From Dehalococcoidia bacterium (GTDB lineage: Bacteria; Chloroflexota; Dehalococcoidia; GIF9; AB-539-J10), in the NCBI GenBank assembly GCA_030612025.1, contig JAUWOR010000010.1, positions 7,109-71,108 on the forward strand: a stretch of 64,000 nucleotides of DNA. Reading direction: 5' to 3'. Below, one piece after another: positions 1-64,000 of the stretch. The notes below the pieces were generated by a model that worked only from the letters and a program-made list of their open reading frames with translations, had not been told where the DNA came from and made no database searches. Numbering within the stretch: position 1 is the stretch's first letter; every line of letters begins with the position of its first letter. The translations under genes were made by a program, and so were the position numbers.

Positions 1-78
1 AGCAAAGGCCACAGTGGCTTATTCACAACCGAGAATGATACACGATATGAATTCCCAAAGTCAATAGCCTGTGCTCGT

Positions 79-176
79 CCATATGATTAGTGATACATCG
101 CCTCCTTTGTTGCTATCTCGCTGTTTAATTTTGATTCCCTGTTCAATTTCAGCTATCTCAGAGGTGTTTCACCCCC
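79..176 (+). repeat. Interspersed repeat family G (~85-95 bp), copy 1
   Basis: CATATGATTAGTGA..CTGTTTAATTTTGATTCCCTGTTCAATTTCAGCTATCTCAGAGG recurs at 10792..10873 (same orientation) and, for the 3' half, inverted at 7541..7600. Confidence 0.6.
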
Positions 177-185
177 AAATTTTTG

Positions 186-235
186 TAGTTGCCTGATTTA
201 TCAGGCCCTTCTCGCCCAATAAATTGGGCAACTAC
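186..235 (+). repeat. REP family A element (GTAGTTGCCTGATTTATCAGG...CCCAATAAATTGGGCAACTAC)
   Basis: 50-bp unit with terminal inverted repeats GTAGTTGCC/GGCAACTAC; at least 11 copies in window. Confidence 0.8.
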
Positions 236-284
236 ATTTTTAAACGGCCGTTGCTATCTCAAAGCAATCTATGCTGATTCTCCC

Positions 285-612
285 TCTCTCACCCTCACCT
301 TAATCCTCTCCCGTCAAGGGAGAGGAGGAAAAACAGGGGTGAGTAATCCTGCTCCATTAAGGGAGAGGAGGGAAAAAGGGATGAATACCCCTTTCCCATC
401 AAGGGAGAGGGAAAATACACAAAATATTACTCCCTCCCCTGGCGGGAGGGAGTTAGAGGGAGGGGGAAATATATTCGTAGTGCGACCCTTGAGGGCCGTG
501 CTCGTTGATTTGCCCGAGGCTAAAGCCTCGGGCTACGTGGGCCCGGCAGGAGCTTAGGTTCATTGTTCCACCCTCACCCTGACCCCCTCCCATCAAGGGA
601 GAGGGATAAAAG
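285..612. repeat. Cluster of family C hairpin repeats (CCTCTCCCTTCAAGGGAGAGG-like) interleaved with a degenerate REP-B copy (477..536)
   Basis: Multiple perfect/near-perfect GGGAGAGG...CCTCTCCC stem-loops; same motif at 4618..4665, 5557..5610, 12195..12335. ORF 189..557 is a translation artefact of these repeats. Confidence 0.7.
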
Positions 613-795
613 CCGATATGTCTCAGTAATCATAGCAACGAGTCCCGGCTGATACAGCTTGTTCACAGTTTCGAGGTAGTATGGGCTAAAGGGCCGAGGG
701 GATTAGAGGGGCAAGCGCTTATTTCCGGGATGCCAGGAGTCTGGAGAAAGGGCAATGAAAGAAGGGTTGCCATACCTCGTAATAAGAGGTAGCTA

Positions 796-823
796 TTGAC
801 AAGATAAAACTTGCTGATATAAT
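796..823 (+). promoter_or_regulatory. Candidate sigma-70 promoter (TTGACA-16nt-TATAAT)
   Basis: Exact -35 TTGACA at 796..801 and -10 TATAAT at 818..823; a second weaker TTGACA..TAAGGT at 869..896; both upstream of the 1204 surface-protein gene. Confidence 0.35.
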
Positions 824-1016
824 AGGAATAAAGCAAAGTTAGATAATTTAATTTTTCCCTTTTACCTATTGACAAAATATTGGCTAAAGTGTAAGGTTGT
901 CTAAACCTTTTGGTTTAGTATGCGTTTATGTAATTAAAGGGGGTGATGCCTATGAAACATTCCCAAAGCGTTTTGCTGCGGGGGAGAGGAAAGAGCCCTG
1001 GTCCCGGGGCACGAAT

Positions 1017-1064
1017 GTAGTGCGAGGCTTTAGCCTCGTGCACGACCCTGAAGGGTCGCACTAC
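1017..1064 (+). repeat. REP family B element (GTAGTGCGAGGCTTTAGCCTCGTGCACGACCCTGAAGGGTCGCACTAC)
   Basis: Two short hairpins flanked by GTAGTGCG / CGCACTAC inverted termini; further copies at 4808..4868, 5329..5398, 14523..14603, 23153..23230, 42404..42451, degenerate 477..536. Confidence 0.8.
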
Positions 1065-1203
1065 AGAGGGGCAGCCTGATTTAAGGCAGGCTTTAAACAA
1101 CCTTGAGTTTACCAGAAACAAATCGGAAAACCTGAATCTGAAGAAGGTCGACTTCGGGTTGAGGCTTAGAATAAGTAAAAATTTGAAAGGAGAACTAAAT
1201 CGA

Positions 1204-4200
1204 ATGAGTAAAACAATAAGTTGGCCTGTTAGGGTAACTTACATATTTATTGCCCTGGCATTGGCCTTGAGCCTGGTGTTGGTAGCAATACCAGCTAAGA
1301 CCGACGCTGACCCAGGCCTGACCAAGTGGAGCAAGGTGACCACCCCCAGCGAGGAAGATAAAGTCATCGTGCAGAATGCTGATGTTATCAGCTTCGCTGC
1401 CGGGGCCACCGGTGATGTGATATACGCCGTTCTGGATGGCGTGTACGACTGGGACGGTACAGCCTGGGTTGAAGGCGGCGCTACTGGTAATGTAGAGGAT
1501 GTCCTCGAGGATGGCTTCGGCGACGCCGTATTCAAATCCGAGGACGCCGGTGTGACCTGGGACGACATCACCGATGAGGTACAGGAAGAGGGCATGATGG
1601 CCCCCATGATGGTGGAGGTGGCTCCCGACGATGACGACTTTGCCTTCGTGACCGGCTACGGTGACACAAATGACGATGGTGTCATCGAGCCCAAGGTTGA
1701 TGACGCTACCATGGTAATCGGCTCTGATGACGGCGGCAATGACTTCTCCGACATGGTCTTCACTGCCACTACAGAGCGGATTCTATGTATAGCAGTGGCC
1801 CCTGAGGCAGACGACGCATTCAACGTTGCTGTGGGCACCGACGCTGGTTCACTTTACCGCTATAAAGTCGGCGGGACCTTCGGTGGCGCATGGAAGGACA
1901 CCATCACCTATGATGGTTGGGATACCGGCTCTGCCGGTGCAACCACTGCGGTTGTCGCTGTAGCCTTCTCCCCCAACTTCGCTGGTGATGACACCGTCGT
2001 GGCTATTACCACCGATGGAAACAACACCTACCAGCAATCGGGTATATGGGGAACAACCAAAGCCTGGAATAACATAGCTGGCGATCCATTTCCCTCCAAC
2101 GCAGTCCGGATAATGGACGCCCCACCCTACGTGGGCATCTATAATATCGGTTACCAGGAATGGGATCTCCCGGCAGGTATAGCTATGCCAGAGGACTTCA
2201 CCGGCTATGACTCCGGACTACGACACAACTGGGTCTACCTGAACTACGATGCCGATGACAGTCCCAGTTTTGTTCCGGCAAGCTTCAAGACCGCCTTTGA
2301 TGAGGTCGGCCAGGTATTCAGAATCAAAGGCAGCACAGTAAAGTACGCTGGTATCCGCTGTGAGCCCTGGGATACCTCCACAACCTACCCCTTGATAGCC
2401 AGCATCTCAATGTATGGCGAGATAGAGGATGGTAACCTGATGGTAGGTTTGACCGGTCAAACAGACTGTTGCAAGGGCGTACAGGTTTACCGCACCAGCG
2501 AATGGCCCATAGACTACTGCTGTCCGCAGTGGTCCTCAGCCAAGAAACCACCCACGGGACAGGCAAACTGTTTGGTGAGCTATGTCGCCGGTGGAGACAA
2601 GGCATACGCAGCCACCAGCGAATGCTCCACCACTGGACTCCCGTACGACGAGAGCGCATTCTCCCTGAGCGAGGTAGAGGAAGTGGGCAAGTACTGGAAT
2701 CAGCCTAGTCTGGTTGACACCTTCATAGACTTCCTGTCTGATGTAGCGGTCAATCCTGGCTGTGGCACCATCTACCTCTTCAGCGTCAACGACCACGCCA
2801 GAGACTGTGGCTGCGACAGCGTGTGGAGCAGCACCGATGATGGCGACAGCTACCTCAGGGTATTCTGCAAGTCATTGACAAATGATTTTGGTCTTATCCG
2901 CACCGCTCCCGAGGAGACAGAGGAGGTTCTCACTGTTTACCTGGTTGACCAGGGCACCAAGGTCATTTACTGGAACGATGACAGCGGCCTGACCAACTGG
3001 TCAAATAGGAAAGCCTCTACTCTGGACAATGTCTGGGATCTCGCAGTTGAGAGCGAAGACACCATCTATGCGCTGTCCGCCAACGGCAAGGTAAGCACAT
3101 CCGCCAAGCATGGTGGACCAGGTTCCTGGAGTTCAGCCAAAGATGCCAAAGTCAACGATGGTCACTCCATAGTCTGCCGCGACGGGCATGTTCTGGTCGG
3201 CGGCACGGCTGGCAAGGTCGGTTACTCCGATGATTCTGCGTCCAGCTTCACCAAGCTGGATGACATTGGCGATGGACTTGTCCATTGCGCCTTCGACACT
3301 TACTTCGACGAGAACGACTATGTTTACGCCGCGATAAGCGGAGCCGATAGCGGAGTTTACCGCACCACCATAGCTGATGCCGACTTTGAAGATATGGATG
3401 CATGGACTACCGTCGATTACTTCGGCGTAGTGACCGAGCTCAGTAAGGATGGCAATCCTAAGACTAAAGCCGCCAATGGCGGTGTTCTCTATGCCGTTTA
3501 CTACGATGGCGCTGGCAGTGGTGTAGCTCGACAGCTCAGTCCAGCCGCGGCAACATGCTGTGGCGACTTGAGCTGGGATTACCTCACCGCCAAGCTGGAT
3601 GCAGATGCAGCCTTCACCCTTGAGCCCACTGCGCTCAAGATCTGCGGCTGTCTCACCTCCGCCACCAACAGCAACCTGTGGGCAATCGACAACGACGACT
3701 ACCAGATGTCCGACGGCAAGGATGGCACCCCGTGGGTCTACGAGGACTGCTTCGGCAAATTTGGCGTAGAACTCACTGCTGTTGGCGATGGCGATATGGT
3801 GGCTTCCGACCCCTGTGAATGCGCCAATGAGAAGTTCGTCCTCGAGTGGGAGCGCCTGTGCAACGAGTGTGAATACGATATTGACATCTCCTTGAACAGT
3901 GCTTTCACTCAGATAGTCCTTGACGAAGGGAACATTATGGTCCAGTACCCAAGCTTAGCGGGAACAGTGGCCTATGACCCGCCCAAGAACGCAGAGCCCA
4001 GCGTGGTAATCTGGGAGGGCGCCATAGACTGCAACACCACCTACTACTGGAGAGTGAGAACTCGCTATGCTGAGACTACCGAGATAATCCGGAGCTTCTG
4101 GTCTGACACCTGGAGCTTCACCGTTGAAGCCGGTCCTACTGTGGCCATTAATTTGATAGCTCCGGAGCCCAACCAGCTCAATGTGCCGATAACCAATGTT

Positions 4201-4617
4201 GGCTTCACCTGGTCGTCGGTTGCTGATGCTGACAGCTATGACTTCGTCCTATCAGCCAACGCTGACCTGTCCAGTCCCATAGAAACCAAGACAGGGTTAA
4301 CCGGTACTGCCTACACTTATGCTGGAAACCTGGATTACGACACTGCTTACTTCTGGCAGGTAACGGCAATGAAGGATGGTAATGTCTTCTCCGAGAGTGA
4401 CGTTAGCACCTTCTACACGATACCTGCGGCGGTATACACCTGCCCACAATGTGGCTTGACCTTCCCCACCGAAGCAGCTCTGAAGGCACACATTGCTGAG
4501 GCGCACCCAGCTCCACCACCGCCTGTAACTCCAGCCTGGGTATGGGTAGTTATCGGCCTCGGCGCTGTTCTGGTGATCGTGGTCATAGTGCTCATCTTCA
4601 GAACACGGCGGGTGTAA
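1204..4617 (+). CDS. Giant cell-surface protein (~1137 aa): N-terminal signal/anchor, Cys-rich ectodomain, two FN3-like modules (YYWRV..W, YFWQV), juxtamembrane C2H2 zinc finger, Pro-rich linker, C-terminal TM anchor
   Basis: SD AAAGGAGAA 9 nt before ATG 1204 (ORF track starts at 1159); hydrophobic N-terminus; C-terminus YTCPQCGLTFPTEAALKAHIAEAH then PAPPPP then 23 hydrophobic residues then RTRRV; FN3-like motifs shared with the 5698 protein. Confidence 0.7.
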   Translation: MSKTISWPVRVTYIFIALALALSLVLVAIPAKTDADPGLTKWSKVTTPSEEDKVIVQNADVISFAAGATGDVIYAVLDGVYDWDGTAWVEGGATGNVEDVLEDGFGDAVFKSEDAGVTWDDITDEVQEEGMMAPMMVEVAPDDDDFAFVTGYGDTNDDGVIEPKVDDATMVIGSDDGGNDFSDMVFTATTERILCIAVAPEADDAFNVAVGTDAGSLYRYKVGGTFGGAWKDTITYDGWDTGSAGATTAVVAVAFSPNFAGDDTVVAITTDGNNTYQQSGIWGTTKAWNNIAGDPFPSNAVRIMDAPPYVGIYNIGYQEWDLPAGIAMPEDFTGYDSGLRHNWVYLNYDADDSPSFVPASFKTAFDEVGQVFRIKGSTVKYAGIRCEPWDTSTTYPLIASISMYGEIEDGNLMVGLTGQTDCCKGVQVYRTSEWPIDYCCPQWSSAKKPPTGQANCLVSYVAGGDKAYAATSECSTTGLPYDESAFSLSEVEEVGKYWNQPSLVDTFIDFLSDVAVNPGCGTIYLFSVNDHARDCGCDSVWSSTDDGDSYLRVFCKSLTNDFGLIRTAPEETEEVLTVYLVDQGTKVIYWNDDSGLTNWSNRKASTLDNVWDLAVESEDTIYALSANGKVSTSAKHGGPGSWSSAKDAKVNDGHSIVCRDGHVLVGGTAGKVGYSDDSASSFTKLDDIGDGLVHCAFDTYFDENDYVYAAISGADSGVYRTTIADADFEDMDAWTTVDYFGVVTELSKDGNPKTKAANGGVLYAVYYDGAGSGVARQLSPAAATCCGDLSWDYLTAKLDADAAFTLEPTALKICGCLTSATNSNLWAIDNDDYQMSDGKDGTPWVYEDCFGKFGVELTAVGDGDMVASDPCECANEKFVLEWERLCNECEYDIDISLNSAFTQIVLDEGNIMVQYPSLAGTVAYDPPKNAEPSVVIWEGAIDCNTTYYWRVRTRYAETTEIIRSFWSDTWSFTVEAGPTVAINLIAPEPNQLNVPITNVGFTWSSVADADSYDFVLSANADLSSPIETKTGLTGTAYTYAGNLDYDTAYFWQVTAMKDGNVFSESDVSTFYTIPAAVYTCPQCGLTFPTEAALKAHIAEAHPAPPPPVTPAWVWVVIGLGAVLVIVVIVLIFRTRRV

Positions 4618-4992
4618 TTACACCCTCACCTCAATCCCCTCCCTTCAAGAGAGAGGAAAGGGGACTCCAAAAAGGGGCGGCTAAAAGCCGCCCCTTTTTC
4701 TTTCTCCCTATAATCATAGTGGCGGGGTTCATCCCCGCCATATGGCGTATTATGCCCCTATACCTCGGTCGGGGACAAGCCCCAACCCTACATTTGGTAA
4801 TATAGTCGTAGTGCGACCCTTCAGGGTCGTGCAATTTACCTGGGCACGAGGCTTAAGCCTCGCACTACAAAGTTCTGCCCAATGGCTGGCGCCTAATGAC
4901 TATTTTTGTCATTGCCAGTCGCGCCCTTCTTTGTCATTGTGAGGAGCCTGATTTATCAGGCACAGTCTCGCCCAATAAATTGGGCAACTACA
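4618..4992. repeat. Composite intergenic repeat cluster: family C (4618..4665), family E/F double hairpin GTAGTGGCGGGGTTCATCCCCGCC..GGGGACAAGCCCCAACCCTAC (4717..4791), REP-B (4808..4868), family D half-sites (4906..4945), partial REP-A (4945..4992)
   Basis: Each unit recurs elsewhere in the window; E/F recurs inverted at 40638..40691 and E alone at 5534..5560. Confidence 0.65.
4674..4703 (+). terminator. Rho-independent terminator
   Basis: GGGGCGGC-TAAAA-GCCGCCCC stem-loop followed by TTTTTCTTT directly after stop of the 1204..4617 gene. Confidence 0.75.
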
Positions 4993-5328
4993 TTTTTTAA
5001 TTTGACCCCGCAGCCCAGCTATGTTAGGCTTACAGTCTATATGTCAAAGAACCTTGAGGAAGGCCGCAGGTGGCTAGCTCAAGCTCAAAGGGATTTGGCT
5101 GATGGAGGATAAGGTAGCTAAACAGGTGTTTTAAATATGCAACATCAATCTTGAAAAACGTGGAGAGATTGCTAACCAAATAGAACAATATTGCCGAGAA
5201 ATAGTAAAGGAATTCAATCCGCATCAGGTAATCTTGTTTGGCTCCTTTGCCACTTTATCCCAGAAAAGGCAATTTTTACCATTTACTTTTTGGGGGTGTT
5301 TTCGTTTATAATAGTGGAGGTTAAAAAT

Positions 5329-5610
5329 GTAGTGCCAGGCTTTAGCCTCGTGCAGGATGGTAAATGGAAAAGGGCACGCCCCTGAAGGGTCGCACTACGA
5401 GATTTTATGAGCAAAGCGAAGGAACTCGACGAAGCAATCTCCATGAGTGCTCGGCCACCGAGATTGCCGCGCTTCGCTTGCAATGACAGGTGGGGAAGCT
5501 GACAAATAACTACGGAATGTAGGAGGGAATAATCGTAGTGGCGGAGTTTATCTCCCCGACCCTCACCTAGCCTCTCCCTTGAAGGGAGAGGAACAAGGTG
5601 AGGGTGATAA
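5329..5610. repeat. Intergenic repeat cluster: REP-B (5329..5398), family D half (5461..5500), family E hairpin (5534..5560), family C hairpin (5557..5610)
   Basis: Sequence identity to the other copies listed. Confidence 0.65.
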
Positions 5611-5697
5611 AAAGGATTAAGAAAGTAAGATTTAGCTTCGCTAAATGGATAATAAGGAACCACTTAGGAAAGAAAAATTAAATAGGAGGATTGTTAA

Positions 5698-7368
5698 ATG
5701 AAGTTATTGTCTCGACTAATTATCGCTCTGGTCATCTGCCTTATGGCCATTCCCGTGCTGGCTACTCCGGTAGAGGCCCATCCAGGCTTCAGCCTTAGAA
5801 ACACCACGAGCTATACTGGCCTTGACAGGGATGAGGGCTATATAGGGGATGAGGTAAGGATATATGGTTCGTGGGATGAGACTCATGGCCGGTATATCTA
5901 CATCTACTACGAACTATATGGCGAGGATGAAGAGGATTGGCATCACGAGAAGGTAGGCTATGAGGAATACGATGATACGAACGAGACCTACTCTTTTGAC
6001 TACGATCTTGAGATACCAGAAAGCTGCTCTGGAGTGCACGAAATTCTAATCTGCGATGATGATGACCCCGATGAGGATGTTGACACCCTGGAGTTCACTG
6101 TCTATCCCTCAATAGAGATAGATGAAAGTGAAGGACCAGCCGGGACCGAGGTTGAGGTGACAGGATTTGCCTGGGATGAGGATGAGAGTGAGATCGAGAT
6201 AAGGTTTTATCTGGAAGACCCTGATGATGACTACGATGATGATGACCTATATGAGGTGGTATGGCCTGTAGAGGGCGAGAGTGGGGATATCGAGGTTGAT
6301 GACTATGGTAGCTGGGAAGATGTTACCTTTGAGGTGCCCCATGCCAGTAAGGGAGACCATTGGATATATGCCGTGGGGGATGAGTCTGATGATATTGAGG
6401 ATGATAAAATCAAGGGAGTAGAATTTGAGGTTCTGCCGGGAATAAGCCTGGATAAAGAATCCGGCGGTTTTGGTGAAACTATAACCGTGACTGGCAGCGG
6501 ATTTGAGGAGGACGAGACCAGAATCAAGATATTGTTCGATGGCGATGCAGTAAAGGAGGATATTGAGGCTGATGATGATGGCATATGGGAGGCAACTTTC
6601 GAGGTGCCCGAGGCTGCCAAGGGCAAATACGATGTGACCGCTGAGGGAAGAAAGACCGATAAAGAAGACATCGAGGAGGTGGAATTTGAGGTAGTGCCGG
6701 GCTTGGTGCTGTCTCCCACTGAAGGGCATGTGGGCACAAGCCTAACCATCAGCGGCGGTGGCTTCCTAGCTAATAAATCGGTAACCATCACCTACGATGG
6801 AGTGACCAAAGGCAGCGTCACCACCAATAGCAAAGGCAGCTTTTCCGGTATTAGCTTTGAAGCCACACATACCCAGACAACGCACACTGTAGAACATCCT
6901 GTAGTAGCTACCTATGATACTACTACACTTAGCACCAAGTTCATTATGGAATCAACGGCGCCAGCTAAGCCTACGCTCAGCTCACCTGTCAATGCCAGCA
7001 GAGTGGGACTCTTCGGCAAGCAAACTCCTACATTCACCTGGTCGGCAGTGACCGATGACAGCGGGGTCAGCTATAATCTCCAAATAGGAACCAGCGCTGA
7101 TTTTGCCCAGGTGCTAATATCTAAGACAGGGTTAACTGAGGTCACCTATACCTTAGCCGGCGCAGAAGCCCTAGACTATGGCAGCTATTACTGGAGGGTA
7201 AAGGCCATAGATGGCGCTCAAAACGCTAGCGACTGGACTACCGCCTACTCCTTTAAGTCTGCGCTTTTGCCTTTATGGGCCTTTATTGCTATAGTGGCTC
7301 TAATAGTGGTGCTCATTGGCGCCCTGATTTTTGTCTTTGGCATCAGAAAAAGGGCACCATATGATTGA
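5698..7368 (+). CDS. Acidic cell-surface protein (556 aa): signal peptide, D/E-rich repeats with IPT/TIG-like beta-sandwich units (EFEVxPG...TxTGxGF), C-terminal FN3-like module and TM anchor
   Basis: SD AGGAGG before ATG; signal peptide MKLLSRLIIALVICLMAIPVLA; repeated EVEVTGFAWDEDE / EFEVLPGISLD / EFEVVPGLVLS units; C-terminus YYWRVKAIDGAQNASDW then TM, same architecture as C-terminus of the 1204 gene. Confidence 0.7.
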   Translation: MKLLSRLIIALVICLMAIPVLATPVEAHPGFSLRNTTSYTGLDRDEGYIGDEVRIYGSWDETHGRYIYIYYELYGEDEEDWHHEKVGYEEYDDTNETYSFDYDLEIPESCSGVHEILICDDDDPDEDVDTLEFTVYPSIEIDESEGPAGTEVEVTGFAWDEDESEIEIRFYLEDPDDDYDDDDLYEVVWPVEGESGDIEVDDYGSWEDVTFEVPHASKGDHWIYAVGDESDDIEDDKIKGVEFEVLPGISLDKESGGFGETITVTGSGFEEDETRIKILFDGDAVKEDIEADDDGIWEATFEVPEAAKGKYDVTAEGRKTDKEDIEEVEFEVVPGLVLSPTEGHVGTSLTISGGGFLANKSVTITYDGVTKGSVTTNSKGSFSGISFEATHTQTTHTVEHPVVATYDTTTLSTKFIMESTAPAKPTLSSPVNASRVGLFGKQTPTFTWSAVTDDSGVSYNLQIGTSADFAQVLISKTGLTEVTYTLAGAEALDYGSYYWRVKAIDGAQNASDWTTAYSFKSALLPLWAFIAIVALIVVLIGALIFVFGIRKRAPYD

Positions 7369-7385
7369 GAAGGCTGTTTAAAAAT

Positions 7386-7435
7386 GTAGTTGCCCAATTT
7401 ATTGGGCGACCGTGCCTGATGAATCAGGCAACTAC
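7386..7435 (-). repeat. REP family A element (inverted orientation)
   Basis: GTAGTTGCCCAATTTATTGGGCG...CCTGATGAATCAGGCAACTAC. Confidence 0.8.
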
Positions 7436-7479
7436 GAAATATCTTGGGGAAGCGGCACTACATGATGAGGTTTGAAAAT

Positions 7480-7529
7480 GTAGTTGCCCAATTTATTGGG
7501 CGGCCGTGCCTGATAAATCAGGCAACTAC
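7480..7529 (-). repeat. REP family A element (inverted orientation)
   Basis: Second copy 45 bp from the first, forming an inverted/direct REP pair. Confidence 0.8.
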
Positions 7530-7540
7530 AAAAATTTGGG

Positions 7541-7698
7541 GCTGAAACCCCTCTGAGATAGCTGAAATTGAACAGGCAATCAAAATTAAACAGCCGGTTG
7601 AGGGATTGCTTCGCCTTCGGCTGGCAATGGCCCCTTTTTGTCACCCTGAGCGCAGCGAAGGGTCTCAGAGATTGCCACGCTTCGCTCGCAATGACAAG
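7541..7698. repeat. Family G partial copy (7541..7600, inverted) followed by family D palindrome (7638..7698: TTGTCACCCTGAGCGCAGCGAAGG...CGCTTCGCTCGCAATGACAAG)
   Basis: Family D copies also at 14300..14345, 27922..28008, 40597..40732, 51493..51553, partial 4906..4945, 5461..5500. Confidence 0.6.
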
Positions 7699-7769
7699 GG
7701 GGGAGGGGTTGGAATGACAAGAGAACTTATATAGTGTGGGAGAAAATAGATTAAAATTAAGGAGGAAAA

Positions 7770-8945
7770 ATGAAATTAGCAGTTATTGGACTTGGGCAAT
7801 GTGGCTGTCGGATTGCTGACAATTTCGCCCGGCTCAACATCAAGGCACATGCCGAACGCAAGGTAACCATATCCCCCATCGTTATTGGGGTAAACACGGA
7901 CCAAGCGGACTTAACCGGGCTAAGGTTTATCAAGAAGGATTATATGCACCGCATACTCATCGGCTTGCGCCAGACATTGGGACATGGAGTGGGCAAGATA
8001 AATGAGCTGGGCGCTGAGTTAGCCCGGGAGGATGGCGATAAGGTGATGGATGCCATGAAAACCGAGCCAAGGTTTTATGAGACGCACGCCTTTTTGCTCA
8101 TCGCTGGCGCTGCTGGTGGCACAGGCTCAGGCGGCCTACCAGTAATTGCCAGGATGATTAAGGAGAGATACCTCAACAAGCCAGTTTATGCCCTTATTGT
8201 TCTCCCCTTTGAACATGAGCAATTCAGCGAGGCAAGGAGTGTATACAATAGCGCTACCTGCCTTAAATCTACCTATGACTTAGTGGATGCCATCTTTCTG
8301 GCTGATAACCAGAGATATGTCAGAAAGGATGCCAGCCTGGTTAATAACATGGAAAGGATAAACCGGATGATCGCCGAGCCCTTCTATGACCTGATGTGCG
8401 CTGGCGAGGTAACCAAGCGTAAGTATGTCGGCGCCAGAACGATAGATGCCGGGGATTTGATCGCCTCTCTGGAAGGCTGGACAACCATTGGCATCGGGAG
8501 AACTGAACTCCCCTCCCTTCGCTTTCCCTGGGAGATAAGAAAGAAACATTTCCGCGAGAAGGCTGTGGAAAGCTTCAGAGGGTCGCAGGCCCTGGATGCC
8601 ACCGTATCCGACCTTTCCATTACCTGCAACCCTAAGGATGCTGCCAAGGCTTTGTATATTATGGCTGGCCCAGCTAAAGAAATGAATATGGACATGATCA
8701 AGAGCGTGAGCAATTACATCAGTGAAATTGCCCCCAATGCCGTAATCAGAGGTGGCGATTTCCCCGGAGAAAAGCATTTCATTGATGTCACCTTGATATT
8801 ATCCCAGTTGTCTTTTGTGCCCAAGATAAAAGACTTTTACGAGACGTCCGTCCAATATGGACAGGAACATAAAGGACAGATAGAGGAAACACAGAAGAGA
8901 ATCCAGGCCTTAAGTGACCTAGGCAAGGAATTGCCTAACTTGTAG
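7770..8945 (+). CDS. Tubulin/FtsZ-superfamily GTPase, non-canonical (CetZ/tubulin-like) paralog, 391 aa
   Basis: SD GGAGGA before ATG; N-terminal G-box VIGLGQCGCRIADNF (GQxG as in CetZ/tubulin, not GGGGxN of FtsZ); T2-like NTDQADL; tubulin signature AGAAGGTGSGG; T7-like TIDAGDL; RGGDFPGE near C-terminus; no FtsZ C-terminal FtsA/ZipA-binding peptide. Confidence 0.75.
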   Translation: MKLAVIGLGQCGCRIADNFARLNIKAHAERKVTISPIVIGVNTDQADLTGLRFIKKDYMHRILIGLRQTLGHGVGKINELGAELAREDGDKVMDAMKTEPRFYETHAFLLIAGAAGGTGSGGLPVIARMIKERYLNKPVYALIVLPFEHEQFSEARSVYNSATCLKSTYDLVDAIFLADNQRYVRKDASLVNNMERINRMIAEPFYDLMCAGEVTKRKYVGARTIDAGDLIASLEGWTTIGIGRTELPSLRFPWEIRKKHFREKAVESFRGSQALDATVSDLSITCNPKDAAKALYIMAGPAKEMNMDMIKSVSNYISEIAPNAVIRGGDFPGEKHFIDVTLILSQLSFVPKIKDFYETSVQYGQEHKGQIEETQKRIQALSDLGKELPNL

Positions 8946-8973
8946 TAAGCAATCCTTTGACCTATTTATGCTT

Positions 8974-9024
8974 GTAGTTGCCCAATTTATTTGGGCTACC
9001 GGGCCTGATAAATCAGGCAACTAC
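8974..9024 (-). repeat. REP family A element (inverted orientation)
   Basis: GTAGTTGCCCAATTTATTTGGGCTACCGGGCCTGATAAATCAGGCAACTAC. Confidence 0.8.
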
Positions 9025-9062
9025 GAAATATTTCAGGAGGAGTGCCGGGGGTTATCCCCGCC

Positions 9063-10055
9063 TTAAAAGGCGAGCTTTAAGACAAAGGCTATAATCCAGC
9101 CGAGGATAGCACAGGCGGGAAAGGTCAAAATCCAGGTTAAGACAATATTTCTGGCTATCCCCCACCGCACTGCGGAGAGACGTCTTGTAGCACCTACCCC
9201 CATGATCGCCGTGGTGATACAGTGCGTGGTGCTTACTGGAATACCGAAGTGTGAGGCAACCTCAATAACAGTAGCCGCCGATGCCTCGGCGGCAAATCCA
9301 TGGACGGGACGCAAGGTGGTCACCTTCAATCCCAGTGTTTCGATAACTCGCCACCCACCAATAAGAGTGCCAAAGCTAATTGAAGCTGCGGAAACTACCA
9401 CAGCCCAGAAGGGGATATAGAATTCGCCGTATCCATGATAGACCATTAAAGCCATGGCGATTAAGCCAATAGGCATCTGACCATCATTCTTGCCGTGACT
9501 ATAAGCCAGGAAGGCTGCCGAAAGGATCTGCAGGTTGCTGAAGACACCTCGCATCTTTTCCGGCGCGGCTCTTCGGAAAAGCCACATTATAGCCACCATG
9601 ACCAAAAAACCACCGCTAAGACCTAAGAGAGGGGCGATGCCGACGGCAGAAAGCACTTTCCCCAGAACCCCCCAAACGATGATTTTACTACCCGAAGTAG
9701 CAATGCCAGCCCCTACCAATCCCGCCACCAACCCATGGGTCAAACTTATGGGCATGCCATAGCGTGTGGCGACAACAGCCCAGATAATAATTGCCCCACT
9801 TGCAGCAAGCACAATACTCATAGTCAAGGCTTCAGAGTCAACAATCCCTTTGCCAATGGTTAGGGCCACGGCAGTGCCTGTGGCTGCCCCAGCGAAATTA
9901 AGAAAGGCGGCCATAATTATGGCCGCCCGAGGAGAGAGGCTACGAGTACCGATCACTGTAGCGATGGCATTAGCAGCATCATTAACCCCGTTCACAATGC
10001 CGAAGCCAATGGCCGCTATAATCACCAGGATTAGCAGTGCCAAGAGGTCAGGCAT
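9063..10055 (-). CDS. Inorganic phosphate transporter, PiT family
   Basis: GIVNGVNDAANAIATVIGTR and second GANDGQ-like half, 10+ TM helices; 330 aa. Confidence 0.85.
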   Translation of the reverse strand: MPDLLALLILVIIAAIGFGIVNGVNDAANAIATVIGTRSLSPRAAIIMAAFLNFAGAATGTAVALTIGKGIVDSEALTMSIVLAASGAIIIWAVVATRYGMPISLTHGLVAGLVGAGIATSGSKIIVWGVLGKVLSAVGIAPLLGLSGGFLVMVAIMWLFRRAAPEKMRGVFSNLQILSAAFLAYSHGKNDGQMPIGLIAMALMVYHGYGEFYIPFWAVVVSAASISFGTLIGGWRVIETLGLKVTTLRPVHGFAAEASAATVIEVASHFGIPVSTTHCITTAIMGVGATRRLSAVRWGIARNIVLTWILTFPACAILGWIIAFVLKLAF

Positions 10056-10677
10056 GCTTCAATACTATACCTTCGAGAACATTGGCTACATCTTCGCCTC
10101 GATCGGTAGCGTCTTCCAAGTGTTGGTAGATTTCGCGCCATTTGATTATCTCACATGCATCCATCGGGTTATCAAATAGCTCAGCTAAGGCAGCATGAAG
10201 CACATCATCAGCCTCGTTTTCCAGACTATTGATCTCCACACACTGCTCCAGAATCCGCGGGAACTGGTCACGGTGACGTAAGCGAGGCAGTACCTCGTTC
10301 AATTGATAGGTTACCTTAGCTACGATTAAGGTTAGCTGTCGTGCCCTTTCCGTGGGTTGGGTAATGTGGTAAAGGAAGGCAGTTCTGCCAGCAGCCTCAA
10401 TGAAATCCATGACGTCGTCCAAGGTTTGGGCCAGGAGAGCAATATCCTCCCTATCAATAGGAGTCACGAAAGTGCGATGCAGCCTCTGTATTATCTCGTG
10501 AGTGATGATGTCACCCTGGTGCTCCAAATCCTTGAGTTGATTTGCTTTCACTTCAACATCTTCGTAGTTCTCAAAGAAGTCAACTAGCTTTTCTGCGGCA
10601 GTGACTAGATTAGCAGTGTCCTGTTCGAACAAGTCATAAAACTTCGTATCTCTGGGCGTTATTAGGAACTTAGCCAA
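10048..10677 (-). CDS. DUF47 (PhoU-like) phosphate transport regulator paired with PiT
   Basis: 209-aa all-helical protein overlapping start of PiT gene; typical pit-associated TIGR00153-type protein. Confidence 0.75.
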   Translation of the reverse strand: MAKFLITPRDTKFYDLFEQDTANLVTAAEKLVDFFENYEDVEVKANQLKDLEHQGDIITHEIIQRLHRTFVTPIDREDIALLAQTLDDVMDFIEAAGRTAFLYHITQPTERARQLTLIVAKVTYQLNEVLPRLRHRDQFPRILEQCVEINSLENEADDVLHAALAELFDNPMDACEIIKWREIYQHLEDATDRGEDVANVLEGIVLKHA

Positions 10678-10791
10678 AATATAACTCCCCTCCCTCGCCA
10701 GATAAGGGGATGGGCGGACGAGGGCGCTCTTTTATTTCTACCTCGCAGTATATCATAGCACACCTTATTATGAGAAGTCGTTTGTAGACGT

Positions 10792-10873
10792 CCATATGAT
10801 TAGTGACACATCACCTCCTTTGTTGCTATCAGGCTGTTTAATTTTGATTCCCTGTTCAATTTCAGCTATCTCA
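10792..10873 (+). repeat. Repeat family G copy 2
   Basis: Near-identical to 79..160. Confidence 0.6.
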
Positions 10874-10879
10874 ACAACC

Positions 10880-11020
10880 TTAAATTCTAAATCCTAATTT
10901 CTAAACTCTAAACAAATTCTAAATTCCAAATTCAAATACCAAAACTCGTTTTGTTTTGGATTTTTCTCATTTGTGCTTTAGTATTGTTTAGTATTTCGTA
11001 TTTAGTGCTTAGGATTTTCA
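10880..11020. repeat. Strand-asymmetric low-complexity tract (CTAAA/TCTAAA-like units) followed by its approximate reverse complement (TTTAG/TATTTAG-like units); centre CCAAAACTCGTTTTGG
   Basis: Visible in sequence; could fold as a long imperfect hairpin; lies between divergent DUF47-PiT operon and the RelE/RHH operon. Confidence 0.4.
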
Positions 11021-11033
11021 CGTTCATCTTTTT

Positions 11034-11085
11034 GTAGTTGCCTGATTTATCAGGCCCTTATCGCCCCATAAATTGGGCAACTACT
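11034..11085 (+). repeat. REP family A element
   Basis: GTAGTTGCCTGATTTATCAGGCCCTTATCGCCCCATAAATTGGGCAACTAC. Confidence 0.8.
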
Positions 11086-11113
11086 AGTCCTTCAAAAGAG
11101 ACACAGGAAAACC

Positions 11114-11383
11114 TTAGAATAGCCTATCACCTTTATTATAAGTATCTTCGGAACGTCTAGCTATCTTACCGATAATCACCAGTCGATCCTTATCAAACAC
11201 AGCGTAAATAATACGCCAATCGCCAACACGAATTCGATAAATAGGCCCCCTGAGCTTTCTTACTCCTAAAGGGCGAGGATTAGCCCCCAGCGCACGAATA
11301 GCGGCAACTATACGCTCAAACTCTACCTTGCCAAGCTTATCTAATTCATGCTGGGCCCTAGGAGTAAGCTCAACCTTGTGCAC
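11114..11383 (-). CDS. Type II toxin, RelE/ParE family
   Basis: 89 aa; PRAQHELDKL...GDWRIIYAVFDKDRLVIIGKIARR pattern typical of RelE/ParE; overlaps upstream antitoxin by 14 nt. Confidence 0.7.
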   Translation of the reverse strand: MHKVELTPRAQHELDKLGKVEFERIVAAIRALGANPRPLGVRKLRGPIYRIRVGDWRIIYAVFDKDRLVIIGKIARRSEDTYNKGDRLF

Positions 11384-11609
11384 ATGCCTTCTTCCGGCTC
11401 AGATACTCTTCCAACTCTATTGCCGAGCCAGCTTGGCTTTGATATCGAGCTAATTCCTCCTCCATATCTTTAATGTCTTCAATATCCTCTCCGTAGACGA
11501 TATCAATAGCCCTCCGAATGAGCTCAGCAATAGAAACATTCTTCTCAAAAGCTAATTTCTTCAGCCCTTGGTGACTCTCCTCACTAATATAAACCATAGT
11601 TTTTTTCAT
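11370..11609 (-). CDS. Antitoxin, ribbon-helix-helix (CopG/ParD-like)
   Basis: 79 aa; MKKTMVYISEESHQGLKKLAFEKNVSIAELIRRAID N-terminal RHH; upstream partner of RelE/ParE toxin. Confidence 0.6.
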   Translation of the reverse strand: MKKTMVYISEESHQGLKKLAFEKNVSIAELIRRAIDIVYGEDIEDIKDMEEELARYQSQAGSAIELEEYLSRKKACAQG

Positions 11610-11678
11610 GCTTAACTCCTATAGCTTAATTATCTTTGCTCACTATGACAGATATATGTCATGATGTCAACCAGCCGG

Positions 11679-12194
11679 CTACTTGAATCTCTTTACCTCA
11701 AAACGATAGAGGCTAACAGGTTCGTCAAAGGATATCCCGGCCTTGAGTCGGCAAATCTCGATCTGCCTCTCAACTGTGTCCACACCCTCCAGGTTAGGCA
11801 GCAAAAGCCCTCGCCGGAAACCACTCTCCACAATCACCCCATACTTTTTCGGGTCAAGTTGACTTACATCGCCTACCGGCTCAGGCTTAGTAAGAATATC
11901 CACGCTATATTCCAGGTCACCCAGCTCGGATGCCGCTATTGGCGGGAAACGAGGGTCTCTGGTAGCCGAGCTAATAGCATTGGTCATAATCTCCTCAGCT
12001 ACACTGGCTTTAGTCGGCTCAAAAGTGCCAATGCAGCCTCTTAACTCGCCTTGCTTGTGAATGGAAACAAAAACGCCCGCTCGTTCTCTCATCTCAGGAG
12101 TCAGTTCTCTCGGCTGAGGTATTTTACCCTCACGGATATAGCTTTCCACCGTTTCCCTAGCTAGTTTCACTATGGGATGAAGTCCCTCTTTCAT
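11679..12194 (-). CDS. AMMECR1 domain protein (AmmeMemoRadiSam system component)
   Basis: 171 aa, [21 protein letters not shown] motif of AMMECR1 family; partner radical SAM gene at 13182..14201. Confidence 0.8.
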
Positions 12195-12335
12195 AAATAC
12201 CTCCCTCTAACTCCCTCCCGCCAGGGGAGGGAGGATTGTAGTATCCTAATATTACCTCATTATTAACCCTCTCCCTTGATGGGAGACAACATTCGCTTAG
12301 TCCTCTCCCTTCGAGGGAGAGGACTAAGGTGCCTT
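12195..12335. repeat. Family C hairpin repeats (three units)
   Basis: CTCCCTCCCGCCAGGGGAGGGAGG, CCTCTCCCTTGATGGGAGA, CCTCTCCCTTCGAGGGAGAGG. Confidence 0.65.
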
Positions 12336-12352
12336 TCCTCCAAATCCTCGTA

Positions 12353-13170
12353 GTAGTTGCCTGATTTATCAGGCTTATCGCCCAATAAATTGGGCAACTA
12401 CATTTTTAAACACCCTCATTTGTTAACACACGGTATTATTCAATATTTCGTAGTTGCCTGATTTATCAGGCCTTTCTCGCCCAATAAATTGGGCAACTAC
12501 AATATCCTTTCCACTAGTGGATTGTTTTGAATATACTCTCGGATCTTTGCCAGCGCTTTATCATCTCTAATCACATGCTCGTAGTAATTTGGTTGCCATA
12601 GCTTAAATCGAACTTGCTTTGTGGTTACCGCTTTCAACCTTCTAACAATCTCAGCTAGCTTAAGTTGGCAGTCTTCCAAAACCAATATTAGATGAATATG
12701 AGAAGGCATTATTTGGTAGTAATCTAATTTTACTCCGCTTATCTTGTAGGGTAATTGTTCGATAAGTTGGGCAACTATTTCCTTGTTTTCGCCCGTCAGA
12801 TAAGGTCTTCGGTAATTAGTGCAAATTGTTATGAAATAAAAGCCGTCTGAGGAGTAATCATAATCTTTTAAGCGTATATTTTTAACCGCTCTCATCCTTA
12901 ACCTTCCATCATTCTGATACAACCTGTAGTTGCCTGATTTATCAGGCCTTTCTCGCCCAATAAATTGGGCAACTACGTTTTTAAACACCCTCATTTGTTA
13001 ACACACGGTATTATTCAATATTTCGTAGTTGCCTGATTTATCAGGCCCTTATCGCCCAATAAATCGCACTACATTTTTAAACACCCTCATTTGTTAACAC
13101 ACGGTATTATTCAATATTTCGTAGTTGCCTGATTTATCAGGCCCTTATCGCCCAATAAATCGCACTACGT
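12353..13170. mobile_element. REP-RAYT-REP unit: RAYT gene flanked by REP-A doublet (12353..12401, 12450..12500) and REP-A triplet (12926..12976, 13025..13072, 13123..13170) in ~98-bp tandem periodicity
   Basis: REP copies separated by identical 48-bp linker ATTTTTAAACACCCTCATTTGTTAACACACGGTATTATTCAATATTTC; encloses IS200-like Y1 transposase gene. Confidence 0.8.
12497..12895 (-). CDS. REP-associated tyrosine transposase (RAYT, IS200/IS605 TnpA-like)
   Basis: HuH motif SHIHLIL and catalytic YYEHVIRD tyrosine; N-terminal YDYSSDGFYFITICT; start likely ATG 12895 (RBS GGAAGG), the longer 12994 start would read through a REP. Confidence 0.8.
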   Translation of the reverse strand: MRAVKNIRLKDYDYSSDGFYFITICTNYRRPYLTGENKEIVAQLIEQLPYKISGVKLDYYQIMPSHIHLILVLEDCQLKLAEIVRRLKAVTTKQVRFKLWQPNYYEHVIRDDKALAKIREYIQNNPLVERIL

Positions 13171-13181
13171 TTTTAAACATC

Positions 13182-14201
13182 CTACTTCAGCCTTGTTCTG
13201 AAATTAAGCTCACTGCCACAAAACTTGCATTTAGAATCATCCAGTCCCACTACCTGAGTATCATAACCAATGCGGCGAATAACTGTCTTGCCACAAGAAT
13301 AGCAAACGGTATTTTCATACTCATGCCCAGGAACATTGCCCAGATAGACAAACTTTAACCCTGCTTTCTTGCCAATTCTGTAAGCCTTCTCCAGAGTGGA
13401 TACCGGGGTGGGTGGCAGATAATTCAAATTACGCATGGGGTAAAAGCGAGTTATATGCCATGGAGTAAGCTCACCTAAGTTATCTCGAATCCAGGTAGCG
13501 ATGCCACTGAGCTGTGCCTCATCATCATTCATAGTGGGAATGACATTGGTTACCACCTCAACCCACATACCCCATTTCTCCTTAGCGCGCTTGGCTACAT
13601 CCAGAATACCACGCCAGTGAGAGATTTTTGAGAGCCGACGATAAAAACCGTCGCTAAAGCCCTTGACATCAACCCTCCAGGCATCGAGGTAAGGACCGAT
13701 AGTATCTAAAGCCTCAGGAGTGATGTAGCCATTGGTAACATAAACGGTATATAGACCATTTTCCTTAGCCAGCTTGGCAGAATCCAAAGTATACTCAAAC
13801 CATACCGTAGGCTCATTATAAGTCCAGGCAATGCCAGCACAATTATACCGTTTAGTTAACTCTATTTCCCTCTCAGGCAATAGTTGCTGTGAAGTATCAG
13901 GAACATCCACACAGGCAATCTCCCAGTTTTGACAGTCCTGGCAGTGGAAGTTGCATCCCCAGGTGCCCAAGGAAAGGGCATAAGTCCCTGGGAAAAAGTG
14001 AAATAAGGGCTTCTTCTCAATATGGTCAGCGGCTACTGAAGAGACTTCAGCATAATTCATGGTATATAAGGTGCCATCCCGGTTAAGGCGCATGCGGCAG
14101 ACACCCATCTTGCTCAGGTTTATAATGCACCTCCATTGGCAAACGTGGCATCTCACCCTGCCACCCGAGAGTTTCTCATAAAGCATCGCTTCTCTTTCCA
14201 T
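13182..14201 (-). CDS. AmmeMemoRadiSam system radical SAM enzyme
   Basis: 339 aa; N-terminal Cys cluster CHVCQWRC...C plus radical SAM CNFHCQDCQN (CxxxCxxC); neighbourhood with AMMECR1 gene. Confidence 0.8.
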   Translation of the reverse strand: MEREAMLYEKLSGGRVRCHVCQWRCIINLSKMGVCRMRLNRDGTLYTMNYAEVSSVAADHIEKKPLFHFFPGTYALSLGTWGCNFHCQDCQNWEIACVDVPDTSQQLLPEREIELTKRYNCAGIAWTYNEPTVWFEYTLDSAKLAKENGLYTVYVTNGYITPEALDTIGPYLDAWRVDVKGFSDGFYRRLSKISHWRGILDVAKRAKEKWGMWVEVVTNVIPTMNDDEAQLSGIATWIRDNLGELTPWHITRFYPMRNLNYLPPTPVSTLEKAYRIGKKAGLKFVYLGNVPGHEYENTVCYSCGKTVIRRIGYDTQVVGLDDSKCKFCGSELNFRTRLK

Positions 14202-14299
14202 TAGGGGCTATTATATCACCGCGGCTTATCTCAATATAATTACAATATATCCGGCAAAAATGACCTCGCTACATCATTGTGATAGGCTGAATTTCCTCT

Positions 14300-14603
14300 C
14301 CCTCGCCTCCCTCTGTCATTGCGAGGAGCAGTCCCCTGCCAAGTAAGGGGAGGGGATGAGCGGGATCCTTTTCAGCGACGAAGCAAACTCGGAGTGGGAT
14401 TCCTCGCTTACGCTCGGAACAAGCTCCGCAATCTCTAAGAATATCCCTCCACCAAGATTACCACACTGCCCCTTCGTTACACTCAGGGCTTCGGCTCACC
14501 GCAGCTAACAAGCGCCACTTGTAGTGCGAGGCTTCCCTTTTACTCCGTAGTGCGAGGCTTTAGCCTCGCGCCAGATAAGCACGACCCTGAAGGGTCGCAC
14601 TAC
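14300..14603. repeat. Family D half-palindrome (14300..14345) and tandem REP-B with internal duplication (14523..14603)
   Basis: CTCTGTCATTGCGAGGAGC...; GTAGTGCGAGGCTTCCC..GTAGTGCGAGGCTTTAGCCTCGCG...GGGTCGCACTAC. Confidence 0.7.
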
Positions 14604-14658
14604 AGGAACATCCTGGCACCGTGCACTAATTCACGCCACATACTATAATTCAGGAGAA

Positions 14659-15255
14659 ATGACTGTCATTGGCGTGACTGGCAATCTAGGCAGTGGCAAA
14701 AGCACGGTATGCCAAGTTTTAGCCAAGCTTGGTGCTACCATCATCGATGCCGATGAGCTGGCACACAAGACTTACAAGCCACATAGCCAGACCTGGCAAG
14801 AGCTAATCAACACCTTTGGTAAAGACATACTTAAGGCTAACGAAGAAATTGACCGCCAAAAATTAGGGCAGATAGTTTTTTCTCACCCCGATGCCTTAGC
14901 CAAGCTGAATCAGATAGTGCACCCTAGAGCATATCGTATGGCTCAAGAAAAAATCGAAGATTACCATCGCCAGGGGGCTAAAGCCATTGTCGTAGAGGCT
15001 ACTTTGCTCATTGAAGCAGGGTGGACAGATTTGGTGAATAAGGTCTGGTTAGTAGTAGCTCCAGAGAATGTAGCAATCCAAAGGCTCACCCAACATGAAG
15101 GAATCAACGAAGCTCAAACTTTGACTCGCCTCAAGGCACAGATGCCAGCAGAGGAAAAGATGAAATATGCCGATGAAGTAATTTACAACGATGGCGATAT
15201 ACCCCAGCTTGAAGCCAAGGTGACCAAACTCTGGCACGCCCTTGATATAATTTGA
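14659..15255 (+). CDS. coaE: Dephospho-CoA kinase
   Basis: GVTGNLGSGKST P-loop and overall CoaE layout, 198 aa. Confidence 0.85.
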   Translation: MTVIGVTGNLGSGKSTVCQVLAKLGATIIDADELAHKTYKPHSQTWQELINTFGKDILKANEEIDRQKLGQIVFSHPDALAKLNQIVHPRAYRMAQEKIEDYHRQGAKAIVVEATLLIEAGWTDLVNKVWLVVAPENVAIQRLTQHEGINEAQTLTRLKAQMPAEEKMKYADEVIYNDGDIPQLEAKVTKLWHALDII

Positions 15256-15298
15256 CCTCTTACATCTTATGCTATACTCGCCGCAAAGAGCCCCTGGA

Positions 15299-16966
15299 TT
15301 AGTCCAGACCAACAATAATTCTCTCCACCTTGGTGATGTCCAAGCTGTTGACCACGCCATCTCCATTGGCATCAGCGCCGGGAGTTTCGGCATCGAGTCC
15401 AACAATAATCCTCTCGACCTTGGTGATGTCAAGGCTATTGACCACGCCATCTCCATTGGCATCGCCAGGCAGGATTGAGGAGACGTGGACTGAATCGCCT
15501 GTCCAGGTTGCCTCTATTTCATTTGCCCCATTATCGCCCAGAAAGCCGTTTTGCAAACCTATGTCACTGCTGTCACCCTCAGCGCCGATAACATGGAAGT
15601 GTAGTTCTGCCAGGGTGCCGGAGCCAGTGACGCCAGCTAACCCTGGGACGTTCTGAACTATGGTGCATGACCCGCCATCTTCCAGATTCCAGATGTCAAC
15701 CGGTATCGCCGTCCCATCTATCTCACCGGCAGTCACATCATCCAGTCGAAGCACCGTGTCGTCGAAGACAACATCGTAGTTAGCAGCATCGAAGTTCTCC
15801 ACCCCATCAATGTTAACCCTGGCAATAAAATCGCTACCAGCGCCTACCTCGGCTGGAGCACTAATGCTCACTGAAGGAGCAACACCGGTGGTCACAGTTA
15901 GAGTTACCGGCACCGTCACTTCTGGCTCATCGGGGTCGTTGCTTAATATTACTATATTGGCAGTGTAAGTGCTGCCGAGGCCAGTGGTATCGAAGGTAAC
16001 CGTTATGTCATCTTCCTCTCCTGGCGGCACCATGCCTGATTTGGGCTCCTCATCCAGCCAGGGGCAGTCCTCGGCTTCTCCTCCCACATACTTGCTCAGC
16101 ACCACATCATCAATAAAGGCTCCCTGACCGCTAGAGCCAGGCATAACATCACTGAAAGTGAACAATATCCACACTTCAGGCTGCCCGCAGACATTCCCCA
16201 AATAGGGAATCTCTGTGAAGTCCAAAGATTTTTCCATCCAGTGCCGGTAATGTCCGGCGATGGTCTTTCCACCGAAGTATTTTCCATCAATTGACGCTGC
16301 CCAGAGGAGGTAATCGCCAGGAATGTTATACGGCTCCACCTGTATTCCGGCCGAGTCCAACCACAAATGGAACCTCAGCTCGGCATCAGTAGCATCAGCT
16401 AGGCTGAAGGGGCCGTACACCATCGCGGAAGACATTCTGTAAGGAAACCAAGCTGGGGGGTCGACCCCATCTGTACCACTCTTGGCGCAGTAGGCACTCC
16501 ATGATCCGTTGTGGGGGTTGTAGCTGTCCTTTCCCCAGTAGGCATCCACCTGCGACTGAGAATACACGTCCCACTTAGACCCTGGAAATACCCCCTCAAA
16601 ATCCTCGGTCATTATGTTCTGCCAGCCACTGCCAAATTTGCCAGTTTCCTCTGGCTCAACCGTCTTGCCCTCTAGCGGAATTTCCAAGACCATGCTACCT
16701 GGCTTCAGGAGCAGGTTCTCAGCCTTCCCTGTGCTAGCCCCACCTGTTGTTTCCGTGTCGCTGAGAGTGTAGTTCAGCTCCGCATTGCCAACATTGCCTA
16801 TATTTAGAGTGTAGTCCTGGGTTGTGTCTGGCGGCAGCGTTTTCTCGAAGCTGGTGGGAGAAACCGTGATGTCAGGCGCGTCAGGCTGTGCGCCGGCTGT
16901 GGTGGCCCAATCCTGGGCATAATTATCCGACCATTGCTCACTCCCTTGGACATAGGACCAGGCCCC
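15299..16966 (-). CDS. C-terminal portion of frameshifted S8 subtilase gene: PKD/CARDB-like beta domains and C-terminal type-I dockerin (two DANGDGVVNSLDITKVERIIVGLD repeats)
   Basis: Shares the WSYVQGSEQWSDNYAQD segment with the upstream repeat unit of ORF 16938..19688; reading frames join at poly-C tract 16963..16966. Confidence 0.65.
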   Translation of the reverse strand, partial: GAWSYVQGSEQWSDNYAQDWATTAGAQPDAPDITVSPTSFEKTLPPDTTQDYTLNIGNVGNAELNYTLSDTETTGGASTGKAENLLLKPGSMVLEIPLEGKTVEPEETGKFGSGWQNIMTEDFEGVFPGSKWDVYSQSQVDAYWGKDSYNPHNGSWSAYCAKSGTDGVDPPAWFPYRMSSAMVYGPFSLADATDAELRFHLWLDSAGIQVEPYNIPGDYLLWAASIDGKYFGGKTIAGHYRHWMEKSLDFTEIPYLGNVCGQPEVWILFTFSDVMPGSSGQGAFIDDVVLSKYVGGEAEDCPWLDEEPKSGMVPPGEEDDITVTFDTTGLGSTYTANIVILSNDPDEPEVTVPVTLTVTTGVAPSVSISAPAEVGAGSDFIARVNIDGVENFDAANYDVVFDDTVLRLDDVTAGEIDGTAIPVDIWNLEDGGSCTIVQNVPGLAGVTGSGTLAELHFHVIGAEGDSSDIGLQNGFLGDNGANEIEATWTGDSVHVSSILPGDANGDGVVNSLDITKVERIIVGLDAETPGADANGDGVVNSLDITKVERIIVGLD

Positions 16967-19688
16967 GGTAGTAATAGGTTGTGCTTGGCACCAGTCCTGT
17001 GTCTGATTTGCCGGTTGCAGTGCCGAAATAAACTTGTGTGCCGTCGTCCCTATTTGCTGGGTAACCTCCTTGTTTTCTCTGTATTTTTGTCTTCTGAGCT
17101 CCGGCACCTTTAGTCCAGGACAAACTTATCTGGGTGGTACTGGCTGTGGTGGCGCTGAAGCTGGTTGGCGCATCGGGTTTGGTCAGGAAGCTTAACTCAG
17201 GGCCGCTGCCTGTGCCAGCACTGTTCTTGGCCTGTGCCCTGAAATAGTACTTGGTCCCTTTGTTAAGGCCAGAAATGTTTTCACTGAAGGACTGTCCGGT
17301 GGTTTTAGTTTCCACACTCCAGCCCGTGTAGGTGTAAGGCCCTCCTTGGGTGGTGCTGTAGCCAAACTGATACTGGCAGACTTCACCACCGTCATCGGTT
17401 ACCGCGCCGTGAAGAGTAGCTGTAGTCTCTTCAACAGAGGTGGCAGCATTTGTGGTTACCGTTGGCGCTCCTATTGATGTTGTGGTAGCCTGGTCTTGGG
17501 CATAGTTATCAGACCATTGTTCGCTTCCCTGGACGTATGACCAGGCTCGGTAATAATAAGTTGTCCCCGGCGTTAGTCCTGTATCAGATTTGCTGGTTCC
17601 TGTTCCGAAGTAAACCTCAGTGCCATCGTTTCTATTCGCTGGGTAGCTACTTTCTTTCCTCTGTATCTTTGTCTTCTGGGCACCAGCTCCCTTAGTCCAG
17701 GACAAATTTATCTGAGTGGTGCTGGCTGTGCTGGCGGTAAAGCTGGTTGGTTCATCAGGTTTGGTCAGGAAGCTTAGCTCAGAGCCACTACTGGTTCCAG
17801 CACTATTCTTGGCCTGTGCTCTGAAGTAATATTTAGTTCCCTTATTAAGGCTTGAAATAGCTTCGCTGAAGGACTGGCCTGTGGTTTTAGTTTCCACACT
17901 CCAGTCAGTGTAGGTGTACGGTCCTCCCTGGGTCGTGCCATAGCCAAAGCGATACTGGCAGGCTTCACCACCATCATTGCTTACCATGCCATTAAGGGTG
18001 GCAGAGTTCTCCTCTACCAAGCTTGCGGCATTGGTAGTCACCGTTAGCGCTGGTGAGGGTGTCGGCAAGTAAAGCCTGCCACTTCCATACAGGTTATCTT
18101 TCCCAGAAGCACCGAGAGCAACGGCATTCGTCTCAAGATAATTCTGTATTTGCTCCGGAGTGTAAGAGGGAAAGCGTTGCTTGACCAGCGCCGCCGCCCC
18201 TGCCCCATAAGGAGCCGAAGCTGACGTGCCATAGAAATTCTCTGCTCCATAGGTGGAGGTGCTCACGCCATCAGGAGCAACCAAATCGGGTTTTGTCCTA
18301 GCGTCCACCGTTGGCCCCTGAGAACTGAATGATTCCAGCGTTGTAGGGTCGTCCCAGAACACAGCTCCCATGGTCATAGCGCTGGGCGAGTCAGCGGGTA
18401 CACACAGGCTGCCAGCCGCAACCTGATATTGTAGATTGTAGCGTGTGCGTGTCAGGTGGAAGTTGACTACTTCCGGTTCACCCCAGGCAGCTATTAGTAT
18501 GTGATAGATTCCTGTGTATGTAGGGGTATACGACAAAAATTCGTACGGGTCGTCATTACCATCTTGTATCCTGCAAGAGCACGCAACTAGAAAAGAGTTG
18601 TTATCAAGCAACAATAAATCATAGTCATTGCCAGAATTGCCCCAGGGATCATCCCATTTGAGGCTAACTACAATGTCATTTCCGCTGTTGGCAGTGATCG
18701 CATTAGACTCATCAAAGGGTGATTGGTTAAATTCGTGGATGTCATCCATATCACTATCTACAAAGTCTCCCTGCCAGTGACGCTGGGCATAGTTCCCCGC
18801 CGCCTGAGACCACAGGATGCAGGCAGCTCTGGCATCATCCACCATCTGACAGAACAGTCCAGTGCCATCCCCTGGCCCTCCTGGGAGCCAATCCATGGAG
18901 CAGGAGATAACATCAACCCCCTGAGCTATAAGCCAGTCAACAGCATTACCCATCTCGACACTACTGTCAAAGTTGGCCAGATAAAACTGGGCGTCGGGAA
19001 CAAGGTCGTACACGATCTCGGCACAGGCAGTGCCGTGTACAGATGTTCCCTCATTTCCATAGCTTGGAGCCCACCAACTTGCAACCGTGGCAGGCAATTC
19101 CGTACCCAAGAGAGAATCATATCCAGAGAAACCACCATCCAGAATGCCGACCTTCACTCCGGTCCCCGTAAAGCCAGCACTATGCCAGTCATCGGCGTTA
19201 ATCAGGCTTACACCCTCACTGATAACTGATGGTATGGGTTTGAAAGGCAAGCGCACCAATTTAACACTAGCATCATCAGCTAATGCCTCAACCTGAGCGA
19301 CGGGTATCCCAACCTGTACCAGATCCTTATAGCTAGTTTCTACATCGGCACCGAGAGCCTCGGCGATACGCATAACTTCATCCTCCTGCCCACCCACAGC
19401 CTCAATAACCACCCTGGTCCAGTCACCTTCCACATCTATGCCAGATTTTTGAGCAAAAGCGCTCAAATCACCTTTTTCGTAAGCCGCAACCAGTTGGTCC
19501 AGCCGCGACCCCAGCTTAGGATGTCCCTTAGTAATCTCTGGGAGGGCATTAAGATTCGATAAGATGTCATCCTCATCATCAGCCGAAGCACTTCCAGTAG
19601 CCGCACCTCCTATAACCGAAAAGGCTAAAGCGAGGCATAAAATGAGGTTTAGAATTCTCGCCGACCACCCGTTCTTCATGTTTAACAT
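16938..19688 (-). CDS. Subtilisin-like S8 serine peptidase with signal peptide and two tandem ~195-aa FN3-like repeat units (N-terminal portion of a disrupted ~1460-aa gene)
   Basis: Signal peptide; S8 catalytic region (HGTACAEIV..., GTSASAPY); tandem units each ending YYFRAQAKNSAGT..SFLTKPD..YYYR; ORF terminates YYYRGLVLCPRE* where repeat unit 1 reads YYYRAWSYVQG. Confidence 0.75.
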   Translation of the reverse strand: MLNMKNGWSARILNLILCLALAFSVIGGAATGSASADDEDDILSNLNALPEITKGHPKLGSRLDQLVAAYEKGDLSAFAQKSGIDVEGDWTRVVIEAVGGQEDEVMRIAEALGADVETSYKDLVQVGIPVAQVEALADDASVKLVRLPFKPIPSVISEGVSLINADDWHSAGFTGTGVKVGILDGGFSGYDSLLGTELPATVASWWAPSYGNEGTSVHGTACAEIVYDLVPDAQFYLANFDSSVEMGNAVDWLIAQGVDVISCSMDWLPGGPGDGTGLFCQMVDDARAACILWSQAAGNYAQRHWQGDFVDSDMDDIHEFNQSPFDESNAITANSGNDIVVSLKWDDPWGNSGNDYDLLLLDNNSFLVACSCRIQDGNDDPYEFLSYTPTYTGIYHILIAAWGEPEVVNFHLTRTRYNLQYQVAAGSLCVPADSPSAMTMGAVFWDDPTTLESFSSQGPTVDARTKPDLVAPDGVSTSTYGAENFYGTSASAPYGAGAAALVKQRFPSYTPEQIQNYLETNAVALGASGKDNLYGSGRLYLPTPSPALTVTTNAASLVEENSATLNGMVSNDGGEACQYRFGYGTTQGGPYTYTDWSVETKTTGQSFSEAISSLNKGTKYYFRAQAKNSAGTSSGSELSFLTKPDEPTSFTASTASTTQINLSWTKGAGAQKTKIQRKESSYPANRNDGTEVYFGTGTSKSDTGLTPGTTYYYRAWSYVQGSEQWSDNYAQDQATTTSIGAPTVTTNAATSVEETTATLHGAVTDDGGEVCQYQFGYSTTQGGPYTYTGWSVETKTTGQSFSENISGLNKGTKYYFRAQAKNSAGTGSGPELSFLTKPDAPTSFSATTASTTQISLSWTKGAGAQKTKIQRKQGGYPANRDDGTQVYFGTATGKSDTGLVPSTTYYYRGLVLCPRE

Positions 19689-20062
19689 CCTTCTTTCATC
19701 ATGACGGCCAAATTAGTTTTCACTGTTGGCACGTTGCCAAGCTGCTTTATAAGCTTCAGGATAATCGCTGGGGGAATTATACGAAGGACTAATCAACTCA
19801 CTTAGGCAAGGACAAAAAGAGCGCAGATTACACCTGTGCTTGTTGGGATAAACATGATAGGAATGAGAATAGCCCCACTTCCGCAATATGTCACCTCCGA
19901 CTTTCCTATACGAGCATAACACTATTAAAGGAATTTCTCAATGGGTTTTGGAGGGATTTTGGTTAAAGAGATAAGGCTTATCGAAAGGCATCTTGGCTGC
20001 TTTGCTTCTTCAAACAGCCAAACGAATACAAGTTGCTTTCCACACTGGTTTAATTCCCTTCG

Positions 20063-20545
20063 CTATGAGATTCCTCTTAATTTAGCGATTAACTTCTCAA
20101 CACCTTCCGCTGAAATTTCTACAGTTTCTGGAGCCATTTCATTTTCATAGAAGTTTTTATGTAGGCCATTTGCTACATGAAAAAGCCTGATGAAGTCCTT
20201 ATCTTTGCCTTCCTTCGCCAGTGTGTTAATAAAATCCCACAAGCTCCCGTGCTTCTCCAATTTTAATCCCCTCTTAGCAGCTACCATCTTAACTGCTAGT
20301 GAAGTAGCACCCCATAGCTTTTCAGAAGTTTGAACAAGATCTCCCTTATTCAAAAATTCCCTTGCCTCAGCGAAGTATTTCTCGCTCAGGGATTGGTAGT
20401 GTTCAATAAGTTCCTCAGGGTCCAGCTCTTCATGCAAGCTATTGCGAATTAGCTCAACTCCTAATTCCTCAGGCAAGGTTCCAGTTTCCCCAGCCCTCTC
20501 CCTTAACTTCTCATCAAGCTTTTTGGGTAAAATGATAGCAACCAT
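20063..20545 (-). CDS. HEPN-domain protein with N-terminal RHH-like segment (PaREP1-like architecture)
   Basis: 160 aa; R-x6-H motif RGLKLEKH inside helical AREFLNKGDLVQTSEKLWGATSLAVKMVAAKRG region. Confidence 0.4.
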   Translation of the reverse strand: MVAIILPKKLDEKLRERAGETGTLPEELGVELIRNSLHEELDPEELIEHYQSLSEKYFAEAREFLNKGDLVQTSEKLWGATSLAVKMVAAKRGLKLEKHGSLWDFINTLAKEGKDKDFIRLFHVANGLHKNFYENEMAPETVEISAEGVEKLIAKLRGIS

Positions 20546-20768
20546 TATGCACCTCCACGTGTTGCATTCATCGTCCTTCTCTCTCCAGCCAGAGCCTGAG
20601 TTTTGGCACCAAGAATATCCTCATACTTTTTTCATATTCTAAACCACATTGGTGTTGAGAACAACCTCGAGTTGGGTTAGCTACTTAAATGATTTGACAC
20701 GTAGGACGAAAGCCCTAGCTTTCCAGGCTGAGTCTGGACCCCTCTCAGCCATAAGCGTGCTAAGCAGA

Positions 20769-22379
20769 CTAACGTTGCTCCAGATATACTTGGCTCAAGT
20801 CAGGAATGCCCAGAGCATTGAGCTCATAACCTTTGACGTAAGGTTTAACCAAGATATGATTGATACCAAACCATAAGGGCAAGCAGGGAGCTTCATCCAC
20901 TATCTTCTGCTCAGCTTGCTGATACATAGATAGGCGAGTAGATCCTTCGCTATCGCTCAGGACTGTGTCCGGCTCAATGGCAGCTTGGTCAAGTAAGCTA
21001 TCTATCCCAGGATTGCTATAGCCAAAGATATTGTTCTCACTTCCAGTATAGAAAAGGTTATCCAGGAAATTATGTGGGTCGGGGTAATCAGCTACCCAGC
21101 CAAGCATAAACATCTCGTCCCTTTCCTGCTTTAGATGATAAAGAAATTCTTCTGGCTCTAGTTGCCTCACTAACAGCTCAACTCCAAGATTCTCCCGCCA
21201 TTCCTCAATGATGGCTCCCAGGTAATCTGGAATATTATTGCCATAACCGGAAACGGTGAGAGCAATCGGTGGTAAATTGGAAACATCTCCATACTTTGAG
21301 GCGGCAATAAGCTCCTTCGCCCTCCCCACATCGTAGTCAAGTCCTTTCAGCTCTTCGTTATAGCCAGGCATGCCTGGAGGTAGAATGCCCTTCGCTTCAG
21401 TCATCATACCCCTCAATATCAACCTAGCAATGCGCTCCTTATCCACAGCGTGGCAAAAAGCGCGGCGGATGTTGACATCGTCAAAGGGAGGCTTGGTGGT
21501 GTCAAAGCCAATATAATAAAGGCTGAGTTCAGGCGTTACGGCTAATTCCCGATGGAATGGGCTAGCCTCATCCTCTGCCAGGTCAATATAATTCCGGAAA
21601 AGGGGAGTGACATCAATCTCGCCTTTTTCATACATAGCCATGGGCATACCAGCTAGAAGATGAAAAACGACCTGCTTTACCTTAGCCGGTTGACCATAAT
21701 AAACTTGGCTACGCTCCAAAATCAAAAGTTGTCCTTGTACCCATTCCCTTAGCCTAAAAGGACCTGTTCCATTTGGCTGATGCCACCAACCCTCTCCTGA
21801 TTCCACATTGGTGCTGTCAACCACAAAGGCAGTAGGATATGTCAGCTTGCACAGGAAATAAGCCTTGGGCGCATCGATGGTAACCGCGAGAGTGTAATCA
21901 TCAAGAACTCTGATTCCCGAAATTTCCTTCGCTCTGCCTGCCAGCATGTCCTTAGCGCCAACGATGTCGCCCAGATAAGTGGCTGCCGTCTGAGAGCCGG
22001 TGGCAGGGTCACAGACTCGCTCCCAGGAGTATTTGAAATCGGCAGCCTTAACCTCTTGGCCATCATGAAACTTTACCCCGTGGCGAAGGTAAAAGGTGTA
22101 TGTTCTGCCATCCTGGCTTTGTTGCCATCTCTCAGCGATGTCAGGCACTACCTCTAATTCAGCATCAAGCCGAACTAAACCACTGAAGATCTGCATCACA
22201 TAGGTATGAGAGGTCATTTCGCTGGAAATCGCTGGGTCAAGCGTTATGGGACCAATATCCCAAAGGTTAAGAATATCTTGGCCGGAAGACAACTCCCAAG
22301 GCTGGCAGCCAACCGAGGGCAAAAGCAATAAGGCACAAATAAGCAGGGGTAATAATACAAATTGCCAGATTCTTTTCAT
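20769..22379 (-). CDS. ABC transporter substrate-binding protein, family 5 (peptide/nickel)
   Basis: 536 aa, lipoprotein-type signal LLPSVGC, SBP_bac_5-like sequence. Confidence 0.8.
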   Translation of the reverse strand: MKRIWQFVLLPLLICALLLLPSVGCQPWELSSGQDILNLWDIGPITLDPAISSEMTSHTYVMQIFSGLVRLDAELEVVPDIAERWQQSQDGRTYTFYLRHGVKFHDGQEVKAADFKYSWERVCDPATGSQTAATYLGDIVGAKDMLAGRAKEISGIRVLDDYTLAVTIDAPKAYFLCKLTYPTAFVVDSTNVESGEGWWHQPNGTGPFRLREWVQGQLLILERSQVYYGQPAKVKQVVFHLLAGMPMAMYEKGEIDVTPLFRNYIDLAEDEASPFHRELAVTPELSLYYIGFDTTKPPFDDVNIRRAFCHAVDKERIARLILRGMMTEAKGILPPGMPGYNEELKGLDYDVGRAKELIAASKYGDVSNLPPIALTVSGYGNNIPDYLGAIIEEWRENLGVELLVRQLEPEEFLYHLKQERDEMFMLGWVADYPDPHNFLDNLFYTGSENNIFGYSNPGIDSLLDQAAIEPDTVLSDSEGSTRLSMYQQAEQKIVDEAPCLPLWFGINHILVKPYVKGYELNALGIPDLSQVYLEQR

Positions 22380-22381
22380 TT

Positions 22382-23071
22382 CTAGAATAAATTCTTGGCC
22401 TTCAGGCTCGAATAGCTTTTATCACAGACAATAATATGGTCCAGGACATCAATGCCCATGATTTCACCCGCCTTGGCCAGCCGCTTAGTTAACTCGATAT
22501 CCTCTTTTGATGGCCCTGGGTCGCCTGAAGGATGATTATGCACAAAGATTACCGAGGCAGCGCTGGAGGAGATAGCTTCCTTGAATACCTCGCGGGGGTG
22601 GACAATGCTAGTATCCAGGCTGCCCATAGAGATCGCCCGGCAATTTATGACATTGTTTCTAGTGCCTAAACAAAGAACCAAAAAGTGCTCCTTCTTCTTG
22701 CCTTTCAATTGGCTCTTTACTACGTTTACCACATCTTCTGGGGACTTGATTACTGGCTTCCCACTCACATCGACAGGGCTCTCCAGCCTCTTGCTCAATT
22801 CAACCGCAGCTTTAATCTGGGCTGCCTTGGCTGGACCAATACCTTTTATCTCGGTCAGTTCTTCTATGGAGGCATCGGCAACCCCCTTTAGATTACCGAA
22901 TCGGCTCAATAGCCTTTGAGCAGTTACCATGACGGATTCGCCTTTAACCCCTCGACCTAAGATTAAAGCTAAAATCTCCTGAGCCGAGAGAGCTTCACTA
23001 CCCAGCTTAAGCAGCCTCTCCCGGGGACGCTCACTAAGAGGCAAGTCATGAACGGTAAAAGAGTTTTTCAT
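22382..23071 (-). CDS. radC: RadC-like JAB/MPN domain protein
   Basis: HhH N-terminus and JAMM motif HNHPSGDPGPSKEDIELT. Confidence 0.8.
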   Translation of the reverse strand: MKNSFTVHDLPLSERPRERLLKLGSEALSAQEILALILGRGVKGESVMVTAQRLLSRFGNLKGVADASIEELTEIKGIGPAKAAQIKAAVELSKRLESPVDVSGKPVIKSPEDVVNVVKSQLKGKKKEHFLVLCLGTRNNVINCRAISMGSLDTSIVHPREVFKEAISSSAASVIFVHNHPSGDPGPSKEDIELTKRLAKAGEIMGIDVLDHIIVCDKSYSSLKAKNLF

Positions 23072-23152
23072 AAGCTATCTCCTTAACTAACCTCGGTCTA
23101 TTTGATTTTGCCTCAGATTCAAAACTAGATTTGGCTCATCTCCGGATTCTCG

Positions 23153-23230
23153 TAGTGCGACCCTTCAGGGTCGTGCACGAGGCTACCCCGTGTAGTAATC
23201 TTCGCTACTACACGGGGTAGCCTCGCACTA
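23153..23230 (+). repeat. REP family B element with an extra nested inner hairpin
   Basis: GTAGTGCGACCCTTCAGGGTCGTGCACGAGGCTACCCCGTGTAGTAATCTTCGCTACTACACGGGGTAGCCTCGCACTAC. Confidence 0.8.
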
Positions 23231-24481
23231 CATTTTTAAACACCCTCCAACTTTCCTATATGACCGCCGCCAAGTCCATTCTTCTAAAGCTAAAGCACCG
23301 GCTAAAGCCAGTGATGCGGCCAAAGCTGATAACACGGCGATTAAGGCAGGATGTAGCCATACCATCTCAGCCTGAACCACCGGAGCTATCAGTGTTTCTC
23401 GCCAGCGGCTATCAAGCCCGTCTATGTCAAAACCATAAACCTGGGTTAAAGCTCCATCGTAGGTGTCACCTTCCTTGAAGAGGGTTAATAGATTGAGCAT
23501 TTTATTTTCGCCATAATTGCGGAGAAGGTATTCCACCAGGCTATAACTCTGAGCATAGGAGAGATAAGCTTTTTCTGGTTCAGCGGAAAACGGACTGCAC
23601 AAGCTGCGGACAGAAATTAGCTTACCCTCAGAGATAGCCTTGCCCAAGTAGGCTCGGAAATAAGGGTCGAGCTCCCCCTCGTTATACATAGCTAAGCCCT
23701 CATCAAGCCAGGTGGGCAGTTCGCCATAGGGACTGAAAGTTGCCTGGTGAACGACTAAATGCGTCAGCTCGTGAACTAAAGCTTTTTTGCCCCAATCAAG
23801 TTGATTTGGTGAAATGCCGATGGCAATTATGCCAAACTCAGTAAAAGCAACACCCCCGGTCCACTCCCGGGGGAAAATCATGGCTCCTTGCAAGTCTCCG
23901 GCTGAAGCATAGATATATATTCTAATAGGCTTCGAGATTGCTTCGCCACTGTGCGCCTCGCAATGACTGATAGGCTTCAATCTAGCAAGCCCTTGCTCAC
24001 AAGCATCTATTAATTCCTGAGCAAAAGAATCGTCTCCTTCATACCAGAAAAGGGTTAAATCACTCTTATTTAGGCTTTGCCAATCATAGCGGCCATCATC
24101 AAAATGCACTTCGGCTGGAGGAGTTTCAAGCTTATTTCCAGCAGCATCTCGCATCGTCCACCAATATGATATAGCTGCCCCAGGAGGCAAGCTCGATTTT
24201 CTCATATCCCAAACCCAACTAGTTTCTACTCTGGTTGCTGGAGCAAAGTCAGGCCACCCCTCGCTGGTAACCTGGGCGTAATTCATCCTATCCACCTGAT
24301 AATGAAGGCGAGCATCAACAATATCAGCCTCACTCTCAGCTTCGATAGTGAAGACAAGCGCAATGGGAAAATGCACCTCTACGCTGCTATCCAAGACTGC
24401 GATGCCACTATCCGCCTTGACCAGGGAAGGGGTGAATAGTAAGAAAAGAAGTAGAGCTACTAAGCTAATACGCTTAATCAT
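23228..24481 (-). CDS. Secreted/membrane-anchored putative zinc metallopeptidase (HEXXH), 417 aa
   Basis: Signal peptide, HELTHLVVHQ motif, C-terminal TM; start overlaps prfB stop by 4 nt (operonic). Confidence 0.45.
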   Translation of the reverse strand: MIKRISLVALLLFLLFTPSLVKADSGIAVLDSSVEVHFPIALVFTIEAESEADIVDARLHYQVDRMNYAQVTSEGWPDFAPATRVETSWVWDMRKSSLPPGAAISYWWTMRDAAGNKLETPPAEVHFDDGRYDWQSLNKSDLTLFWYEGDDSFAQELIDACEQGLARLKPISHCEAHSGEAISKPIRIYIYASAGDLQGAMIFPREWTGGVAFTEFGIIAIGISPNQLDWGKKALVHELTHLVVHQATFSPYGELPTWLDEGLAMYNEGELDPYFRAYLGKAISEGKLISVRSLCSPFSAEPEKAYLSYAQSYSLVEYLLRNYGENKMLNLLTLFKEGDTYDGALTQVYGFDIDGLDSRWRETLIAPVVQAEMVWLHPALIAVLSALAASLALAGALALEEWTWRRSYRKVGGCLKM

Positions 24482-25562
24482 TTCTCTTCGCCTACTTTGG
24501 AACGAAGATAGGCAGTGATAAATCCATCCAAATCTCCATCCAATACAGCCTCAGCATTGGCTACCTCATAGTTAGTGCGATGGTCTTTTACCATTTTATA
24601 GGGATGAAGGACATAGCTTCTAATCTGACTCCCCCACTCAGCCTCGATACGCTTACCCTTAAGTTTCGCCTTTTCCTCCTCTTTCTTCACGCGCTCTAGC
24701 TCGAGGAGGCGAGTATAAAGGATTCTCAAGGCAGTCTCCTTATTCTGATGTTGAGACCTCTGACTCTGACAGGCAGCTACTAACCCGGTAGGCAAGTGAG
24801 TTATCCTAACAGCGCTGCTCGTCTTCTGCATATGTTGCCCACCAGGACCACTGGACCTAAAGGTATCTATTCTTAAATCTTCTGGGCTGATTTGGATATC
24901 CAATTCCTTCTCTACTTCAGGAAGAACTTCTACTAAGGCAAAAGAGGTATGCCGAGCATGATCAGCATCAAAGGGAGAAAGGCGAACCAACCTATGAACT
25001 CCATGCTCACATTTAAGATAGCCATAGGCGTAATCCCCTTTAACTTCCACGATGGCACTTTTGATGCCAGCTTCCTCACCAGGAGAGACATCCAATATTT
25101 CAGCTTGATAATCATGCCGCTCTGCCCACCTGAGGTACATCCGGAGTAACATATTTACCCAATCCTGAGACTCCGTGCCACCAGCGCCACTATGAAGGGC
25201 AAGCATGGCATTTCTGGCATCGTAATCACCACTGAAAATCAACTGGCTCTCCAATCGCTCAAACTGAGAGGCCAATTTCTTCAACTCCTGCTGCATCTCC
25301 GCCTTAAGGGAATAATCACCTTCCTCAACAGCTAGAGTTGCCATATCATAAAGGTCAGCGACTTCCCTCTCCAGCTGGCGCCAATTATGGACTAAATTTT
25401 TCTTCACCCCGAGCTGACGCATAATAGCTTGAGCTTTAGCCGAGTCACGCCAGAAATCGGGACTAGCTGATTCTGCCTCTACCCGGGCAATCTCCTTCTC
25501 TTTACCAGGAATGTCAAAGATGCACCATTATATCTGAGATTCGGCGGTGTAAAGCTTCTAAA
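24478..25562 (-). CDS. prfB: Peptide chain release factor 2 with programmed +1 frameshift
   Basis: ORF0 MEEERENLEALHRRISDIMVHL then CTT TGA C shift site (25493..25499, minus strand) joining frame of the 314-aa ORF; GGQ and SPF motifs present. Confidence 0.9.
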
Positions 25563-25596
25563 TTTTCCCTTTCTTCCTCCATTTATCCTCCTTATA

Positions 25597-26298
25597 TCAA
25601 CTAAATAACTTCCCTTGATAACTTGGCTCAAAGACTAGGTTGCCACCAGCAGCGAGGTGAGCTAAACGAGTAGGCTCAGGAAGACGATAGCCACGACAAC
25701 ACTTCGTCACCCAGTATAGAGCCGAGGCAAGGTCAATTTTGTGACCTACAGAAACATATATCGGTTTCGTTCCAATTTTAGTTCTTAATGCTGCTCCAAT
25801 AATCTCGCCATTATCAACCAGCTCAGCATGGCAACCAACTTTCGCCCCTACAGGCTCATGCCTGCCGCAAAGAATAGATTTAGCACAACCTATGGTGGGC
25901 ACATTGAGAAAAAGTCCCAAATGTGAGGCAAGCCCTAACCGCCTGGGATGAGCTATCCCTTGACCATCAACTAGAACAAAGTCAGGGGTATTACATAGCT
26001 TTTCACAAGCAGCCAGTATTAAAGGGCACTCCCGGAAGGATAATAGGCCTGGTATGTAGGGGAAAGTAATCTTGCTTTCAGCAGTTTTAATTTCCACTAC
26101 ACTAAACTCAGGATAGCTAAGGACCACCACTGCTCCTCGAGCTATGCCTTGAGAGTTGGGAGAAGATATATCAACGCCGGCAACAAGATGTGGATTAATG
26201 CCCTGGTTCTTAGTCACTACTTTTCTTGCCAAGCTCAATTGTATCTCCTTAGCTTGAGCAAAGTTCATCTCCCACCCATGCAATTTGTTTACTTTCAT
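25597..26298 (-). CDS. nfi: Endonuclease V (deoxyinosine 3' endonuclease)
   Basis: YIPGLLSFRE, DGQGIAHPRRLGLASHLG, GYRLPEPTR conserved EndoV blocks. Confidence 0.85.
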   Translation of the reverse strand: MKVNKLHGWEMNFAQAKEIQLSLARKVVTKNQGINPHLVAGVDISSPNSQGIARGAVVVLSYPEFSVVEIKTAESKITFPYIPGLLSFRECPLILAACEKLCNTPDFVLVDGQGIAHPRRLGLASHLGLFLNVPTIGCAKSILCGRHEPVGAKVGCHAELVDNGEIIGAALRTKIGTKPIYVSVGHKIDLASALYWVTKCCRGYRLPEPTRLAHLAAGGNLVFEPSYQGKLFS

Positions 26299-26392
26299 AA
26301 TCTTATTGAATTATAAAGCATTCTTCCCCAATGGCAAACCTTAAAGCCACAAAACCATTGACAATTACAATTGCTTAAGAGATAATAGTTAA

Positions 26393-26668
26393 GTGGTTAA
26401 AATCAGATTACGCCGGGTAGGAAGGAAACATAAACCAATCTACCGAGTGGTAGTAGCTAATAGCCGGTCACCTCGTGATGGCAAATTTATCGAGACCATC
26501 GGACATTACAATCCTTTAACCGACCCGGCTACTGTTGATATTAACGAGGAAAAAGCATTAAAATGGCTTAACTGTGGGGCTCAGCCCACAGATACTGTTT
26601 ATAGCTTATTGCGCAAATTAGGCATTATGGATAAATTTAAGCAACAGCAAACCTCAAACCAAAATTAG
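26393..26668 (+). CDS. rpsP: 30S ribosomal protein S16
   Basis: [22 protein letters not shown]. Confidence 0.9.
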
Positions 26669-26684
26669 CTGTTAAGGAGACAAA

Positions 26685-26912
26685 ATGAAGGAGTTAGTAG
26701 AATACATTGTTAAATCCATCGTGGCAGAGCCAGACAAGGTAAACATTACTGAAGAAAATAGTGATATAGGCTTATTGATCAAATTGGAAGTCGCTCCGGA
26801 GGATAAAGGCAGGGTTATCGGTAGACAAGGACGGGTAGCCGAAGCGATACGCACTTTACTCCGAGTAAAGGCAGCCAGGGCTGATACTAGAGTCAGATTA
26901 GAAATATTGTAA
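26685..26912 (+). CDS. KH-domain RNA-binding protein (YlqC/UPF0109) downstream of rpsP
   Basis: VIGRQGRVAEAIRTLL KH GXXG motif; conserved rpsP-KH gene order. Confidence 0.8.
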   Translation: MKELVEYIVKSIVAEPDKVNITEENSDIGLLIKLEVAPEDKGRVIGRQGRVAEAIRTLLRVKAARADTRVRLEIL

Positions 26913-27248
26913 CCAGGACACTAGTTTGCCTGCCCCTTTTATGGAGCATTAAATTTTGCCTCCCCAACTTTAAAAATGGCATATTTCGTCAAGGGTGGGG
27001 CGGTGAGTTCGTTTATGATATGGGACGATTAATAGCGCCAATATGCCTGCAACTCTCAATACGCCTAAATCGAAATGCAATCCTGCCAATCACAATCGCT
27101 AGCTAGACCAATACTCCCTATACGAGCAGTGAAACCCATAGCTAAAAATCTAGCTGCTTAAAAGAAACCCAGATGCCAATTCAAAATGGAATACAGCAAT
27201 ATTTAAAAAGCTGTTGCCAATGCCGAGACGAAGCCAACCCATGAATCT

Positions 27249-27791
27249 TCAAGATTTGCGCTTCTTAAAATCTTCTAGATCAAGTGTATTTATGAAGTCT
27301 TTATACGCCGACAACCTCTTCAGTTCCTCCTCGCTGACCTTGCCTTTAGAAATAGGCTTACCTGTTTCCTCTTCAAGCGTAATGCCAGCTTTATCCAGTA
27401 CCGATTCTTCAGCATATATCGGCGCCCCAGTTCTTACCGCTAAGGCTAAAGCATCGCTAGGCCGAGAATCAATCTCGACCTCCGTGCCATCAACGCTAAG
27501 AAAAAGCTTGGCATAAAAGGTATCATTTTGAAGTTCATTAACCACAATAAAATTAACCGAAGCTCCTAAAGCACTAATGACAGATTGTAACAAATCGTGT
27601 GTCAGGGGGCGGGACAACTCGATATTCGCCAGTTTTACCGCAATAGCATCTGCCACGTCAGGACCAATCCAGATAGGCAAATACCGGTTAGCCATTTTCT
27701 CCTTCAAAATGACCACGCACTGATTCCTCATTGCCGTTGCCCGGAGTTGATTAATTTCCATCTCTATCATAGTAACACCCCCTTTAGCCAA
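27249..27791 (-). CDS. Bifunctional nuclease (BFN/DUF151) with C-terminal UVR motif
   Basis: DUF151 core IGPDVADAIAV...SRPSDALALAVRTGAPIY and C-terminal EELKRL...LEDF. Confidence 0.7.
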   Translation of the reverse strand: MAKGGVTMIEMEINQLRATAMRNQCVVILKEKMANRYLPIWIGPDVADAIAVKLANIELSRPLTHDLLQSVISALGASVNFIVVNELQNDTFYAKLFLSVDGTEVEIDSRPSDALALAVRTGAPIYAEESVLDKAGITLEEETGKPISKGKVSEEELKRLSAYKDFINTLDLEDFKKRKS

Positions 27792-27921
27792 GCTTTTATT
27801 TTACCCCTATAAATCCTACTGAATAAATAAACTTAAGTCAACTATTTTAGCCGATTTAGCCAAAATTGGCTCCTTTTCAATTACTACGATTTGGAATTGT
27901 TTAGAAACAACTATTACCTGT

Positions 27922-28008
27922 CATTCTGAGTCCTTCATTCCTTGTCATTCTGAGGGATTAGCCGAAGCCCTGAGCAGAGCGAAGGGACAGTGACCGAAGA
28001 ATCTCATA
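27922..28008. repeat. Family D-related palindromic repeat
   Basis: TGTCATTCTGAG...CGAAGCCCTGAGCAGAGCGAAGGGACAGTGACCGAAGAATCTC. Confidence 0.5.
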
Positions 28009-28101
28009 TCGCTCAGTGTAAGCATTTGTTTGACCCCACCCCACGTGATACAATTCAACCATCACGGCAAAGGGAGGCGTAGAAGCAAAACTAAGGCTTT
28101 G

Positions 28102-29115
28102 ATGGTTCACGAATTGGGCATACGGCAGCAAATGGAGGAGCGAGAGGAAAGCCTTTCCCCTTATGCCGCTAAGAGCAAATTCAGCCGGGGCAGGCTGAGA
28201 TGGGAGGAGCCATGTCCTATAAGAACTTGCTTTCAGCGCGATCGTGACCGTATCATCCACTCCAAAGCTTTTCGCCGCCTCAAGCATAAGACACAGGTCT
28301 TTATTGCCCCTTTAGGTGACCATTATGTCACCAGGCTTACTCATACCCTGGAGGTCTCCCAAATTGCCAGAACTATATCACGAGCCTCGAATCTTAACGA
28401 GGATTTAAGCGAAGCTATCGCCTTAGGACATGACTTGGGGCATACTCCTTTTGGTCATATAGGTGAAGAGGTTTTAAACGAACTTTACCCCGGTGGCTTC
28501 AGACATAATGAGCAAAGCTTGCGAGTAGTTGACCTATTGGAGAAAGATGGGCAGGGACTTAATCTTACCTGGGAAGTGCGAGACGGCATCCTTAAACATT
28601 CCAAAGGGGAAGCAGATATCTTAGGAGAAGAATGGGAAAATATGAGCACCCTAGAAGGTCAAGTATGCAAATTAGCAGATATCGTTGCTTATGTTAACCA
28701 CGATATTGGTGACGCTATAAGGGCTGGCATCATTAGCGAAAACGACTTGCCTGAGCAAGCAGTGAAAATCCTAGGCCATACACATTCCCAACGAATTAAT
28801 ACCCTGGTCTGCGATGTTGTGAACTGCTCTTGGGCAAAACCAATTATCTCTATGAGCCCGGAAGTCCTCAGGGCAACTAATAGCCTCCGCCAGTTCCTAT
28901 TTGAAAAAGTATATAATCCCAGCTTAGCCACCAAAGAAGCAGCCAAGGCAAAAAAAACACTGCACCTTCTCTACTCCTATTTCCTGAAACATGAAGATGA
29001 ATTACCCCCAGAATTTGCCTCCCTGGACGATACCGGGGAACGCAAAGTTGTCGATTACATTGCTGGAATGACTGACCAATATGCGCTACGATTAGCCGAG
29101 GAGATATTCAAATGA
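28102..29115 (+). CDS. dgt: dGTP triphosphohydrolase-like HD-domain protein
   Basis: HD motif [11 protein letters not shown]...[11 protein letters not shown]; ORF track start 28030 probably too long, ATG 28102 or 28133 likelier. Confidence 0.8.
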
Positions 29116-30965
29116 GCGTCATCAGCGAAGTAAAACAAAAAATGGACATTGTAGAAGTCATCTCTGATTACATTGCTTTACAAAAAGCAGGGCGTAATTT
29201 TAAAGCTTTATGTCCCTTTCACAGCGAGAAACACCCCTCCTTTTTTGTCTTCCCAGAACAACAGACCTGGCACTGCTTTGGCGCCTGTGGCACCGGAGGC
29301 GATGTCTTCTCCTTCCTCATGAAGAAGGAAGGAATTGATTTTGGTCAAGCTCTCCGCCTCTTAGCTCAAAGAGCAGGTATAACTCTAATTTCACCCGCGA
29401 TATCAAGAAGCGCTGAAGATAAAAAGAGGGAGAGATTATTCCAGATTAATGAGGCAACAGCTGAATACTACCACCACTTACTTTTAAATACTAAAGCCGG
29501 TGAGCCAGCTAGAGCTTATCTCAGCAAAAGAAAGATCACACCCGAAACTATGGAGAAATTCCGATTAGGTTTTAGCCCCGATAGTTGGGAAGCACTAAAG
29601 AAATTCTTAATGAGCAAAGGATATGAAGAAAGGGAACTATTTGAAGTTGGCTTGATAATAGAGAAGGAGGGGGGAGGTAATTATGATAGGTTTCGCAACC
29701 GATTGATGTTCCCCATATGTGATATTCAAGGCCGGGTCACTGGCTTTGGAGCAAGGGTATTAGATGAATCTTTACCTAAATACATTAACTCGCCTCAGAC
29801 ACCAATTTTTGATAAGAGCGGCAACCTTTACGGCATTGACCAGGCTAAGCTCGCTGCTAGACAAAAAAACTTGGTAATAATCGTCGAGGGTTATATGGAT
29901 GTCCTTAGAGCCCATCAACATGGCTGGCAAAATGTAGTTGCCTCAATGGGAACCTCCGTGACTGAAAAACAAGTAGCCATTGTTAAGAGGTCAAGCAAAA
30001 ATATAGCTCTATCTCTTGATGCCGATGCTGCCGGAGAGGAAGCTACTTTGCGAAGTGCCGAGGTATTAATTGATTCCCTAGAAAAAAAGGTAACGCCAAT
30101 CCCTACCTGGTCTGGATTAGTAAAATACGAAAATATTCTTAATGCTGAGATAAAGGTTATTCCTTTGCCTCAGGGCAAAGACCCCGATAAAGTGATAGAT
30201 GAGAGTCCCGACCTTTGGCAAAACCTAGTGGAACAAGCCCTACCTATGCTGGATTTTGCCTTTGAGACTATAATAAGTAAGATTGATTTCAATAAAGCCA
30301 AGGATAAGTCTCTAGCGATACAGAAATTGCTGCCCTTAGTTTATGAAATAAAAGACCCCGTACGGCAAGCTCACTATGTGCAAAAATTAGCCCGCCGACT
30401 AACCATTAGCGAATCTATACTGGCAGCCACTTTGAGAAAATCACCAGCCGCTAAGAAAAGACAACGATTAAGTGAGGCAATAGAACAATCTCGCTTCACT
30501 CAGCAACTCGTGTCCAACCCTGTTGAGGAATATTGTTTGGCCCTGCTCCTCCAGTATCCCGAGCTCCGCCAGCTAGCTCAAGAGCTGTCGGTGGAGCACT
30601 TCGAAAGCACCGAGAATCGCGAGATTTTCATCAAGTGGCAACGCACCGAAGATATTTCCAAGCTTAAAGAGAAACTTGACGCTAATCTATTAGAACACTT
30701 AAACTACTTAATGAATAAGCCAATTCTGGATGAAAATGACTGGGAGCGGCAACACGCTCTAGACGATTGCATTCTTAGTTTGCAAGAGAGATTCTCAAGA
30801 AGGTTGGAGGCTGGTAGAGAACTAATGTTTAATCTTACCCGGGAGAAAGAGGGCCTGAATGCCGAGCTAGCTAAACTGGATGAACAGGGAATAAGTTCCA
30901 GTGAGCAACTCAAGGAGATCTTCATTAAACGAGGGAAACCAGCGAGAACAAAAGAGGTTAGATGA
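29112..30965 (+). CDS. dnaG: DNA primase
   Basis: Zinc-binding [26 protein letters not shown], 617 aa; overlaps dgt stop and rpoD start. Confidence 0.9.
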
Positions 30966-32425
30966 TGGATTTAATTAAAGGCAGAACTCCTGGCATAAAT
31001 GAGGATGAGGAATCACCTCCAGAAGAGACTCCCGCCGACGAGGGTGAAGCTGAGGTTAGTGGTGCCGCATTTGAGGAAGAGACTGCGGAGGAAGTGACCA
31101 CTAAAGAAGCTAAGCCACAAGTAATAGCGGCGGAGGAACAGGAGATAATTGATGACTTAGCTCGCATGTACCTTCGCGACATCGGCAGGGTGCCACTTCT
31201 CACAGCTGCTGAAGAGAAGGAACTATCCAGCAAAATAGAGCAAAGAAACCACTTGAGGAAAATTGAAGACGCACACTTCAAGAAGCACAGGAAATTTCCT
31301 TCAGCAGTTGACATAGTAGTTGATCTAATTTCTCAACTATCCCGGGCTTACCCTATCATGGAAGTCGTCAAAGAGCACTGTGGCATCGAGAACTCTTGTA
31401 GTCTAGCAGAGACAAGCACAAATCCTAAATTTCGCGCTGCTATCGATAATGAGCTAGCCTTAGAATTGGTAACAGCCATTGCCCAAAAGACAGGCAAAGA
31501 AACTGCCGCAGCAGAGGAAGCCATAATAAACCTTTCTTTGAACAGCCGCCTCTTGCCACCACAATCGTTGGTCCTTATTGGAGATAAAACTTCAGGGCAA
31601 GAGATAAAGGCTCTCCTAGCTAGCAACAAATTCCTCTCCCAGCTTCACTCCTATAACGAGCAGTTTAAAACCCACTTTGAAGAGGTAAGGGCTGAGGCAA
31701 AAAGGGCAGAAGAACACCTCACTGAGGCAAACCTGCGCCTGGTGGTTAGCATAGCCAGGAAATACATCGGACATGGTATGTCCCTCCTCGACCTTATCCA
31801 AGAGGGGAATATTGGCCTTATGCGAGCGGTAGACAAGTTTCGGCATAGAAAAGGTTACAAGTTCAGCACTTACGCCACTTGGTGGATCAGACAAGGCACC
31901 ACCCGATCCATAGCTGACCAATCTCGCACTATTCGCATCCCAGTGCATATGGTAGAAACAATCAATAAGTTACTGCGGACGATGCGACAGCTAACTCAGG
32001 AACTTGGGCGCGAACCAAGCTATAAAGAAATTGGCGACCAATTAAATATGACTCCCGAAAGGGTAGAGGAAATTATAGGCCTATTTCACCATGAGCCGAT
32101 ATCGCTGGAGACACCTATCGGCGCAGAGGAGAACAGTCGCCTGGGGGACTTTGTCGAAGACCGTACTAGCCTGGCGCCAATCGAAGCTGCTTCACAGCAG
32201 TTACTCAAAGAACAGATAGATAGGGTGCTTGATGAGCTTACCCCAAGGGAGAAAAGGGTGCTACAGCTCAGATTCGGCCTCAAGGATGGACATACCCGAA
32301 CCTTGGAAGAAGTGGGGCAAGAATTCAATGTAACTCGAGAGAGGATTCGCCAGATTGAAGCTAAAGCTTTGCGCAAGTTGCGCCACCCTAGCAAGAGTCG
32401 AAAACTCAGGGATTATTTAGAGTAA
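30962..32425 (+). CDS. rpoD: RNA polymerase sigma factor RpoD/SigA
   Basis: Regions 1.2-4 including [17 protein letters not shown] and [20 protein letters not shown]. Confidence 0.9.
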
Positions 32426-32467
32426 GCGCTACCAAATTGGTTAGCTCTTGTATCGGATAAATCGATT

Positions 32468-32944
32468 ATGGAACAGCTCTGGGCACCATGGCGAATACAA
32501 TATGTTACTAGGCCGAAGGAGACCGTCTGCATCCTGTGCCAAAAATCTAAAGAAAATAAGGACGAGACGAACTTCATCCTTCACCGCAGCCAAAATAACT
32601 TCATAATCTTGAATGCCTTCCCCTATAACCCGGGACACCTAATGATAGCCCCTTATCGCCATATAGCAAATCTGCAGGACTTATCAGATGCCGAGATAAC
32701 AGACCACTTCAATCTGGTGAAGAAAAGCTTGGCTCTTTTAAAAGAGATACTTAATCCCGATGGCTTCAACATAGGTTTAAACATAGGCAAGGTCGCTGGA
32801 GCTGGAATAGAAGAACATCTCCATACTCATATAGTGCCCCGATGGCAAGGTGATGTTAACTTTATGCCCGTATTGTCCAATACCAGGGTAATATCAGAGG
32901 GGTTAGCTGCCACTTATAAAAAGCTAAGGGTCGCTATTGAGTAA
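32468..32944 (+). CDS. HIT-family (histidine triad) hydrolase
   Basis: HLHTHIV histidine triad. Confidence 0.8.
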   Translation: MEQLWAPWRIQYVTRPKETVCILCQKSKENKDETNFILHRSQNNFIILNAFPYNPGHLMIAPYRHIANLQDLSDAEITDHFNLVKKSLALLKEILNPDGFNIGLNIGKVAGAGIEEHLHTHIVPRWQGDVNFMPVLSNTRVISEGLAATYKKLRVAIE

Positions 32945-32948
32945 ATTG

Positions 32949-33764
32949 CTACTCAGCTTGAGGATAAGAGCCTAGAACTTTGACAAAGGTGGTTACTTGT
33001 TCAAGCTCTTTTATAGCCTCTTGATAAACTTCACTATCTATGTGCCCTTCAAAATCGGTATAAAAAACATACTCCCACGGTTTGCTTTTACTTGGCCTGG
33101 ACTCTAATTTCGTCAGATTTATATTCCTAATGGCGAATATGCCCAAGACTTTATATAGGGCACCAGGCACATTTTCCGTGGCAACGACGAGAGAGGTCTT
33201 GTTTTTTAATGCTGGCTTAGTTTTCTCCCTTGAGATAGCAAAAAACCTGGTGTAATTATTAACATTAGTTTCAATTTCGGGTGCCAAGATCTCTAAAGCA
33301 TAAATATTAGCCGCTCTCTTACTAGCTATAGCAGCACATCCCTTCAGTTCTCTCTCCTTTATCATTTTGGCGCTGCCAGCAGTATCATAACTAGGCACAA
33401 CTTCGACCTTCAATTTGGTTAGAAATTCCTCACATTGAGCCAAAGCTTGGGGATGAGAGTAAATCGTTCTTATACTAGTCAGATTTTCCCCAGGCAAAGC
33501 CATTAGGCAGTGGCTTACTCTGAGAATGACCTCAGCAAATATATTAAGAGGATATGCTAGTAACAAATCATAGGTCTCAGCTAATGTACCAGCTTGAGAG
33601 TTCTCCACAGGGACTACGCCAAAATCAACGCTGACTTCCAACACAGCCTGGAAAACGTCTCGGAGGTGGATACAAGGCAAAAAATCGCTGCCCTCACCAA
33701 AAAGCTTCACCGCAGCATCCTCACTAAAAGCACCCCTTTCTCCTTGAAAAGCAACCTTAATCAT
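32949..33764 (-). CDS. pheA: Prephenate dehydratase
   Basis: PDT domain plus C-terminal ACT; 271 aa. Confidence 0.8.
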   Translation of the reverse strand: MIKVAFQGERGAFSEDAAVKLFGEGSDFLPCIHLRDVFQAVLEVSVDFGVVPVENSQAGTLAETYDLLLAYPLNIFAEVILRVSHCLMALPGENLTSIRTIYSHPQALAQCEEFLTKLKVEVVPSYDTAGSAKMIKERELKGCAAIASKRAANIYALEILAPEIETNVNNYTRFFAISREKTKPALKNKTSLVVATENVPGALYKVLGIFAIRNINLTKLESRPSKSKPWEYVFYTDFEGHIDSEVYQEAIKELEQVTTFVKVLGSYPQAE

Positions 33765-33810
33765 TGTTCCACTAAGTATAGCTTGGTTGTTTCCGCTTTT
33801 CCATTATAAA

Positions 33811-35232
33811 TTATCTTTGCCAGAAGCGGGGCAAAAATATCATCAAAACTGTAAATAGCTCCAACCTCCCCAACCACATGCAGATAATTAAAAGGATCTT
33901 CCCCGCCCCAGGAAGCCAAGCATAATTTAAAGCTGGACCCACCCCACCCAAGCCAGGTCCTACATTCCCTAAAGTAGCTGCCACCGCTGAGATTGATGTT
34001 TCTAAATCAAGCCCTAAGAAACCAAGCGTTATGGAAGCGACAACTGCCACAAGGAGGTAGAGAAAAAAGAAAGAGATTATATCTCGGATTATCCCCTCTG
34101 AGAGAGGTTTTTGGTTATATTTCACTGGAATCACAGCTTTGGGAGAAATAGCCTTCCTCATCATCACCCCGCTATGTTTCAGCAAGGTTAAAGTCCGCAC
34201 TACTTTTATCGCTCCCCCGGTAGAGCCACCACAGCCTCCAATGAACATCAAAGTTAGAAGCACCATTCTGGCACCAAAGTGCCAAGAGCCAAAATCGCAG
34301 GTGACAAAGCCGGTGGTAGTCATGATAGAGAGCGCCTGGAAAAGACTATACCGATATGAGCCAAGTCCTTGAGAGAGGATTAACAGTAGCGCAGCTACCA
34401 TCAAAAGAATTAAGTAAAGCCTGAATTCCTCATTTTTAAATATTTTGAAGTTTCCTTTTAAAGCTTGATAATGAATTATGAAATTTGTGCCAGCTAGGAA
34501 CATAAAGACCATGATGATATATTCAGCTAAGGGGTTAGCGTAAGCTCCAATGCTTCCAGTAGTGGGGGTAAATCCACCAGTAGGGAGAGTGCAGAGAGAG
34601 ACACAAATTGAGTCAAAGAGGTGAAGCTTAGCCAGGAAATAGAGTAGCGCTATCTCAGCAGCGGTGAAAGCCACATAAATTCCCCAAAAAATCCTTGCCG
34701 TGGTTTTAATTCTGGGACGAAGTCTTTCAGGCAAAGGACCGGGAAATTCTCGTTCAAAGAGCTGAGAGCCTCCTACTCCTAGTCTGGGTAAAATGGCAAT
34801 AAAAAGAGCTATTACCCCCATCCCACCCAACCATTGAGTAAGGCTACGCCATAAGAGCATACTTCTAGGTAGTTCTTCTAGCCTCTCCAGTATGGTAGCA
34901 CCGGTGGTAGTAAAGCCTGACATGGCTTCAAAAAAGGCATTGAGGAAATCCCATCCCAGAAAGATATAAGGGGCGGCGCCAAGGAGCGGCATAAGAAGCC
35001 AGGTGAAAGCCACTATGGTAAAACCATCGGCACGCTCTATTTCCTTGTCGGTTTTAAGTCCAAATTCAAGAAATAGCCCGATAGCTAAAGTAAGCGATAG
35101 CGAATATAAAAAAATCCGCCAATCCTCGCCATAATAAACAGCGACTAATAAGGGAAAAACCTGGATTAAAGCGAGGTATTTTAGAAATGAACCAAGGATA
35201 TGGAGGGTTAACTTTATCCTTTGGTGAACCAT
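33811..35232 (-). CDS. trkH: TrkH/KtrB-family potassium transporter membrane subunit
   Basis: 473 aa polytopic, repeated pore-loop GG(S/T)G segments. Confidence 0.8.
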   Translation of the reverse strand: MVHQRIKLTLHILGSFLKYLALIQVFPLLVAVYYGEDWRIFLYSLSLTLAIGLFLEFGLKTDKEIERADGFTIVAFTWLLMPLLGAAPYIFLGWDFLNAFFEAMSGFTTTGATILERLEELPRSMLLWRSLTQWLGGMGVIALFIAILPRLGVGGSQLFEREFPGPLPERLRPRIKTTARIFWGIYVAFTAAEIALLYFLAKLHLFDSICVSLCTLPTGGFTPTTGSIGAYANPLAEYIIMVFMFLAGTNFIIHYQALKGNFKIFKNEEFRLYLILLMVAALLLILSQGLGSYRYSLFQALSIMTTTGFVTCDFGSWHFGARMVLLTLMFIGGCGGSTGGAIKVVRTLTLLKHSGVMMRKAISPKAVIPVKYNQKPLSEGIIRDIISFFFLYLLVAVVASITLGFLGLDLETSISAVAATLGNVGPGLGGVGPALNYAWLPGAGKILLIICMWLGRLELFTVLMIFLPRFWQR

Positions 35233-35870
35233 CTATTCATAAAATCGATTCCCTTTTTGGTAGACTTCCAATCTACAATGAGAGTCAGCCAATCTTTGGG
35301 CTCCATCTTAGTATCTTCATTCAAATATTTTCCCGCTCGCTCCAGCACAAGTATTTTCATACCATTTGGAGTTCCTATTTCGGAGGCTTTCTTGCCCACA
35401 CACTTCATGCCTTCCTCAACCTCTATTTCGAAGATCTCTGCCCTTTCAAAAGAGAGGAATTCCTTCACATAGGGCTGCAAAATCGTGCGATAAATATGCT
35501 TGGCTACCACAGCATGGGGCTTAACCTGGAAGCCAATCCCAGCTTGCTTAAAAGTTTCTACATGCACTGCGTCATTCACTAGAGAAATCACTTTCCTTGC
35601 TCCCATTTCTTTGGCTAACATACAAATCATTAAATTATCTGAGTCATCATTAGTTAAGGCAACCAAAGCGTCTGCTCTCTTGACCCCCGCCTCCTCCAGA
35701 ACTGACTTGTTAGTAGCATCCCCGGTTATCACCATCACGTCAGAGGATGTTGCCATTTCAGTGCACCTTGCCTCATCTGAGTCTACAATCACCACCTCAT
35801 TCCCTTCTTTAACAAGAAGCTCAGCAAGGCTTTTCCCTATGCCGCTTAAGCCGGCTATTATAAGATACAT
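35214..35870 (-). CDS. trkA: TrkA/KtrA potassium uptake NAD-binding subunit
   Basis: GxGxxG IAGLSGIGKSLA; start ATG 35870 with GGAGGT RBS (ORF track start 35954 too long). Confidence 0.8.
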   Translation of the reverse strand: MYLIIAGLSGIGKSLAELLVKEGNEVVIVDSDEARCTEMATSSDVMVITGDATNKSVLEEAGVKRADALVALTNDDSDNLMICMLAKEMGARKVISLVNDAVHVETFKQAGIGFQVKPHAVVAKHIYRTILQPYVKEFLSFERAEIFEIEVEEGMKCVGKKASEIGTPNGMKILVLERAGKYLNEDTKMEPKDWLTLIVDWKSTKKGIDFMNRWFTKG

Positions 35871-36020
35871 TTTGTTACCTCCGTCACAAAATTTTGGCTC
35901 ATCCCTTCGAAAGATGAGCTTTAGCTCGAGGACGGCGAGCAAATTTATCGCCAAGTTTGGAATGCCAATTCGTATCCAAAATTAAGCCATCCCATAATTA
36001 ATTTCACTTGCTGGGCGATT

Positions 36021-36809
36021 TTAATTCCTCCCACAATTGTTGTCAACTATTGACTCTTTCCTTAGCTCCCGTAGCCAAGCCATCGATTTAACTTCTCGCT
36101 GCAAAAGATATTTTATATACCCCGGCATCACTTGTTCTAACTCTGTCCTCAACTCTGATCTTACTTTCACCCGCCTTGCCGTGGCATAATCAAAACTTTG
36201 CCACAAACGAAGAATTTTCAAAGCACCAACCGATAGAGGACGTGAATCAGGCTCTTTCTGCCCACAATAGGAACACAGAATGCCACCTTGGCTAGAACTG
36301 AAAAAGTTAACCACCGGTTTGATAGGTGAATTACAACCAACGCATCGGTGCAACTGAGGACGATAGCCAAGATAATCAAGAAGATGAAGTTCAAAATAAC
36401 GTAACACAGTTTCACTATTGTCTCCTTGACACAGTCGATGTAAGGTATCAAGTAGTAAATCAAACAAGGGATGATTCTCGTTATTCTCTACAGTAAAGGA
36501 ATCAATGAGCTCTAAGACGTAAAGGCCGCAAGCCATGCGCCATAAATCACTTTTCAAAACTAGAAGCCCATCAATGGTTTGGCTTTGGGTAACGATGTCT
36601 AGGTTACGTCCCCGGGCTAACATCAGCAAGCTGTGAGTCAAAGGTTCCACATTGCCACCCAACTTGCTTCCCGGGCGGCAACCCCCCTTAGCTACCGCCT
36701 TCAGCTTGCCAAATTCGGGGGTATAAATAGTAAGAATTTTATCAACTTCACCAAGCTTGGTTTGTTTGATAATGATAGCTTGAGTTTGATAACTTCGAGG
36801 TGCTCCCAT
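36021..36809 (-). CDS. recO: DNA repair protein RecO
   Basis: OB-fold N-terminus and C4 zinc motif CVGCNS...CSYCG. Confidence 0.85.
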   Translation of the reverse strand: MGAPRSYQTQAIIIKQTKLGEVDKILTIYTPEFGKLKAVAKGGCRPGSKLGGNVEPLTHSLLMLARGRNLDIVTQSQTIDGLLVLKSDLWRMACGLYVLELIDSFTVENNENHPLFDLLLDTLHRLCQGDNSETVLRYFELHLLDYLGYRPQLHRCVGCNSPIKPVVNFFSSSQGGILCSYCGQKEPDSRPLSVGALKILRLWQSFDYATARRVKVRSELRTELEQVMPGYIKYLLQREVKSMAWLRELRKESIVDNNCGRN

Positions 36810-36819
36810 CCATACCCTT

Positions 36820-37419
36820 TTAGAATTCCTGTCTGTCTTCCAGAGCTTGACTCAGGGTCATGTCATCAGCGTATTCTAGGTCAGCACCAAATGGCAAGCC
36901 ACGAGCTAAACGGGTAATGCGAATGCCTAAAGGCAGGATCATGCGCCGAAGATACATAGCAGTGGTTTCACCCTCTAGATTAGGATTGGTTGCCAAGATC
37001 ACTTCAGTTACCGAACCATCCTGAAGACGGGATAAAAACTCTTTTGCCTTTAGCTCCCCAGGCCCTATTCCCTGCGCTGGGCTAATGGGCCCATGGAGCA
37101 CGTGGTAAACACCATTATACTTCCCAGTTCGCTCCAAAGGAGGAATATCTGAAGGTCTCTCAACAACACAAATTTTAGAATGGTCACGCTCTCTATCCTG
37201 GCAAATGCGGCAAGGGTCACAATCAGTGATATTAAAACAAACTGAACACAGCCTTGTCTTTTCCTTCAGAGCCAAAATAGCTTCAGCTAAAGCTTTGGCT
37301 TCTTCCCCTGGCCGGCCCAATAAATAATAAGTTAATCTCTGTGCACTCTTGGGCCCAATCCCAGGTAGTTTATTAAATGCCTCAACTAATTTAGCTACAG
37401 GCTCAGCAGTGGTTACCAT
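36820..37419 (-). CDS. recR: Recombination protein RecR
   Basis: HhH, C4 zinc finger CSVCFNITDCDPCRIC, Toprim. Confidence 0.9.
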   Translation of the reverse strand: MVTTAEPVAKLVEAFNKLPGIGPKSAQRLTYYLLGRPGEEAKALAEAILALKEKTRLCSVCFNITDCDPCRICQDRERDHSKICVVERPSDIPPLERTGKYNGVYHVLHGPISPAQGIGPGELKAKEFLSRLQDGSVTEVILATNPNLEGETTAMYLRRMILPLGIRITRLARGLPFGADLEYADDMTLSQALEDRQEF

Positions 37420-37421
37420 TT

Positions 37422-39005
37422 TTATTTCTCTCTTATTTCAGCTCCCATTTCCAGCGCAGCCTTAATCAAAGGATTTTGCTCCTTCTCTTGAGGTGGGATT
37501 TTCCTTTTGTAGTCAACTAAGATACACTTCAGCTTGTAAGGCTGACCAAAAACCTCTTTAAGCTTTCTCTCCACCAGATGTTGATATTTGGGGTCTTCGA
37601 TCTTCTCTTTATGGAAAGAATAGTAAAACCCTAATACTAAAGTATCATCCTCCAGAGCTACTGGCTCACAGGCACTACGCAAAAAGGCATCCAAATTGCC
37701 GCTGGAGCCCTCCCCCCGCAAAGACTGAATGAATTCCTTCCACCGACTACGCAAGTAGTAAATATCTTGAGAAACCTCTGTGCTTGCCCCGTGAGATAGT
37801 GAATATCTCACGGGGCATGAAGTCTCAATATTGTTTGCCGCTACAGGAATTTCAGCTTCTTGAGTGGGCTGGATTGACTCCCGAGACGTCTCTGGAAGTT
37901 CCGTCATTGTTGACTCATCTCGTCCAGTCACCAGAGATAAGGCACAGTCCATTAAAGCTAACTCTAAAGGCAAAGTGGAATAATTATCACTGCGAAAATC
38001 TACACTGGAGAAAAGTTTGACCGCCTTGAGTAGATATTCAAAAGTGGCCTTAGCCGCAAGCCCATTCATCTCAGCTAAATCTTCCGCAGTAACATCCAAA
38101 GCCTCATTACATTGGGACTTAGCCAGCAACAACCCTCGGAGATATTCCACTAGCCCCAGATTAAACTGGCGAAGGTCAACGCCATCGCTATTGACGCTAT
38201 TTATAACTTGAAGACCAGCAGAAACATCCTTATTGACAATATGCTTTGCCAGTTGCCTAACCCGAGGGTCACTGCTGACACCAAGCGCTGTCTGAACTTG
38301 TTCCAAATCAATTTGATTGCCATGGTAAGCAATGAGCTGCTGCAATATATTTTCCGCGTCTCGGAGACTTCCTGTAGCTGCCCGAGCAATAAGCTTTAGA
38401 GATTCCAATCTAACATGAATATTCTCTTTTTGACATATTAACTCCAGCTTACCGATTATCGCTGTTTGGGACAGGCGACGAAAGTTAAATCGCTGACACC
38501 TCGACATAATAGTAGGTATCACCTTGTGAGGTTCTGTAGTAGCCAGGACGAAAATGACGTAAGGAGGTGGTTCCTCTAAAGTCTTAAGCAAGGCATTGGA
38601 AGCCGCCTCAGTAAGCATATGGACTTCATCTATAATATATACCTTATAGCGAGCACGGCTGGGGGCATAGTTAACCTTTTCCCTGAGGCTGCGAACTTCA
38701 TCGATACCACGATTACTGGCAGCATCTATCTCTATTACGTCTAAAGATTTGCCTTCAGTGATTGAGCGACATATATCACAAGTATTACATGGTTCACCAT
38801 CTACCTGATTAAGGCAGTTAACCGCTTTAGCTAGGATACGCCCGCTGCTAGTCTTCCCCGTGCCTCGAGGACCACAAAAAAGATAAGCATGAGCTACTTT
38901 CCCATTCTCCACAGCATGGCGTAAAGTCTGAGTCACCGGCTCCTGCCCCACCACCTCAGCTAAGGTTTGCGGACGCCACTTACGATAAAAAACCTCCGAG
39001 CCCAT
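37422..39005 (-). CDS. dnaX: DNA polymerase III subunit gamma/tau
   Basis: Walker A CGPRGTGKTS, zinc module, SRC motif; 527 aa. Confidence 0.9.
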   Translation of the reverse strand: MGSEVFYRKWRPQTLAEVVGQEPVTQTLRHAVENGKVAHAYLFCGPRGTGKTSSGRILAKAVNCLNQVDGEPCNTCDICRSITEGKSLDVIEIDAASNRGIDEVRSLREKVNYAPSRARYKVYIIDEVHMLTEAASNALLKTLEEPPPYVIFVLATTEPHKVIPTIMSRCQRFNFRRLSQTAIIGKLELICQKENIHVRLESLKLIARAATGSLRDAENILQQLIAYHGNQIDLEQVQTALGVSSDPRVRQLAKHIVNKDVSAGLQVINSVNSDGVDLRQFNLGLVEYLRGLLLAKSQCNEALDVTAEDLAEMNGLAAKATFEYLLKAVKLFSSVDFRSDNYSTLPLELALMDCALSLVTGRDESTMTELPETSRESIQPTQEAEIPVAANNIETSCPVRYSLSHGASTEVSQDIYYLRSRWKEFIQSLRGEGSSGNLDAFLRSACEPVALEDDTLVLGFYYSFHKEKIEDPKYQHLVERKLKEVFGQPYKLKCILVDYKRKIPPQEKEQNPLIKAALEMGAEIREK

Positions 39006-39059
39006 ATGCTAACCTTATTATACTCCTCACGGCCTAATGAAGGAAGATTTTTACCAAAA

Positions 39060-39884
39060 TTACAGACTTGAGCCACTTTCTATGATGGAAATTGTTTTAT
39101 TGTAATCCTCTTCCATGTTCTCAATAGCCTGCTGTAAAACTGGTTTTAGCTCTTCAGGGGCTTTGTCTAAGGCATTCCTTAATGCAGCTAAACTCTTTGC
39201 CCGACTTTGGCTTAGCACTATCTCCAATTCCTTAGCATCCCTTCCTTTACTATAAGCTTCTGCTCCTTCGGATGGAGCTGGAGCCAGCATTTTAGGCCCT
39301 TTTTCCTCAACCTCCGGCGGTTGCTCCATCACATACACCTTGTCCAAATGATTGGCAACTTGCTCGGTTAGCATAAAAATCTCATCAGATTTGCCCTGGC
39401 GAGCCATCTCAACCATCTCGCCTGCTCTACGCTCAGCAAATTGGATATGAAGCTTTGCCTTGTCTATATCAGAAAAAGCTAATGTCATCCTCACCTGCTC
39501 CCCAGCTAACTTGACAGGATAAAGAGACCTATCGGGCAAAGCATATGCTGAAGCAGCAAGTGTTCCCACTCCAATAAGCAGAAAACCTAGAATAGCAGTC
39601 ATAGCCAAAGCCCACCTCCTCTGCCAAATAGGAATCCTTGCTCTCCTTTCCGCTTTCTTCTGTTTGGCATAAAGCATTGCTTGAAGCTGAGAATGAACTC
39701 TTGCCTTAAACTCAGGGTCGGGTTGAATAGCAGAGGACCTTTGCATAAAAACAAGGCTAGTTTTAAGCAAAGGCTCTAGTTCAGATGTCTGCTCGGGATA
39801 AGCCTTGAGGCAATCCTCAATGCTTTCACCCTTAAATATGCGCTCCAAACAATTGTCGAGAATATCTTCCATCTTTCGAGTCAT
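39060..39884 (-). CDS. Putative anti-sigma factor (single TM, DUF5667-like)
   Basis: Immediately downstream of ECF sigma gene; one [22 protein letters not shown]. Confidence 0.45.
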
Positions 39885-39886
39885 TT

Positions 39887-40426
39887 TTATTTATCCACCA
39901 AGAGCATTTTCCTTAACGCCGCTATGCCATTATATTGCAAAGCTTTCACTGTACCTTCGTTTTTCCCCAAAACTTTAGCTGCCTCTGCGACTGAAAGCTC
40001 ACTTCCAAAACGGAGTGAGATTACCTCCCGCTGAGCCGGAGATAATTTCTTTACATTGTTAATCAATTCCTCAATTTCAAGCTCCCGTTCAGCCATAAGC
40101 GCTGGATTTGACCCACTAACTAAGGTTATATCGTCCTCCAAAGCTACCTTTTCCACTCTACCTTGCTTTCTTAAATAATCTATTACCTGATTATGGGCAA
40201 TGCGAAATAGCCAAGCCACGAAAGGTAAATTCCGCCACTTGTAAGAGCCAATCGCCTCCAAAGCTTTAACAAATACCTCCTGAGTTAAATCCTCAGCTTC
40301 GGCTTGATTCCCCACTCTGAGGTAAACATAACGATAAATCCTATCGAAATGTTCCTCGTAAAGTTGAGCAAAGGCTTCACTCTCTCCCTTTACTGCTCGG
40401 GAAACTACATCTTTCTCAATAAACAT
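39887..40426 (-). CDS. ECF-type RNA polymerase sigma-70 family factor
   Basis: Region 2 ([25 protein letters not shown]) and region 4 ([13 protein letters not shown]...[15 protein letters not shown]); start ATG 40426 (ORF track 40498 probably too long). Confidence 0.8.
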
Positions 40427-40596
40427 CAGTCTGATGTCTATTATATAGGAAAACGAAAAGAGGGGGAAAAAGTTTATAGTCAGTGCAAAAGCAGCCAAGC
40501 GTTGAATTCACAGCAAGGAAAAATACGGGGAATTTATACTAAACCTTACAAGTTTTGTCATAGAAACTGGCTTCTCTTTATCTCAGCAATATCACA

Positions 40597-40732
40597 TTTC
40601 TATGTCATTGCGAGGGACGAAGTCCCGAATCAATCTTGTAGGGTTGGGGCTTGTCCCCAACCGCTAAGGCGGGGATAAATCCCGCCACTACAAAGTGGGA
40701 TTGCCCCGCCTTCGGCTCGCAATGACAAGGAA
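40597..40732. repeat. Nested repeat: family E/F double-hairpin element (40638..40691, inverted) inserted inside a family D palindrome (arms 40597..40627 and 40699..40732)
   Basis: TGTCATTGCGAGGGACGAAG...[GTAGGGTTGGGGCTTGTCCCCAACC..GGCGGGGATAAATCCCGCCACTAC]...CCTTCGGCTCGCAATGACA. Confidence 0.65.
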
Positions 40733-40807
40733 CGAAGAATTGGAGAAACAAGCCTTTACATTAACGACGCTAAGAAGCTGGCTGGAGTTCAAAAAGGGCA
40801 ACGAAGC

Positions 40808-41242
40808 CTAAGAAGCTTTGCTAGCTTGCCTCTCAGCCCAGTTACCCACCCAGGGCAGTTTCCACATCTTGCCTGTCCCCGCTTGAATCATCAAGACAAT
40901 CCATAAAACAAGGCCCAGAATTCCAATAATCCAGCCAAAAACCAAACCAATGATGGGAATCCAGCCCAAGACCAAGCTTGCTACGGTCAATACGCCAAAG
41001 GTCATGATGGATTGCCAGGCGTGGAATTTGACGAACTTGTTCCTTTTTTCAATCACCAGGAAAACTATTCCTGAAATCCAACCGAGAACATAACACAGAA
41101 GCCCTGCTACATTGGCTGACAGCCCGACGCTGGTCTCAGAGGATTTGCCGGATGATTGAACAGAAACACCAAGTTCTGCACCGCACTTGGAGCAAAACTT
41201 AGTCCCTTCGGGATTTTCAGTGCCGCATTTGGGACAAAACAT
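40808..41242 (-). CDS. Zinc-ribbon domain membrane protein
   Basis: MFCPKCGTENPEGTKFCSKCG followed by 3 TM helices. Confidence 0.55.
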   Translation of the reverse strand: MFCPKCGTENPEGTKFCSKCGAELGVSVQSSGKSSETSVGLSANVAGLLCYVLGWISGIVFLVIEKRNKFVKFHAWQSIMTFGVLTVASLVLGWIPIIGLVFGWIIGILGLVLWIVLMIQAGTGKMWKLPWVGNWAERQASKAS

Positions 41243-41291
41243 ATCTCACCTCCTATATCCAAGTATAGCACATATCACAGTTTTGCATACC

Positions 41292-42350
<1,059 letters not shown>

Positions 42351-42403
42351 TCAAAAGTAGATTTGCCTCATCCAGTTTTAATGCCCATTCACCCAGGATT
42401 CTC

Positions 42404-42451
42404 GTAGTGCGACCCTTTAGGGTCGTGCACGAGGCTAAAGCCTCGTGCAAC
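42404..42451 (+). repeat. REP family B element (3' end degenerate)
   Basis: GTAGTGCGACCCTTTAGGGTCGTGCACGAGGCTAAAGCCTCGTGCAAC. Confidence 0.75.
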
Positions 42452-42469
42452 ATTTTTAAACACCCTTAT

Positions 42470-45257
<2,788 letters not shown>

Positions 45258-45305
45258 TTTTCAACTCACAAATTATACCATACTATCAACTAGAGCCTTG
45301 ATTCG

Positions 45306-45884
45306 CTAATTGAACCTGCTCATCGCCACTTCCATCCCTTGATTAAGGAAACAATCAATAGCTTCAGCTACACTAGCAATTACTGGCTTGATTAGTTCTT
45401 CCTCTTGAGGAGTAAAGTCGCTGAGCACATAACTGACTATAACATCTTCACCAGTATTAGATAATCCCTCCACTTGAGGATGCCCAATGCCTACCCTGAG
45501 CCGAGGAAATTCCTCGCTTTTCAGGACAGAAATGATAGATTTCATCCCCTTATGCCCACCCGAACCACCACCGGGACGCAGGCGAATCTTGCCCAGAGGC
45601 AAATCGAGGTCATCATGAATTACTAAAAGGTCACCTAGAGGAACATTATGCTTATTCACCAAGCAGCCTACTGCCTTGCCGCTAAGGTTGACAAATGTTC
45701 TTGGCTTGGCAAGCAGCAGTTTCTCGCCTCCTAATTCGCCGGTGCCTATCCTAGCCTGGCACTGCCTGCGGTCAAAACGAATAGAATGAAGCTTGGCAAA
45801 ATAATTTAGGCAGTGAAAGCCGACATTATGGCGATTATGAGCATAAGCCTTGCCAGGATTGCCCAAGCCAACAACGAGTTTCAT
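45306..45884 (-). CDS. pth: Peptidyl-tRNA hydrolase
   Basis: MKLVVGLGNPG...HNRHNVGF. Confidence 0.9.
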   Translation of the reverse strand: MKLVVGLGNPGKAYAHNRHNVGFHCLNYFAKLHSIRFDRRQCQARIGTGELGGEKLLLAKPRTFVNLSGKAVGCLVNKHNVPLGDLLVIHDDLDLPLGKIRLRPGGGSGGHKGMKSIISVLKSEEFPRLRVGIGHPQVEGLSNTGEDVIVSYVLSDFTPQEEELIKPVIASVAEAIDCFLNQGMEVAMSRFN

Positions 45885-45949
45885 TGAATTTAGATTGCCT
45901 ATAGGGCACTGCTTAGTTTGCCCATCAAGCTTAGTCAGTCACTTGCTTC

Positions 45950-46168
45950 TTAAAAGGAAAGAACTTCTACTTGGCAAGCTCGTTTTTTAGCCTCGTTTAC
46001 GATTTCTTCAAGAACTTGGGCTGTTTGGGCATCAATCCATTCCTCTCCGCATTGGGAGCAAATCTGAGCGGGTACATCACGCACCACTACAACTCCACCC
46101 CTTAAATCTACACTATAGATGGTTTTGCCTAGCTTTTTTTCTCCCCCACACAGTGGACAATTAGCCAT
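45950..46168 (-). CDS. YgiT-type zinc-finger protein (putative antitoxin)
   Basis: CPLCGG...CSQCGE; start ATG 46168 one nt after partner's TAA with GAGGAGG RBS. Confidence 0.6.
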   Translation of the reverse strand: MANCPLCGGEKKLGKTIYSVDLRGGVVVVRDVPAQICSQCGEEWIDAQTAQVLEEIVNEAKKRACQVEVLSF

Positions 46169-46169
46169 A

Positions 46170-46484
46170 TTATCGCCTCCTCGTCTTAAAATCAGGCTCA
46201 AATTTATCCAAACTTGGCTCGTAAGCAGTAATAATATACGCTATCTCTAAGGTTTCATCAAAACTTACAACCACGTGATAAGGTTTATCCTCCACGTATC
46301 CCAAGATAAGGCAGCTAGGAAAGGGGGCATTATGAGGGTAATCTTCGATGATTTCTCCCTTCATGATTACCCCGATGATTGTATCTTGAGAGATGTCCCT
46401 TTCAGCAAGTCGAGCAAGTATGTGTTTCCTCCACTCAAACCTGCCAGACTTTACTGCCTCCCTCAATTTCGGTAAGTCCATCAT
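46170..46484 (-). CDS. DUF4258-family protein (putative toxin partner of YgiT zinc finger)
   Basis: 104 aa; gene pair architecture typical of DUF4258/YgiT cassettes. Confidence 0.5.
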   Translation of the reverse strand: MMDLPKLREAVKSGRFEWRKHILARLAERDISQDTIIGVIMKGEIIEDYPHNAPFPSCLILGYVEDKPYHVVVSFDETLEIAYIITAYEPSLDKFEPDFKTRRR

Positions 46485-46631
46485 GTGCTTTTGCTAATTT
46501 AGGCAGTGAAAGCCAACATTATGGCGATTACGCGCATAAATCCCGCCGAGATTACCCAACAATAAGTTTCATTAGTATATACCTTATTTCATGATATATT
46601 ATAGACTAAAAGAAGATATGTTTTATTCTTA

Positions 46632-47147
46632 TTGGGAAGATGGATGAAAGAATATAACTACTGCCCAATTTGTGGAACTCCTCTTCAAGCAGGAATGCTT
46701 GAAGGAAGGGAGAGAAAATATTGCCCTAAATGTGATTTTATTGATTACAAAAATCCTTTGCCAGTGGCATTAGCGGTTGCAGTAAAAGATAAGAAGTTTC
46801 TATTGATTAGAAGAGGGTTACCACCAAGAAAAGGAATGTGGGGGTCTCCTTCAGGTTTTATCGAAAGTGGAGAAACGCCAGAAGAAGCTTGTCTGAGAGA
46901 GCTAAAAGAAGAGACTGGAATATCCGGGAAGATAGTAAAATTAATCGGAGCAGTCAGACGGGAAGACAAGGAGGTTTATGGAGATATGCTGGTAGTGAAA
47001 TATCTAGTTAAGGCAAATGGTGGAAAATTAACCCCTGGAGAAGAAGTAGAGGATGCGAGATTCTTTGATATAGCTGAATTGCCTGTTTATTATGTCAACC
47101 TATTTAAAGATGTCATCGAAGAGATTCAAAATGAGGAAGTATTTTGA
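46632..47147 (+). CDS. NUDIX hydrolase with N-terminal zinc ribbon
   Basis: CPICG..C..C then Nudix box [22 protein letters not shown]. Confidence 0.8.
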
Positions 47148-47309
47148 TTTAGCAATTTTATAAACTCAGCCTCGCTGAGTGTCTTTATCCCCAATTTTTG
47201 CGCCTTAGCTAATTTGGAGCCAGGGTCGGCGCCGACTGCCAAATAAGATGTCTTGCTGCTAACATCTGAGCCTGCCCTGCGCAATTTCTCAATAATGCGT
47301 TTGTTTCCT
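47148..47309 (-). pseudogene. Relic copy of ligA 3' end (BRCT C-terminus) with internal deletion
   Basis: ~80% nt identity to 48186..48335; translates [55 protein letters not shown] versus LigA ..[12 protein letters not shown][~48 aa][44 protein letters not shown]; no start codon. Confidence 0.7.
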
Positions 47310-47414
47310 TATGCTTGTAAGCGAAGTGGGGAAATTATTGCTATGTCAATGGGTTACCTTTTTGGTGGGCCTCTTCTAATCATCGGCGGGATATCAGCAC
47401 TCTTAGCTAAATAA

Positions 47415-47999
47415 TCACTCTAGTGCGAGGAAATGTTCCTTTGCGCCACGGAAACCAGTTGACCACCTTAGCACCAGATAGGAGTCATCCGTATCTACTG
47501 TGCGAACAATGGTTCCCGTTACACTATCACCGCCATACAACTCACCACTGCGCAGGGCCTCCCCTTCGTATAGGTCGTACACGATATCGGTCTGCCAATC
47601 GTCATAGACCTTCCCCCTGTCACCTACCACAGCAAAGTTAATGGTGTTGTACCCTTGGCTTTTTTCAGGTGCTCCAACGTTCCTGATTTGGAGGCTTACA
47701 ATTGCAAAGCTGCCCCCGGCTTCAGCTTGTGCCGACAGATAACCCTCGCTACGTTCGAAGTCCAGAACCTTTACTTCCAAGTCGTCATAGCGGTAAGACT
47801 GGCCTAATGGCACAGGATTACTACGGCTCATGCCTATTTTAGCCTCTTCTTGCGGAGTTTCTGTTTGTGGAGTTTCTGCAGGTGTTCCTGGCCCAGAAAG
47901 ACAAGCACTGAGGATAAAAAGCACAAGACTACACTCAGCAACAATTCCCCAAATCCGCAGCCGCCTTTTTCTTGCAAATTTGACTATGAGCATTATCAC
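47415..47999 (-). CDS. DUF4352-like lipoprotein
   Basis: Lipobox LSAC, Pro/Thr/Glu-rich linker, beta-rich domain; located between ligA and its relic 3' copy. Confidence 0.55.
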   Translation of the reverse strand: MIMLIVKFARKRRLRIWGIVAECSLVLFILSACLSGPGTPAETPQTETPQEEAKIGMSRSNPVPLGQSYRYDDLEVKVLDFERSEGYLSAQAEAGGSFAIVSLQIRNVGAPEKSQGYNTINFAVVGDRGKVYDDWQTDIVYDLYEGEALRSGELYGGDSVTGTIVRTVDTDDSYLVLRWSTGFRGAKEHFLALE

Positions 48000-48185
48000 G
48001 CCAACAGCGAAGACTATAAATCTAATGATTCCTCAAGCTACCATGCTTTTCTTCAGGGAGATTTTAGCATAAAGTGGCAAAATCCTAGCAGTGCTGCAAG
48101 AATAAAGCTATATATAGAGAGACTACTATCTTACACCCCACTATGGTCAAATATGCTTTATTAAAAATCAAATCTCTTGATTCCA

Positions 48186-50603
<2,418 letters not shown>

Positions 50604-50684
50604 CTAAAATAGGCAGACAGAAATGCCGTTTACCGAACGCAGACTTGAAAAGCAAGCTATAGGCATTGCCAAGGAAAGTTTTAG

Positions 50685-51407
50685 TTAATTCTTTTGCCCG
50701 AACGGGCAGATATAAACGCACATACCACAGGCGCGCACACCAATAGTCTGCTCTTGGTCGCTAACATAGCGATCACATGCTTCAGCAGCAAATATCTCGC
50801 TCCTTGGTCGGGGCCCATCAAAAGCCTGTCCGGTAAAAGCATGCACGGGACAAGCTTCCACGCATGCGCGGCAGTCCTTGCACATCTCATCCATAGGCAT
50901 TCCAGCTTCCAACGGAGCATCTGTGAGCACCGTACCCCACCTCACACGGGGGCCGTGTTTTGGTGTAATGAGCAAAGCACTCTTGCCAATCCAACCCAGT
51001 CCAGCTAAATGAGCTGCTAATTTGTGGGAGAACACACCAGCAAGTTCAGCTTTGCCCACTCTCTGAGACGACGGGATAATGAAAGCCTGAAAACCAGCTT
51101 TATCTAGGGATTGAGCTAACATCAAAGAAATCGAGTCTATGCGAGGATTTACAGCTTGATGTGTGTGATACCGATAAGTATATAGGGCAGCAACATTGTT
51201 ATGAGAGCCCAGCGCATTTACAATGCTATCCATAAGAATGAAGCCATGGGAAACAGCTCGCGGAAACCGAGTTAGAAATTCTCCCCCCTGCTCTGAAATG
51301 CTCTGCCTGGCAGGAGTAAGGTCAGCTATGCCGAAGTAAGTTGCCCCCATGCTCTCAGCCAAAGATTCTAGCCTGCCTTTAAGATTTACCTTATCCCTAT
51401 CTCGCAC
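50685..51407 (-). CDS. QueG-like epoxyqueuosine reductase family protein (DUF1730 + two 4Fe-4S motifs), short form
   Basis: CKDCRACVEACP and CGMCVYICP ferredoxin motifs after a QueG-like N-domain. Confidence 0.5.
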   Translation of the reverse strand: MRDRDKVNLKGRLESLAESMGATYFGIADLTPARQSISEQGGEFLTRFPRAVSHGFILMDSIVNALGSHNNVAALYTYRYHTHQAVNPRIDSISLMLAQSLDKAGFQAFIIPSSQRVGKAELAGVFSHKLAAHLAGLGWIGKSALLITPKHGPRVRWGTVLTDAPLEAGMPMDEMCKDCRACVEACPVHAFTGQAFDGPRPRSEIFAAEACDRYVSDQEQTIGVRACGMCVYICPFGQKN

Positions 51408-51492
51408 AGCTAACTCCTATCTATAAGTATAGCACAGCAAAGCTATCCAACCCAATTTACTCCCAGCCAATGCCCAAACTACTAACTCTGAG

Positions 51493-51553
51493 AGCATTTC
51501 TTTTGTCACCCTGAGCGATAGCGAAGGGTCTAGATTCTTCGCTTTGCTCAGAA
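51493..51553. repeat. Family D palindromic repeat
   Basis: TTGTCACCCTGAGCGATAGCGAAGGGTCTAGATTCTTCGCTTTGCTCAGAATGACAGG. Confidence 0.6.
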
Positions 51554-51634
51554 TGACAGGAGGGGGGTTGCTAAATGAACTACTAAATCCACTGATATTT
51601 GCTATAATCAAAGCAGCTACGCAGAAATGAAATT

Positions 51635-52123
51635 ATGAATGAAATAAAGTACAAGCCAATCGGAGTTATCCATTCTCCGTTCAAAGAACCCAAAGGAACA
51701 CCTATACAGCCTGCGGGTGGCAAGGGTATCAATGGAACAGTTGAGGTATTCTCGGAATATACTGAAGGCTTAAAAGATGCTGAAGGCTTTTCTCACATTA
51801 TTTTGATATACCACTTTCATTTATCCAAAGGATTTTCCTTAAAAGTAAAGCCGTATATGGATAACGAAGCGCATGGAGTCTTTGCCATGCGAGGTCCAAG
51901 TAGACCAAACCCAATTGGCATCTCGGTAGTGCGTCTTGTCAGGATTGAAGAGAATATACTCCATATTCAAGATGTAGACATCGTAGACGGAACTCCCCTT
52001 CTGGATATCAAGCCTTATGTGCCAGAATTCGACATAAGAAAAGTAGAGAAAATAGGATGGCTGGAGAAAAACGTGCATAAACTTTCAACCTCAAAAGATG
52101 ACGGAAGGTTCACGATATGTTAG
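51635..52123 (+). CDS. tsaA: TsaA/YaeB-family tRNA methyltransferase (TrmO)
   Basis: IGVIHSPF..RPNPIGISVV..IVDGTPLLDIKPY. Confidence 0.8.
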   Translation: MNEIKYKPIGVIHSPFKEPKGTPIQPAGGKGINGTVEVFSEYTEGLKDAEGFSHIILIYHFHLSKGFSLKVKPYMDNEAHGVFAMRGPSRPNPIGISVVRLVRIEENILHIQDVDIVDGTPLLDIKPYVPEFDIRKVEKIGWLEKNVHKLSTSKDDGRFTIC

Positions 52124-52157
52124 GCAATATCAGCATTATTTTAAGGAGGGTGCAAAC

Positions 52158-52730
52158 ATGGCTATGAAACCAGTGGTAATTAAGTTCTTCGCCCCTGTCA
52201 TAGATGCTACAGTCAACGCTCTTATGAATGCTATTGACCAGAAAATGAAGCAAGGGATAAGAGATTTCATCATCCTTATCTCCTCACCTGGTGGCTCTGT
52301 TATTCACGGTTTGAGCACATACAATTATTTGAAGGGGTTGCCAGCCACGATAACTACACACAACTTCGGTAGCGTAGACTCAATAGGCATCGTCCTATAT
52401 TGTGCCGGCTCAAGGAGGCTGTCAGTGCCCCAAGCGAGATTCTTGCTTCACGGTGTTAACGCCCAATTTAAGGGAAACCAGAACTTGGAAGAAAAGCAGC
52501 TAGAAGAAAGATTAAAGGGATTGAGGATTGATATCGAGAACATAGCGAAAGTAATTGCGGCAAACACGGGTAAAAGCGTAAAGGATGTGACGAATGCCAT
52601 GCTTGAAAGGACAACTCTGAACCCAGAGGAAGCGCAATCCTGGGGTTTAGTGCATGAAATCAAGTCACAGCTATTTGAGGCGGGAAGCGAAGTGATCTCC
52701 ATACAATTTCAGCAACCGCAAAAACCATGA
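52158..52730 (+). CDS. ClpP-class serine peptidase-like protein (TepA/SDH family)
   Basis: ISSPGGSVIHGLSTYNYL and HNFGSVDSIG blocks; GGAGGG RBS before ATG 52158. Confidence 0.5.
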   Translation: MAMKPVVIKFFAPVIDATVNALMNAIDQKMKQGIRDFIILISSPGGSVIHGLSTYNYLKGLPATITTHNFGSVDSIGIVLYCAGSRRLSVPQARFLLHGVNAQFKGNQNLEEKQLEERLKGLRIDIENIAKVIAANTGKSVKDVTNAMLERTTLNPEEAQSWGLVHEIKSQLFEAGSEVISIQFQQPQKP

Positions 52731-52781
52731 CATTGCCTATAAGCATGGTTAACCAAATATGGGGCTCATAAGGAGAAGGGT

Positions 52782-53957
52782 ATGGTAAAACACATTTTTA
52801 GAGGGCTGGCTGCCATTTTTATAGTCACATTGTTAATGATATTCACTGTAGTGCCAGTTTTAGCATTTGATGCTCGCAGTGGAGCGACGGTGACCGTCGC
52901 TAGTGGAGAGACAGTGGACGATGACCTTTATGTAGGCGCCAACACTGTTATCGTTGACGGCACCATTGCGGGCGACCTCTGGGCTGCCGGTAACGCTATT
53001 ATCGTCAATGGCACAGTTAAAGGCAGTGTCATGGCTGCTGGCAGGACAGTTAACATCAATGGCGATGTTGGTCACGCTGTGCGAGCAGGAGGCGAAACTA
53101 TCATCATTAATGGCGATGTTAGCGGCGATGTAATAGTTGGTGGTAGCCAGGTGAATATAGCCAGTACAGCCAAAATTGGTGGTGACCTCCTTTTCGGCGC
53201 TGGAATTGCACGCATTGATGGACTTATTGAGGGTGACATCAAGGGTGGAGGAAGCGAGGTCACCATAAGCAACGGGGTAAAGGGAAACGTTGCTCTCAAA
53301 GTTGAGAGCCTGACAATATTGCCTACGGCAAATATCCAAGGCGACCTAACCTACACCTGTGAAGAAGAAGCTGACATCCAATCCGGTGCCCAAATTGGTG
53401 GCATGACCACTCATAACCTGCCCGAAGTAAAGGAAAAACGAGCTAAACCCTTCCCCTTCGTCCTTTTCTCTGGCATAGGAGGCAAGGTAACAGGCTTCAT
53501 AATGGCTTTGATAGCAGGGCTAGTTATCATTCTCCTTGCCCCAAGACGATTGACATCTATCGCCGAGTCTATCCGCACCAGGCTCGGGGCCAGCGCCGGC
53601 TGGGGAGCTCTTATCCTGTTTGTTACTCCTATCGCCGCTATAATAGTGTGCATCACAATTATAGGTATACCCGTGGGGCTAATTGCTCTAGCTCTCTGGG
53701 GGATAGCTATTTACCTGGCCCAAATCCCTGTGGGCTTATTTGTCGGGCGGTGGATTATTGGCCACTTCAGGGGGGTGGAGGGCAAAGCCATCATGGTCGG
53801 AGCCCTAGCTTTGGGACTTGTCATCCTTAGGCTCTTGAGGCTAATCCCCTACTTAGGCTTCTTCATTGGACTGGCTGTCATCCTCTTTGGCTTGGGAGCA
53901 GTAGTAGTCTCAGAAAGGGCGCGACGAGCCAGGGCCCGGGAGGCAGAGTCAACCTAG
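52782..53957 (+). CDS. Membrane protein with bactofilin-like beta-helical repeats (polymer-forming cytoskeletal-type domain) and C-terminal 4-TM bundle
   Basis: Signal/TM then reiterated ..DGxIxGDLxAAGNAIIVNGTVKGSV.. units then hydrophobic C-terminus. Confidence 0.45.
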   Translation: MVKHIFRGLAAIFIVTLLMIFTVVPVLAFDARSGATVTVASGETVDDDLYVGANTVIVDGTIAGDLWAAGNAIIVNGTVKGSVMAAGRTVNINGDVGHAVRAGGETIIINGDVSGDVIVGGSQVNIASTAKIGGDLLFGAGIARIDGLIEGDIKGGGSEVTISNGVKGNVALKVESLTILPTANIQGDLTYTCEEEADIQSGAQIGGMTTHNLPEVKEKRAKPFPFVLFSGIGGKVTGFIMALIAGLVIILLAPRRLTSIAESIRTRLGASAGWGALILFVTPIAAIIVCITIIGIPVGLIALALWGIAIYLAQIPVGLFVGRWIIGHFRGVEGKAIMVGALALGLVILRLLRLIPYLGFFIGLAVILFGLGAVVVSERARRARAREAEST

Positions 53958-54058
53958 TTACAATGGAAACTGAATGAAGAAATCGAAACTGGCAGTAGCT
54001 TATTCGGGTAGATAGAAGGTGACCACTTGGTTAGGATGGCCAGAATCCACACATCGCA

Positions 54059-54529
54059 ATGACCAAAAAGCTAAATAAACATCCACCACCAAACATGGCT
54101 AACTTGATAGTTAAACCAGTTGAGACTTCACAAGAATTAAGTGACGCCCAGGAAGTAAGACGCCAAGTCTTTACCGAAGAACAAGGAATAAAACGAGAGG
54201 TGGACATTAATGGGCTGGACCAGAATTCAGACCATATTATTGCCTATGATAAGAACGTTCCAGTTGGAACTGCCAGAATCAGGTACAAAAATGGTATCCA
54301 GGCGAAGCTTGAGAGGATTGCTGTGTTAAAGCCCTATCGCGGCCAAGGAATCGGTAAAAGAATAATCGCAGCATCCCTGGGATTGGCTAAGACAAAAGGG
54401 GCATTAGAAGTAATATTGGATTCGCAGCAGTACGCCGCCGGGTTTTATGAAAAGCTCGGCTTCCGACAAGAAGGAGAGCCATTTGAAGAAGTGGGAATTC
54501 CACATATAGCAATGACCAAAAAACTGTAA
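54059..54529 (+). CDS. GNAT family N-acetyltransferase
   Basis: RGQGIGKRIIAASL acetyl-CoA motif. Confidence 0.75.
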   Translation: MTKKLNKHPPPNMANLIVKPVETSQELSDAQEVRRQVFTEEQGIKREVDINGLDQNSDHIIAYDKNVPVGTARIRYKNGIQAKLERIAVLKPYRGQGIGKRIIAASLGLAKTKGALEVILDSQQYAAGFYEKLGFRQEGEPFEEVGIPHIAMTKKL

Positions 54530-54538
54530 AAAACAAGA

Positions 54539-55024
54539 ATGATTCGCAGTCTATCGCCCTCGGACTTCGACGCTATCCTAAAGGTCATAAACGACGCCGC
54601 ACAGGCTTACAAAGGTGTAATTCCGAGTGATAGGTGGAAGGAACCTTATATGTCAGCCGAGGAACTAAAAGAGGGAATTGAAGCTGGTGTTAGATTCTTC
54701 GGATGGATAGAAGATGACCGTTTGCTTGGAGTAGCAGGAATCCAACCTATTAAAGATACTACGCTGATCAGGCATACCTATGTAGCTACAAAATGCCAGA
54801 GAAAAGGGATTGGCAGCAGGTTACTTGAACACCTGATAGGCTTAGCCGAGACTCCTGAAATCCTGGTGGGAACCTGGGCCGATGCCACCTGGGCAATCCA
54901 ATTTTATGAGAAACACAGCTTCAAGCTAGTACCACTCGAGGAAAAGGATAGACTCCTGCGAACATATTGGAACATTCCTGACAGGCAGGTTGAAACCTCA
55001 GTCGTGCTAAAGTGTACCAAGTAA
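54539..55024 (+). CDS. GNAT family N-acetyltransferase
   Basis: QRKGIGSRLLEHLI motif. Confidence 0.75.
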   Translation: MIRSLSPSDFDAILKVINDAAQAYKGVIPSDRWKEPYMSAEELKEGIEAGVRFFGWIEDDRLLGVAGIQPIKDTTLIRHTYVATKCQRKGIGSRLLEHLIGLAETPEILVGTWADATWAIQFYEKHSFKLVPLEEKDRLLRTYWNIPDRQVETSVVLKCTK

Positions 55025-55140
55025 ACTATAGCCTTGAGCTAACGTTGTCCAACACTGAGCAACCTGCCCGCTGCTTTCTCCTTTACCAAATGTGTCATGC
55101 CTTGTATAATCGCAGCAAGTTTACGAAAAGGAGTATAAAT

Positions 55141-55917
55141 ATGAGGATCGCAACTGGAACGGTTGGCTATCTTGGCTACAGCGATCCGAGTAAAAATGGG
55201 ATGCTTCTCGCTCTCTATCGCCGTATATTGGATCGCAGTTCTCTCTACAGAGTAGACCTTGTCTGCCTCCCCGGAGGCTATCTACAGGTCAAAGACGATA
55301 CCCAGAAGGATGAACTAGCTGCGATCTTAGTGGCTGAGGCAAAGAAACGGAACATCGCTGTGGCAGTCGGTATAGACCTTTCAGCCAAGAGGCAGCCGCC
55401 ATGGGATCATAATTATGAGAACATCCTCATCCGACATTATTCTCTCCCTTTGTTTGCCATTTGCTGGACTCCTAAGCAGGACAATGTATCAAATTGCTGG
55501 CGAGAGAGATCAACTAGGCACGATAACGCTTCTTTAGTCCCAGCCCATGCTCTTTCTGAAGAACGGCGTCTTCCAGTTCAGGATGGATGGGTTGAGATTC
55601 TAATGTGCGGTGAGATTTTCAATCAGAGCATCCGCAGCCATATTGTCCGACACAAGGAAAATTTGAATGCTGCCATCGTTCTTGGCCACGAATCGCGGGG
55701 ATTCCGTGTGTGGAATGGCATGAAGATACTATCAAAGGAAGGATTGATAACTCTTTGTTCCGTCCACACGGAAAGGAAGGGGGGCATGAAATTCCGGTAC
55801 GATCCTGGCGGCGTATGTCGGTCCACTCAAGATGCCGATATTGTACTTAATGCCGATCTGCCGGCTAAGTTGTCTAGGACTGAGCCAAGGGTTGAGTTGA
55901 AAATTTGGGATGTTTGA
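55141..55917 (+). CDS. Hypothetical protein (possibly CN-hydrolase-like fold)
   Basis: AAGGAG RBS before ATG 55141; no confident family assignment. Confidence 0.3.
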   Translation: MRIATGTVGYLGYSDPSKNGMLLALYRRILDRSSLYRVDLVCLPGGYLQVKDDTQKDELAAILVAEAKKRNIAVAVGIDLSAKRQPPWDHNYENILIRHYSLPLFAICWTPKQDNVSNCWRERSTRHDNASLVPAHALSEERRLPVQDGWVEILMCGEIFNQSIRSHIVRHKENLNAAIVLGHESRGFRVWNGMKILSKEGLITLCSVHTERKGGMKFRYDPGGVCRSTQDADIVLNADLPAKLSRTEPRVELKIWDV

Positions 55918-56025
55918 GATCTACCTTCGTAGCAGCAATATGCCGAATTCTGTTGAAGAGCTCAGGAATGACGCGAGGATGGCCTTGCAGGAAGAGCAGC
56001 AGACTTCTGAGAAAGGAGCTGATAG

Positions 56026-56733
56026 ATGAAGCACAAGATCACTTACATCCTGGTTATCGCAAGCGTTTTAGGGATAGTTTGCGCTGCTTGCTATGTGCCA
56101 GAGGAGCAGGTGGCACAGGCTCCTAAAGAAGCACCAGCACCACCGGTTGTGCTCGATTGCCAGGTATTTGAAGATAGCTTAGGGGGTGTTGCTATAGTTG
56201 GTCACGTTAAGAATGAAAGCGAGCTTACCTACAGCTGGGTTACGGTTGGTGTCAAGCTCTACAGCAAGCAGGGTGTTCTCATGGATAACCGAGGTGATAG
56301 TATATGTGCCTTAGCTCCTGGCGAAGTGTGGGAGTTCCACACAGGCAGCTTTCTTGACTTTGAGAAGCTTGGCAGATATGAAGTGTACATAAAAGACTTC
56401 GGTTGCAGCGAAGAGGAGCAGGTGACACAAGCTCCTACGAAAGCGCCAGCACCACCGGTTGTGCTCGATTGCCAGGTATTTGAAGATAGCTTAGGGGGTG
56501 TTGCTATAGTTGGTCACGTTAAGAATGAAAGCGAGCTTACCTACAGCTGGGTTACGGTTGGTGTCAAGCTCTACAACAAGCAGGGTGTTCTGATCGATAA
56601 CCGAGGTGATGGTATATGTGACTTAGCTCCTGGCGAAGTGTGGGAGTTCCACACAGGCAGCTTTCTTGACTTTGAGAAGCTTGACAGATATGAAGTGTAC
56701 ATAAAAGACTTCGGTTGCAACGAAATCGACTAG
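56026..56733 (+). CDS. Lipoprotein with two near-identical tandem ~104-aa domains
   Basis: Lipobox IVCAAC; 312-bp DNA units 56101..56412 and 56413..56724 differing at a handful of positions. Confidence 0.65.
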   Translation: MKHKITYILVIASVLGIVCAACYVPEEQVAQAPKEAPAPPVVLDCQVFEDSLGGVAIVGHVKNESELTYSWVTVGVKLYSKQGVLMDNRGDSICALAPGEVWEFHTGSFLDFEKLGRYEVYIKDFGCSEEEQVTQAPTKAPAPPVVLDCQVFEDSLGGVAIVGHVKNESELTYSWVTVGVKLYNKQGVLIDNRGDGICDLAPGEVWEFHTGSFLDFEKLDRYEVYIKDFGCNEID

Positions 56734-56889
56734 TTAGAACGAAGAACATTATACATACCCACGAGCTTAACCTCACCGCTTAACCATGGCTCTTTTCTAC
56801 CAGTTGATGATTTTCCTTAGCTCCTTGGCTTGATTCCGAGTTAAGTCTACCTCAGCACTAGATTTATAGATAGAATAGGAGGTATTCAC

Positions 56890-57408
56890 ATGATGCCACA
56901 AAAATCAATTCCCACAAAAGAGCCACAAATCCTGGAAATGCCATCACAAAAGATGGCTGTAGTCTATATGAGGGGTGACCCAAACAAGGTAATGCCCCAA
57001 TTCCTGCCAGCGCTCTATGGTTCAGTCTACAAACTGAAGTTCGAACTCAAAAAGAAAGGCATCGAATTTAAAGTGGACAAGCTGCGAGCAAGATGGCCTA
57101 ATGCCCATCTTGTCCCTAAAGACGAATGGCTGGGAATCTGTGGCCTGCCTATTCCCGAAGACACGACTTCTCTGCCACAAAAAGTCCCCGGCATCGAAGT
57201 CAAGATCGAGCAGTGGGACTACGGCACAGTAGCACAAATTCTCCACATCGGGCCTTATAGTGAAGAGGGAGCCACGGTTGAGCGCCTGCATAAATTCATT
57301 GCAGACAGCGGCTACGAAATAGCCGGCGTTCATGAGGAGGAATACCTCACGAGCCTTGATGCAAAAGTCCAGAAGACCCTCATACGATACCCTATCAGGA
57401 AGAAATAG
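56890..57408 (+). CDS. GyrI-like small-molecule-binding domain protein
   Basis: Effector-binding-domain-like layout, HIGPYSEEGATVERLHKFIADSGYEIAGVHEEEYL. Confidence 0.55.
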   Translation: MMPQKSIPTKEPQILEMPSQKMAVVYMRGDPNKVMPQFLPALYGSVYKLKFELKKKGIEFKVDKLRARWPNAHLVPKDEWLGICGLPIPEDTTSLPQKVPGIEVKIEQWDYGTVAQILHIGPYSEEGATVERLHKFIADSGYEIAGVHEEEYLTSLDAKVQKTLIRYPIRKK

Positions 57409-57479
57409 GTAGATCGGGACCTCAGTTATGTGCGAGCAAGCAGAGATGGTAAAAGACAGATATTAATAGTAAAATCAAT

Positions 57480-58232
57480 TTGGTCCACCGCATGGAGAAG
57501 CATAGCGAGCAAATACGTAGCCATCCCTTTGTTGACGAAGTTATTGCTGACAGTGGGCCTGTCTTACGGCAGTTATTAAGCCCGAAGCAGCGTCCCACGA
57601 GGCGCTCAGAGCCAGAGCGTTACTTTTGGTCCGTACGGTTCTATATACATAACCTCTGTGATTCCTTCACACGTCTGGAACACATACGAACTTACTTGGC
57701 TCACATTAGAATTTCCAAGCAATATAGGCAAGACGGGATCACTCGAACGAGTTACATCGAATATCATTCTTCCAACCATGCTGTTATTCTGGTGGGTATA
57801 TTTGACATCGCATTAATCCTGACAAGCAATGTATTCCGGCTTGGCATTGCTGAGAAACAATGCCGCTCAGACCTTATTATGCAGAACGCTTGGGTCCACG
57901 AGAGAGGGATTGATAGAATCTTACGACAACTGGATTCTGCTGTATCACCACTGCGTGAGCCACGGAACCTATTTGCTCATCGCGGGATACCTCGAATGGA
58001 TGAATTTCTCACAGCCTTGGGTGAGTACGATGCTTTGGAGGAAAAGGGTCTCCTAAAAAAGATGCCTAACCGTTCCAAAGTTGAGCTAGTATATAAAGAA
58101 AAGATTTCAGGAATTCTAGATGAACTGAGCAAGCGCGAGGAATCAGCCTTCAACCCTACGATGGAACTACTTACGGGCCTACACCCAGTATATAACTCCT
58201 GGAAGAAGTTTTTTGCAACGCAGGAGAAATAG
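57480..58232 (+). CDS. Hypothetical protein with HEPN-like Rx4HxG motif (possible Abi/defence nuclease)
   Basis: REPRNLFAHRG motif in helical context; no neighbours of same system recognised. Confidence 0.3.
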   Translation: MVHRMEKHSEQIRSHPFVDEVIADSGPVLRQLLSPKQRPTRRSEPERYFWSVRFYIHNLCDSFTRLEHIRTYLAHIRISKQYRQDGITRTSYIEYHSSNHAVILVGIFDIALILTSNVFRLGIAEKQCRSDLIMQNAWVHERGIDRILRQLDSAVSPLREPRNLFAHRGIPRMDEFLTALGEYDALEEKGLLKKMPNRSKVELVYKEKISGILDELSKREESAFNPTMELLTGLHPVYNSWKKFFATQEK

Positions 58233-58337
58233 ACAGTGACTAATATTGAGAGGCAAGGAATACCGTGAACTGGATGCGCTACACTTCGCTAAATGACCTA
58301 CCACAAAAAGATTGGCAGTGAAACTGCCTGTCAATCA

Positions 58338-58907
58338 CTAGAAGTGCGGCTTACAAAGAATTTCCTTCACTCTGAGATCAAAGAAGTCCTGCGAAGTAAC
58401 CGGTCTCAGCACAAGAGCAGTATCTGCCCCTCTGTGGGTGCCCCCTATGGCTATGACATCCTCATCAGTGCATACTAGACCAGCATCGGCTGCCATGATG
58501 GCGATCTCACAAGCTACCTTCATACCCCGTCCAAAAACGTACAGGGTCCTGGCCACTACTTCTTCAAAGAGATACATGTTGAACTTCTTGCGCATAGCCC
58601 TGCTCAGCCCTGAGAAAGCATGTGTAGCAGTAAGTACTACAGCACCGTTACTTTCCACCTTCTGCTTGTTTTCCTCACTGAACTCCTGAGTATTTGGTTC
58701 TTTAAAGCCGGCAGAATGGCTAACCACGACTACCCTAGCTCCCCGGAATGCCTCTGTAGCTTTCACCGCAGTATCTCCAGTAGTGGACGCCACCACAATG
58801 TTCTTGATGCCTAACTCTTCCGCTCTGGCCTTAGCTATGCGAAGCACGTCATCTGTATTCTCAGGACCAGGCGTTGAGAAATAAACGATATTTCCTTCTA
58901 TTCCCAC
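58338..58907 (-). CDS. Pyruvate kinase alpha/beta-domain-like protein
   Basis: GTG start 58907 with AGGAGG RBS 8 nt upstream; VGIEGNIVYFSTPGPENTDDVLRIAKARAEELGIKNIVVASTTGDTA. Confidence 0.5.
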   Translation of the reverse strand: MGIEGNIVYFSTPGPENTDDVLRIAKARAEELGIKNIVVASTTGDTAVKATEAFRGARVVVVSHSAGFKEPNTQEFSEENKQKVESNGAVVLTATHAFSGLSRAMRKKFNMYLFEEVVARTLYVFGRGMKVACEIAIMAADAGLVCTDEDVIAIGGTHRGADTALVLRPVTSQDFFDLRVKEILCKPHF

Positions 58908-59045
58908 TCTTTGTACCTCCTGATGAGATTTCTTTCCTATGCCTGAGTTCCAAATATAAGCTAACGAGTATAAGTAAAAGGGCAAGCGAAGTCAAGGAAG
59001 AGGTAGACAAATTTGCTATGTCATAATGCAAAAGGTGATGAACTC

Positions 59046-59365
59046 TATGAAGTGGATACGCTACACCGCCCTAGGAATAGGTATTGCCTTTGGATTGTTG
59101 TTCCTGACTTTTGCCATCGGCGAGGGCTTTAGCGGAGGCTTTGGAGACATTCCCGGCCCTAATGATTGCAGCTACCACTGTAGCGTGGAATCATGAGCGA
59201 ATTGGTGGCTGGTGGTTGATTATAGGTGGCATTATCACCGGAATACTCTTTACCATCAGGCTTATAGACAGGCCAATGAATCTTCTATGGATATTCTTGG
59301 TTTATCCACTGCCCATGTTGGTAGCCGGAGTGTTATGGGTGCTTCACGCAGCGAAAATAGCCTAG
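59046..59365 (+). pseudogene. Small multi-TM membrane protein apparently split by a frameshift near 59150
   Basis: Frame 0 MKWIRYTALGIGIAFGLLFLTFAIGEGFSGGFGDIPGPN..stop; frame +2 continues with three TM helices (ALMIAATTVAWNHERIGGWWLIIGG...); switch in CCCGGCCCT tract. Confidence 0.4.
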
Positions 59366-59443
59366 GTTTTGCACTGATTTCCTTCCACCTCAAAGGTGAG
59401 ATTCCCATAGACATCATGCACGATGTTCAGGCCTTAGAGTAAA

Positions 59444-60007
59444 ATGAGCGTAATGGAAGAAATTAATCTCGCAGGTTGCTGCGGAATATTCTGTGGTTTG
59501 TGTAGCAAATACCAGTCGAAGGCGCCAAGCAGGTGTATCGGCTGCCAATTAGGTGAGCAACACTCGTGGTGTAGCATCTACCGGTGCTGCGTGATGAAGA
59601 AAGGATTCACTACCTGCGCTGAATGTGAGGAATATCCCTGTGAAAGGTATTCTAGAAGGGGTTGGGGAACAGACCAATGGACACGAACCGCCCAGGAGAG
59701 CTTAAATAGCATTAAGGAAATTGGGATGAGAGGTTGGCTGGAGGAGCAGAGAAGGCGGCGGCTATTACTGGAAAATCTGCTCACCAATTATAATGAGGGT
59801 AGGTCAATGAGCTTCTATTGCTTGGCTGTGGCACTTATGCCTTCTGGACTGATTGATAAAGCGATAAATGAGTTGAAGGAAAAACTGGCTATCAATCAGA
59901 TCGATAACTCGGACATAAAAGCCAAGGCAACCACACTCAGGGGAATTATTCAAGGCTTGGCTCAAGAATATGGCATCGAGTTAAAACTTAGAAAGAAGGG
60001 AGGATAA
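59444..60007 (+). CDS. DUF3795 Cys-rich protein
   Basis: CCGIFCGLC...C..C..C..CCVMKKGFTTCAECEEYPC pattern. Confidence 0.6.
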   Translation: MSVMEEINLAGCCGIFCGLCSKYQSKAPSRCIGCQLGEQHSWCSIYRCCVMKKGFTTCAECEEYPCERYSRRGWGTDQWTRTAQESLNSIKEIGMRGWLEEQRRRRLLLENLLTNYNEGRSMSFYCLAVALMPSGLIDKAINELKEKLAINQIDNSDIKAKATTLRGIIQGLAQEYGIELKLRKKGG

Positions 60008-60009
60008 AA

Positions 60010-60513
60010 GTGGTTACTAAAGTAGAGGAGGTTAAAAATTTGGTTGAGCTGGGAATTAAACAACCCCAAGAAGCATTTCCTAGAATTAAGCAGTTGGCCC
60101 AGAGCAATGACTGGAAGGTGCGAGAGGTAGCCGCCACTTGCTTGGTTGAAATTAGTAAGAAGAAAACCGATGAAGTGATTCAAGAAATGATGCACTGGGC
60201 TGATGGCGGTAACCCGAATGTTAGAAGAGCTTCGAGTGAGGGCTTAAGAAATGCTGCTAGAAGAAACCCTGATAAGGTGCTCTCTGTTATTGAGAAATTG
60301 AAGAAGGATGATAACCTTTATGTCAAGAAATCCGTCGCCAATGTGCTCAGAAATGCCTCAAGATACAATCCAAATCTAGTATTTGAGCTATGCCAGAAAT
60401 GGGCACTCCTTGGAAATCCCAATACCAACTGGATAATCAAAAAGGGGATCAAAAACCATCTCTCGAACAACAAAGGTAGGGAAAATATCGCTACTTATTG
60501 TGTTATCATATAA
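60010..60513 (+). CDS. DNA alkylation repair (AlkD-like HEAT repeat) family protein, short
   Basis: NDWKVREVAATCL, NPNVRRASSEGLRN, NLYVKKSVANVLRN HEAT-like repeats. Confidence 0.55.
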   Translation: MVTKVEEVKNLVELGIKQPQEAFPRIKQLAQSNDWKVREVAATCLVEISKKKTDEVIQEMMHWADGGNPNVRRASSEGLRNAARRNPDKVLSVIEKLKKDDNLYVKKSVANVLRNASRYNPNLVFELCQKWALLGNPNTNWIIKKGIKNHLSNNKGRENIATYCVII

Positions 60514-60527
60514 GCGGAGGTATCTAG

Positions 60528-60782
60528 GTGAAGGCAATTGAGTCAAGGGCTGAAGTTTATCTGATGGCTTTGCAATCTCTCTCTAAGGCAGAAAAGGAGA
60601 TAGTGCTTACCCGTTTGTTAGAAGACGCAAAACTAAGGGAAGACATTCTTGATTTAGCGCTTTTCCAACAGCGTCAAGGAGAACCCTCACGACCTTTTAG
60701 GGAATACTTGGCTGAGAGAAGAAAATGGACAAACTCCCCGCACCTATCCATACCCGTATCAGCAGGAAAATCCTCTCCCTAG
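60528..60782 (+). CDS. Putative antitoxin of RelE/ParE pair
   Basis: Small ORF immediately upstream of and overlapping the toxin gene. Confidence 0.4.
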   Translation: MKAIESRAEVYLMALQSLSKAEKEIVLTRLLEDAKLREDILDLALFQQRQGEPSRPFREYLAERRKWTNSPHLSIPVSAGKSSP

Positions 60783-60943
60783 AAAACAATCCTAGACCTA
60801 GAGGAGCAAAGAAACTCAGTGGTCGGGAAGAATATCGCCTTCGACTCGGTGAATATAGAATCCTATACACCATTAATGATAGGGATGGCATAATCACAGT
60901 TTTTGCTATAGGCCACCGCCGGGAAGTATACCGTCAAATCTAG
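60725..60943 (+). CDS. Type II toxin, RelE/ParE family
   Basis: KLPAPIHTRI...EYRLRLGEYRILYTINDRDGIITVFAIGHRREVY. Confidence 0.7.
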   Translation: MDKLPAPIHTRISRKILSLENNPRPRGAKKLSGREEYRLRLGEYRILYTINDRDGIITVFAIGHRREVYRQI

Positions 60944-61344
60944 GACTTAACATCAGTGATAACCCATGCCTCCAATAAAAGGGAAATCCCTATTATTTGG
61001 TTGCGGAATATTCGCATGGCAAGCGAAGTGCCAAACCAAATCCAGGTCAAATCAATCTTAAATAAACACGGAATTAAACATAGCATTATTTAGCCGCAGC
61101 TTGGGGCGGGATACTTTACATTTATCGCCTATTTGCCATCTCCTCTCAAACTGAAAACCACCCAACTAGCATAAAACTGGCTTTGTTATAATTGTGATAT
61201 ATTAAAAGATATGGCATGAGATAATGCAGGCTAGGCCGAGACACGCACAGAGTTCGTATATTTCGATGTTAAACGAAATCGAAAGACCTAAAAACCAGAA
61301 TATTCATATCTTAATTTATTAATCCACCAAATAGAGGAAATATT

Positions 61345-61551
61345 ATGAAAGAAGAAGCAAAAATATCTCTTTCCCGCAATGCTGTAATAATATTTTTTGC
61401 CATTGTAATTATCACAGTGATTCTGATTGAAGATATAGCTAAAACCTCCTTATCAAAGCTATATATAATGCTACCGGCATTATTTATCTTGGGTGAATGC
61501 ATTAAGGCAGGTGATACAAAAAAGATAGTTCCAACAACAATTAATGCTTAA
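61345..61551 (+). CDS. Small hydrophobic protein, hypothetical
   Basis: ORF in AT-rich region; 2 TM; weak support. Confidence 0.25.
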   Translation: MKEEAKISLSRNAVIIFFAIVIITVILIEDIAKTSLSKLYIMLPALFILGECIKAGDTKKIVPTTINA

Positions 61552-61678
61552 TGTTTTTGCCAGTGCACGAACTTCCCTTATCTGCAAAACGTGATATGAA
61601 ATCATGGACATTGGGCCTGGAAAATGATAAAACATTAAGAAGGGTCGAATTTATAACAAACAAGTAGGAGGTGGGAAA

Positions 61679-61960
61679 ATGCTATCAACAATACCGATAA
61701 ATCTTGACAAGGTAAGAAAAGAAGATTTGGATAGAGAGACACTGAGAGTCGGAATAATAGCTGAATTAGATGCTGTAAATCTCTACGAGCAATTGGCAGC
61801 CATGACTGAAAATAGAAATATTAAGAAGCTTCTTTTGGATATAGCAAAAGAGGAAAAGACCCATATAGGAGAATTTCAAGCTCTGTTACTAAAACAAGAT
61901 GAAGAGCAAAAAAGGGAATTAGAAGAGGGCAAGAAAGAGGTTGATGAGTTAATAAAATAA
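61679..61960 (+). CDS. Ferritin-like/rubrerythrin-type small protein
   Basis: [12 protein letters not shown] and EEKTHIGEF (ExxH) motifs; GGAGGTGGG RBS. Confidence 0.4.
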
Positions 61961-61973
61961 AGGGGGGGGGAAT

Positions 61974-62588
61974 ATGGAAACAGCCAAGTCTTACTCTTTG
62001 CCAAAACTGCCCTATGAATACAAGGACCTAGAGCCATATATATCTGAAGAACAATTGAAGATTCACCACAGTAAGCATCATCAAGCATATGTTAATGGCG
62101 CAAATGCAATACTTGAGAAGCTCGACAAAGCACGAAAAGAGGATGCTGCCCTAGATATCAGAGCCACCTTAAAGGAACTGTCTTTCAACATAGGAGGGCA
62201 TTTACTTCACTCATTGTTCTGGGGCAACTTAGCGCCAACTGGCAAAGGCGGTGGAAAGCCAGGCGGGGTTTTCGGCGAGATAGTAGAGAAAGAGTTTGGT
62301 AGCTTTGAGAGATTCAAAAAGGAATTCACTCAAGCCGCTATTAGCGTGGAAGGCTCCGGATGGGCAGCGCTTACTTTCTGCAAGCAAACCAATAGACCAA
62401 TAATAATGCAGATAGAGAAGCACAATACTAACATCTACCCTATGTTTCGAATTCTAATGGTTCTCGATGTCTTTGAACATGCATACTACCTTGATTACAA
62501 GAACGAAAGAGCCAAATTTGTCGATGCCTTCTGGAGCATCGTTAACTGGGATGAAGTAAACAAAAGGCTTGAAGAATTATTGAAGTAG
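61974..62588 (+). CDS. Fe/Mn superoxide dismutase
   Basis: [26 protein letters not shown] and DVWEHAYY-type C-terminus. Confidence 0.9.
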
Positions 62589-62796
62589 TATATTGCAACG
62601 TTGATGCTTTGTGGCAAACTGGTTAGAAATTGAAGTGCGCTCCTGGCCTATAACTTTGTGGTTGGTTCGCTCCCCTGTCTTTGCGCCTGTAAAACTCAGG
62701 CTTTGCTGGCACTTCGTTCGCCCGGATGCTCGCAAAGCTTGGGGGATATGATGCAGCAATAATTACTGCATCATATAAAGGAAGGGGTGAGGCCAG

Positions 62797-63537
62797 ATGA
62801 AACGTCCCAGGTCGCAGATTATCTTAGGCTTATCACTAATTGCAATATCTGCAATTCTCTATCTCTTTCATTATGCAATCTTTAGAGATCCCCGCCATAT
62901 CTTCCTTTGGAGTATGACAAGCCTTGCGTTTCTCCCTATTTCGGTCCTGTTTGTTACTCTGATAATAAATCAGTTGCTGAGTAAGAGAGAAAAGCGAGCC
63001 CGGCTGGAAAAGTTGGATATGGTCATAGGAACGTTCTTTAGTGAAGTTGGAACAAGACTGTTGGCTTTTCTTTCCGACTCTGACCCTAAATTGGATGAAA
63101 TCAGAAAAGAACTTGTTGTGACCAGCGATTGGTCTGAACAAGAATTTGCTGGTGTCAGCAAGCGCCTCAAGAATTACGATTACGGGGTCGAGATGGAAAA
63201 GGTGGATTTAGAAGATTTACGAAGTTTCCTTGGAGGAAAAAACAACTTCTTACTGAGGCTACTGGAAAACCCGACTTTATTGGAGCACGAGGCCTTTACA
63301 GAGCTACTTCGAGCGGTGTTTCATTTGACTGAGGAATTATCCGCCCGGAAAGATACGAGAAAGTTGCCCACTTCCGACCGTGAGCATCTCGCTGGTGATA
63401 TAAAAAGAGTGTATGTTTTACTTGTCCGTCAATGGTTGGATTATATGAGATATTTGAAGGATAACTACCCCTATCTCTTTTCTCTCGCCGTAAGAACCAA
63501 TCCTTTTGATCAAAAAGCATCGCCGATAGTGAAATGA
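62797..63537 (+). CDS. Membrane protein, hypothetical (2 N-terminal TM + cytoplasmic helical domain)
   Basis: GGGGTGAGG RBS; no family recognised. Confidence 0.35.
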   Translation: MKRPRSQIILGLSLIAISAILYLFHYAIFRDPRHIFLWSMTSLAFLPISVLFVTLIINQLLSKREKRARLEKLDMVIGTFFSEVGTRLLAFLSDSDPKLDEIRKELVVTSDWSEQEFAGVSKRLKNYDYGVEMEKVDLEDLRSFLGGKNNFLLRLLENPTLLEHEAFTELLRAVFHLTEELSARKDTRKLPTSDREHLAGDIKRVYVLLVRQWLDYMRYLKDNYPYLFSLAVRTNPFDQKASPIVK

Positions 63538-63583
63538 ATGGCTCTGCTTATCTTAGCTGATAGTGTGGAAGGAGGATAGCATA

Positions 63584-64000
63584 ATGCTTACCAACCATGC
63601 ATCAGCAGAACCATCAAGAAAGTGGACCTTACGGTGCTTTCTTCAACCGGGTGACATAGGTTACATCGTTTCTCTTCATGGGACCTTATATGCCCAAGAG
63701 TGTGGCTACGACCAAACGTTCGAAGCGTATGTTGCTGCTGGCCTGGCTGAGTTCATCCAATCGTTCAATACAGACACCAATAGGCTCTGGTTAGCAGAGG
63801 TAGAAGGTCAAGTTATTGGTTCGATTGCTATTGTCGGGCATTCAGAGTCCGAGGCTCAGCTTCGCTGGTTCCTTGTCCATCCCGCCTATCGAGGCCTTGG
63901 CCTTGGTCGAGCACTCTTGACTGAAGCACTTCGGTTCTGCAAGGAGCACAATTACAAAACTGCTTTCCTTTGGACGGTGAGAGAATTAAGTGCCGCCCAT
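63584..64000 (+). CDS. GNAT family acetyltransferase (3' end beyond window)
   Basis: GGAGGA RBS; RGLGLGRALL motif; runs off window end. Confidence 0.6.
   Translation, partial: MLTNHASAEPSRKWTLRCFLQPGDIGYIVSLHGTLYAQECGYDQTFEAYVAAGLAEFIQSFNTDTNRLWLAEVEGQVIGSIAIVGHSESEAQLRWFLVHPAYRGLGLGRALLTEALRFCKEHNYKTAFLWTVRELSAAH

Follow-up and report, generated by a model that had tools for sequence, protein, structure and literature searches.

What do the two genes encode that precede a tubulin-like gene in this Dehalococcoidia genome, and what is a C2H2 zinc finger doing beside the membrane anchor of one of the products? Classical C2H2 fingers, those of the Ros/MucR type included, are nucleic-acid binders inside the cell. 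Both genes, here P1 and P2, lie in a stretch of 64,000 nucleotides that was analysed as a whole (the window; Table 1), and an earlier note, made from its letters, had described the products as a pair of giant acidic surface proteins. The reading that we favour, and regard as reasonably probable, is that P1 and P2 are a conserved pair of S-layer-type envelope proteins, P1 having a zinc-stabilised spacer in its stalk.

Table 1. Positions, in the window, of the two genes, their signals and domains, and the neighbouring tubulin homologue.
Feature	Position	Strand	Basis and remarks
Promoter-like site TTGACA-16 nt-(TG)TATAAT	796..823	+	Sequence reading, predicted; ~375 nt 5' of P1 start codon
P1 gene, predicted hypervariable surface protein	1204..4617	+	1137 aa; ORF and ribosome-binding site
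P1 signal-peptide-like N-terminus	1204..1308	+	aa 1-35; putative cleavage between TDA and DP
P1 tandem beta-propellers, Cys-rich	1321..3813	+	aa ~40-870; about 54 strands (DSSP of model)
P1 FN3-like domain 1, YYWRV...W	3835..4128	+	aa ~878-975; beta-sandwich in model; weak likeness to P2 module
P1 FN3-like domain 2, module common to P2	4153..4428	+	aa ~984-1075; model strands 984-1072
P1 C2H2 zinc finger YTCPQCGLTFPTEAALKAHIAEAH	4435..4506	+	aa 1078-1101; predicted extracytoplasmic
P1 Pro-rich linker PAPPPPV	4507..4527	+	Read from sequence
P1 C-terminal anchor TPAWVWVVIGLGAVLVIVVIVLIFRTRRV	4528..4614	+	Nearly invariant; interface motif, TM helix, basic end; 29 residues
Terminator-like hairpin and T-run, GGGGCGGC-TAAAA-GCCGCCCC-TTTTTCTTTCT	4673..4700	+	Read directly; just 3' of P1 stop
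P2 gene, predicted very acidic Ig/TIG-domain surface protein	5698..7368	+	556 aa; ORF and AGGAGG ribosome-binding site
P2 signal-peptide-like N-terminus	5698..5778	+	aa 1-27, ...PVEA before H28; hydropathy, predicted
P2 chain of Ig-like (IPT/TIG) domains	5785..6957	+	aa ~30-420; model and Foldseek
P2 FN3-like module, homologous to P1 module	6958..7260	+	aa 421-521; Pfam Ig_Rha78A_N E 1.1e-4
P2 C-terminal anchor LLPLWAFIAIVALIVVLIGALIFVFGIRKRAPYD	7267..7365	+	Hydropathy; model helix 526-549
CetZ-type tubulin homologue, conserved neighbour (context)	7770..8945	+	Next gene 3' of P2

Both reading frames were recovered at the positions and lengths given in the earlier note, although "giant" is too strong a word for 1137 residues. 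P1 starts at an ATG with a GGAG ribosome-binding site, a TTG at 1159 being the outer limit of the frame. The promoter-like site is the only one within positions 1-9200 to match the consensus at 12 of 12 positions; overall, promoter-like sites in the region are not more numerous than in shuffled sequences. The terminator-like hairpin, absent from the output of the pattern scan and found by direct reading, is kept in the P1 allele on L086. Such signals would suit a single, strongly expressed gene.

Each protein has exactly two hydrophobic segments by hydropathy, at residues 7-35 and 1106-1137 in P1 and 1-29 and 517-554 in P2, the second followed by basic residues. The first is signal-like in both families: in P1 a basic n-region and a 20-residue hydrophobic core precede small residues at -3/-1 (a heuristic call), V-x-A before DP is conserved at the putative cleavage site, and the model shows a helix at 7-28 with low pLDDT; the P2 family conserves MKLLSRL...PVQA, likewise with small residues at -3/-1. 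Both proteins would thus be exported via an N-terminal Sec-type signal, and a single C-terminal helix would tether each to the cytoplasmic membrane with its short basic end inside, so that everything between would lie outside the cell. Since the basic residues come after the C-terminal helix, the finger of P1 is placed on the ectodomain side of the membrane, and the topology proposed in the earlier note, with neither the finger nor the ectodomains in the cytoplasm, is borne out as far as such predictions reach. The acidity is as pronounced as had been claimed: both have a pI of 4.05 (Asp+Glu 14.8% in P1, 21% in P2) and are the most acidic proteins of the 64-kb window, level with one further exported protein.

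In the AlphaFold model of whole P1 (pLDDT 85.7, pTM 0.80), tandem beta-propellers are followed by two FN3-like domains, the C2H2 finger with its beta-beta-alpha fold, the proline linker and finally a TM helix that ends in RTRRV; the model of P2 (pLDDT 87.2) is an all-beta Ig rod. Matches of P2 to the Pfam TIG model (39.6 bits; cut-off 20.9) and to the NCBIfam GxPGS Ig-like domain (53.4 bits; cut-off 45) agree with this fold. The C-terminal module said to be common to both proteins has to be divided: the FN3-like domain is homologous (P1 986-1075 against P2 421-524, 27% identity, BLASTP E 1e-8), whereas the TM tails are only generically alike, the anchor consensus of the P2 family reading LLPLWAFI...RRR..YD. 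A second, weaker copy of the module lies within P1 at about 891-975, and in one relative (P0414) the equivalent of FN3-like domain 2 exceeds the Pfam cut-offs for both Ig_Rha78A_N and fn3. Within the hydrophobic core of the P2 N-terminus, Cys14 is nearly invariant across the family.

From the membrane outward, P1 would thus consist of a short stalk, two FN3-like domains and two beta-propellers, the outermost of which would form an exposed, fast-evolving face; P2 would be a more conserved, very acidic Ig-like rod on the same kind of anchor, and one or both may form a lattice. Both families are large (78 P1 homologues in a first search, more than 441 for P2), and every member comes from a metagenome genome of Dehalococcoidia/Chloroflexota. 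The sequence of P1 is hypervariable: it is only 47-49% identical where the neighbours PHO4, PhoU and CetZ reach 94-97%. Identity amounts to 80-94% in the signal and the C-terminal cassette (94% in the signal) of relatives in which the first propeller has 20-40%. Variability is greatest at residues 51-400, the membrane-distal propeller.

The S-layer of Sulfolobales consists of a large outer protein, SlaA, and a smaller membrane-anchored one, SlaB, encoded by adjacent genes. P1 and P2 resemble this pair in size relation and in lying side by side and differ from it in that both carry a TM anchor. Among the multi-Ig chains that Foldseek returns for P2, all with low TM-scores, rank 2 is 7ptp_A ("in-situ structure of pentameric S-layer protein"), the csg protein of Haloferax volcanii (PGF-CTERM/ArtA), which is likewise an acidic Ig-like chain with a C-terminal membrane-anchoring segment. 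As the TM-score is only about 0.15-0.18 (11% identity), the resemblance is one of architecture; the PGF motif is missing in P2, and CTERM models give no match. The host of csg also possesses CetZ proteins (PMC11621097). Closer in taxonomy is DET1407 of Dehalococcoides mccartyi, from the same bacterial class, a BNR/Asp-box protein regarded as the main envelope component: it is the putative S-layer protein and ranks with the most abundant cellular proteins (PMC5102406, PMC6646388), and its propeller annotation recurs in distant P1-family members. A tryptic peptide of DET1407, YFGNQWNQTALCK, contains WNQxxL, part of the P1-family hallmark GNxWNQxxL; the shorter motif occurs in 188 of 197 P1-family members and in none of 2084 other ORFs. 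The putative link thus draws on a single motif, the domain annotation and the taxonomic position. Targeted S-layer peptides are confined to a few Dehalococcoides proteomes (PMC6646388), a zinc finger has not been reported for DET1407, and the scan with P1-type tails (132 tblastn-confirmed matches) retrieved no D. mccartyi protein among the 78-80 loci kept. Overall, the folds, the taxonomic spread of both families and the Dehalococcoides literature agree with the envelope or S-layer-like architecture suggested in the earlier note.

The P1 anchor is under purifying selection. Its columns are at least 90% conserved across a family whose members range from 30 to 91% in overall identity to P1, with 30-31% for the farthest that were aligned, and comparison with 33 distinct homologous tails gives on average 9.9 synonymous against 3.7 non-synonymous codon differences. 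Such conservation goes far beyond what passive anchoring in the membrane would require and suggests a further role. Tentatively, the 29-residue tail could be a dedicated sorting signal comparable to those of the PGF-CTERM/archaeosortase, PEP-CTERM/exosortase or LPXTG/sortase systems: a putative enzyme would recognise TP-x-W-V-W, the helix and RTRR, cut off the helix and join the protein to a lipid or other envelope component. Like these signals and GlyGly-CTERM/rhombosortase, the tail combines motif, TM helix and basic cluster at the extreme C-terminus, and a single genome can have it on several unrelated exported proteins (five tail-bearing loci in MFD04408.bin.2.47). Variants of the tail follow unrelated ectodomains, for instance in beta-helix/NosD-like and multi-FN3 proteins. 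However, none of the NCBIfam sorting-domain models matches the P1 tail (best E 0.16-0.97), the neighbouring genes include no recurrent one of sortase, exosortase, archaeosortase or rhomboid type, and the known systems conserve the motif more strictly than the helix, while in the P1 tail conservation extends over the entire helix.

The tubulin-like gene that had been noticed downstream belongs to the CetZ type (Pfam Tubulin 105.6 bits, CetZ_C 67.4 bits; best solved relative 4b46, E 4e-47, FtsZ 7e-9 or weaker). P1, P2 and this tubulin might constitute one functional envelope-cytoskeleton module, in which cytoplasmic CetZ filaments would position or pattern P1 and P2 via their TM helices and short tails, or the reverse, and which would shape cells without a peptidoglycan wall; we consider this unlikely. 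The order P1 - P2 - CetZ is kept across the class, and a P2-family gene lies directly 5', on the same strand, of each of the 25 CetZ-like genes found in related loci (gap 42-617 bp), also where P1 is only 27% identical; the sample is biased by having been collected through P1. The strong conservation of both anchors would fit such coupling, and according to published surveys the gene neighbourhoods of archaeal cetZ are linked to functions at the cell surface (PMC9856176). However, the unrelated PHO4, PhoU and phage-like module are as syntenic as CetZ, so that part of the linkage reflects general conservation of synteny; in three loci (L026, L027, L029) P1 and P2 are present, the invariant tail included, and CetZ is missing at that place, and a cytoplasmic tail of five residues offers a small binding surface.

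The modelled ectodomain of P1 consists of tandem beta-propellers, of a type known from BNR, sortilin and GH74 proteins. Foldseek returns as best matches a double seven-bladed propeller of GH74 type (5jwz), the Vps10 domains of SorCS2/sortilin and tandem WD40 propellers; the Pfam match to Sortilin-Vps10 is weak in P1 itself, and BNR and Sortilin-Vps10 matches are present in distant relatives. P1 shares the fold class of sortilin/Vps10 and GH74 proteins at about 10-12% identity; its FN3-like domains, finger and bacterial TM anchor come in addition. That a putative GH74 xyloglucanase is the top structural match, that some relatives bear the database name "exo-alpha-sialidase", that distant relatives match a glycosylhydrolase model in part and that cohesin, dockerin and subtilase proteins are encoded nearby could indicate that the main role of P1 is that of a surface-anchored enzyme or a receptor for carbohydrates (GH74-like glycanase, sialidase-like) in polymer foraging, and not a structural one in the envelope. 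This is quite improbable: structural TM-scores are low (0.23-0.35, at 12% identity), the glycosylhydrolase matches stay far under the cut-off (47-74 against 175 bits), and the hypervariable propeller is the one from which half of a GH74-type cleft would have to come. Moreover, the position of the P1 gene is fixed in nearly all genomes of the class, and its putative Dehalococcoides counterpart is highly abundant.

The finger of P1, as had been described, stands directly before the PAPPPP linker and the TM helix. Its motif, Y-x-C-P-Q-C-x3-F-x5-L-x2-H-x4-H, matches zf-C2H2 (E 5.5e-4) as well as zf-C2H2_4 and zf-C2H2_6; the score of 20.7 bits lies under the Pfam cut-off of 25.2, which relatives with the same finger exceed (32.6 and 27.9 bits; arrays >90 bits), and phmmer with this segment leads to poly-C2H2 proteins. 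It shares the consensus (F/Y)-x-C-x2-C-x3-F-x5-L-x2-H-x4-H and the predicted beta-beta-alpha fold (beta-hairpin and helix, pLDDT 66-73) with classical fingers (PF00096; TFIIIA/Zif268) and Ros/MucR; unlike these, it is single, is predicted to lie outside the membrane between proline linkers, is optional among alleles and is without a basic recognition helix. Among 59 aligned P1 homologues the finger is intact in 14, spanning clades 36-57% identical to P1, degenerate in four, and absent in 41, and one allele 88% identical to P1 is without it, the flanking sequence being near-identical. Stalk linkers measure 37-44 residues with the finger and 16-41 (34% Pro) without. P0336 has two copies of the finger in tandem, and the finger-plus-anchor cassette also terminates beta-helix and other unrelated surface proteins. 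What the earlier note had called highly unusual for bacteria is upheld for the predicted extracytoplasmic placement; in this lineage, however, the finger is found on many surface proteins, as a part of the stalk that is optional and can be swapped, and not as a fixed feature. Most likely it acts as an optional rigid spacer between protein and membrane outside the cell: a small unit of the stalk, presumably stabilised by zinc, that would be exchangeable for a proline-rich linker and would not read nucleic acids. A ligand-binding or metal-handling role outside the cell (extracellular DNA, an envelope protein, zinc buffering) is very unlikely, for although the C2H2 consensus is fully kept in the 14 intact homologues, and tandem arrays of P1-type fingers in other putatively exported proteins resemble multivalent binding, close alleles manage without a finger, the four degenerate ones retain the scaffold with a Cys or His ligand gone, a single C2H2 finger has little nucleic-acid affinity, and the helix surface (TEAALKAHIAEAH) is acidic or neutral, not basic. 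Similar fingers with proline linkers are also encoded on viral contigs of IMG/VR.

The earlier note described two very acidic surface proteins, P1 and P2, with a common C-terminal module, a membrane anchor and, in P1, a juxtamembrane C2H2 zinc finger, encoded immediately upstream of a tubulin-like gene. This description was confirmed by the open reading frames, which were recovered with the sizes claimed (see table), and by the hydrophobic segments, acidity, module match, finger motif and CetZ-type neighbour. Each protein contains exactly two hydrophobic segments, one per end; a heuristic reading of the sequences gives a signal-like N-terminus, a single C-terminal transmembrane (TM) helix and a basic end, and both proteins are thereby predicted to be exported and held at the membrane with the ectodomain outside. 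The pI is 4.05 for both, with 14.8% (P1) and 21% (P2) acidic residues. P1, P2 and a dockerin/cohesin protein lead the window in acidity and a subtilase comes next, so that acidity is a general trait of the exported proteins of this organism. The FN3-like module common to both (P1 986-1075, P2 421-524) aligns with 27% identity (BLASTP, E = 1e-8) and is the only significant match between them; P1 has another, weaker copy at ~891-975. P1 and P2 are probably C-terminally anchored envelope proteins of the S-layer type, in which the membrane-distal propeller of P1 forms the variable exposed face and the finger serves as an optional extracellular stalk spacer.

Features of the P1/P2 locus and of related loci (window positions unless a related contig, L###, is named)
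Feature	Position	Strand	Remarks
P1 gene	1204-4617	+	1137 aa from ATG, GGAG upstream; ORF reaches back to TTG at 1159
P2 gene	5698-7368	+	556 aa, AGGAGG upstream
CetZ (tubulin-like) gene	7770-8945	+	Tubulin and CetZ_C domains above Pfam thresholds
Promoter-like element	796-823		TTGACA-16-(TG)TATAAT, perfect consensus match, ~375 nt upstream of P1
Hairpin	4673-4700		GC-rich, with T-run, after P1 stop codon (sequence reading)
P2 Cys14 codon	5737-5739		
Palindromic repeats	120-611, 1014-1064, 4621-5000, 5326-5607, 7363-7594, 8962-8994		
Inverted copies	120-206, 7508-7594		87 nt, 97% complementary, bracket P1 and P2 genes
Exported-protein genes	15299-19688; L084:1-8393 (upstream DNA)		
ClpP-like gene	52098-53957 (with the 391-aa ORF that follows)		
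P1-P2 spacer of close relative	L001:5268-7340		
Second P1 paralogue	L003:16248-20030, L012:16930-20580		downstream of P2
Phage-flanked blocks	L003, L004, L011, L012, L020, L023, L025, L026, L029, L030, L034, L036, L047, L076, L081		example L004:1-8801 and 20696-22987

The promoter-like element and the hairpin, both of them consensus matches only, would fit a strongly expressed monocistronic P1 gene. A riboswitch has been reported upstream of the Dehalococcoides S-layer gene (PMC5102406); an Rfam scan of the whole window returned no riboswitch or other RNA family, and P1 thus has no such element upstream. Cys14 of P2 is nearly invariant across the family and lies inside the hydrophobic core of the signal peptide, in a context (…LVIC-L…) that is no canonical lipobox.

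In P1, the finger is followed by PAPPPPV and then by TPAWVWVVIGLGAVLVIVVIVLIFRTRRV, and the last 29 residues, which comprise an interface motif, the TM helix and the basic end, are almost invariant across the family. The P1 tail differs from 33 distinct homologous tails by 9.9 synonymous and 3.7 non-synonymous codons on average, indicating selection on the peptide rather than recent DNA exchange. Variants of the tail (TPxYIWVIIGxGAxLVIAxIxLIxRTRR..) terminate other ectodomains, namely right-handed beta-helix/NosD-like and multi-FN3 proteins, with several tail-bearing genes per genome; the P2 tail is different yet conserved (LLPLWAFI...RRR..YD). A cleavable sorting signal, as such recurrence on diverse ectodomains might suggest, is a doubtful explanation of the P1 tail: none of the NCBIfam CTERM/LPXTG sorting models matched P1 (best GG_III-CTERM, E = 0.97, 9.4 bits versus 22) or P2, a relative stayed below the cut-off (LPxTATN, E = 0.16, 12.3 bits versus 32), and the recurrent neighbours of the P1/P2 loci include no candidate for a sorting enzyme. 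Surface proteins of Dehalococcoidia could be recognised in genomes by this nearly invariant anchor.

The product of the tubulin-like gene scores 105.6 bits against PF00091 and 67.4 bits against PF21011. Its closest solved structures are 4b46 (E = 4e-47) and 4b45 (E = 2e-25), which are CetZ1 and CetZ2 of H. volcanii (PMC9856176), while FtsZ matches at 7e-9 or weaker. CetZ has been described as archaea-specific, and cetZ neighbourhoods have been linked to cell-surface functions (PMC11621097, PMC9856176); a literature search for CetZ in Chloroflexota found nothing relevant. Genuine CetZ-family homologues are present in Dehalococcoidia of several subgroups (25 related loci). When open reading frames were extracted and classified in 84 sequences, the recurrent order was P1, one to three P2 paralogues and CetZ, also where P1 is only ~27% identical, and in each of the 25 cases the CetZ-like gene comes directly after a P2-family gene of the same strand, with 42-617 bp between them. 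Functional coupling of P1 and P2 to CetZ would be compatible with the envelope reading and, if real, would extend a cytoskeletal family regarded as archaeal into bacteria. It is unlikely, however: PHO4/PhoU and a phage-like module are as syntenic as CetZ, so that synteny seems to be generally conserved in Dehalococcoidia, and three loci keep P1 and P2 without CetZ at that place. The wider proposal of an archaeal-style unit, in which CetZ would pattern P1 and P2 via their invariant TM helices and tails, the finger would found a new class of extracellular C2H2 spacers shared with virion proteins of Dehalococcoidia phages, and the tail would act as a novel signal for sorting or assembly, has a small probability.

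Two opposite-strand gene sets flank the P1-P2-CetZ block in at least 15 genomes of Dehalococcoidia: a phage-like head/tail module on one side (HTH, SPP1-type portal, scaffold-like, HK97-type capsid, adaptor-like and tail-like proteins), and a terminase-large-subunit-like gene with a 114-aa gene on the other. The same order where P1 is only 27% identical suggests that this flank is vertically inherited and possibly domesticated (GTA-like); it is absent beside P1 in the lineage of the window. Some lineages carry a second P1 paralogue downstream of P2, the TM helix of which is divergent (TASWWWVIIGIGAVVWLVILVLIFRTRRV) and the end of which, LIFRTRRV, is identical.

The AlphaFold2 model of P1, built from a 62-sequence alignment (pLDDT 85.7, pTM 0.80), consists of a low-confidence N-terminal helix (7-28), a tandem propeller fold of ~54 beta-strands (42-866), two beta-sandwich domains (~878-975 and 984-1072) and a terminal helix (1111-1135). 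In a Foldseek comparison with the PDB, a putative GH74-type xyloglucanase with two seven-bladed propellers (5jwz) ranks first, followed by SorCS2/sortilin Vps10 domains and tandem WD40 propellers; the top matches, which include 5jwz, 6fg9 and sortilin, have E-values of 1e-17 to 1e-10 and low TM-scores, the latter owing to the multidomain query. These neighbours could be taken to indicate an enzymatic or receptor role of P1, which is nevertheless improbable. No propeller profile of Pfam matched P1 above threshold (Sortilin-Vps10, 16.5 bits versus a cut-off of 33), and distant family members carry precomputed PF15902/PF02012 matches. P2 is modelled with a pLDDT of 87.2 and forms a chain of Ig-like domains plus one FN3-like domain and a helix (526-549). 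Its Foldseek matches are multi-Ig chains, with 7ptp_A (‘in-situ structure of pentameric S-layer protein’) at rank 2, and it exceeds the cut-offs of Pfam TIG (39.6 versus 20.9 bits) and of the NCBIfam GxPGS Ig-like domain (53.4 versus 45). Profile and all-beta model thus agree on an IPT/TIG Ig-like protein.

The divergence of the locus is uneven. Compared with the window copy, the related contigs L001, L008 and L009 retain 94-95% identity in CetZ, and PHO4 and PhoU in L001 and L008 are 97% and 95-97% identical, respectively, whereas P2 is only 73-82% and P1 only 47-49% identical. Within P1, the signal region (82-94%) and the last ~130 residues (~80%) are well conserved, and identity drops to 20-40% in the membrane-distal propeller (residues 51-400). 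Such a pattern would be expected if a surface antigen or receptor were exposed on a scaffold conserved for export and anchoring. Knowing which part of P1 is exposed and evolves fast could be of use in strain typing, for proteomic biomarkers and in work on phage receptors.

The spacer between P1 and P2 is a variable insertion site: in the close relative L001, genes for a PKD/Big_9 surface protein and for a toxin-antitoxin pair of the HEPN/nucleotidyltransferase type lie there, whereas in the window the spacer consists of repeats only. Dense short palindromic repeats of three families (CACCCTCACC...GGGAGAGG; GTAGTGCGACCC...GGGTCGCAC; GTAGTTGCCCAATTTATTGGGCG) occupy the intergenic DNA around P1, P2 and cetZ; they are possibly REP/MITE-like and might favour cassette exchange.

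The finger, which had been claimed to lie directly before a PAPPPP linker and the anchor, was found there at residues 1078-1101 (YTCPQCGLTFPTEAALKAHIAEAH). It has the C-x2-4-C-x12-H-x3-5-H spacing with the aromatic and Leu core kept, fits the classical C2H2 consensus exactly and recurs with the same pattern in 14 aligned homologues. Against the profiles tested (Pfam PF00096, PF13894 and PF13912), P1 reaches E = 5.5e-4 and 20.7 bits for zf-C2H2 (gathering cut-off 25.2), relatives that carry this finger once or twice exceed the cut-off (32.6 bits for P0336, 27.9 bits for P0381), and finger-array proteins score 56-112 bits. The P1 model shows a beta-beta-alpha fold in this segment (strands 1078-1079 and 1086-1087, helix 1090-1100; pLDDT 66-73). 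A phmmer search of finger plus tail (residues 1074-1137) against 1.84 billion representatives was dominated by poly-zinc-finger proteins, which align to query positions 4-30 as many as 19 times, and revealed the cassette on other architectures.

Alignment of 59 homologues, with the linker taken from the last FN3 Phe to the anchor Trp, distinguishes three states: (i) an intact finger (14 homologues, linker 37-44 aa); (ii) a degenerate finger (four homologues, 37-40 aa), in which the second Cys is replaced by Asp and, in one case, the final His is also missing; and (iii) no finger (41 homologues, 16-41 aa, 34% proline). Its presence is patchy over the whole identity range, and even an allele 88% identical overall lacks it; at the DNA level, this allele is almost identical in flanks, TM tail and 3' hairpin, the replacement being confined to the finger segment. 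Two tandem fingers precede the same tail in P0336 and P0381.

As no TM segment lies between finger and ectodomain, the finger has to be outside the membrane if P1 is exported at all. A cytoplasmic finger was rejected, for it would require no export despite the conserved signal-like N-terminus, the Cys-rich propeller ectodomain and the positive-inside C-terminal end. Optional presence, exchange for polyproline, tandem duplication, tolerated loss of ligands and a non-basic helix point to a structural spacer, and a ligand-binding role is improbable. The searchable literature on extracytoplasmic or secreted bacterial C2H2 fingers yielded nothing relevant; the P1 finger is apparently the first classical C2H2 zinc finger outside a bacterial cell.

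Arrays of 3-5 tandem proline-linked C2H2 fingers occur in further metagenomic proteins (P0331, P0344, P0351, P0353, P0376, P0379, P0383, P0391, P0398, P0419 and P0445). In these, the fingers follow either an N-terminal TM/signal segment or the conserved motif GPPLPK..WPWY, and Ig-like domains come next. Related fingers are also found on four IMG/VR viral contigs (L087-L090), one viral finger protein being weakly similar to head-morphogenesis proteins.

A word-indexed search found 78 P1 homologues, including an exact copy and one named ‘C2H2-type zinc finger protein [Dehalococcoidia bacterium]’ by NCBI; a profile from the most distant members gathers at least 472 proteins, 1000-1200 aa long, many of which match the Pfam families BNR and Sortilin-Vps10, and P2 has more than 441 homologues. 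Cluster look-ups gave almost no protein names. P1 and P2 are already in databases as hypothetical proteins, and the new part is the interpretation at the level of architecture. A prokaryote-wide scan with one genome per species gave 132 tblastn-confirmed matches, of which 78 loci were kept; 76 belong to Dehalococcoidia/Chloroflexota metagenome-assembled genomes and two are short contigs, probably mis-binned. Sediments and aquifers harbour large numbers of Dehalococcoidia, among which are the main organohalide respirers. To our knowledge, their peptidoglycan-less envelope is poorly understood, its protein components being known only as ‘putative S-layer’ hits; the locus provides a class-wide set of candidate genes, P1, P2 and CetZ, for this envelope.

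DET1407, a BNR/Asp-box protein among the most abundant proteins of Dehalococcoides mccartyi, is treated as its putative S-layer protein (PMC5102406, PMC6646388 and supplements). Among the published tryptic peptides of this protein, YFGNQWNQTALCK contains the motif WNQxxL. Of 197 P1-family proteins, 188 have this motif, whereas all 2084 other ORFs (450,000 residues) of the same loci lack it; one P1-family member reads GNTWNQTGL at this position. This match, a comparison by peptide only, together with the BNR/Sortilin annotation of distant members, supports, without proving, that P1 and DET1407 belong to one family. No D. mccartyi protein was among the best 120 of the 472 relatives in the profile search with the distant subgroup.

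An archaeal origin of the contig was rejected in view of bacterial RpoD, DnaG, NAD-dependent ligase (LigA) and release-factor genes in the window. Prophage cargo was rejected because the lineage of the window has no phage genes beside the block, and signal and anchor of P1 and P2 are host-envelope features.

Exported proteins are also abundant elsewhere in the window and in the upstream DNA: besides cohesin/dockerin proteins there are a BACON+cohesin protein, a subtilase with dockerin and another with FN3 domains. For a Dehalococcoidia genome, a surface system built on cohesin and dockerin is in itself unusual. Further downstream, the product of the ClpP-like gene resembles head-maturation proteases of phages (E = 3e-21), and neither Pfam nor PHROG matches the 391-aa ORF after it; the two may represent the protease-capsid pair of a phage remnant or an encapsulin-like system.

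Follow-up and report, generated by a model that had tools for sequence, protein, structure and literature searches.

Is the tubulin-superfamily gene at positions 7770–8945 of this DNA a member of the CetZ branch resident in a bacterium, and what might it do there? CetZ is still introduced as archaea-specific in functional papers, a label that describes where it occurs and does not define the molecule, yet the results below point to a large, conserved, multi-paralog CetZ-type family in abundant bacteria of the subsurface and sediments. By the window we mean the whole 64-kb stretch of DNA that was analysed. A preliminary description had assigned it to a clearly bacterial genome, and this assignment is sound: the window carries the bacterial housekeeping genes dnaG–rpoD and those for RF2, DnaX, RecO and the NAD-dependent ligase LigA.

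The cetZ-like gene and its GTPase motifs

The open reading frame begins with ATG and encodes a 391-aa GTPase of the tubulin superfamily. Its features are as follows.

7759–7765, plus strand: Shine-Dalgarno sequence AAGGAGG, 4 nt 5' of the cetZ-like ATG, read from the sequence
7770–8945, plus strand: cetZ-like gene, with a Tubulin GTPase domain (aa 3–182), a CetZ_C domain (aa 189–360), a helical C-terminal extension and a terminal peptide
7788–7805, plus strand: T1 loop GLGQCG (aa 7–12), of the tubulin/CetZ type GQxG and not the FtsZ type GGGGxN
8115–8132, plus strand: T4 tubulin signature GGTGSG (aa 116–121)
8445–8456, plus strand: T7 loop DAGD (aa 226–229), with the catalytic acidic residue D229 at the position of CetZ1 E218 in the alignment
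8499–8555, plus strand: M-loop-like insertion RTELPSLRFPWEIRKKHFR, with conserved hydrophobic residues L247, F252, W254 and F261
8925–8942, plus strand: C-terminal peptide KELPNL, after a helical charged linker; family pattern [KR][DE][LI]Pxx[LF]

A complete set of tubulin/FtsZ GTPase motifs had been claimed for this protein, and every nucleotide-binding and catalytic loop is indeed intact in the ORF. The G-box also reads as first described, GQCG rather than GGGGxN, and GQCG is kept at 90% or more in 61 homologs. G116 and G119 do not vary in the superfamily alignment (n = 95 sequences). The counterparts of D226 and D229 in CetZ1 are D215 and E218, and at least 90% of the bacterial clade keeps D229. 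Further motifs are T2, NTD (aa 42–44); T3, GHGVGKINELGA (aa 71–82); T5, LPFEHE (aa 145–150); DNQRY (aa 179–183); and RGGDFPGE (aa 327–334). The T1–T7, DNQRY and RGGDFPGE motifs are kept at 60% or more in 61 full-length Dehalococcoidia homologs, most positions at 90% or more. The M-loop-like insertion aligns in the clade profile with the long M-loop of CetZ1; its residues L247, F252, W254 and F261 are invariant in the window-type clade, and in the predicted model it forms a protruding part of lower confidence (pLDDT 53–66). With the GTP-binding loops and the T7 acid intact, the motifs conserved and dN/dS low, the protein is likely to be an active GTPase.

Relationship to CetZ, FtsZ and other tubulins

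A block-by-block likeness to archaeal CetZ had been noted in the preliminary description, which proposed a profile comparison and a structure prediction as checks. The likeness is borne out by the alignments, and both checks point to CetZ. In Pfam, the 391-aa protein exceeded the cut-offs of both PF00091 (Tubulin; 105.6 bits) and PF21011 (CetZ_C; 67.4 bits, gathering cut-off 21.6). CetZ_C was matched by 37 of 40 clade members, and neither FtsZ_C nor Tubulin_C was matched by any of the 40. The best phmmer matches were CetZ1 (4b46, 4e-47), CetZ2 (2e-25) and the Methanosaeta CetZ (4e-14); FtsZ appeared only at 7e-9 or worse. The clade profile aligned end-to-end with H. volcanii CetZ1 at 6e-78 (1–389 against 1–393), far ahead of the best FtsZ (8e-19), TubZ/RepX (1e-15) and BtubB (3e-14). 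Among solved relatives, 4b46, 4b45 and 3zid took the first three ranks with the single sequence and with the profile; in the profile search their lead over FtsZ was about 60 orders of magnitude. Profile matches to BtubB and gamma-tubulin (about 1e-14) covered the N-terminal half only, and of the features compared with these proteins just the GQCG of the T1 loop is of tubulin type. Similarly, the ftsZ equivalog TIGR00065 gave 52.7 bits against a cut-off of 295.2, in the N-terminal domain only.

We predicted the fold of the 391-aa protein with AF2 from an alignment of 95 diverse sequences and obtained a model with a pLDDT of 89; an earlier model from a 19-sequence alignment (78–98% identity) reached a pLDDT of 43 and was discarded. 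When the better model was searched with Foldseek, the top three structures were again 4b46, 4b45 and 3zid, with a TM score of 0.93 and an rmsd of 1.9 Å for CetZ1, 0.92 for CetZ2 and 0.76–0.85 for FtsZ. The predicted fold has extra C-terminal helices compared with FtsZ. By sequence, profile and predicted fold, the protein is CetZ-type and not FtsZ, tubulin/BtubAB or TubZ. The first reading would have failed had the protein grouped with FtsZ, had its motifs decayed or had the contig been archaeal or chimeric; none of these is the case. A deep-branching bacterial tubulin family, which had also been suggested, is not what we found: the scores are far better for CetZ than for tubulin or BtubAB, and the clade appears to lie at or inside the CetZ boundary (see below).

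It had further been stated that a C-terminal anchor peptide was absent, and this has to be corrected. The FtsZ C-terminal peptide is DIPxFL. We recovered 64 homologs, and all 62 whose ORF reaches its own stop codon end in the pattern [KR][DE][LI]Pxx[LF], with variants such as KELPNL and KDIPSLL; in the clade profile KELPNL aligns with the CetZ1 tail ...DELES(LF). Rod formation is lost when the CetZ1 tail is mutated, and the tail and the M-loop are both functionally essential (bioRxiv 10.1101/2024.04.08.588506).

Neighbouring genes and repeats

Upstream of the cetZ-like gene lie two genes for membrane proteins, and palindromic repeats are found on both of its sides.

1159–4617, plus strand: envelope gene for a 1152-aa type-I membrane protein (likely start 1204), with Asp-box-like motifs and a C2H2-like motif
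5698–7368, plus strand: upstream partner gene for a 556-aa type-I membrane protein, with a signal peptide, IPT/TIG and Ig-like repeats and a C-terminal TM helix
7385–7435, no strand: REP-like compound palindrome, copy 1, in the Ig–cetZ interval
7479–7531, no strand: REP-like compound palindrome, copy 2, flanking cetZ
8973–9025, no strand: REP-like compound palindrome, copy 3, just 3' of the cetZ stop codon

Two giant envelope proteins had been described beside the gene; both the adjacency and the envelope character hold, since each protein has a signal or anchor at its N-terminus and a TM helix at its C-terminus, but 'giant' overstates sizes of 1152 and 556 aa. The 556-aa Ig protein is predicted to be single-pass, with an acidic ectodomain and a short cytoplasmic tail, RKRAPYD. 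Window-type loci whose upstream flank is available number 29, namely L001, the source contig of the window, and 28 species-level genomes; in every one of them the Ig gene is immediately 5' of cetZ in the same orientation, and in 10 of the 29 the gap is 33–45 bp. The pairing persists while identity of the Ig partner falls to 37–40%, and across loci the cytoplasmic tail keeps the motif R[KR]R-x(1-4)-Y-[DY]. In this window the two genes are separated by 401 bp, and their co-transcription here is uncertain because this gap holds REP elements and a terminator-like hairpin; a promoter and terminator scan gave no difference from shuffled sequence. The functional link between the Ig protein and cetZ is suggested by gene adjacency in one lineage, part of which inherited synteny could explain.

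The gene for the 1152-aa protein lies upstream of the Ig–cetZ pair, at variable distance, in 16 loci (the source contig included). Its family numbers only 76 members, all from uncultured lineages, of which distant ones match Sortilin-Vps10/BNR. The C-terminus, a nearly invariant TM segment followed by RTRRV, is conserved despite an overall identity of about 35%. A weak link to the S-layer protein of D. mccartyi is suggested only by the Asp-box-like motifs and weak Sortilin-Vps10 matches; the name 'BNR/Asp-box' of that protein was not found among the 76 relatives. The synteny of the cetZ flank with PHO4, PhoU_div and AmmeMemoRadiSam is stable in about 20 species-level genomes. Beside members of the sister clade (52–57% identity), none of the window's neighbours was detected by tblastn, and inspection of the ORFs revealed a different architecture, with coiled-coil proteins or a DivIVA-like membrane protein as neighbours. 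Archaeal cetZ neighbourhoods also hold predicted envelope or surface proteins (PMC9856176). What is new here is the conserved pair of cetZ and an Ig-domain surface protein gene, 33–45 bp apart, and the sister lineage with two paralogs.

The gene had also been described as bounded by REP elements. Palindromes do flank it, but the sense of a bordered cassette is lost: the orthologous gaps of 33–45 bp are too short to hold REP elements, and further intergenic regions, at 1–13 kb, carry these repeats too. The 22-nt half-site is present nine times in the window against an expectation of zero. We take the REP elements to be lineage-specific intergenic insertions and not cassette borders. Neither Rfam families nor tRNAs were detected in the window.

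Distribution and ancestry in bacteria

Homologs number thousands of environmental sequences (clustered at 90% identity), and the cetZ-like gene is present in at least 55 species-level Dehalococcoidia genomes, on contigs of up to 206 kb. The 55 species-level loci come from MAGs labelled Dehalococcoidia, except for one short contig that bears the name candidate division WS1. All of the best 120 matches of the clade-2 query were MAGs, with no cultured carrier among them. Within the 64-kb window there is no second tubulin-family gene, the other 391-aa ORF (52782–53957) included, and the sister lineage has two paralogs flanking coiled-coil genes.

The bacterial CetZ-like proteins form a clade with 187 of 200 NJ bootstrap replicates, and the closest archaeal CetZ is only about 30% identical to clade sequences. 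The family boundary was set by the Thermococcales CetZ, following Brown & Duggin 2023. The clade fell inside it in 128 of 200 NJ replicates and outside it in 28 of 200, in distance trees whose only outgroup was a single E. coli FtsZ sequence; a position at or inside the CetZ family boundary is only moderately supported. Deep members of the clade occur in bacterial contexts, the label 'bacterial' for this part being based on three genomic contexts and two NCBI names, while most representatives at 50% identity carry no source name.

The codon usage of the gene correlates with that of the rest of the window at 0.77, which is mid-range among the window's genes, and its dN/dS is 0.05–0.18, indicating purifying selection. 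An acquired module had been considered, with codon usage as a check for horizontal transfer. The codon usage turned out host-like and the gene is not isolated in this genome; it occurs in at least 55 species-level genomes, under strong purifying selection, and is not a recent or isolated acquisition. These comparisons describe a long-resident gene, vertically maintained in a large lineage of uncultured Dehalococcoidia.

Alternative explanations

That the protein is a divergent cell-division FtsZ, building the Z-ring of a wall-less bacterium, is improbable. Many homologs are auto-annotated as 'cell division protein FtsZ' by the NCBI and JGI pipelines, and the DIPSLL or ELPNL peptide appears to resemble DIPxFL of FtsZ; against this stand the 52.7 bits for TIGR00065 with its cut-off of 295, the absence of FtsZ_C in 40 of 40 clade members and a T1 loop of GQCG instead of GGGGxN. 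The gene does not adjoin ftsA or mraZ–mraW, its neighbours being surface proteins and PHO4/PhoU_div, and the two paralogs of the sister lineage are atypical for a bacterial division FtsZ. In addition, the canonical ftsZ–ftsA is kept in all high-quality Dehalococcoidales genomes examined (PMC10608941). We give very little credit to a mobile-element tubulin of the TubZ/PhuZ/RepX type, segregating plasmid or phage DNA from an integrated element delimited by the REP repeats. The chromosomal synteny with PHO4, PhoU_div and AmmeMemoRadiSam is stable in about 20 species-level genomes, no TubR-like, integrase or replication genes adjoin, and TubZ/RepX reaches 1e-15 in the profile comparison against 6e-78 for CetZ1; such an element would be favoured by the repeats flanking the gene, by a slightly higher local GC (about 0.50 against 0.45) and by a deep-branching relative, P0290, which is followed by a conserved gene and lies in an island rich in resolvase, a group II intron and IS elements. 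The repeats are, however, missing from orthologous loci with gaps of 33–45 bp, and codon usage is host-like.

An archaeal gene mis-joined into a bacterial contig during assembly or binning could be suspected, as the source is a metagenome assembly and CetZ is called archaea-specific in the functional literature (PMC11621097, PMC9856176), but the chance of this is close to nil. The same gene with the same bacterial neighbours recurs in dozens of independent MAGs from different studies, on contigs of up to 206 kb, and this repeated context effectively refutes the mis-join; moreover, bacterial genes flank it on either side no more than a few kb away, codon usage is typical of the window, and the protein belongs to a clade of its own with only about 30% identity to any archaeal CetZ. 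Another explanation, unlikely but to be taken seriously, is that the protein is a CetZ-like filament former that positions or assembles a surface or secretion complex (with the Ig-domain and Asp-box proteins) or a cytoplasmic complex, and does not act on shape. Paralogs with different conserved partners (Ig membrane protein, coiled-coil proteins, DivIVA-like membrane protein) speak for it. So does a precedent in archaea, where envelope genes and type IV pili are associated with cetZ2 and with the cetZ genes of Thermococcales and multifunctionality has been proposed (PMC9856176). The observations fit both this explanation and a role in shape, which are compatible and differ solely by the downstream read-out.

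Proposed role

The gene encodes a chromosomal bacterial GTPase of the CetZ branch, and we consider it moderately probable that the protein forms membrane-proximal filaments serving the envelope or cell shape, coupled to the Ig protein. For the bacterial members, polymerisation, localisation and any part in shape are inferred from their homology to CetZ1, with which they share about 30–33% identity. With GTP, subunits would polymerise head-to-tail into dynamic filaments or sheets, as in H. volcanii CetZ1, with the T7 loop of one subunit entering the pocket of the next and triggering GTP hydrolysis. The filaments would lie at the inner face of the cytoplasmic membrane, organise the envelope or the shape of the cell, and run beside the canonical FtsZ–FtsA division machinery. 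Attachment and spatial read-out would likely be provided by the terminal peptide, the M-loop or both. The likely partner is the putatively co-transcribed Ig-domain surface protein: its cytoplasmic tail, short and conserved, could tie the filaments to the surface layer. This 556-aa single-pass protein is a simple candidate for a filament-to-surface linker.

In Dehalococcoidales, whose wall resembles an S-layer, peptidoglycan and the dcw cluster are missing and mraZ–mraW–ftsA–ftsZ is retained (PMC10608941). As a tentative history, on balance doubtful, their ancestor may have lost peptidoglycan, adopted an archaeal-style S-layer envelope and acquired, or kept, an archaeal CetZ which then expanded into paralogs with dedicated partners, giving a CetZ-based transmembrane shape system, mechanically tied to the surface layer by the Ig protein, in place of the MreB–peptidoglycan elongasome. 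Since the Dehalococcoidia carriers share the archaeal type of envelope (S-layer, no peptidoglycan), they offer a natural test of whether CetZ tracks the envelope or the archaeal domain. The analysis also corrects a common mis-annotation, most homologs being labelled 'cell division protein FtsZ'.

Comparison with known systems

With bacterial FtsZ the protein has in common the superfamily fold (TM 0.76–0.85), the GTPase loops and a linker that leads to a short, conserved peptide at the C-terminus. It differs from FtsZ in lacking FtsZ_C, in the GQCG T1 loop, in a context without dcw or ftsA, and in the additional M-loop insertion and predicted C-terminal helices. Prosthecobacter BtubA/B and TubZ/RepX, which probably reached bacteria by horizontal transfer, are likewise non-FtsZ tubulin-superfamily proteins in bacteria with a tubulin-like T1, although their profile similarity to our protein is weak (1e-13 to 1e-15) and limited to the N-domain or of low score. 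In contrast to BtubAB, there is no Tubulin_C, no paired A and B genes and no bklc; in contrast to TubZ/RepX, there is no TubR and no centromere, and the gene has a chromosomal core context and not a plasmid one.

The closest parallel is H. volcanii CetZ1 (PDB 4B46), which shares the architecture of Tubulin GTPase and CetZ_C, the GQxG T1, GGTGSG, the acidic T7 residue, a long M-loop with hydrophobic residues and a charged helical linker leading to a short hydrophobic peptide (ELESLF in CetZ1, KELPNL here). The hosts of both have an S-layer-type envelope without peptidoglycan. The protein differs from CetZ1 in its bacterial host (Dehalococcoidia), in an identity of about 30–33% and a separate clade (187/200), and in a T1 of GQCG, as in beta- and gamma-tubulin, where CetZ1 has GQAG. 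Its tail contains a proline (D/E-L/I-P-x-x-L) and therefore also looks FtsZ-like, and its conserved single-pass Ig-domain partner is not reported for CetZ1.

Dehalococcoidia CetZ-like proteins were mentioned in one sentence by Santana-Molina et al. 2023: sequences of Chloroflexota–Dehalococcoidia, called 'sparse paraphyletic groups' there, are matched by a CetZ C-terminal HMM (about 1e-10) and are placed among the CetZ-like groups, without further analysis (PMC9871819). These are almost certainly the same proteins as ours. The surprise of a bacterial CetZ, as first voiced, is in this respect lessened, its existence having been noted already, while the gene itself is real. Nothing is overturned, as the sequences were seen in the 2023 survey and are covered by a Pfam domain. 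Compared with that picture, the family described here is abundant, largely monophyletic and multi-paralog, evolves under purifying selection, and has conserved partners and a conserved tail.

The cetZ-like gene and its product

The cetZ-like gene (7770-8945, +) starts with ATG and encodes a 391-aa product; a Shine-Dalgarno sequence, AAGGAGG, was read from the sequence at 7759-7765. Every tubulin-superfamily loop claimed in the preliminary description was found where stated in the protein, and the active-site loops are intact:

aa 7-12, T1 loop, GLGQCG
aa 42-44, T2, NTD
aa 71-82, T3, GHGVGKINELGA
aa 116-121, T4, GGTGSG
aa 145-150, T5, LPFEHE
aa 179-183, DNQRY
aa 226-229, T7, DAGD
aa 327-334, RGGDFPGE

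When 61 full-length Dehalococcoidia homologs were aligned, the motif blocks were at least 60% conserved, with most positions at 90% or more. When the protein was aligned pairwise to CetZ1 of H. volcanii, its D226 and D229 fell at D215 and E218, the latter being, according to the literature, the catalytic residue of T7.

The gene is under purifying selection (dN/dS of 0.05-0.18 against orthologs). The suggestion of an acquired module did not hold as far as a recent acquisition is concerned: codon usage is mid-range and host-like (r = 0.77 against the rest of the window), and GC content (0.49) is also host-like. The gene is a functional resident of long standing rather than a recent import.

The bacterial host

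The assignment to a bacterial genome was borne out. The genes of the window are bacterial, and 54 of 55 related loci from species-representative genomes belong to MAGs labelled Dehalococcoidia, Dehalococcoidales, Dehalococcoidaceae or Chloroflexota, the exception being a WS1-binned contig of 2.6 kb. On these grounds the contig of the window is neither archaeal nor a chimera. Besides RecO and an ECF sigma factor, bacterial genes in the window are:

24478-25422, RF-2
29112-32425, dnaG-rpoD
37422-39005, DnaX
48186-50573, NAD-dependent LigA

tRNA and Rfam scans of the window gave no match. Two other regions of the window were noted:

15299-17107 and 16938-19688 (-), a cohesin and a type-I dockerin in one protein, adjoining an S8 subtilase of 916 aa that contains Fn3 repeats (the called ORFs overlap); such assembly modules are of the cellulosome style, here in a Dehalococcoidia genome
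52782-53957 (+), another ORF that also measures exactly 391 aa but is unrelated to CetZ; its product has a signal-like N-terminus, an extended series of G-D-V/I-rich repeats with a beta-helix-like, bactofilin-like appearance and several C-terminal TM helices, and no Pfam match

Family assignment and predicted fold

Pfam models Tubulin (105.6 bits) and CetZ_C (67.4 bits, cut-off 21.6) both matched the window protein. A PDB sequence search returned CetZ1 (4b46, 4e-47), CetZ2 (4b45, 2e-25) and 3zid (4e-14) as the top three, with FtsZ structures at 7e-9 or worse. A profile made from 40 members of the bacterial clade aligned end to end with CetZ1 (1-389 against 1-393, 6e-78) and also matched CetZ2 (3e-60), 3zid (3e-33), RepX/TubZ (1e-15), BtubB (3e-14) and tubulins (~1e-13), with the best FtsZ at 8e-19 in the N-domain only; the claim of a CetZ-like protein distinct from FtsZ was upheld. 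CetZ_C was matched by 37 of the 40 members, and FtsZ_C and Tubulin_C by none of them.

An AlphaFold model built from 95 diverse sequences had a pLDDT of 89 and a pTM of 0.88, while a shallow-alignment model (pLDDT 43) was useless. Foldseek against the PDB placed CetZ1 first (E 8.5e-36, TM 0.93, rmsd 1.9 Å), followed by CetZ2 (TM 0.92), Methanosaeta CetZ, FtsZs (0.76-0.85) and TubZ (0.70-0.73). At its C-terminus the model has two long helices (351-366 and 368-386) and then a short free tail.

We consider it very probable that the window protein belongs to the CetZ family. Most homologs are auto-annotated 'cell division protein FtsZ', but a divergent division FtsZ is quite improbable: the match to the NCBIfam ftsZ equivalog, at 52.7 bits, falls far short of that model's cut-off (295). 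A mobile-element segregation tubulin is less probable still, the profile matching RepX/TubZ at 1e-15 and CetZ1 at 6e-78. That the gene is an assembly artefact is scarcely credible. An identical protein is recorded on a 75-kb NCBI/ENA contig, and on a 28-kb ENA contig the gene has the same neighbours as in the window.

This kind of gene was already known, since CetZ-like proteins in Dehalococcoidia are the subject of one sentence in Santana-Molina et al., 2023 (PMC9871819), whose CetZ C-terminal HMM matched Chloroflexota sequences at ~1e-10, and bacterial proteins are now covered by the Pfam CetZ_C model. In functional work on CetZ published as late as 2024 the family is still described as specific to archaea, and our literature searches turned up no study of the bacterial proteins. 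New here are how abundant and coherent the bacterial clade is, its conserved tail, its paralog architecture and a conserved membrane-protein partner.

C-terminal peptide and M-loop

The protein had been described as lacking an anchor peptide. This proved incorrect: among 64 Dehalococcoidia homologs recovered, all 62 with their own stop codon (the other two reflect a contig end or a likely frameshift) carry a conserved terminal peptide after a variable charged linker. The window protein has KELPNL, its close relatives KDLPTLE, and the sister clade KDIPSLL; profile alignment places the peptide on the CetZ1 tail ...DELES(LF). CetZ1 has a conserved terminal LESLF, and mutation of either this peptide or the hydrophobic tip of the long M-loop prevents rod formation (bioRxiv 10.1101/2024.04.08.588506). 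The counterpart of this M-loop is an inserted segment at aa 244-262, RTELPSLRFPWEIRKKHFR, whose hydrophobic residues are invariant within the window-type clade; its confidence in the AlphaFold model is lower.

Upstream surface proteins and repeats

Two surface-protein genes precede the cetZ-like gene on the same strand:

1159-4617 (+), 1152-aa type-I membrane protein
5698-7368 (+), 556-aa Ig-domain protein, directly upstream (the partner)

The 556-aa protein has a signal peptide, a highly acidic ectodomain (33% D+E) with IPT/TIG and Ig-like repeats, and a C-terminal TM helix followed by a short tail, RKRAPYD. A physical link to envelope proteins had been claimed, and the partner indeed lies directly upstream in all 29 window-type loci with upstream flank, at a gap of 33-45 bp in 10 of them. 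Partner identity among orthologs falls to 37-40% while CetZ remains at 74% or more, and R[KR]R-x(1-4)-Y-[DY] is retained in the cytoplasmic tail. Together these observations fit an operon, with linkage probably maintained by selection. In the window, inserted repeats, among them two REP-like palindromes, widen the gap to 401 bp.

The 1152-aa protein gene lies further upstream, at a distance that varies between loci. Its product contains Asp-box-like motifs (SEDAGVTW and others), and its C-terminal ~28 residues, WVWVVIxIGAVLVIVVIVLIFRTRRV, are near-invariant at an overall ortholog identity of ~35%, which suggests a dedicated sorting or anchoring signal. The family is small and limited to this lineage; distant members match Sortilin-Vps10/BNR. 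For the S-layer protein of D. mccartyi the annotation is BNR/Asp-box repeat protein (PMC6646388); a family search with the 1152-aa protein brought up 76 proteins of uncultured lineages, none of that name. The stretch aa 1093-1152 includes, just before the C-terminal TM and at a position predicted to be extracellular, a motif resembling a C2H2 zinc finger, YTCPQCGLTFPTEAALKAHIAEAH; one homolog is called 'C2H2-type zinc finger protein' by NCBI. The spacer between the two genes (4618-5697, 1080 bp) contains short ORF fragments amid repeats which, by eye, resemble remnants of a HEPN/nucleotidyltransferase toxin-antitoxin pair. Downstream, a PHO4, PhoU_div and AmmeMemoRadiSam set is syntenic with variable spacing and gave no sign of a functional link to the cetZ-like gene.

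The REP/MITE-like elements are compound palindromes, GTAGTTGCCCAATTTATTGGGC...GCCTGATnAATCAGGCAACTAC, present as elements or half-sites at:

214-235
4946-4996
7385-7435
7479-7531
8973-9025
11063-11084
12380-12401
12479-12500
12955-12976

All nine half-site copies (expected, 0) are intergenic and lie in the first 13 kb, with none in the other 51 kb. Short repeat families I1, I4, I6, D5 and D6 occupy the same spacers. The elements, earlier read as borders of the gene, are intergenic fillers rather than cassette ends.

Distribution and phylogeny

The window protein retrieved at least 5647 clusters (90% identity) at E ≤1e-5 from a large protein database, the best 120 being 78-100% identical and 391-393 aa long; a sister-clade query gave at least 6351 at 1e-20, with no cultured carrier among its best 120 matches. 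A 50%-identity library contained 65 clusters at E ≤1e-30.

In a neighbour-joining tree of 102 sequences (200 bootstrap replicates), one clade (187/200) held all Dehalococcoidia sequences and ~23 further clusters, and the window-type subclade was recovered in 200/200. Members with usable context have bacterial neighbours (MacB/FtsX and two FtsH genes, or GntR and SBP_bac_5), and one has an NCBI name (MCL2706841.1, Dehalococcoidia bacterium). The rest of the tree comprised CetZ1/CetZ2 anchors, Thermococcus CetZ, a Nitrososphaerales protein, a Euryarchaeota MAG protein and P0187 (MFC1919407.1, Chloroflexota bacterium). P0187 lies not in the main bacterial clade but with archaeal CetZ-like sequences. 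This is consistent with Santana-Molina et al. (PMC9871819), who used the word 'paraphyletic', and hints at more than one inter-domain transfer.

Brown & Duggin set the CetZ family boundary at Thermococcales CetZ (PMC9856176). With E. coli FtsZ as the single outgroup sequence in the distance tree, the window clade grouped with Halobacteria CetZ1/2 in 128/200 replicates and outside the boundary in 28/200; identity to CetZ1-type sequences is 31-33% for the window protein and 34% for Thermococcus CetZ. We lean towards placing the clade inside this boundary.

A deep-branching 418-aa relative (P0145/P0290 cluster, 65 members) was seen at 7000-15000 of loci L059/L060 in a resolvase/IS66/IS605/group II intron island, directly upstream of a conserved 324-327-aa gene with no Pfam match. 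This may represent a CetZ-like module carried by a mobile element, by which the gene could spread horizontally.

Proposed function and comparison with archaeal CetZ

In Dehalococcoidales, which retain mraZ-mraW-ftsA-ftsZ, the dcw cluster and peptidoglycan have been lost and the wall is of an S-layer type, as in archaea (PMC10608941). Archaeal cetZ neighbourhoods include envelope proteins (PMC9856176), and CetZ1 polymerises with GTP and acts at the envelope (bioRxiv 10.1101/2024.04.08.588506). We propose that the window protein would form GTP-dependent dynamic filaments beneath the membrane, which would organise cell shape or the surface layer apart from FtsZ-based division. Docking would probably occur via the terminal peptide and/or the M-loop, and the most likely transmembrane link would be the cytoplasmic tail of the Ig-domain protein. 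This picture as a whole is tentative, at slightly under an even chance. An alternative, which we regard as rather unlikely, is that the protein would serve as scaffold for one particular surface complex and not for shape.

The sister lineage (Dehalococcoidales/Dehalococcoidaceae MAGs, 52-57% identity; L034, L038, L041, L042, L044, L045, L046) has a differently built locus. Over a stretch that runs from about -4.7 kb to +1.2 kb relative to the match at 10001, the order is gap, cetZ-a, two divergently transcribed genes, cetZ-b, dnaX-ybaB-recR...recO. One of the divergent genes encodes ~170 aa, the other 650-820 aa ending in an acidic C-terminus; neither product has a TM helix or a Pfam family. 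One MAG, JAZDIU01, has two further cetZ-like copies. One of them (L048, 10001-12613, the second copy in this MAG) is followed after 19 bp by a gene for a 472-aa membrane protein, which has its TM helix at the N-terminus, matches DivIVA weakly and may be a membrane tether for this paralog. The gap-dnaX interval of the window (39060-40498) is occupied instead by an ECF sigma factor gene and one for a DUF5667 protein, and the 64-kb window has one tubulin-family gene only. In its behaviour the Dehalococcoidia family thus resembles the CetZ sets of Haloarchaea, which also comprise several paralogs, with a separate partner for each paralog.

Follow-up and report, generated by a model that had tools for sequence, protein, structure and literature searches.

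The window, a 64-kb stretch of DNA from an uncultured Dehalococcoidia-type bacterium, contains a gene for a REP-associated tyrosine transposase (RAYT) with its own hairpin repeats, set in the spacer between two partner genes. The radical SAM enzyme of the AmmeMemoRadiSam system (13182-14201; TIGR04337, 292.3 bits against a cutoff of 220) lies upstream of this cassette. AMMECR1, which is protein A of the same system (11679-12194; TIGR04335, 145.6 bits against a cutoff of 99, with a Pfam AMMECR1 match), lies downstream. The radical SAM, RAYT and AMMECR1 genes share the minus strand. An earlier note on this DNA had described a REP-associated transposase unit parting AMMECR1 from the radical SAM gene; both host genes are found where it placed them and both score over the curated cutoffs. 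The two genes are also normally neighbors, a point that the note had proposed to check. Of 72 related loci that were informative, 69 have them directly adjacent, most often 14-22 bp apart, and the cassette is therefore an insertion. The whole block covers 892 bp (12287-13178, minus strand). The near-identical related locus L126 is an empty site with 47 unrelated bases instead, and the block is also missing in L125, L128 and L129. No Memo domain (AmmeMemoRadiSam protein B) was found in the 20 window ORFs tested (89-556 aa) or among the called neighbor genes of the related loci.

The RAYT gene (12497-12895, minus strand) encodes a protein of 132 aa. The mechanical ORF is longer (12497-12994, 165 aa), and its first 33 codons run through a repeat. 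Since these codons lie in a repeat and the orthologues are all 132-133 aa, the shorter frame is taken as the real gene. Its stop codon, TAG (12497-12499), falls within the GTAG foot of the repeat copy REP2, and the same overlap occurs in L001, L003 and L213. A 30-nt leader (12896-12925, minus strand) separates the start codon from REP3; it is 94% identical in L213 and contains a GGAAGG that is likely the ribosome-binding site.

The protein is, as far as its sequence tells, a class-2 TnpA(REP)/RAYT-type enzyme. It matches Pfam Y1_Tnp with an E-value of 1.7e-12 and carries an HUH motif (H66-I-H68), a GTAG-contact motif (W100-R110) and a predicted catalytic tyrosine, Y121, in the Y---NP motif (REYIQNNP). 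The Y---NP motif is the class-2 signature (Quentin 2018, PMC6006769). Residues H66, H68, W100-H107, R110, Y121, N125 and P126 are invariant in 25 homologues. The foot of the hairpin is contacted by W94, Q95, E100, H101 and R104 in E. coli TnpArep (PMC6006769). W100, Q101, E106, H107 and R110 of the window protein align with these GTAG-contact residues in the 4er8 structure, and Y121 and N125 align with its Y115 and N119. Of the two motifs cited in the earlier note, HIHLIL is the HUH motif. The other, YYEHVIRD, is distinct from the motif of the catalytic tyrosine and in the alignment falls on WQPRFWEHAIR, the segment of E. coli TnpArep that contacts GTAG.

The assignment of the protein to the REP-associated class of Y1/HuH transposases, made in the same note, agrees with both profile searches, which prefer TnpArep over the IS200 type. 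The NCBIfam REP_Tyr_transpos model scores 68.8 bits against 36 bits for the IS200 model, with both scores under the curated cutoffs (80 for NF047646, the REP-associated tyrosine transposase equivalog; 55 for the IS200 model). Since 68.8 bits is below the NF047646 cutoff, the protein is classed only as a class-2 relative and not as an equivalog of the enterobacterial or pseudomonad RAYTs. A profile of the 25 homologues matches TnpArep (4er8) in the PDB with 50.4 bits (E 1.9e-12) and ISDra2 TnpA with 32.1 bits (E 8.7e-7). The AF2 model (pLDDT 79) superposes best on 4er8_A (TM 0.72, rmsd 2.5 A), compared with a TM of about 0.62 and an rmsd of 6-10 A for IS608 and ISDra2; Foldseek E-values put ISDra2 marginally over 4er8. 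The dN/dS of 0.09-0.15 against six more distant orthologues indicates that the gene is under purifying selection.

Five palindromic repeat copies, all in the same orientation and 48-51 nt long, bracket the gene, with two on one side and three on the other, exactly as the earlier note had them. REP1 (12353-12401, 49 nt with a 5-nt spacer) and REP2 (12450-12500, 51 nt) lie on the AMMECR1 side. REP3 (12926-12976, 51 nt) is directly upstream of the RAYT leader and is followed by REP4 (13025-13072, 48 nt) and REP5 (13121-13168). The copies are separated by three 100% identical 48-nt linkers (12402-12449, 12977-13024 and 13073-13120). The fixed 48-bp linker of the earlier note is thus present, and its period of about 98 bp is measured as 96-99 bp (start-to-start spacings of 97, 99 and 96 bp). 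Its single repeat copies prove to be doublets, and in two of them an arm is broken. REP4 and REP5, on the radical SAM side, have one arm 3 nt shorter, and the hairpin is broken. The REP4 arm reads GTAGTGCGATTTATTGGGC on the RAYT-sense strand and has a REP-B-like foot, and REP5 has the same chimeric form. The linker is absent from every other locus examined, including L213. The 96-99-bp array is therefore, on comparison with these loci, a strain-specific tandem amplification.

Two other origins for the array were considered. The linker does not appear to be a decayed RAYT leader plus the first six codons (also 48 nt), as the last 18 nt are alike (15 of 18) and the first 30 nt are at background (10 of 30). 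The array is also not CRISPR-like or integron-attC-like. The "spacers" are identical, cas and intI genes are absent and the units are GTAG-tagged palindromes.

On the left, the cassette meets the host backbone in REP5. L125 is identical to the window through GTAGTGCGA and then runs on as REP-B. The junction in the chimeric REP5 falls short of a clean crossover, with a deletion of 3 nt required to explain it. Between REP5 and the radical SAM gene, directly after the stop codon of the latter, is GATGTTTAAAAAC (13169-13181, minus strand), the conserved flank found 5' of REP-A and REP-B units. This type of flank also occurs in L125, L128 and L213, and GTTTAAAAAYGTAG has 10 matches in the window compared to 0.02 expected. 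At the other end of the cassette is a member of a third palindrome family, a perfect 15-bp hairpin formed by the inverted repeat CTTAGTCCTCTCCCT/AGGGAGAGGACTAAG (12296-12328), which is 98% identical in L213. It marks the right edge of the block common to the window and L213; just past it the identity falls from 95% to 76%.

Each REP-A doublet consists of two inverted 22-nt hairpin units, each built of a GTAGTT foot, a stem of 6 bp and the loop TTTA. Each 22-nt arm matches the window 9-10 times, where shuffles give an expectation of 0.00. The two arms of a doublet are 82% complementary and fold with an energy of -14.5 to -15.6 kcal/mol (z about -6); for intact copies the DNA fold z-scores range from -5.4 to -6.3. 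The halves always differ in the stem (97 of 97 doublets heterotypic, 0 of 97 homotypic). In the alignment of hairpins, 97.7% of cells are paired and five of the six pairs show double, compensatory changes, compared to at most 47% paired in slid controls. This covariation supports the hairpins, with each half of the doublet predicted to fold alone. The RAYT gene is flanked by GTAG-tagged palindromes in L001, L003, L108, L213 and L243 as well.

Additional copies are dispersed in the window, as mapped by blastn-short. Single REP-A doublets are located at 185-235, 8974-9024 and 11034-11084, and another, with one degenerate foot, at 4946-4991. Two further doublets (7386-7435 and 7480-7529) form a pair at 7386-7529; the 44-nt linker between them has ends that resemble those of the 48-nt linker. 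In total the window has 11 REP-A doublets compared to 0 expected, all within the first 13.2 kb and none in the other 50.8 kb. Most of the REP-A and REP-B copies (14 of 18) are outside ORFs of at least 120 aa. The remaining four share sequence with three mechanical ORFs; two of these ORFs are largely repeat sequence and the reality of the third is doubtful. The REP-A copies among the four are REP3, which touches the spurious N-terminal extension of the RAYT only, and one copy in a repeat-built mechanical ORF. It is plausible that the scattered REP-A copies derive from the RAYT. Close relatives without a RAYT, including L125, still hold REP-A copies; therefore, the RAYT need not be their source.

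The closest known parallel is the E. coli REPtron, which comprises the YafM TnpA(REP)/RAYT and its REP/BIME repeats (PDB 4ER8; Messing 2012, PMC3479197; Corneloup 2021, PMC8266576). Both enzymes have an HUH motif, a catalytic tyrosine in Y---NP and the conserved W, Q, E, H and R of the GTAG-foot contact. Both genes are flanked by their own GTAG-tagged hairpins, which are also scattered extragenically, and TnpArep is both the best sequence-profile match and the best structural superposition for the window protein. However, the identity is only 24%, and the window protein is 132 aa without a C-terminal extension compared to 165 aa in E. coli. The E. coli hairpins are 35-nt bulged stems, whereas those in the window have short perfect 6-bp stems, a TTTA loop and a tight heterotypic doublet arrangement.

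The window element also resembles TnpA(REP) subclass 2.4 (Quentin et al. 2018, PMC6006769) and RAYT Group 4 (Bertels et al. 2017, PMC5581495), a likeness drawn from their described features only. These features are the lack of an extension to the core domain, "double foot" repeats with a 5' GTAG and a 3' CTAC, a patchy spread over many phyla that includes a Chloroflexi class, and a repeat that intrudes into the gene, as with the stop codon inside a REP in the window. The window protein differs in having no REP insertion between the HUH and tyrosine motifs, and the distance between these motifs is about 55 aa compared to a median of 88 in subclass 2.4.

The doublets can be compared with the REPINs of Pseudomonas fluorescens SBW25 (Bertels & Rainey 2011, PMC3116915). 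In both cases two inverted REPs form one unit, the units are extragenic and in tandem clusters, and the RAYT appears to be single-copy (one in the 64-kb window). The window doublets are far more compact, at 48-51 nt including a spacer of 5-7 nt, their halves are always unlike in the stem, and their core is common to several phyla, among the matches listed, rather than lineage-specific. The array resembles enterobacterial BIMEs in its regular REP spacing, fixed linkers and tandem amplification with flanking DNA; the same amplification of arrays with flanking DNA is described for GTAG REP clusters (Di Nocera 2013, PMC3733652). Unlike in BIMEs, an entire doublet, always in one orientation, is repeated together with a 48-nt linker that is unique among the loci examined. 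The array also surrounds the transposase gene itself.

An autonomous insertion sequence of the IS200/IS605 type, with the flanking hairpins as its ends and repeated self-transposition into this site, is a very unlikely explanation. The element does share with IS608 and ISDra2 the HUH-Y1 fold and hairpin substrates with a 5' guide tetranucleotide, and by analogy single-strand chemistry would be expected. The short protein without a C-terminal extension, fold matches to IS608 and ISDra2 that are nearly as significant as that to TnpArep, and doublet halves that are always unlike, as left and right IS ends are, would suit such an element, as would the patchy presence in close relatives and the discordant history of the cassette described below. 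However, the tyrosine motif is Y---NP (class 2) and not the class-1 Y...Q type, and the IS200 model reaches only 36 bits of the 55 at its cutoff. The gene is present once in 64 kb and its orthologues are all at one fixed site, unlike the many sites of an IS. A TnpB partner is absent. The earlier note had named a classical IS200 TnpA with its own IS ends as the contrary case, and this failed; the hairpins that flank the gene on both sides are the same element that stands alone in intergenic DNA, dispersed independently of the gene. Plasmids and phages lack close relatives of the protein, with none over 40% identity among 72,556 plasmid or 50,697 phage records. Relatives there are only below 40% identity, so no transfer vector is identified.

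The hairpins could also be read as a host regulatory device, an mRNA-stabilizing or attenuating stem-loop that uncouples the radical SAM gene from AMMECR1, with the transposase as an incidental or inactive passenger. In favor of this, the three genes run in one direction, the hairpins are strong, and other hairpin families occupy the radical SAM-AMMECR1 spacer in related loci. The reading is nevertheless extremely improbable. In most relatives the spacer is 14-22 bp without any hairpin, the array is strain-specific, and the enzyme is under purifying selection with its catalytic residues all intact. A promoter and terminator scan of 11600-14400 did not rise over the level of shuffled sequence, and the stems are not followed by T-tracts. 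Therefore, no promoter is claimed in the linker. Rfam has no family at the gathering threshold across the whole window.

The distribution of the cassette among relatives does not follow that of its flanks. RAYT orthologues of at least 75% identity are at the same site in all 11 contexts. The nearest relatives of the window (about 95% nucleotide identity) do not have the cassette, and the RAYT gene is missing in five of five close flank relatives. The L213 lineage has flanks that are about 85% identical to those of the window and a cassette that is 98-100% identical; a sliding identity plot gives 95-100% in the block and about 85% in the flanks. The dS between the window and L213 is 0.012 for the RAYT, compared to 0.73-0.76 for the flanks. 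Since the nearest relatives are without the cassette and a lineage with 85% identical flanks has a nearly identical one, the history of the cassette is decoupled from that of its flanks. From these comparisons, related lineages thus appear to have exchanged the whole cassette at the very same position. The strongest discordance comes from one 3.5-kb metagenome contig (L213, from sample 3300009529), which might in principle be an assembly chimera with its joints in short repeats. L189, the relative closest to L213 in the flanks, gives no information here, as its sequence stops at the stop codon of the radical SAM gene.

It is unlikely that vertical inheritance at this site with many losses is the whole explanation, with the low RAYT divergence due to slow evolution of the gene and L213 due to an assembly chimera. 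The shared site of all the orthologues agrees with vertical descent, and the direct doublet repeats on either side of the gene would permit its clean deletion. REP-A remnants are present at the site in loci without a RAYT (L127, L142/144/151 and L201). Group 4/5 RAYTs are reported to be slow-evolving and to have host-congruent trees (Bertels et al. 2017, PMC5581495). Within the group of L108, L175, L207 and L209 the RAYT and flank pS values agree, so in these lineages gene and flanks are congruent, which is not the case in the window, L213 and L001 lineages. This same control, however, shows that the synonymous sites of the RAYT are not intrinsically slow. The discordance is also seen independently of L213, as the window RAYT has a pS of 0.26-0.37 against L001, L003, L108 and L175, compared to 0.60-0.73 for the flanks. 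In L213 itself, the non-coding leader and the hairpin past the repeat are also 94-98% identical to the window, and the repeats that could serve as joints of a chimera are only about 21-22 nt. The missing RAYT gene in all five close flank relatives counts against purely vertical descent as well.

The locus is therefore best read as a REPtron, an intact and selectively maintained class-2 HUH-Y1 RAYT with its cognate repeats, whose history in the window lineage is decoupled from that of its flanks, and this reading is held with considerable confidence. By analogy with the TnpArep of E. coli, Stenotrophomonas and Marinomonas, the enzyme would bind folded hairpins on single-stranded DNA with the GTAG foot as a guide, cleave at a nearby CT or CA via Y121 and then rejoin the strands. 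It would duplicate or move doublets in trans and not itself. The cassette lies in the spacer of an otherwise tight radical SAM-AMMECR1 pair, and the periodic array reflects a recent amplification of a doublet plus the 48-nt linker on both sides of the gene. The cassette is resident at one site in several related Dehalococcoidia lineages and co-diverges with its flanks in some. In the window lineage it most likely arrived by repeat-anchored recombination or was re-acquired after loss, with the chimeric REP5 as the presumed left junction and the CCTCTCCC hairpin as the presumed right junction.

The cassette is a known kind of element, here with an apparent swap between lineages at one spot. RAYT/REPIN systems have been proposed to be the only bacterial mobile DNA class maintained purely through vertical descent. 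To our knowledge, they have been studied almost entirely in Proteobacteria. The locus is a compact, well-resolved RAYT/REP example from uncultured Dehalococcoidia, in which one address occurs naturally in filled, empty and remnant states. It is also a measurable case of a cassette genealogy that is much shallower than that of the flanking genes. If the swap is true, it shows the rescue of a REPIN population that had lost its enzyme, and that the repeats themselves can act as recombination handles. The hairpin rules (GTAGTT foot, free 6-bp stem, TTTA loop and unlike halves) provide concrete biochemical substrates for an unstudied RAYT subfamily.

A broader and more tentative possibility, somewhat doubtful at present, is that the RAYT and its REPs form an exchangeable unit that re-seeds RAYT-less lineages at the fixed site via intra-repeat recombination and also moves between distant hosts. 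If true, this would contradict the current view that RAYT/REPIN systems are specific to lineages and inherited in an essentially strictly vertical manner. The REP-B/REP-A chimera at 13121-13168 would then be the scar of such a recombination. A clean crossover between REP-B and REP-A is at best possible for REP4 and REP5, because a 3-nt deletion is needed and L213 has another 19-nt variant there. The hairpin core is found in more than 12 phyla (by genome labels, among the matches listed) and in phage contigs (tailed phages), L221 among them; therefore, under such an exchange, it would also travel between distant hosts. In the phage contigs the core takes the form of single hairpins that precede genes.

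In the window the radical SAM gene (13182-14201) and the AMMECR1 gene (11679-12194), both on the minus strand, are separated by a spacer of 988 bp. The spacer contains one ORF, also on the minus strand, which matches Pfam Y1_Tnp (E 1.7e-12). The mechanical ORF extends to 12994 (165 aa), with codons 1-33 running through a repeat. Since the orthologues are all 132-133 aa long with the N-terminus MRA(V/I)KN, and a likely ribosome-binding site, GGAAGG, lies 5' of the ATG of the 132-aa form, the RAYT gene is placed at 12497-12895, minus strand. Most family members finish ...IEFxQFY at 138-139 aa. The clade at this locus ends ...ERIL, with its TAG within the GTAG of the downstream doublet; in the window the stop (12497-12499) is part of the GTAG of REP2, the second of five flanking repeats. 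A repeat also supplies the stop codon in a related locus, L127 (2585-2640), where a solo REP-A has taken the place of the radical SAM 3' end and its GTAG provides the TAG of that gene.

The cassette is a RAYT/REPtron. In NCBIfam the protein scores higher with REP_Tyr_transpos (68.8 bits, cutoff 80) than with IS200 (36 bits, cutoff 55), both below cutoff; because it falls under the equivalog cutoff, it is not classed as orthologous to the enterobacterial enzyme. Searched as a single sequence against the PDB, the protein matches E. coli TnpArep (4er8) best, by a narrow margin, and a profile of 25 homologues gives a clear separation (50.4 bits vs 32.1 for ISDra2). The AlphaFold model (pLDDT 79, pTM 0.73) has only HUH-Y1 transposases among its top 30 structure matches. 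Its best superposition is on 4er8_A (TM 0.72, rmsd 2.5 A), compared with TM ~0.62 and rmsd 6-10 A for IS608 and ISDra2; the Foldseek E-values of TnpArep and IS608/ISDra2 are nearly equal. All family members compared have H66 and H68 (HUH), W100-Q-P-N-Y-Y-E-H107, R110, Y121, N125 and P126. In the 4er8 alignment, invariant residues correspond to the GTAG contacts W94, Q95, E100, H101 and R104 and to the catalytic Y115 with N119. The motif YYEHVIRD quoted in the earlier note is therefore, by this alignment, the foot-binding segment and not the site of the catalytic tyrosine. The class-2 signature is Y---NP (Quentin et al. 2018, PMC6006769). By described features ('double foot' REPs, no C-terminal extension, many phyla) the nearest TnpA(REP) subclass is 2.4 of the same authors, and the nearest RAYT group is Group 4 (Bertels et al. 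2017, PMC5581495). The dN/dS of the gene is 0.09-0.15 against six more distant orthologues; therefore, it has been kept by selection.

The RAYT gene is flanked by five near-palindromic REP-A copies of 48-51 nt, all in one orientation (REP1-REP5, starting at 12353, 12450, 12926, 13025 and 13121), so the earlier reading of a REP-associated Y1/HuH transposase between REP-A copies holds. A copy is more than a single REP: it is a doublet in which two 22-nt units, GTAGTTGCCCAATTTATTGGGC and GTAGTTGCCTGATTTATCAGGC, stand inverted to each other, 5-7 nt apart. The window has 9-10 matches to either 22-nt arm vs 0.00 expected from shuffles, and as single-stranded DNA the intact copies have a fold energy of about -15 kcal/mol (z -5.4 to -6.3). 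A unit consists of a GTAGTT foot, a 6-bp stem and a TTTA loop, and the flank GTTTAAAAAY before the foot is conserved (10 matches vs 0.02 expected). Among 37 distinct units from many genomes, most of them partner units left free by the search pattern, 97.7% of stem cells are paired and both sides change at 5/6 pairs, whereas sliding the partner by 1-3 columns lowers pairing to 18-47%. The small hairpin is therefore the conserved structure, and the foot and loop are the conserved sequence. None of the 97 doublets in all loci compared has halves with the same stem, over at least 15 stem combinations; thus the long hairpin is always imperfect and each half perfect.

Three 48-nt linkers, 100% identical, join the REP-A copies at spacings of 97, 99 and 96 bp, in agreement with the ~98-bp period proposed from the sequence. 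The linker is absent from every other locus compared. In L213, a metagenome contig with a 98% identical RAYT, one degenerate doublet and a half-unit lie upstream and a single doublet downstream, with no linker. Therefore, the 96-99-bp array is a recent strain-specific amplification, and because REP4 has the same chimera as REP5, it was amplified after the chimeric REP5 arose. The related locus L243 has a different upstream REP array (3826-3990), in which a 26-nt linker repeats the terminal 17 nt of the RAYT gene, as would be expected if the flanking doublets had gone through rounds of duplication and deletion between them. Both arrays are of the same kind as the GTAG REP clusters in which dimers are tandemly reiterated together with flanking DNA (Di Nocera et al. 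2013, PMC3733652). The last 18 nt of the window linker (ATGAGGGTGTTTAAAAAT; 12402-12419, 12977-12994 and 13073-13090) agree at 15/18 positions with the 18 nt that open the RAYT gene, and the coding sequence of RAYT codons 40-47 (IVAQLIEQ; 12752-12779) matches a REP-A unit at 17/22 nt. These likenesses may have arisen by chance, the sequence being A/T-rich, or may be left over from a fusion of gene and repeat.

The radical SAM protein has relatives of 80-97% identity at 80 metagenome loci. Eight of these contigs end at or just past the radical SAM gene and are not counted. In 69 of the 72 informative loci AMMECR1 directly follows radical SAM, most commonly after 14-22 bp, which bears out the claim that the cassette was inserted between them; the RAYT lies in the spacer only in L133, L167 and L175. 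The closely related L126 shares 95-97% identity with the window on either side of the cassette, and has 47 unrelated bases in place of 12287-13178. Other spacers carry REP-A remnants (L127, L142/144/151, L201), REP-B (L125, L128), hairpins of other kinds or an unrelated small ORF, so the spacer is a hot spot for turnover. The small ORF in L143, L146, L161, L163, L172, L183 and L186 (gap 465-673 bp) looks by eye like a DUF559-type endonuclease.

All placeable RAYT orthologues of at least 75% identity lie between these same two genes (window, L001/2, L003-5, L108/205, L167/206, L133, L175, L207/8, L209/10, L213 and L243), and relatives at 73%, 58% (Poribacteria) and 53% (Anaerolineae) are located elsewhere. 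In the radical SAM protein tree, RAYT-bearing loci fall in at least six separate places. In the L108/L175/L207/L209 group RAYT pS equals flank pS (e.g. 0.38 vs 0.42 and 0.40); therefore, the cassette co-diverged with its hosts there, and RAYT silent sites are not unusually slow. The window RAYT differs from L001, L003, L108 and L175 by a pS of 0.26-0.37, compared with 0.60-0.73 in the flanks, and from L213 by a dS of 0.012 vs 0.73-0.76 in the flanks. Identity between the window and L213 is ~85% in both host genes and steps to 95-100% over 12300-12950, a stretch that takes in the non-coding leader of the RAYT as well as a hairpin (12296-12328). L213 is unlikely to be an assembly chimera that produces this discordance, since a joint could only have formed over 21-22 nt and the trend persists without it. 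The five closest flank relatives all lack the RAYT gene, and L125, L126 and L128 have host genes 94-100% identical to those of the window with the cassette block missing. Thus, in the window lineage, the history of the cassette differs from that of its surroundings and is much younger. On the left, the junction lies inside a repeat, where the window equals L125 through GTAGTGCGA (a REP-B foot) and then continues as REP-A; the right junction is at a CCTCTCCC-type hairpin. We infer that the cassette was exchanged by recombination anchored in repeats. L209 has, just upstream of the radical SAM gene, a second, unrelated RAYT (1982-2488, 168 aa, 25% identity) with its own GTAGGGCG-type REPs; therefore, two different REPtrons flank one gene.

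REP-B is a second doublet family with the geometry and TTTA loop of REP-A, units GTAGTG+CGAGGCTTTAGCCTCG and GTAGTG+CGACCCTTTAGGGTCG, and the flank GTTTAAAAAT in common with REP-A. Seven copies (477-536, 1017-1064, 4808-4868, 5329-5398, 14547-14603, 23152-23241 and 42404-42461) are distributed across the whole window, as far as 42 kb. REP-A and REP-B together lie outside ORFs of at least 120 aa in 14/18 copies; the remaining four overlap three mechanical ORFs, two largely built of repeats and the third (5283-5663) of doubtful reality. Since the 64-kb window contains no second RAYT, the one present may serve both families. A third short-palindrome family (CCTCTCCC-N4-GGGAGAGG and variants) occurs at 12207-12328 and 14290-14350. 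It crowds the radical SAM-AMMECR1 spacer in the window and most relatives (gaps of L126, L129-L135, L143, L163 and others), and the cassette block is bounded on its right by one of its copies.

By analogy with biochemical work on the TnpArep enzymes of E. coli, Stenotrophomonas and Marinomonas (PMC8266576), a mechanism can be proposed. The RAYT would bind a folded REP unit on single-stranded DNA via foot and loop, and GTAG would guide it to a CT or CA, one of which the CTAC of the partner unit could supply. Y121 would then make a 5'-phosphotyrosyl link and the strand would be transferred, which would duplicate doublets in trans. Nothing here suggests that the RAYT gene moves itself within a genome. 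The series of filled, empty and remnant states at one address, the discordance of cassette and flanks, the strictly heterotypic doublets, and the hairpin core across phyla and in phage go beyond the textbook picture.

REP sequences are usually considered lineage-specific. The exact 22-nt REP-A unit pattern occurs in at least 119 stretches of species-representative genomes (L006-L124). Among the matches listed, host labels cover more than 12 phyla and include Dehalococcoidia/Chloroflexi, Anaerolineae, Poribacteria (complete chromosomes, several sites each), Elusimicrobia, Zixibacteria, Nitrospirae, Nitrospinota, Omnitrophota, Ignavibacteria, WOR-3, Clostridia, delta- and other Proteobacteria, Planctomycetia, Saccharibacteria and Ratteibacteria; a RAYT of the window's family adjoins the pattern in only 3 of the 119. 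The pattern is also in 29 IMG/VR contigs, none of which has a RAYT gene; one of the hairpin-bearing contigs is from the same sample as L213. In some of these contigs single REP-A hairpins lie on one strand only, directly 5' of the ribosome-binding sites of successive genes (L221 at 43, 2051, 3271, 5468 and 6365; also L215, L222, L223, L229, L236, L238 and L240). L221, which encodes portal, major head and tail proteins, is a genuine piece of a tailed phage.

Directly downstream of AMMECR1, at 11114-11609, the window encodes an 89-aa toxin of the ParE type (Pfam ParE_toxin, E 2.9e-10) together with an overlapping 79-aa upstream ORF, a probable antitoxin. The pair is also in L209, and other relatives have an MgsA-type AAA gene at that place. 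The 391-aa protein at 7770-8945 has Tubulin/FtsZ GTPase and CetZ C-terminal domains; although descriptions of CetZ usually place it in archaea, the protein is also found in L001 and L003, which are related bacterial loci. The gene at 15299-17107 encodes a 602-aa predicted secreted protein, and its ORF translation ends in two C-terminal dockerin-like repeats (DANGDGVVNSLDITKVERIIVGLD).
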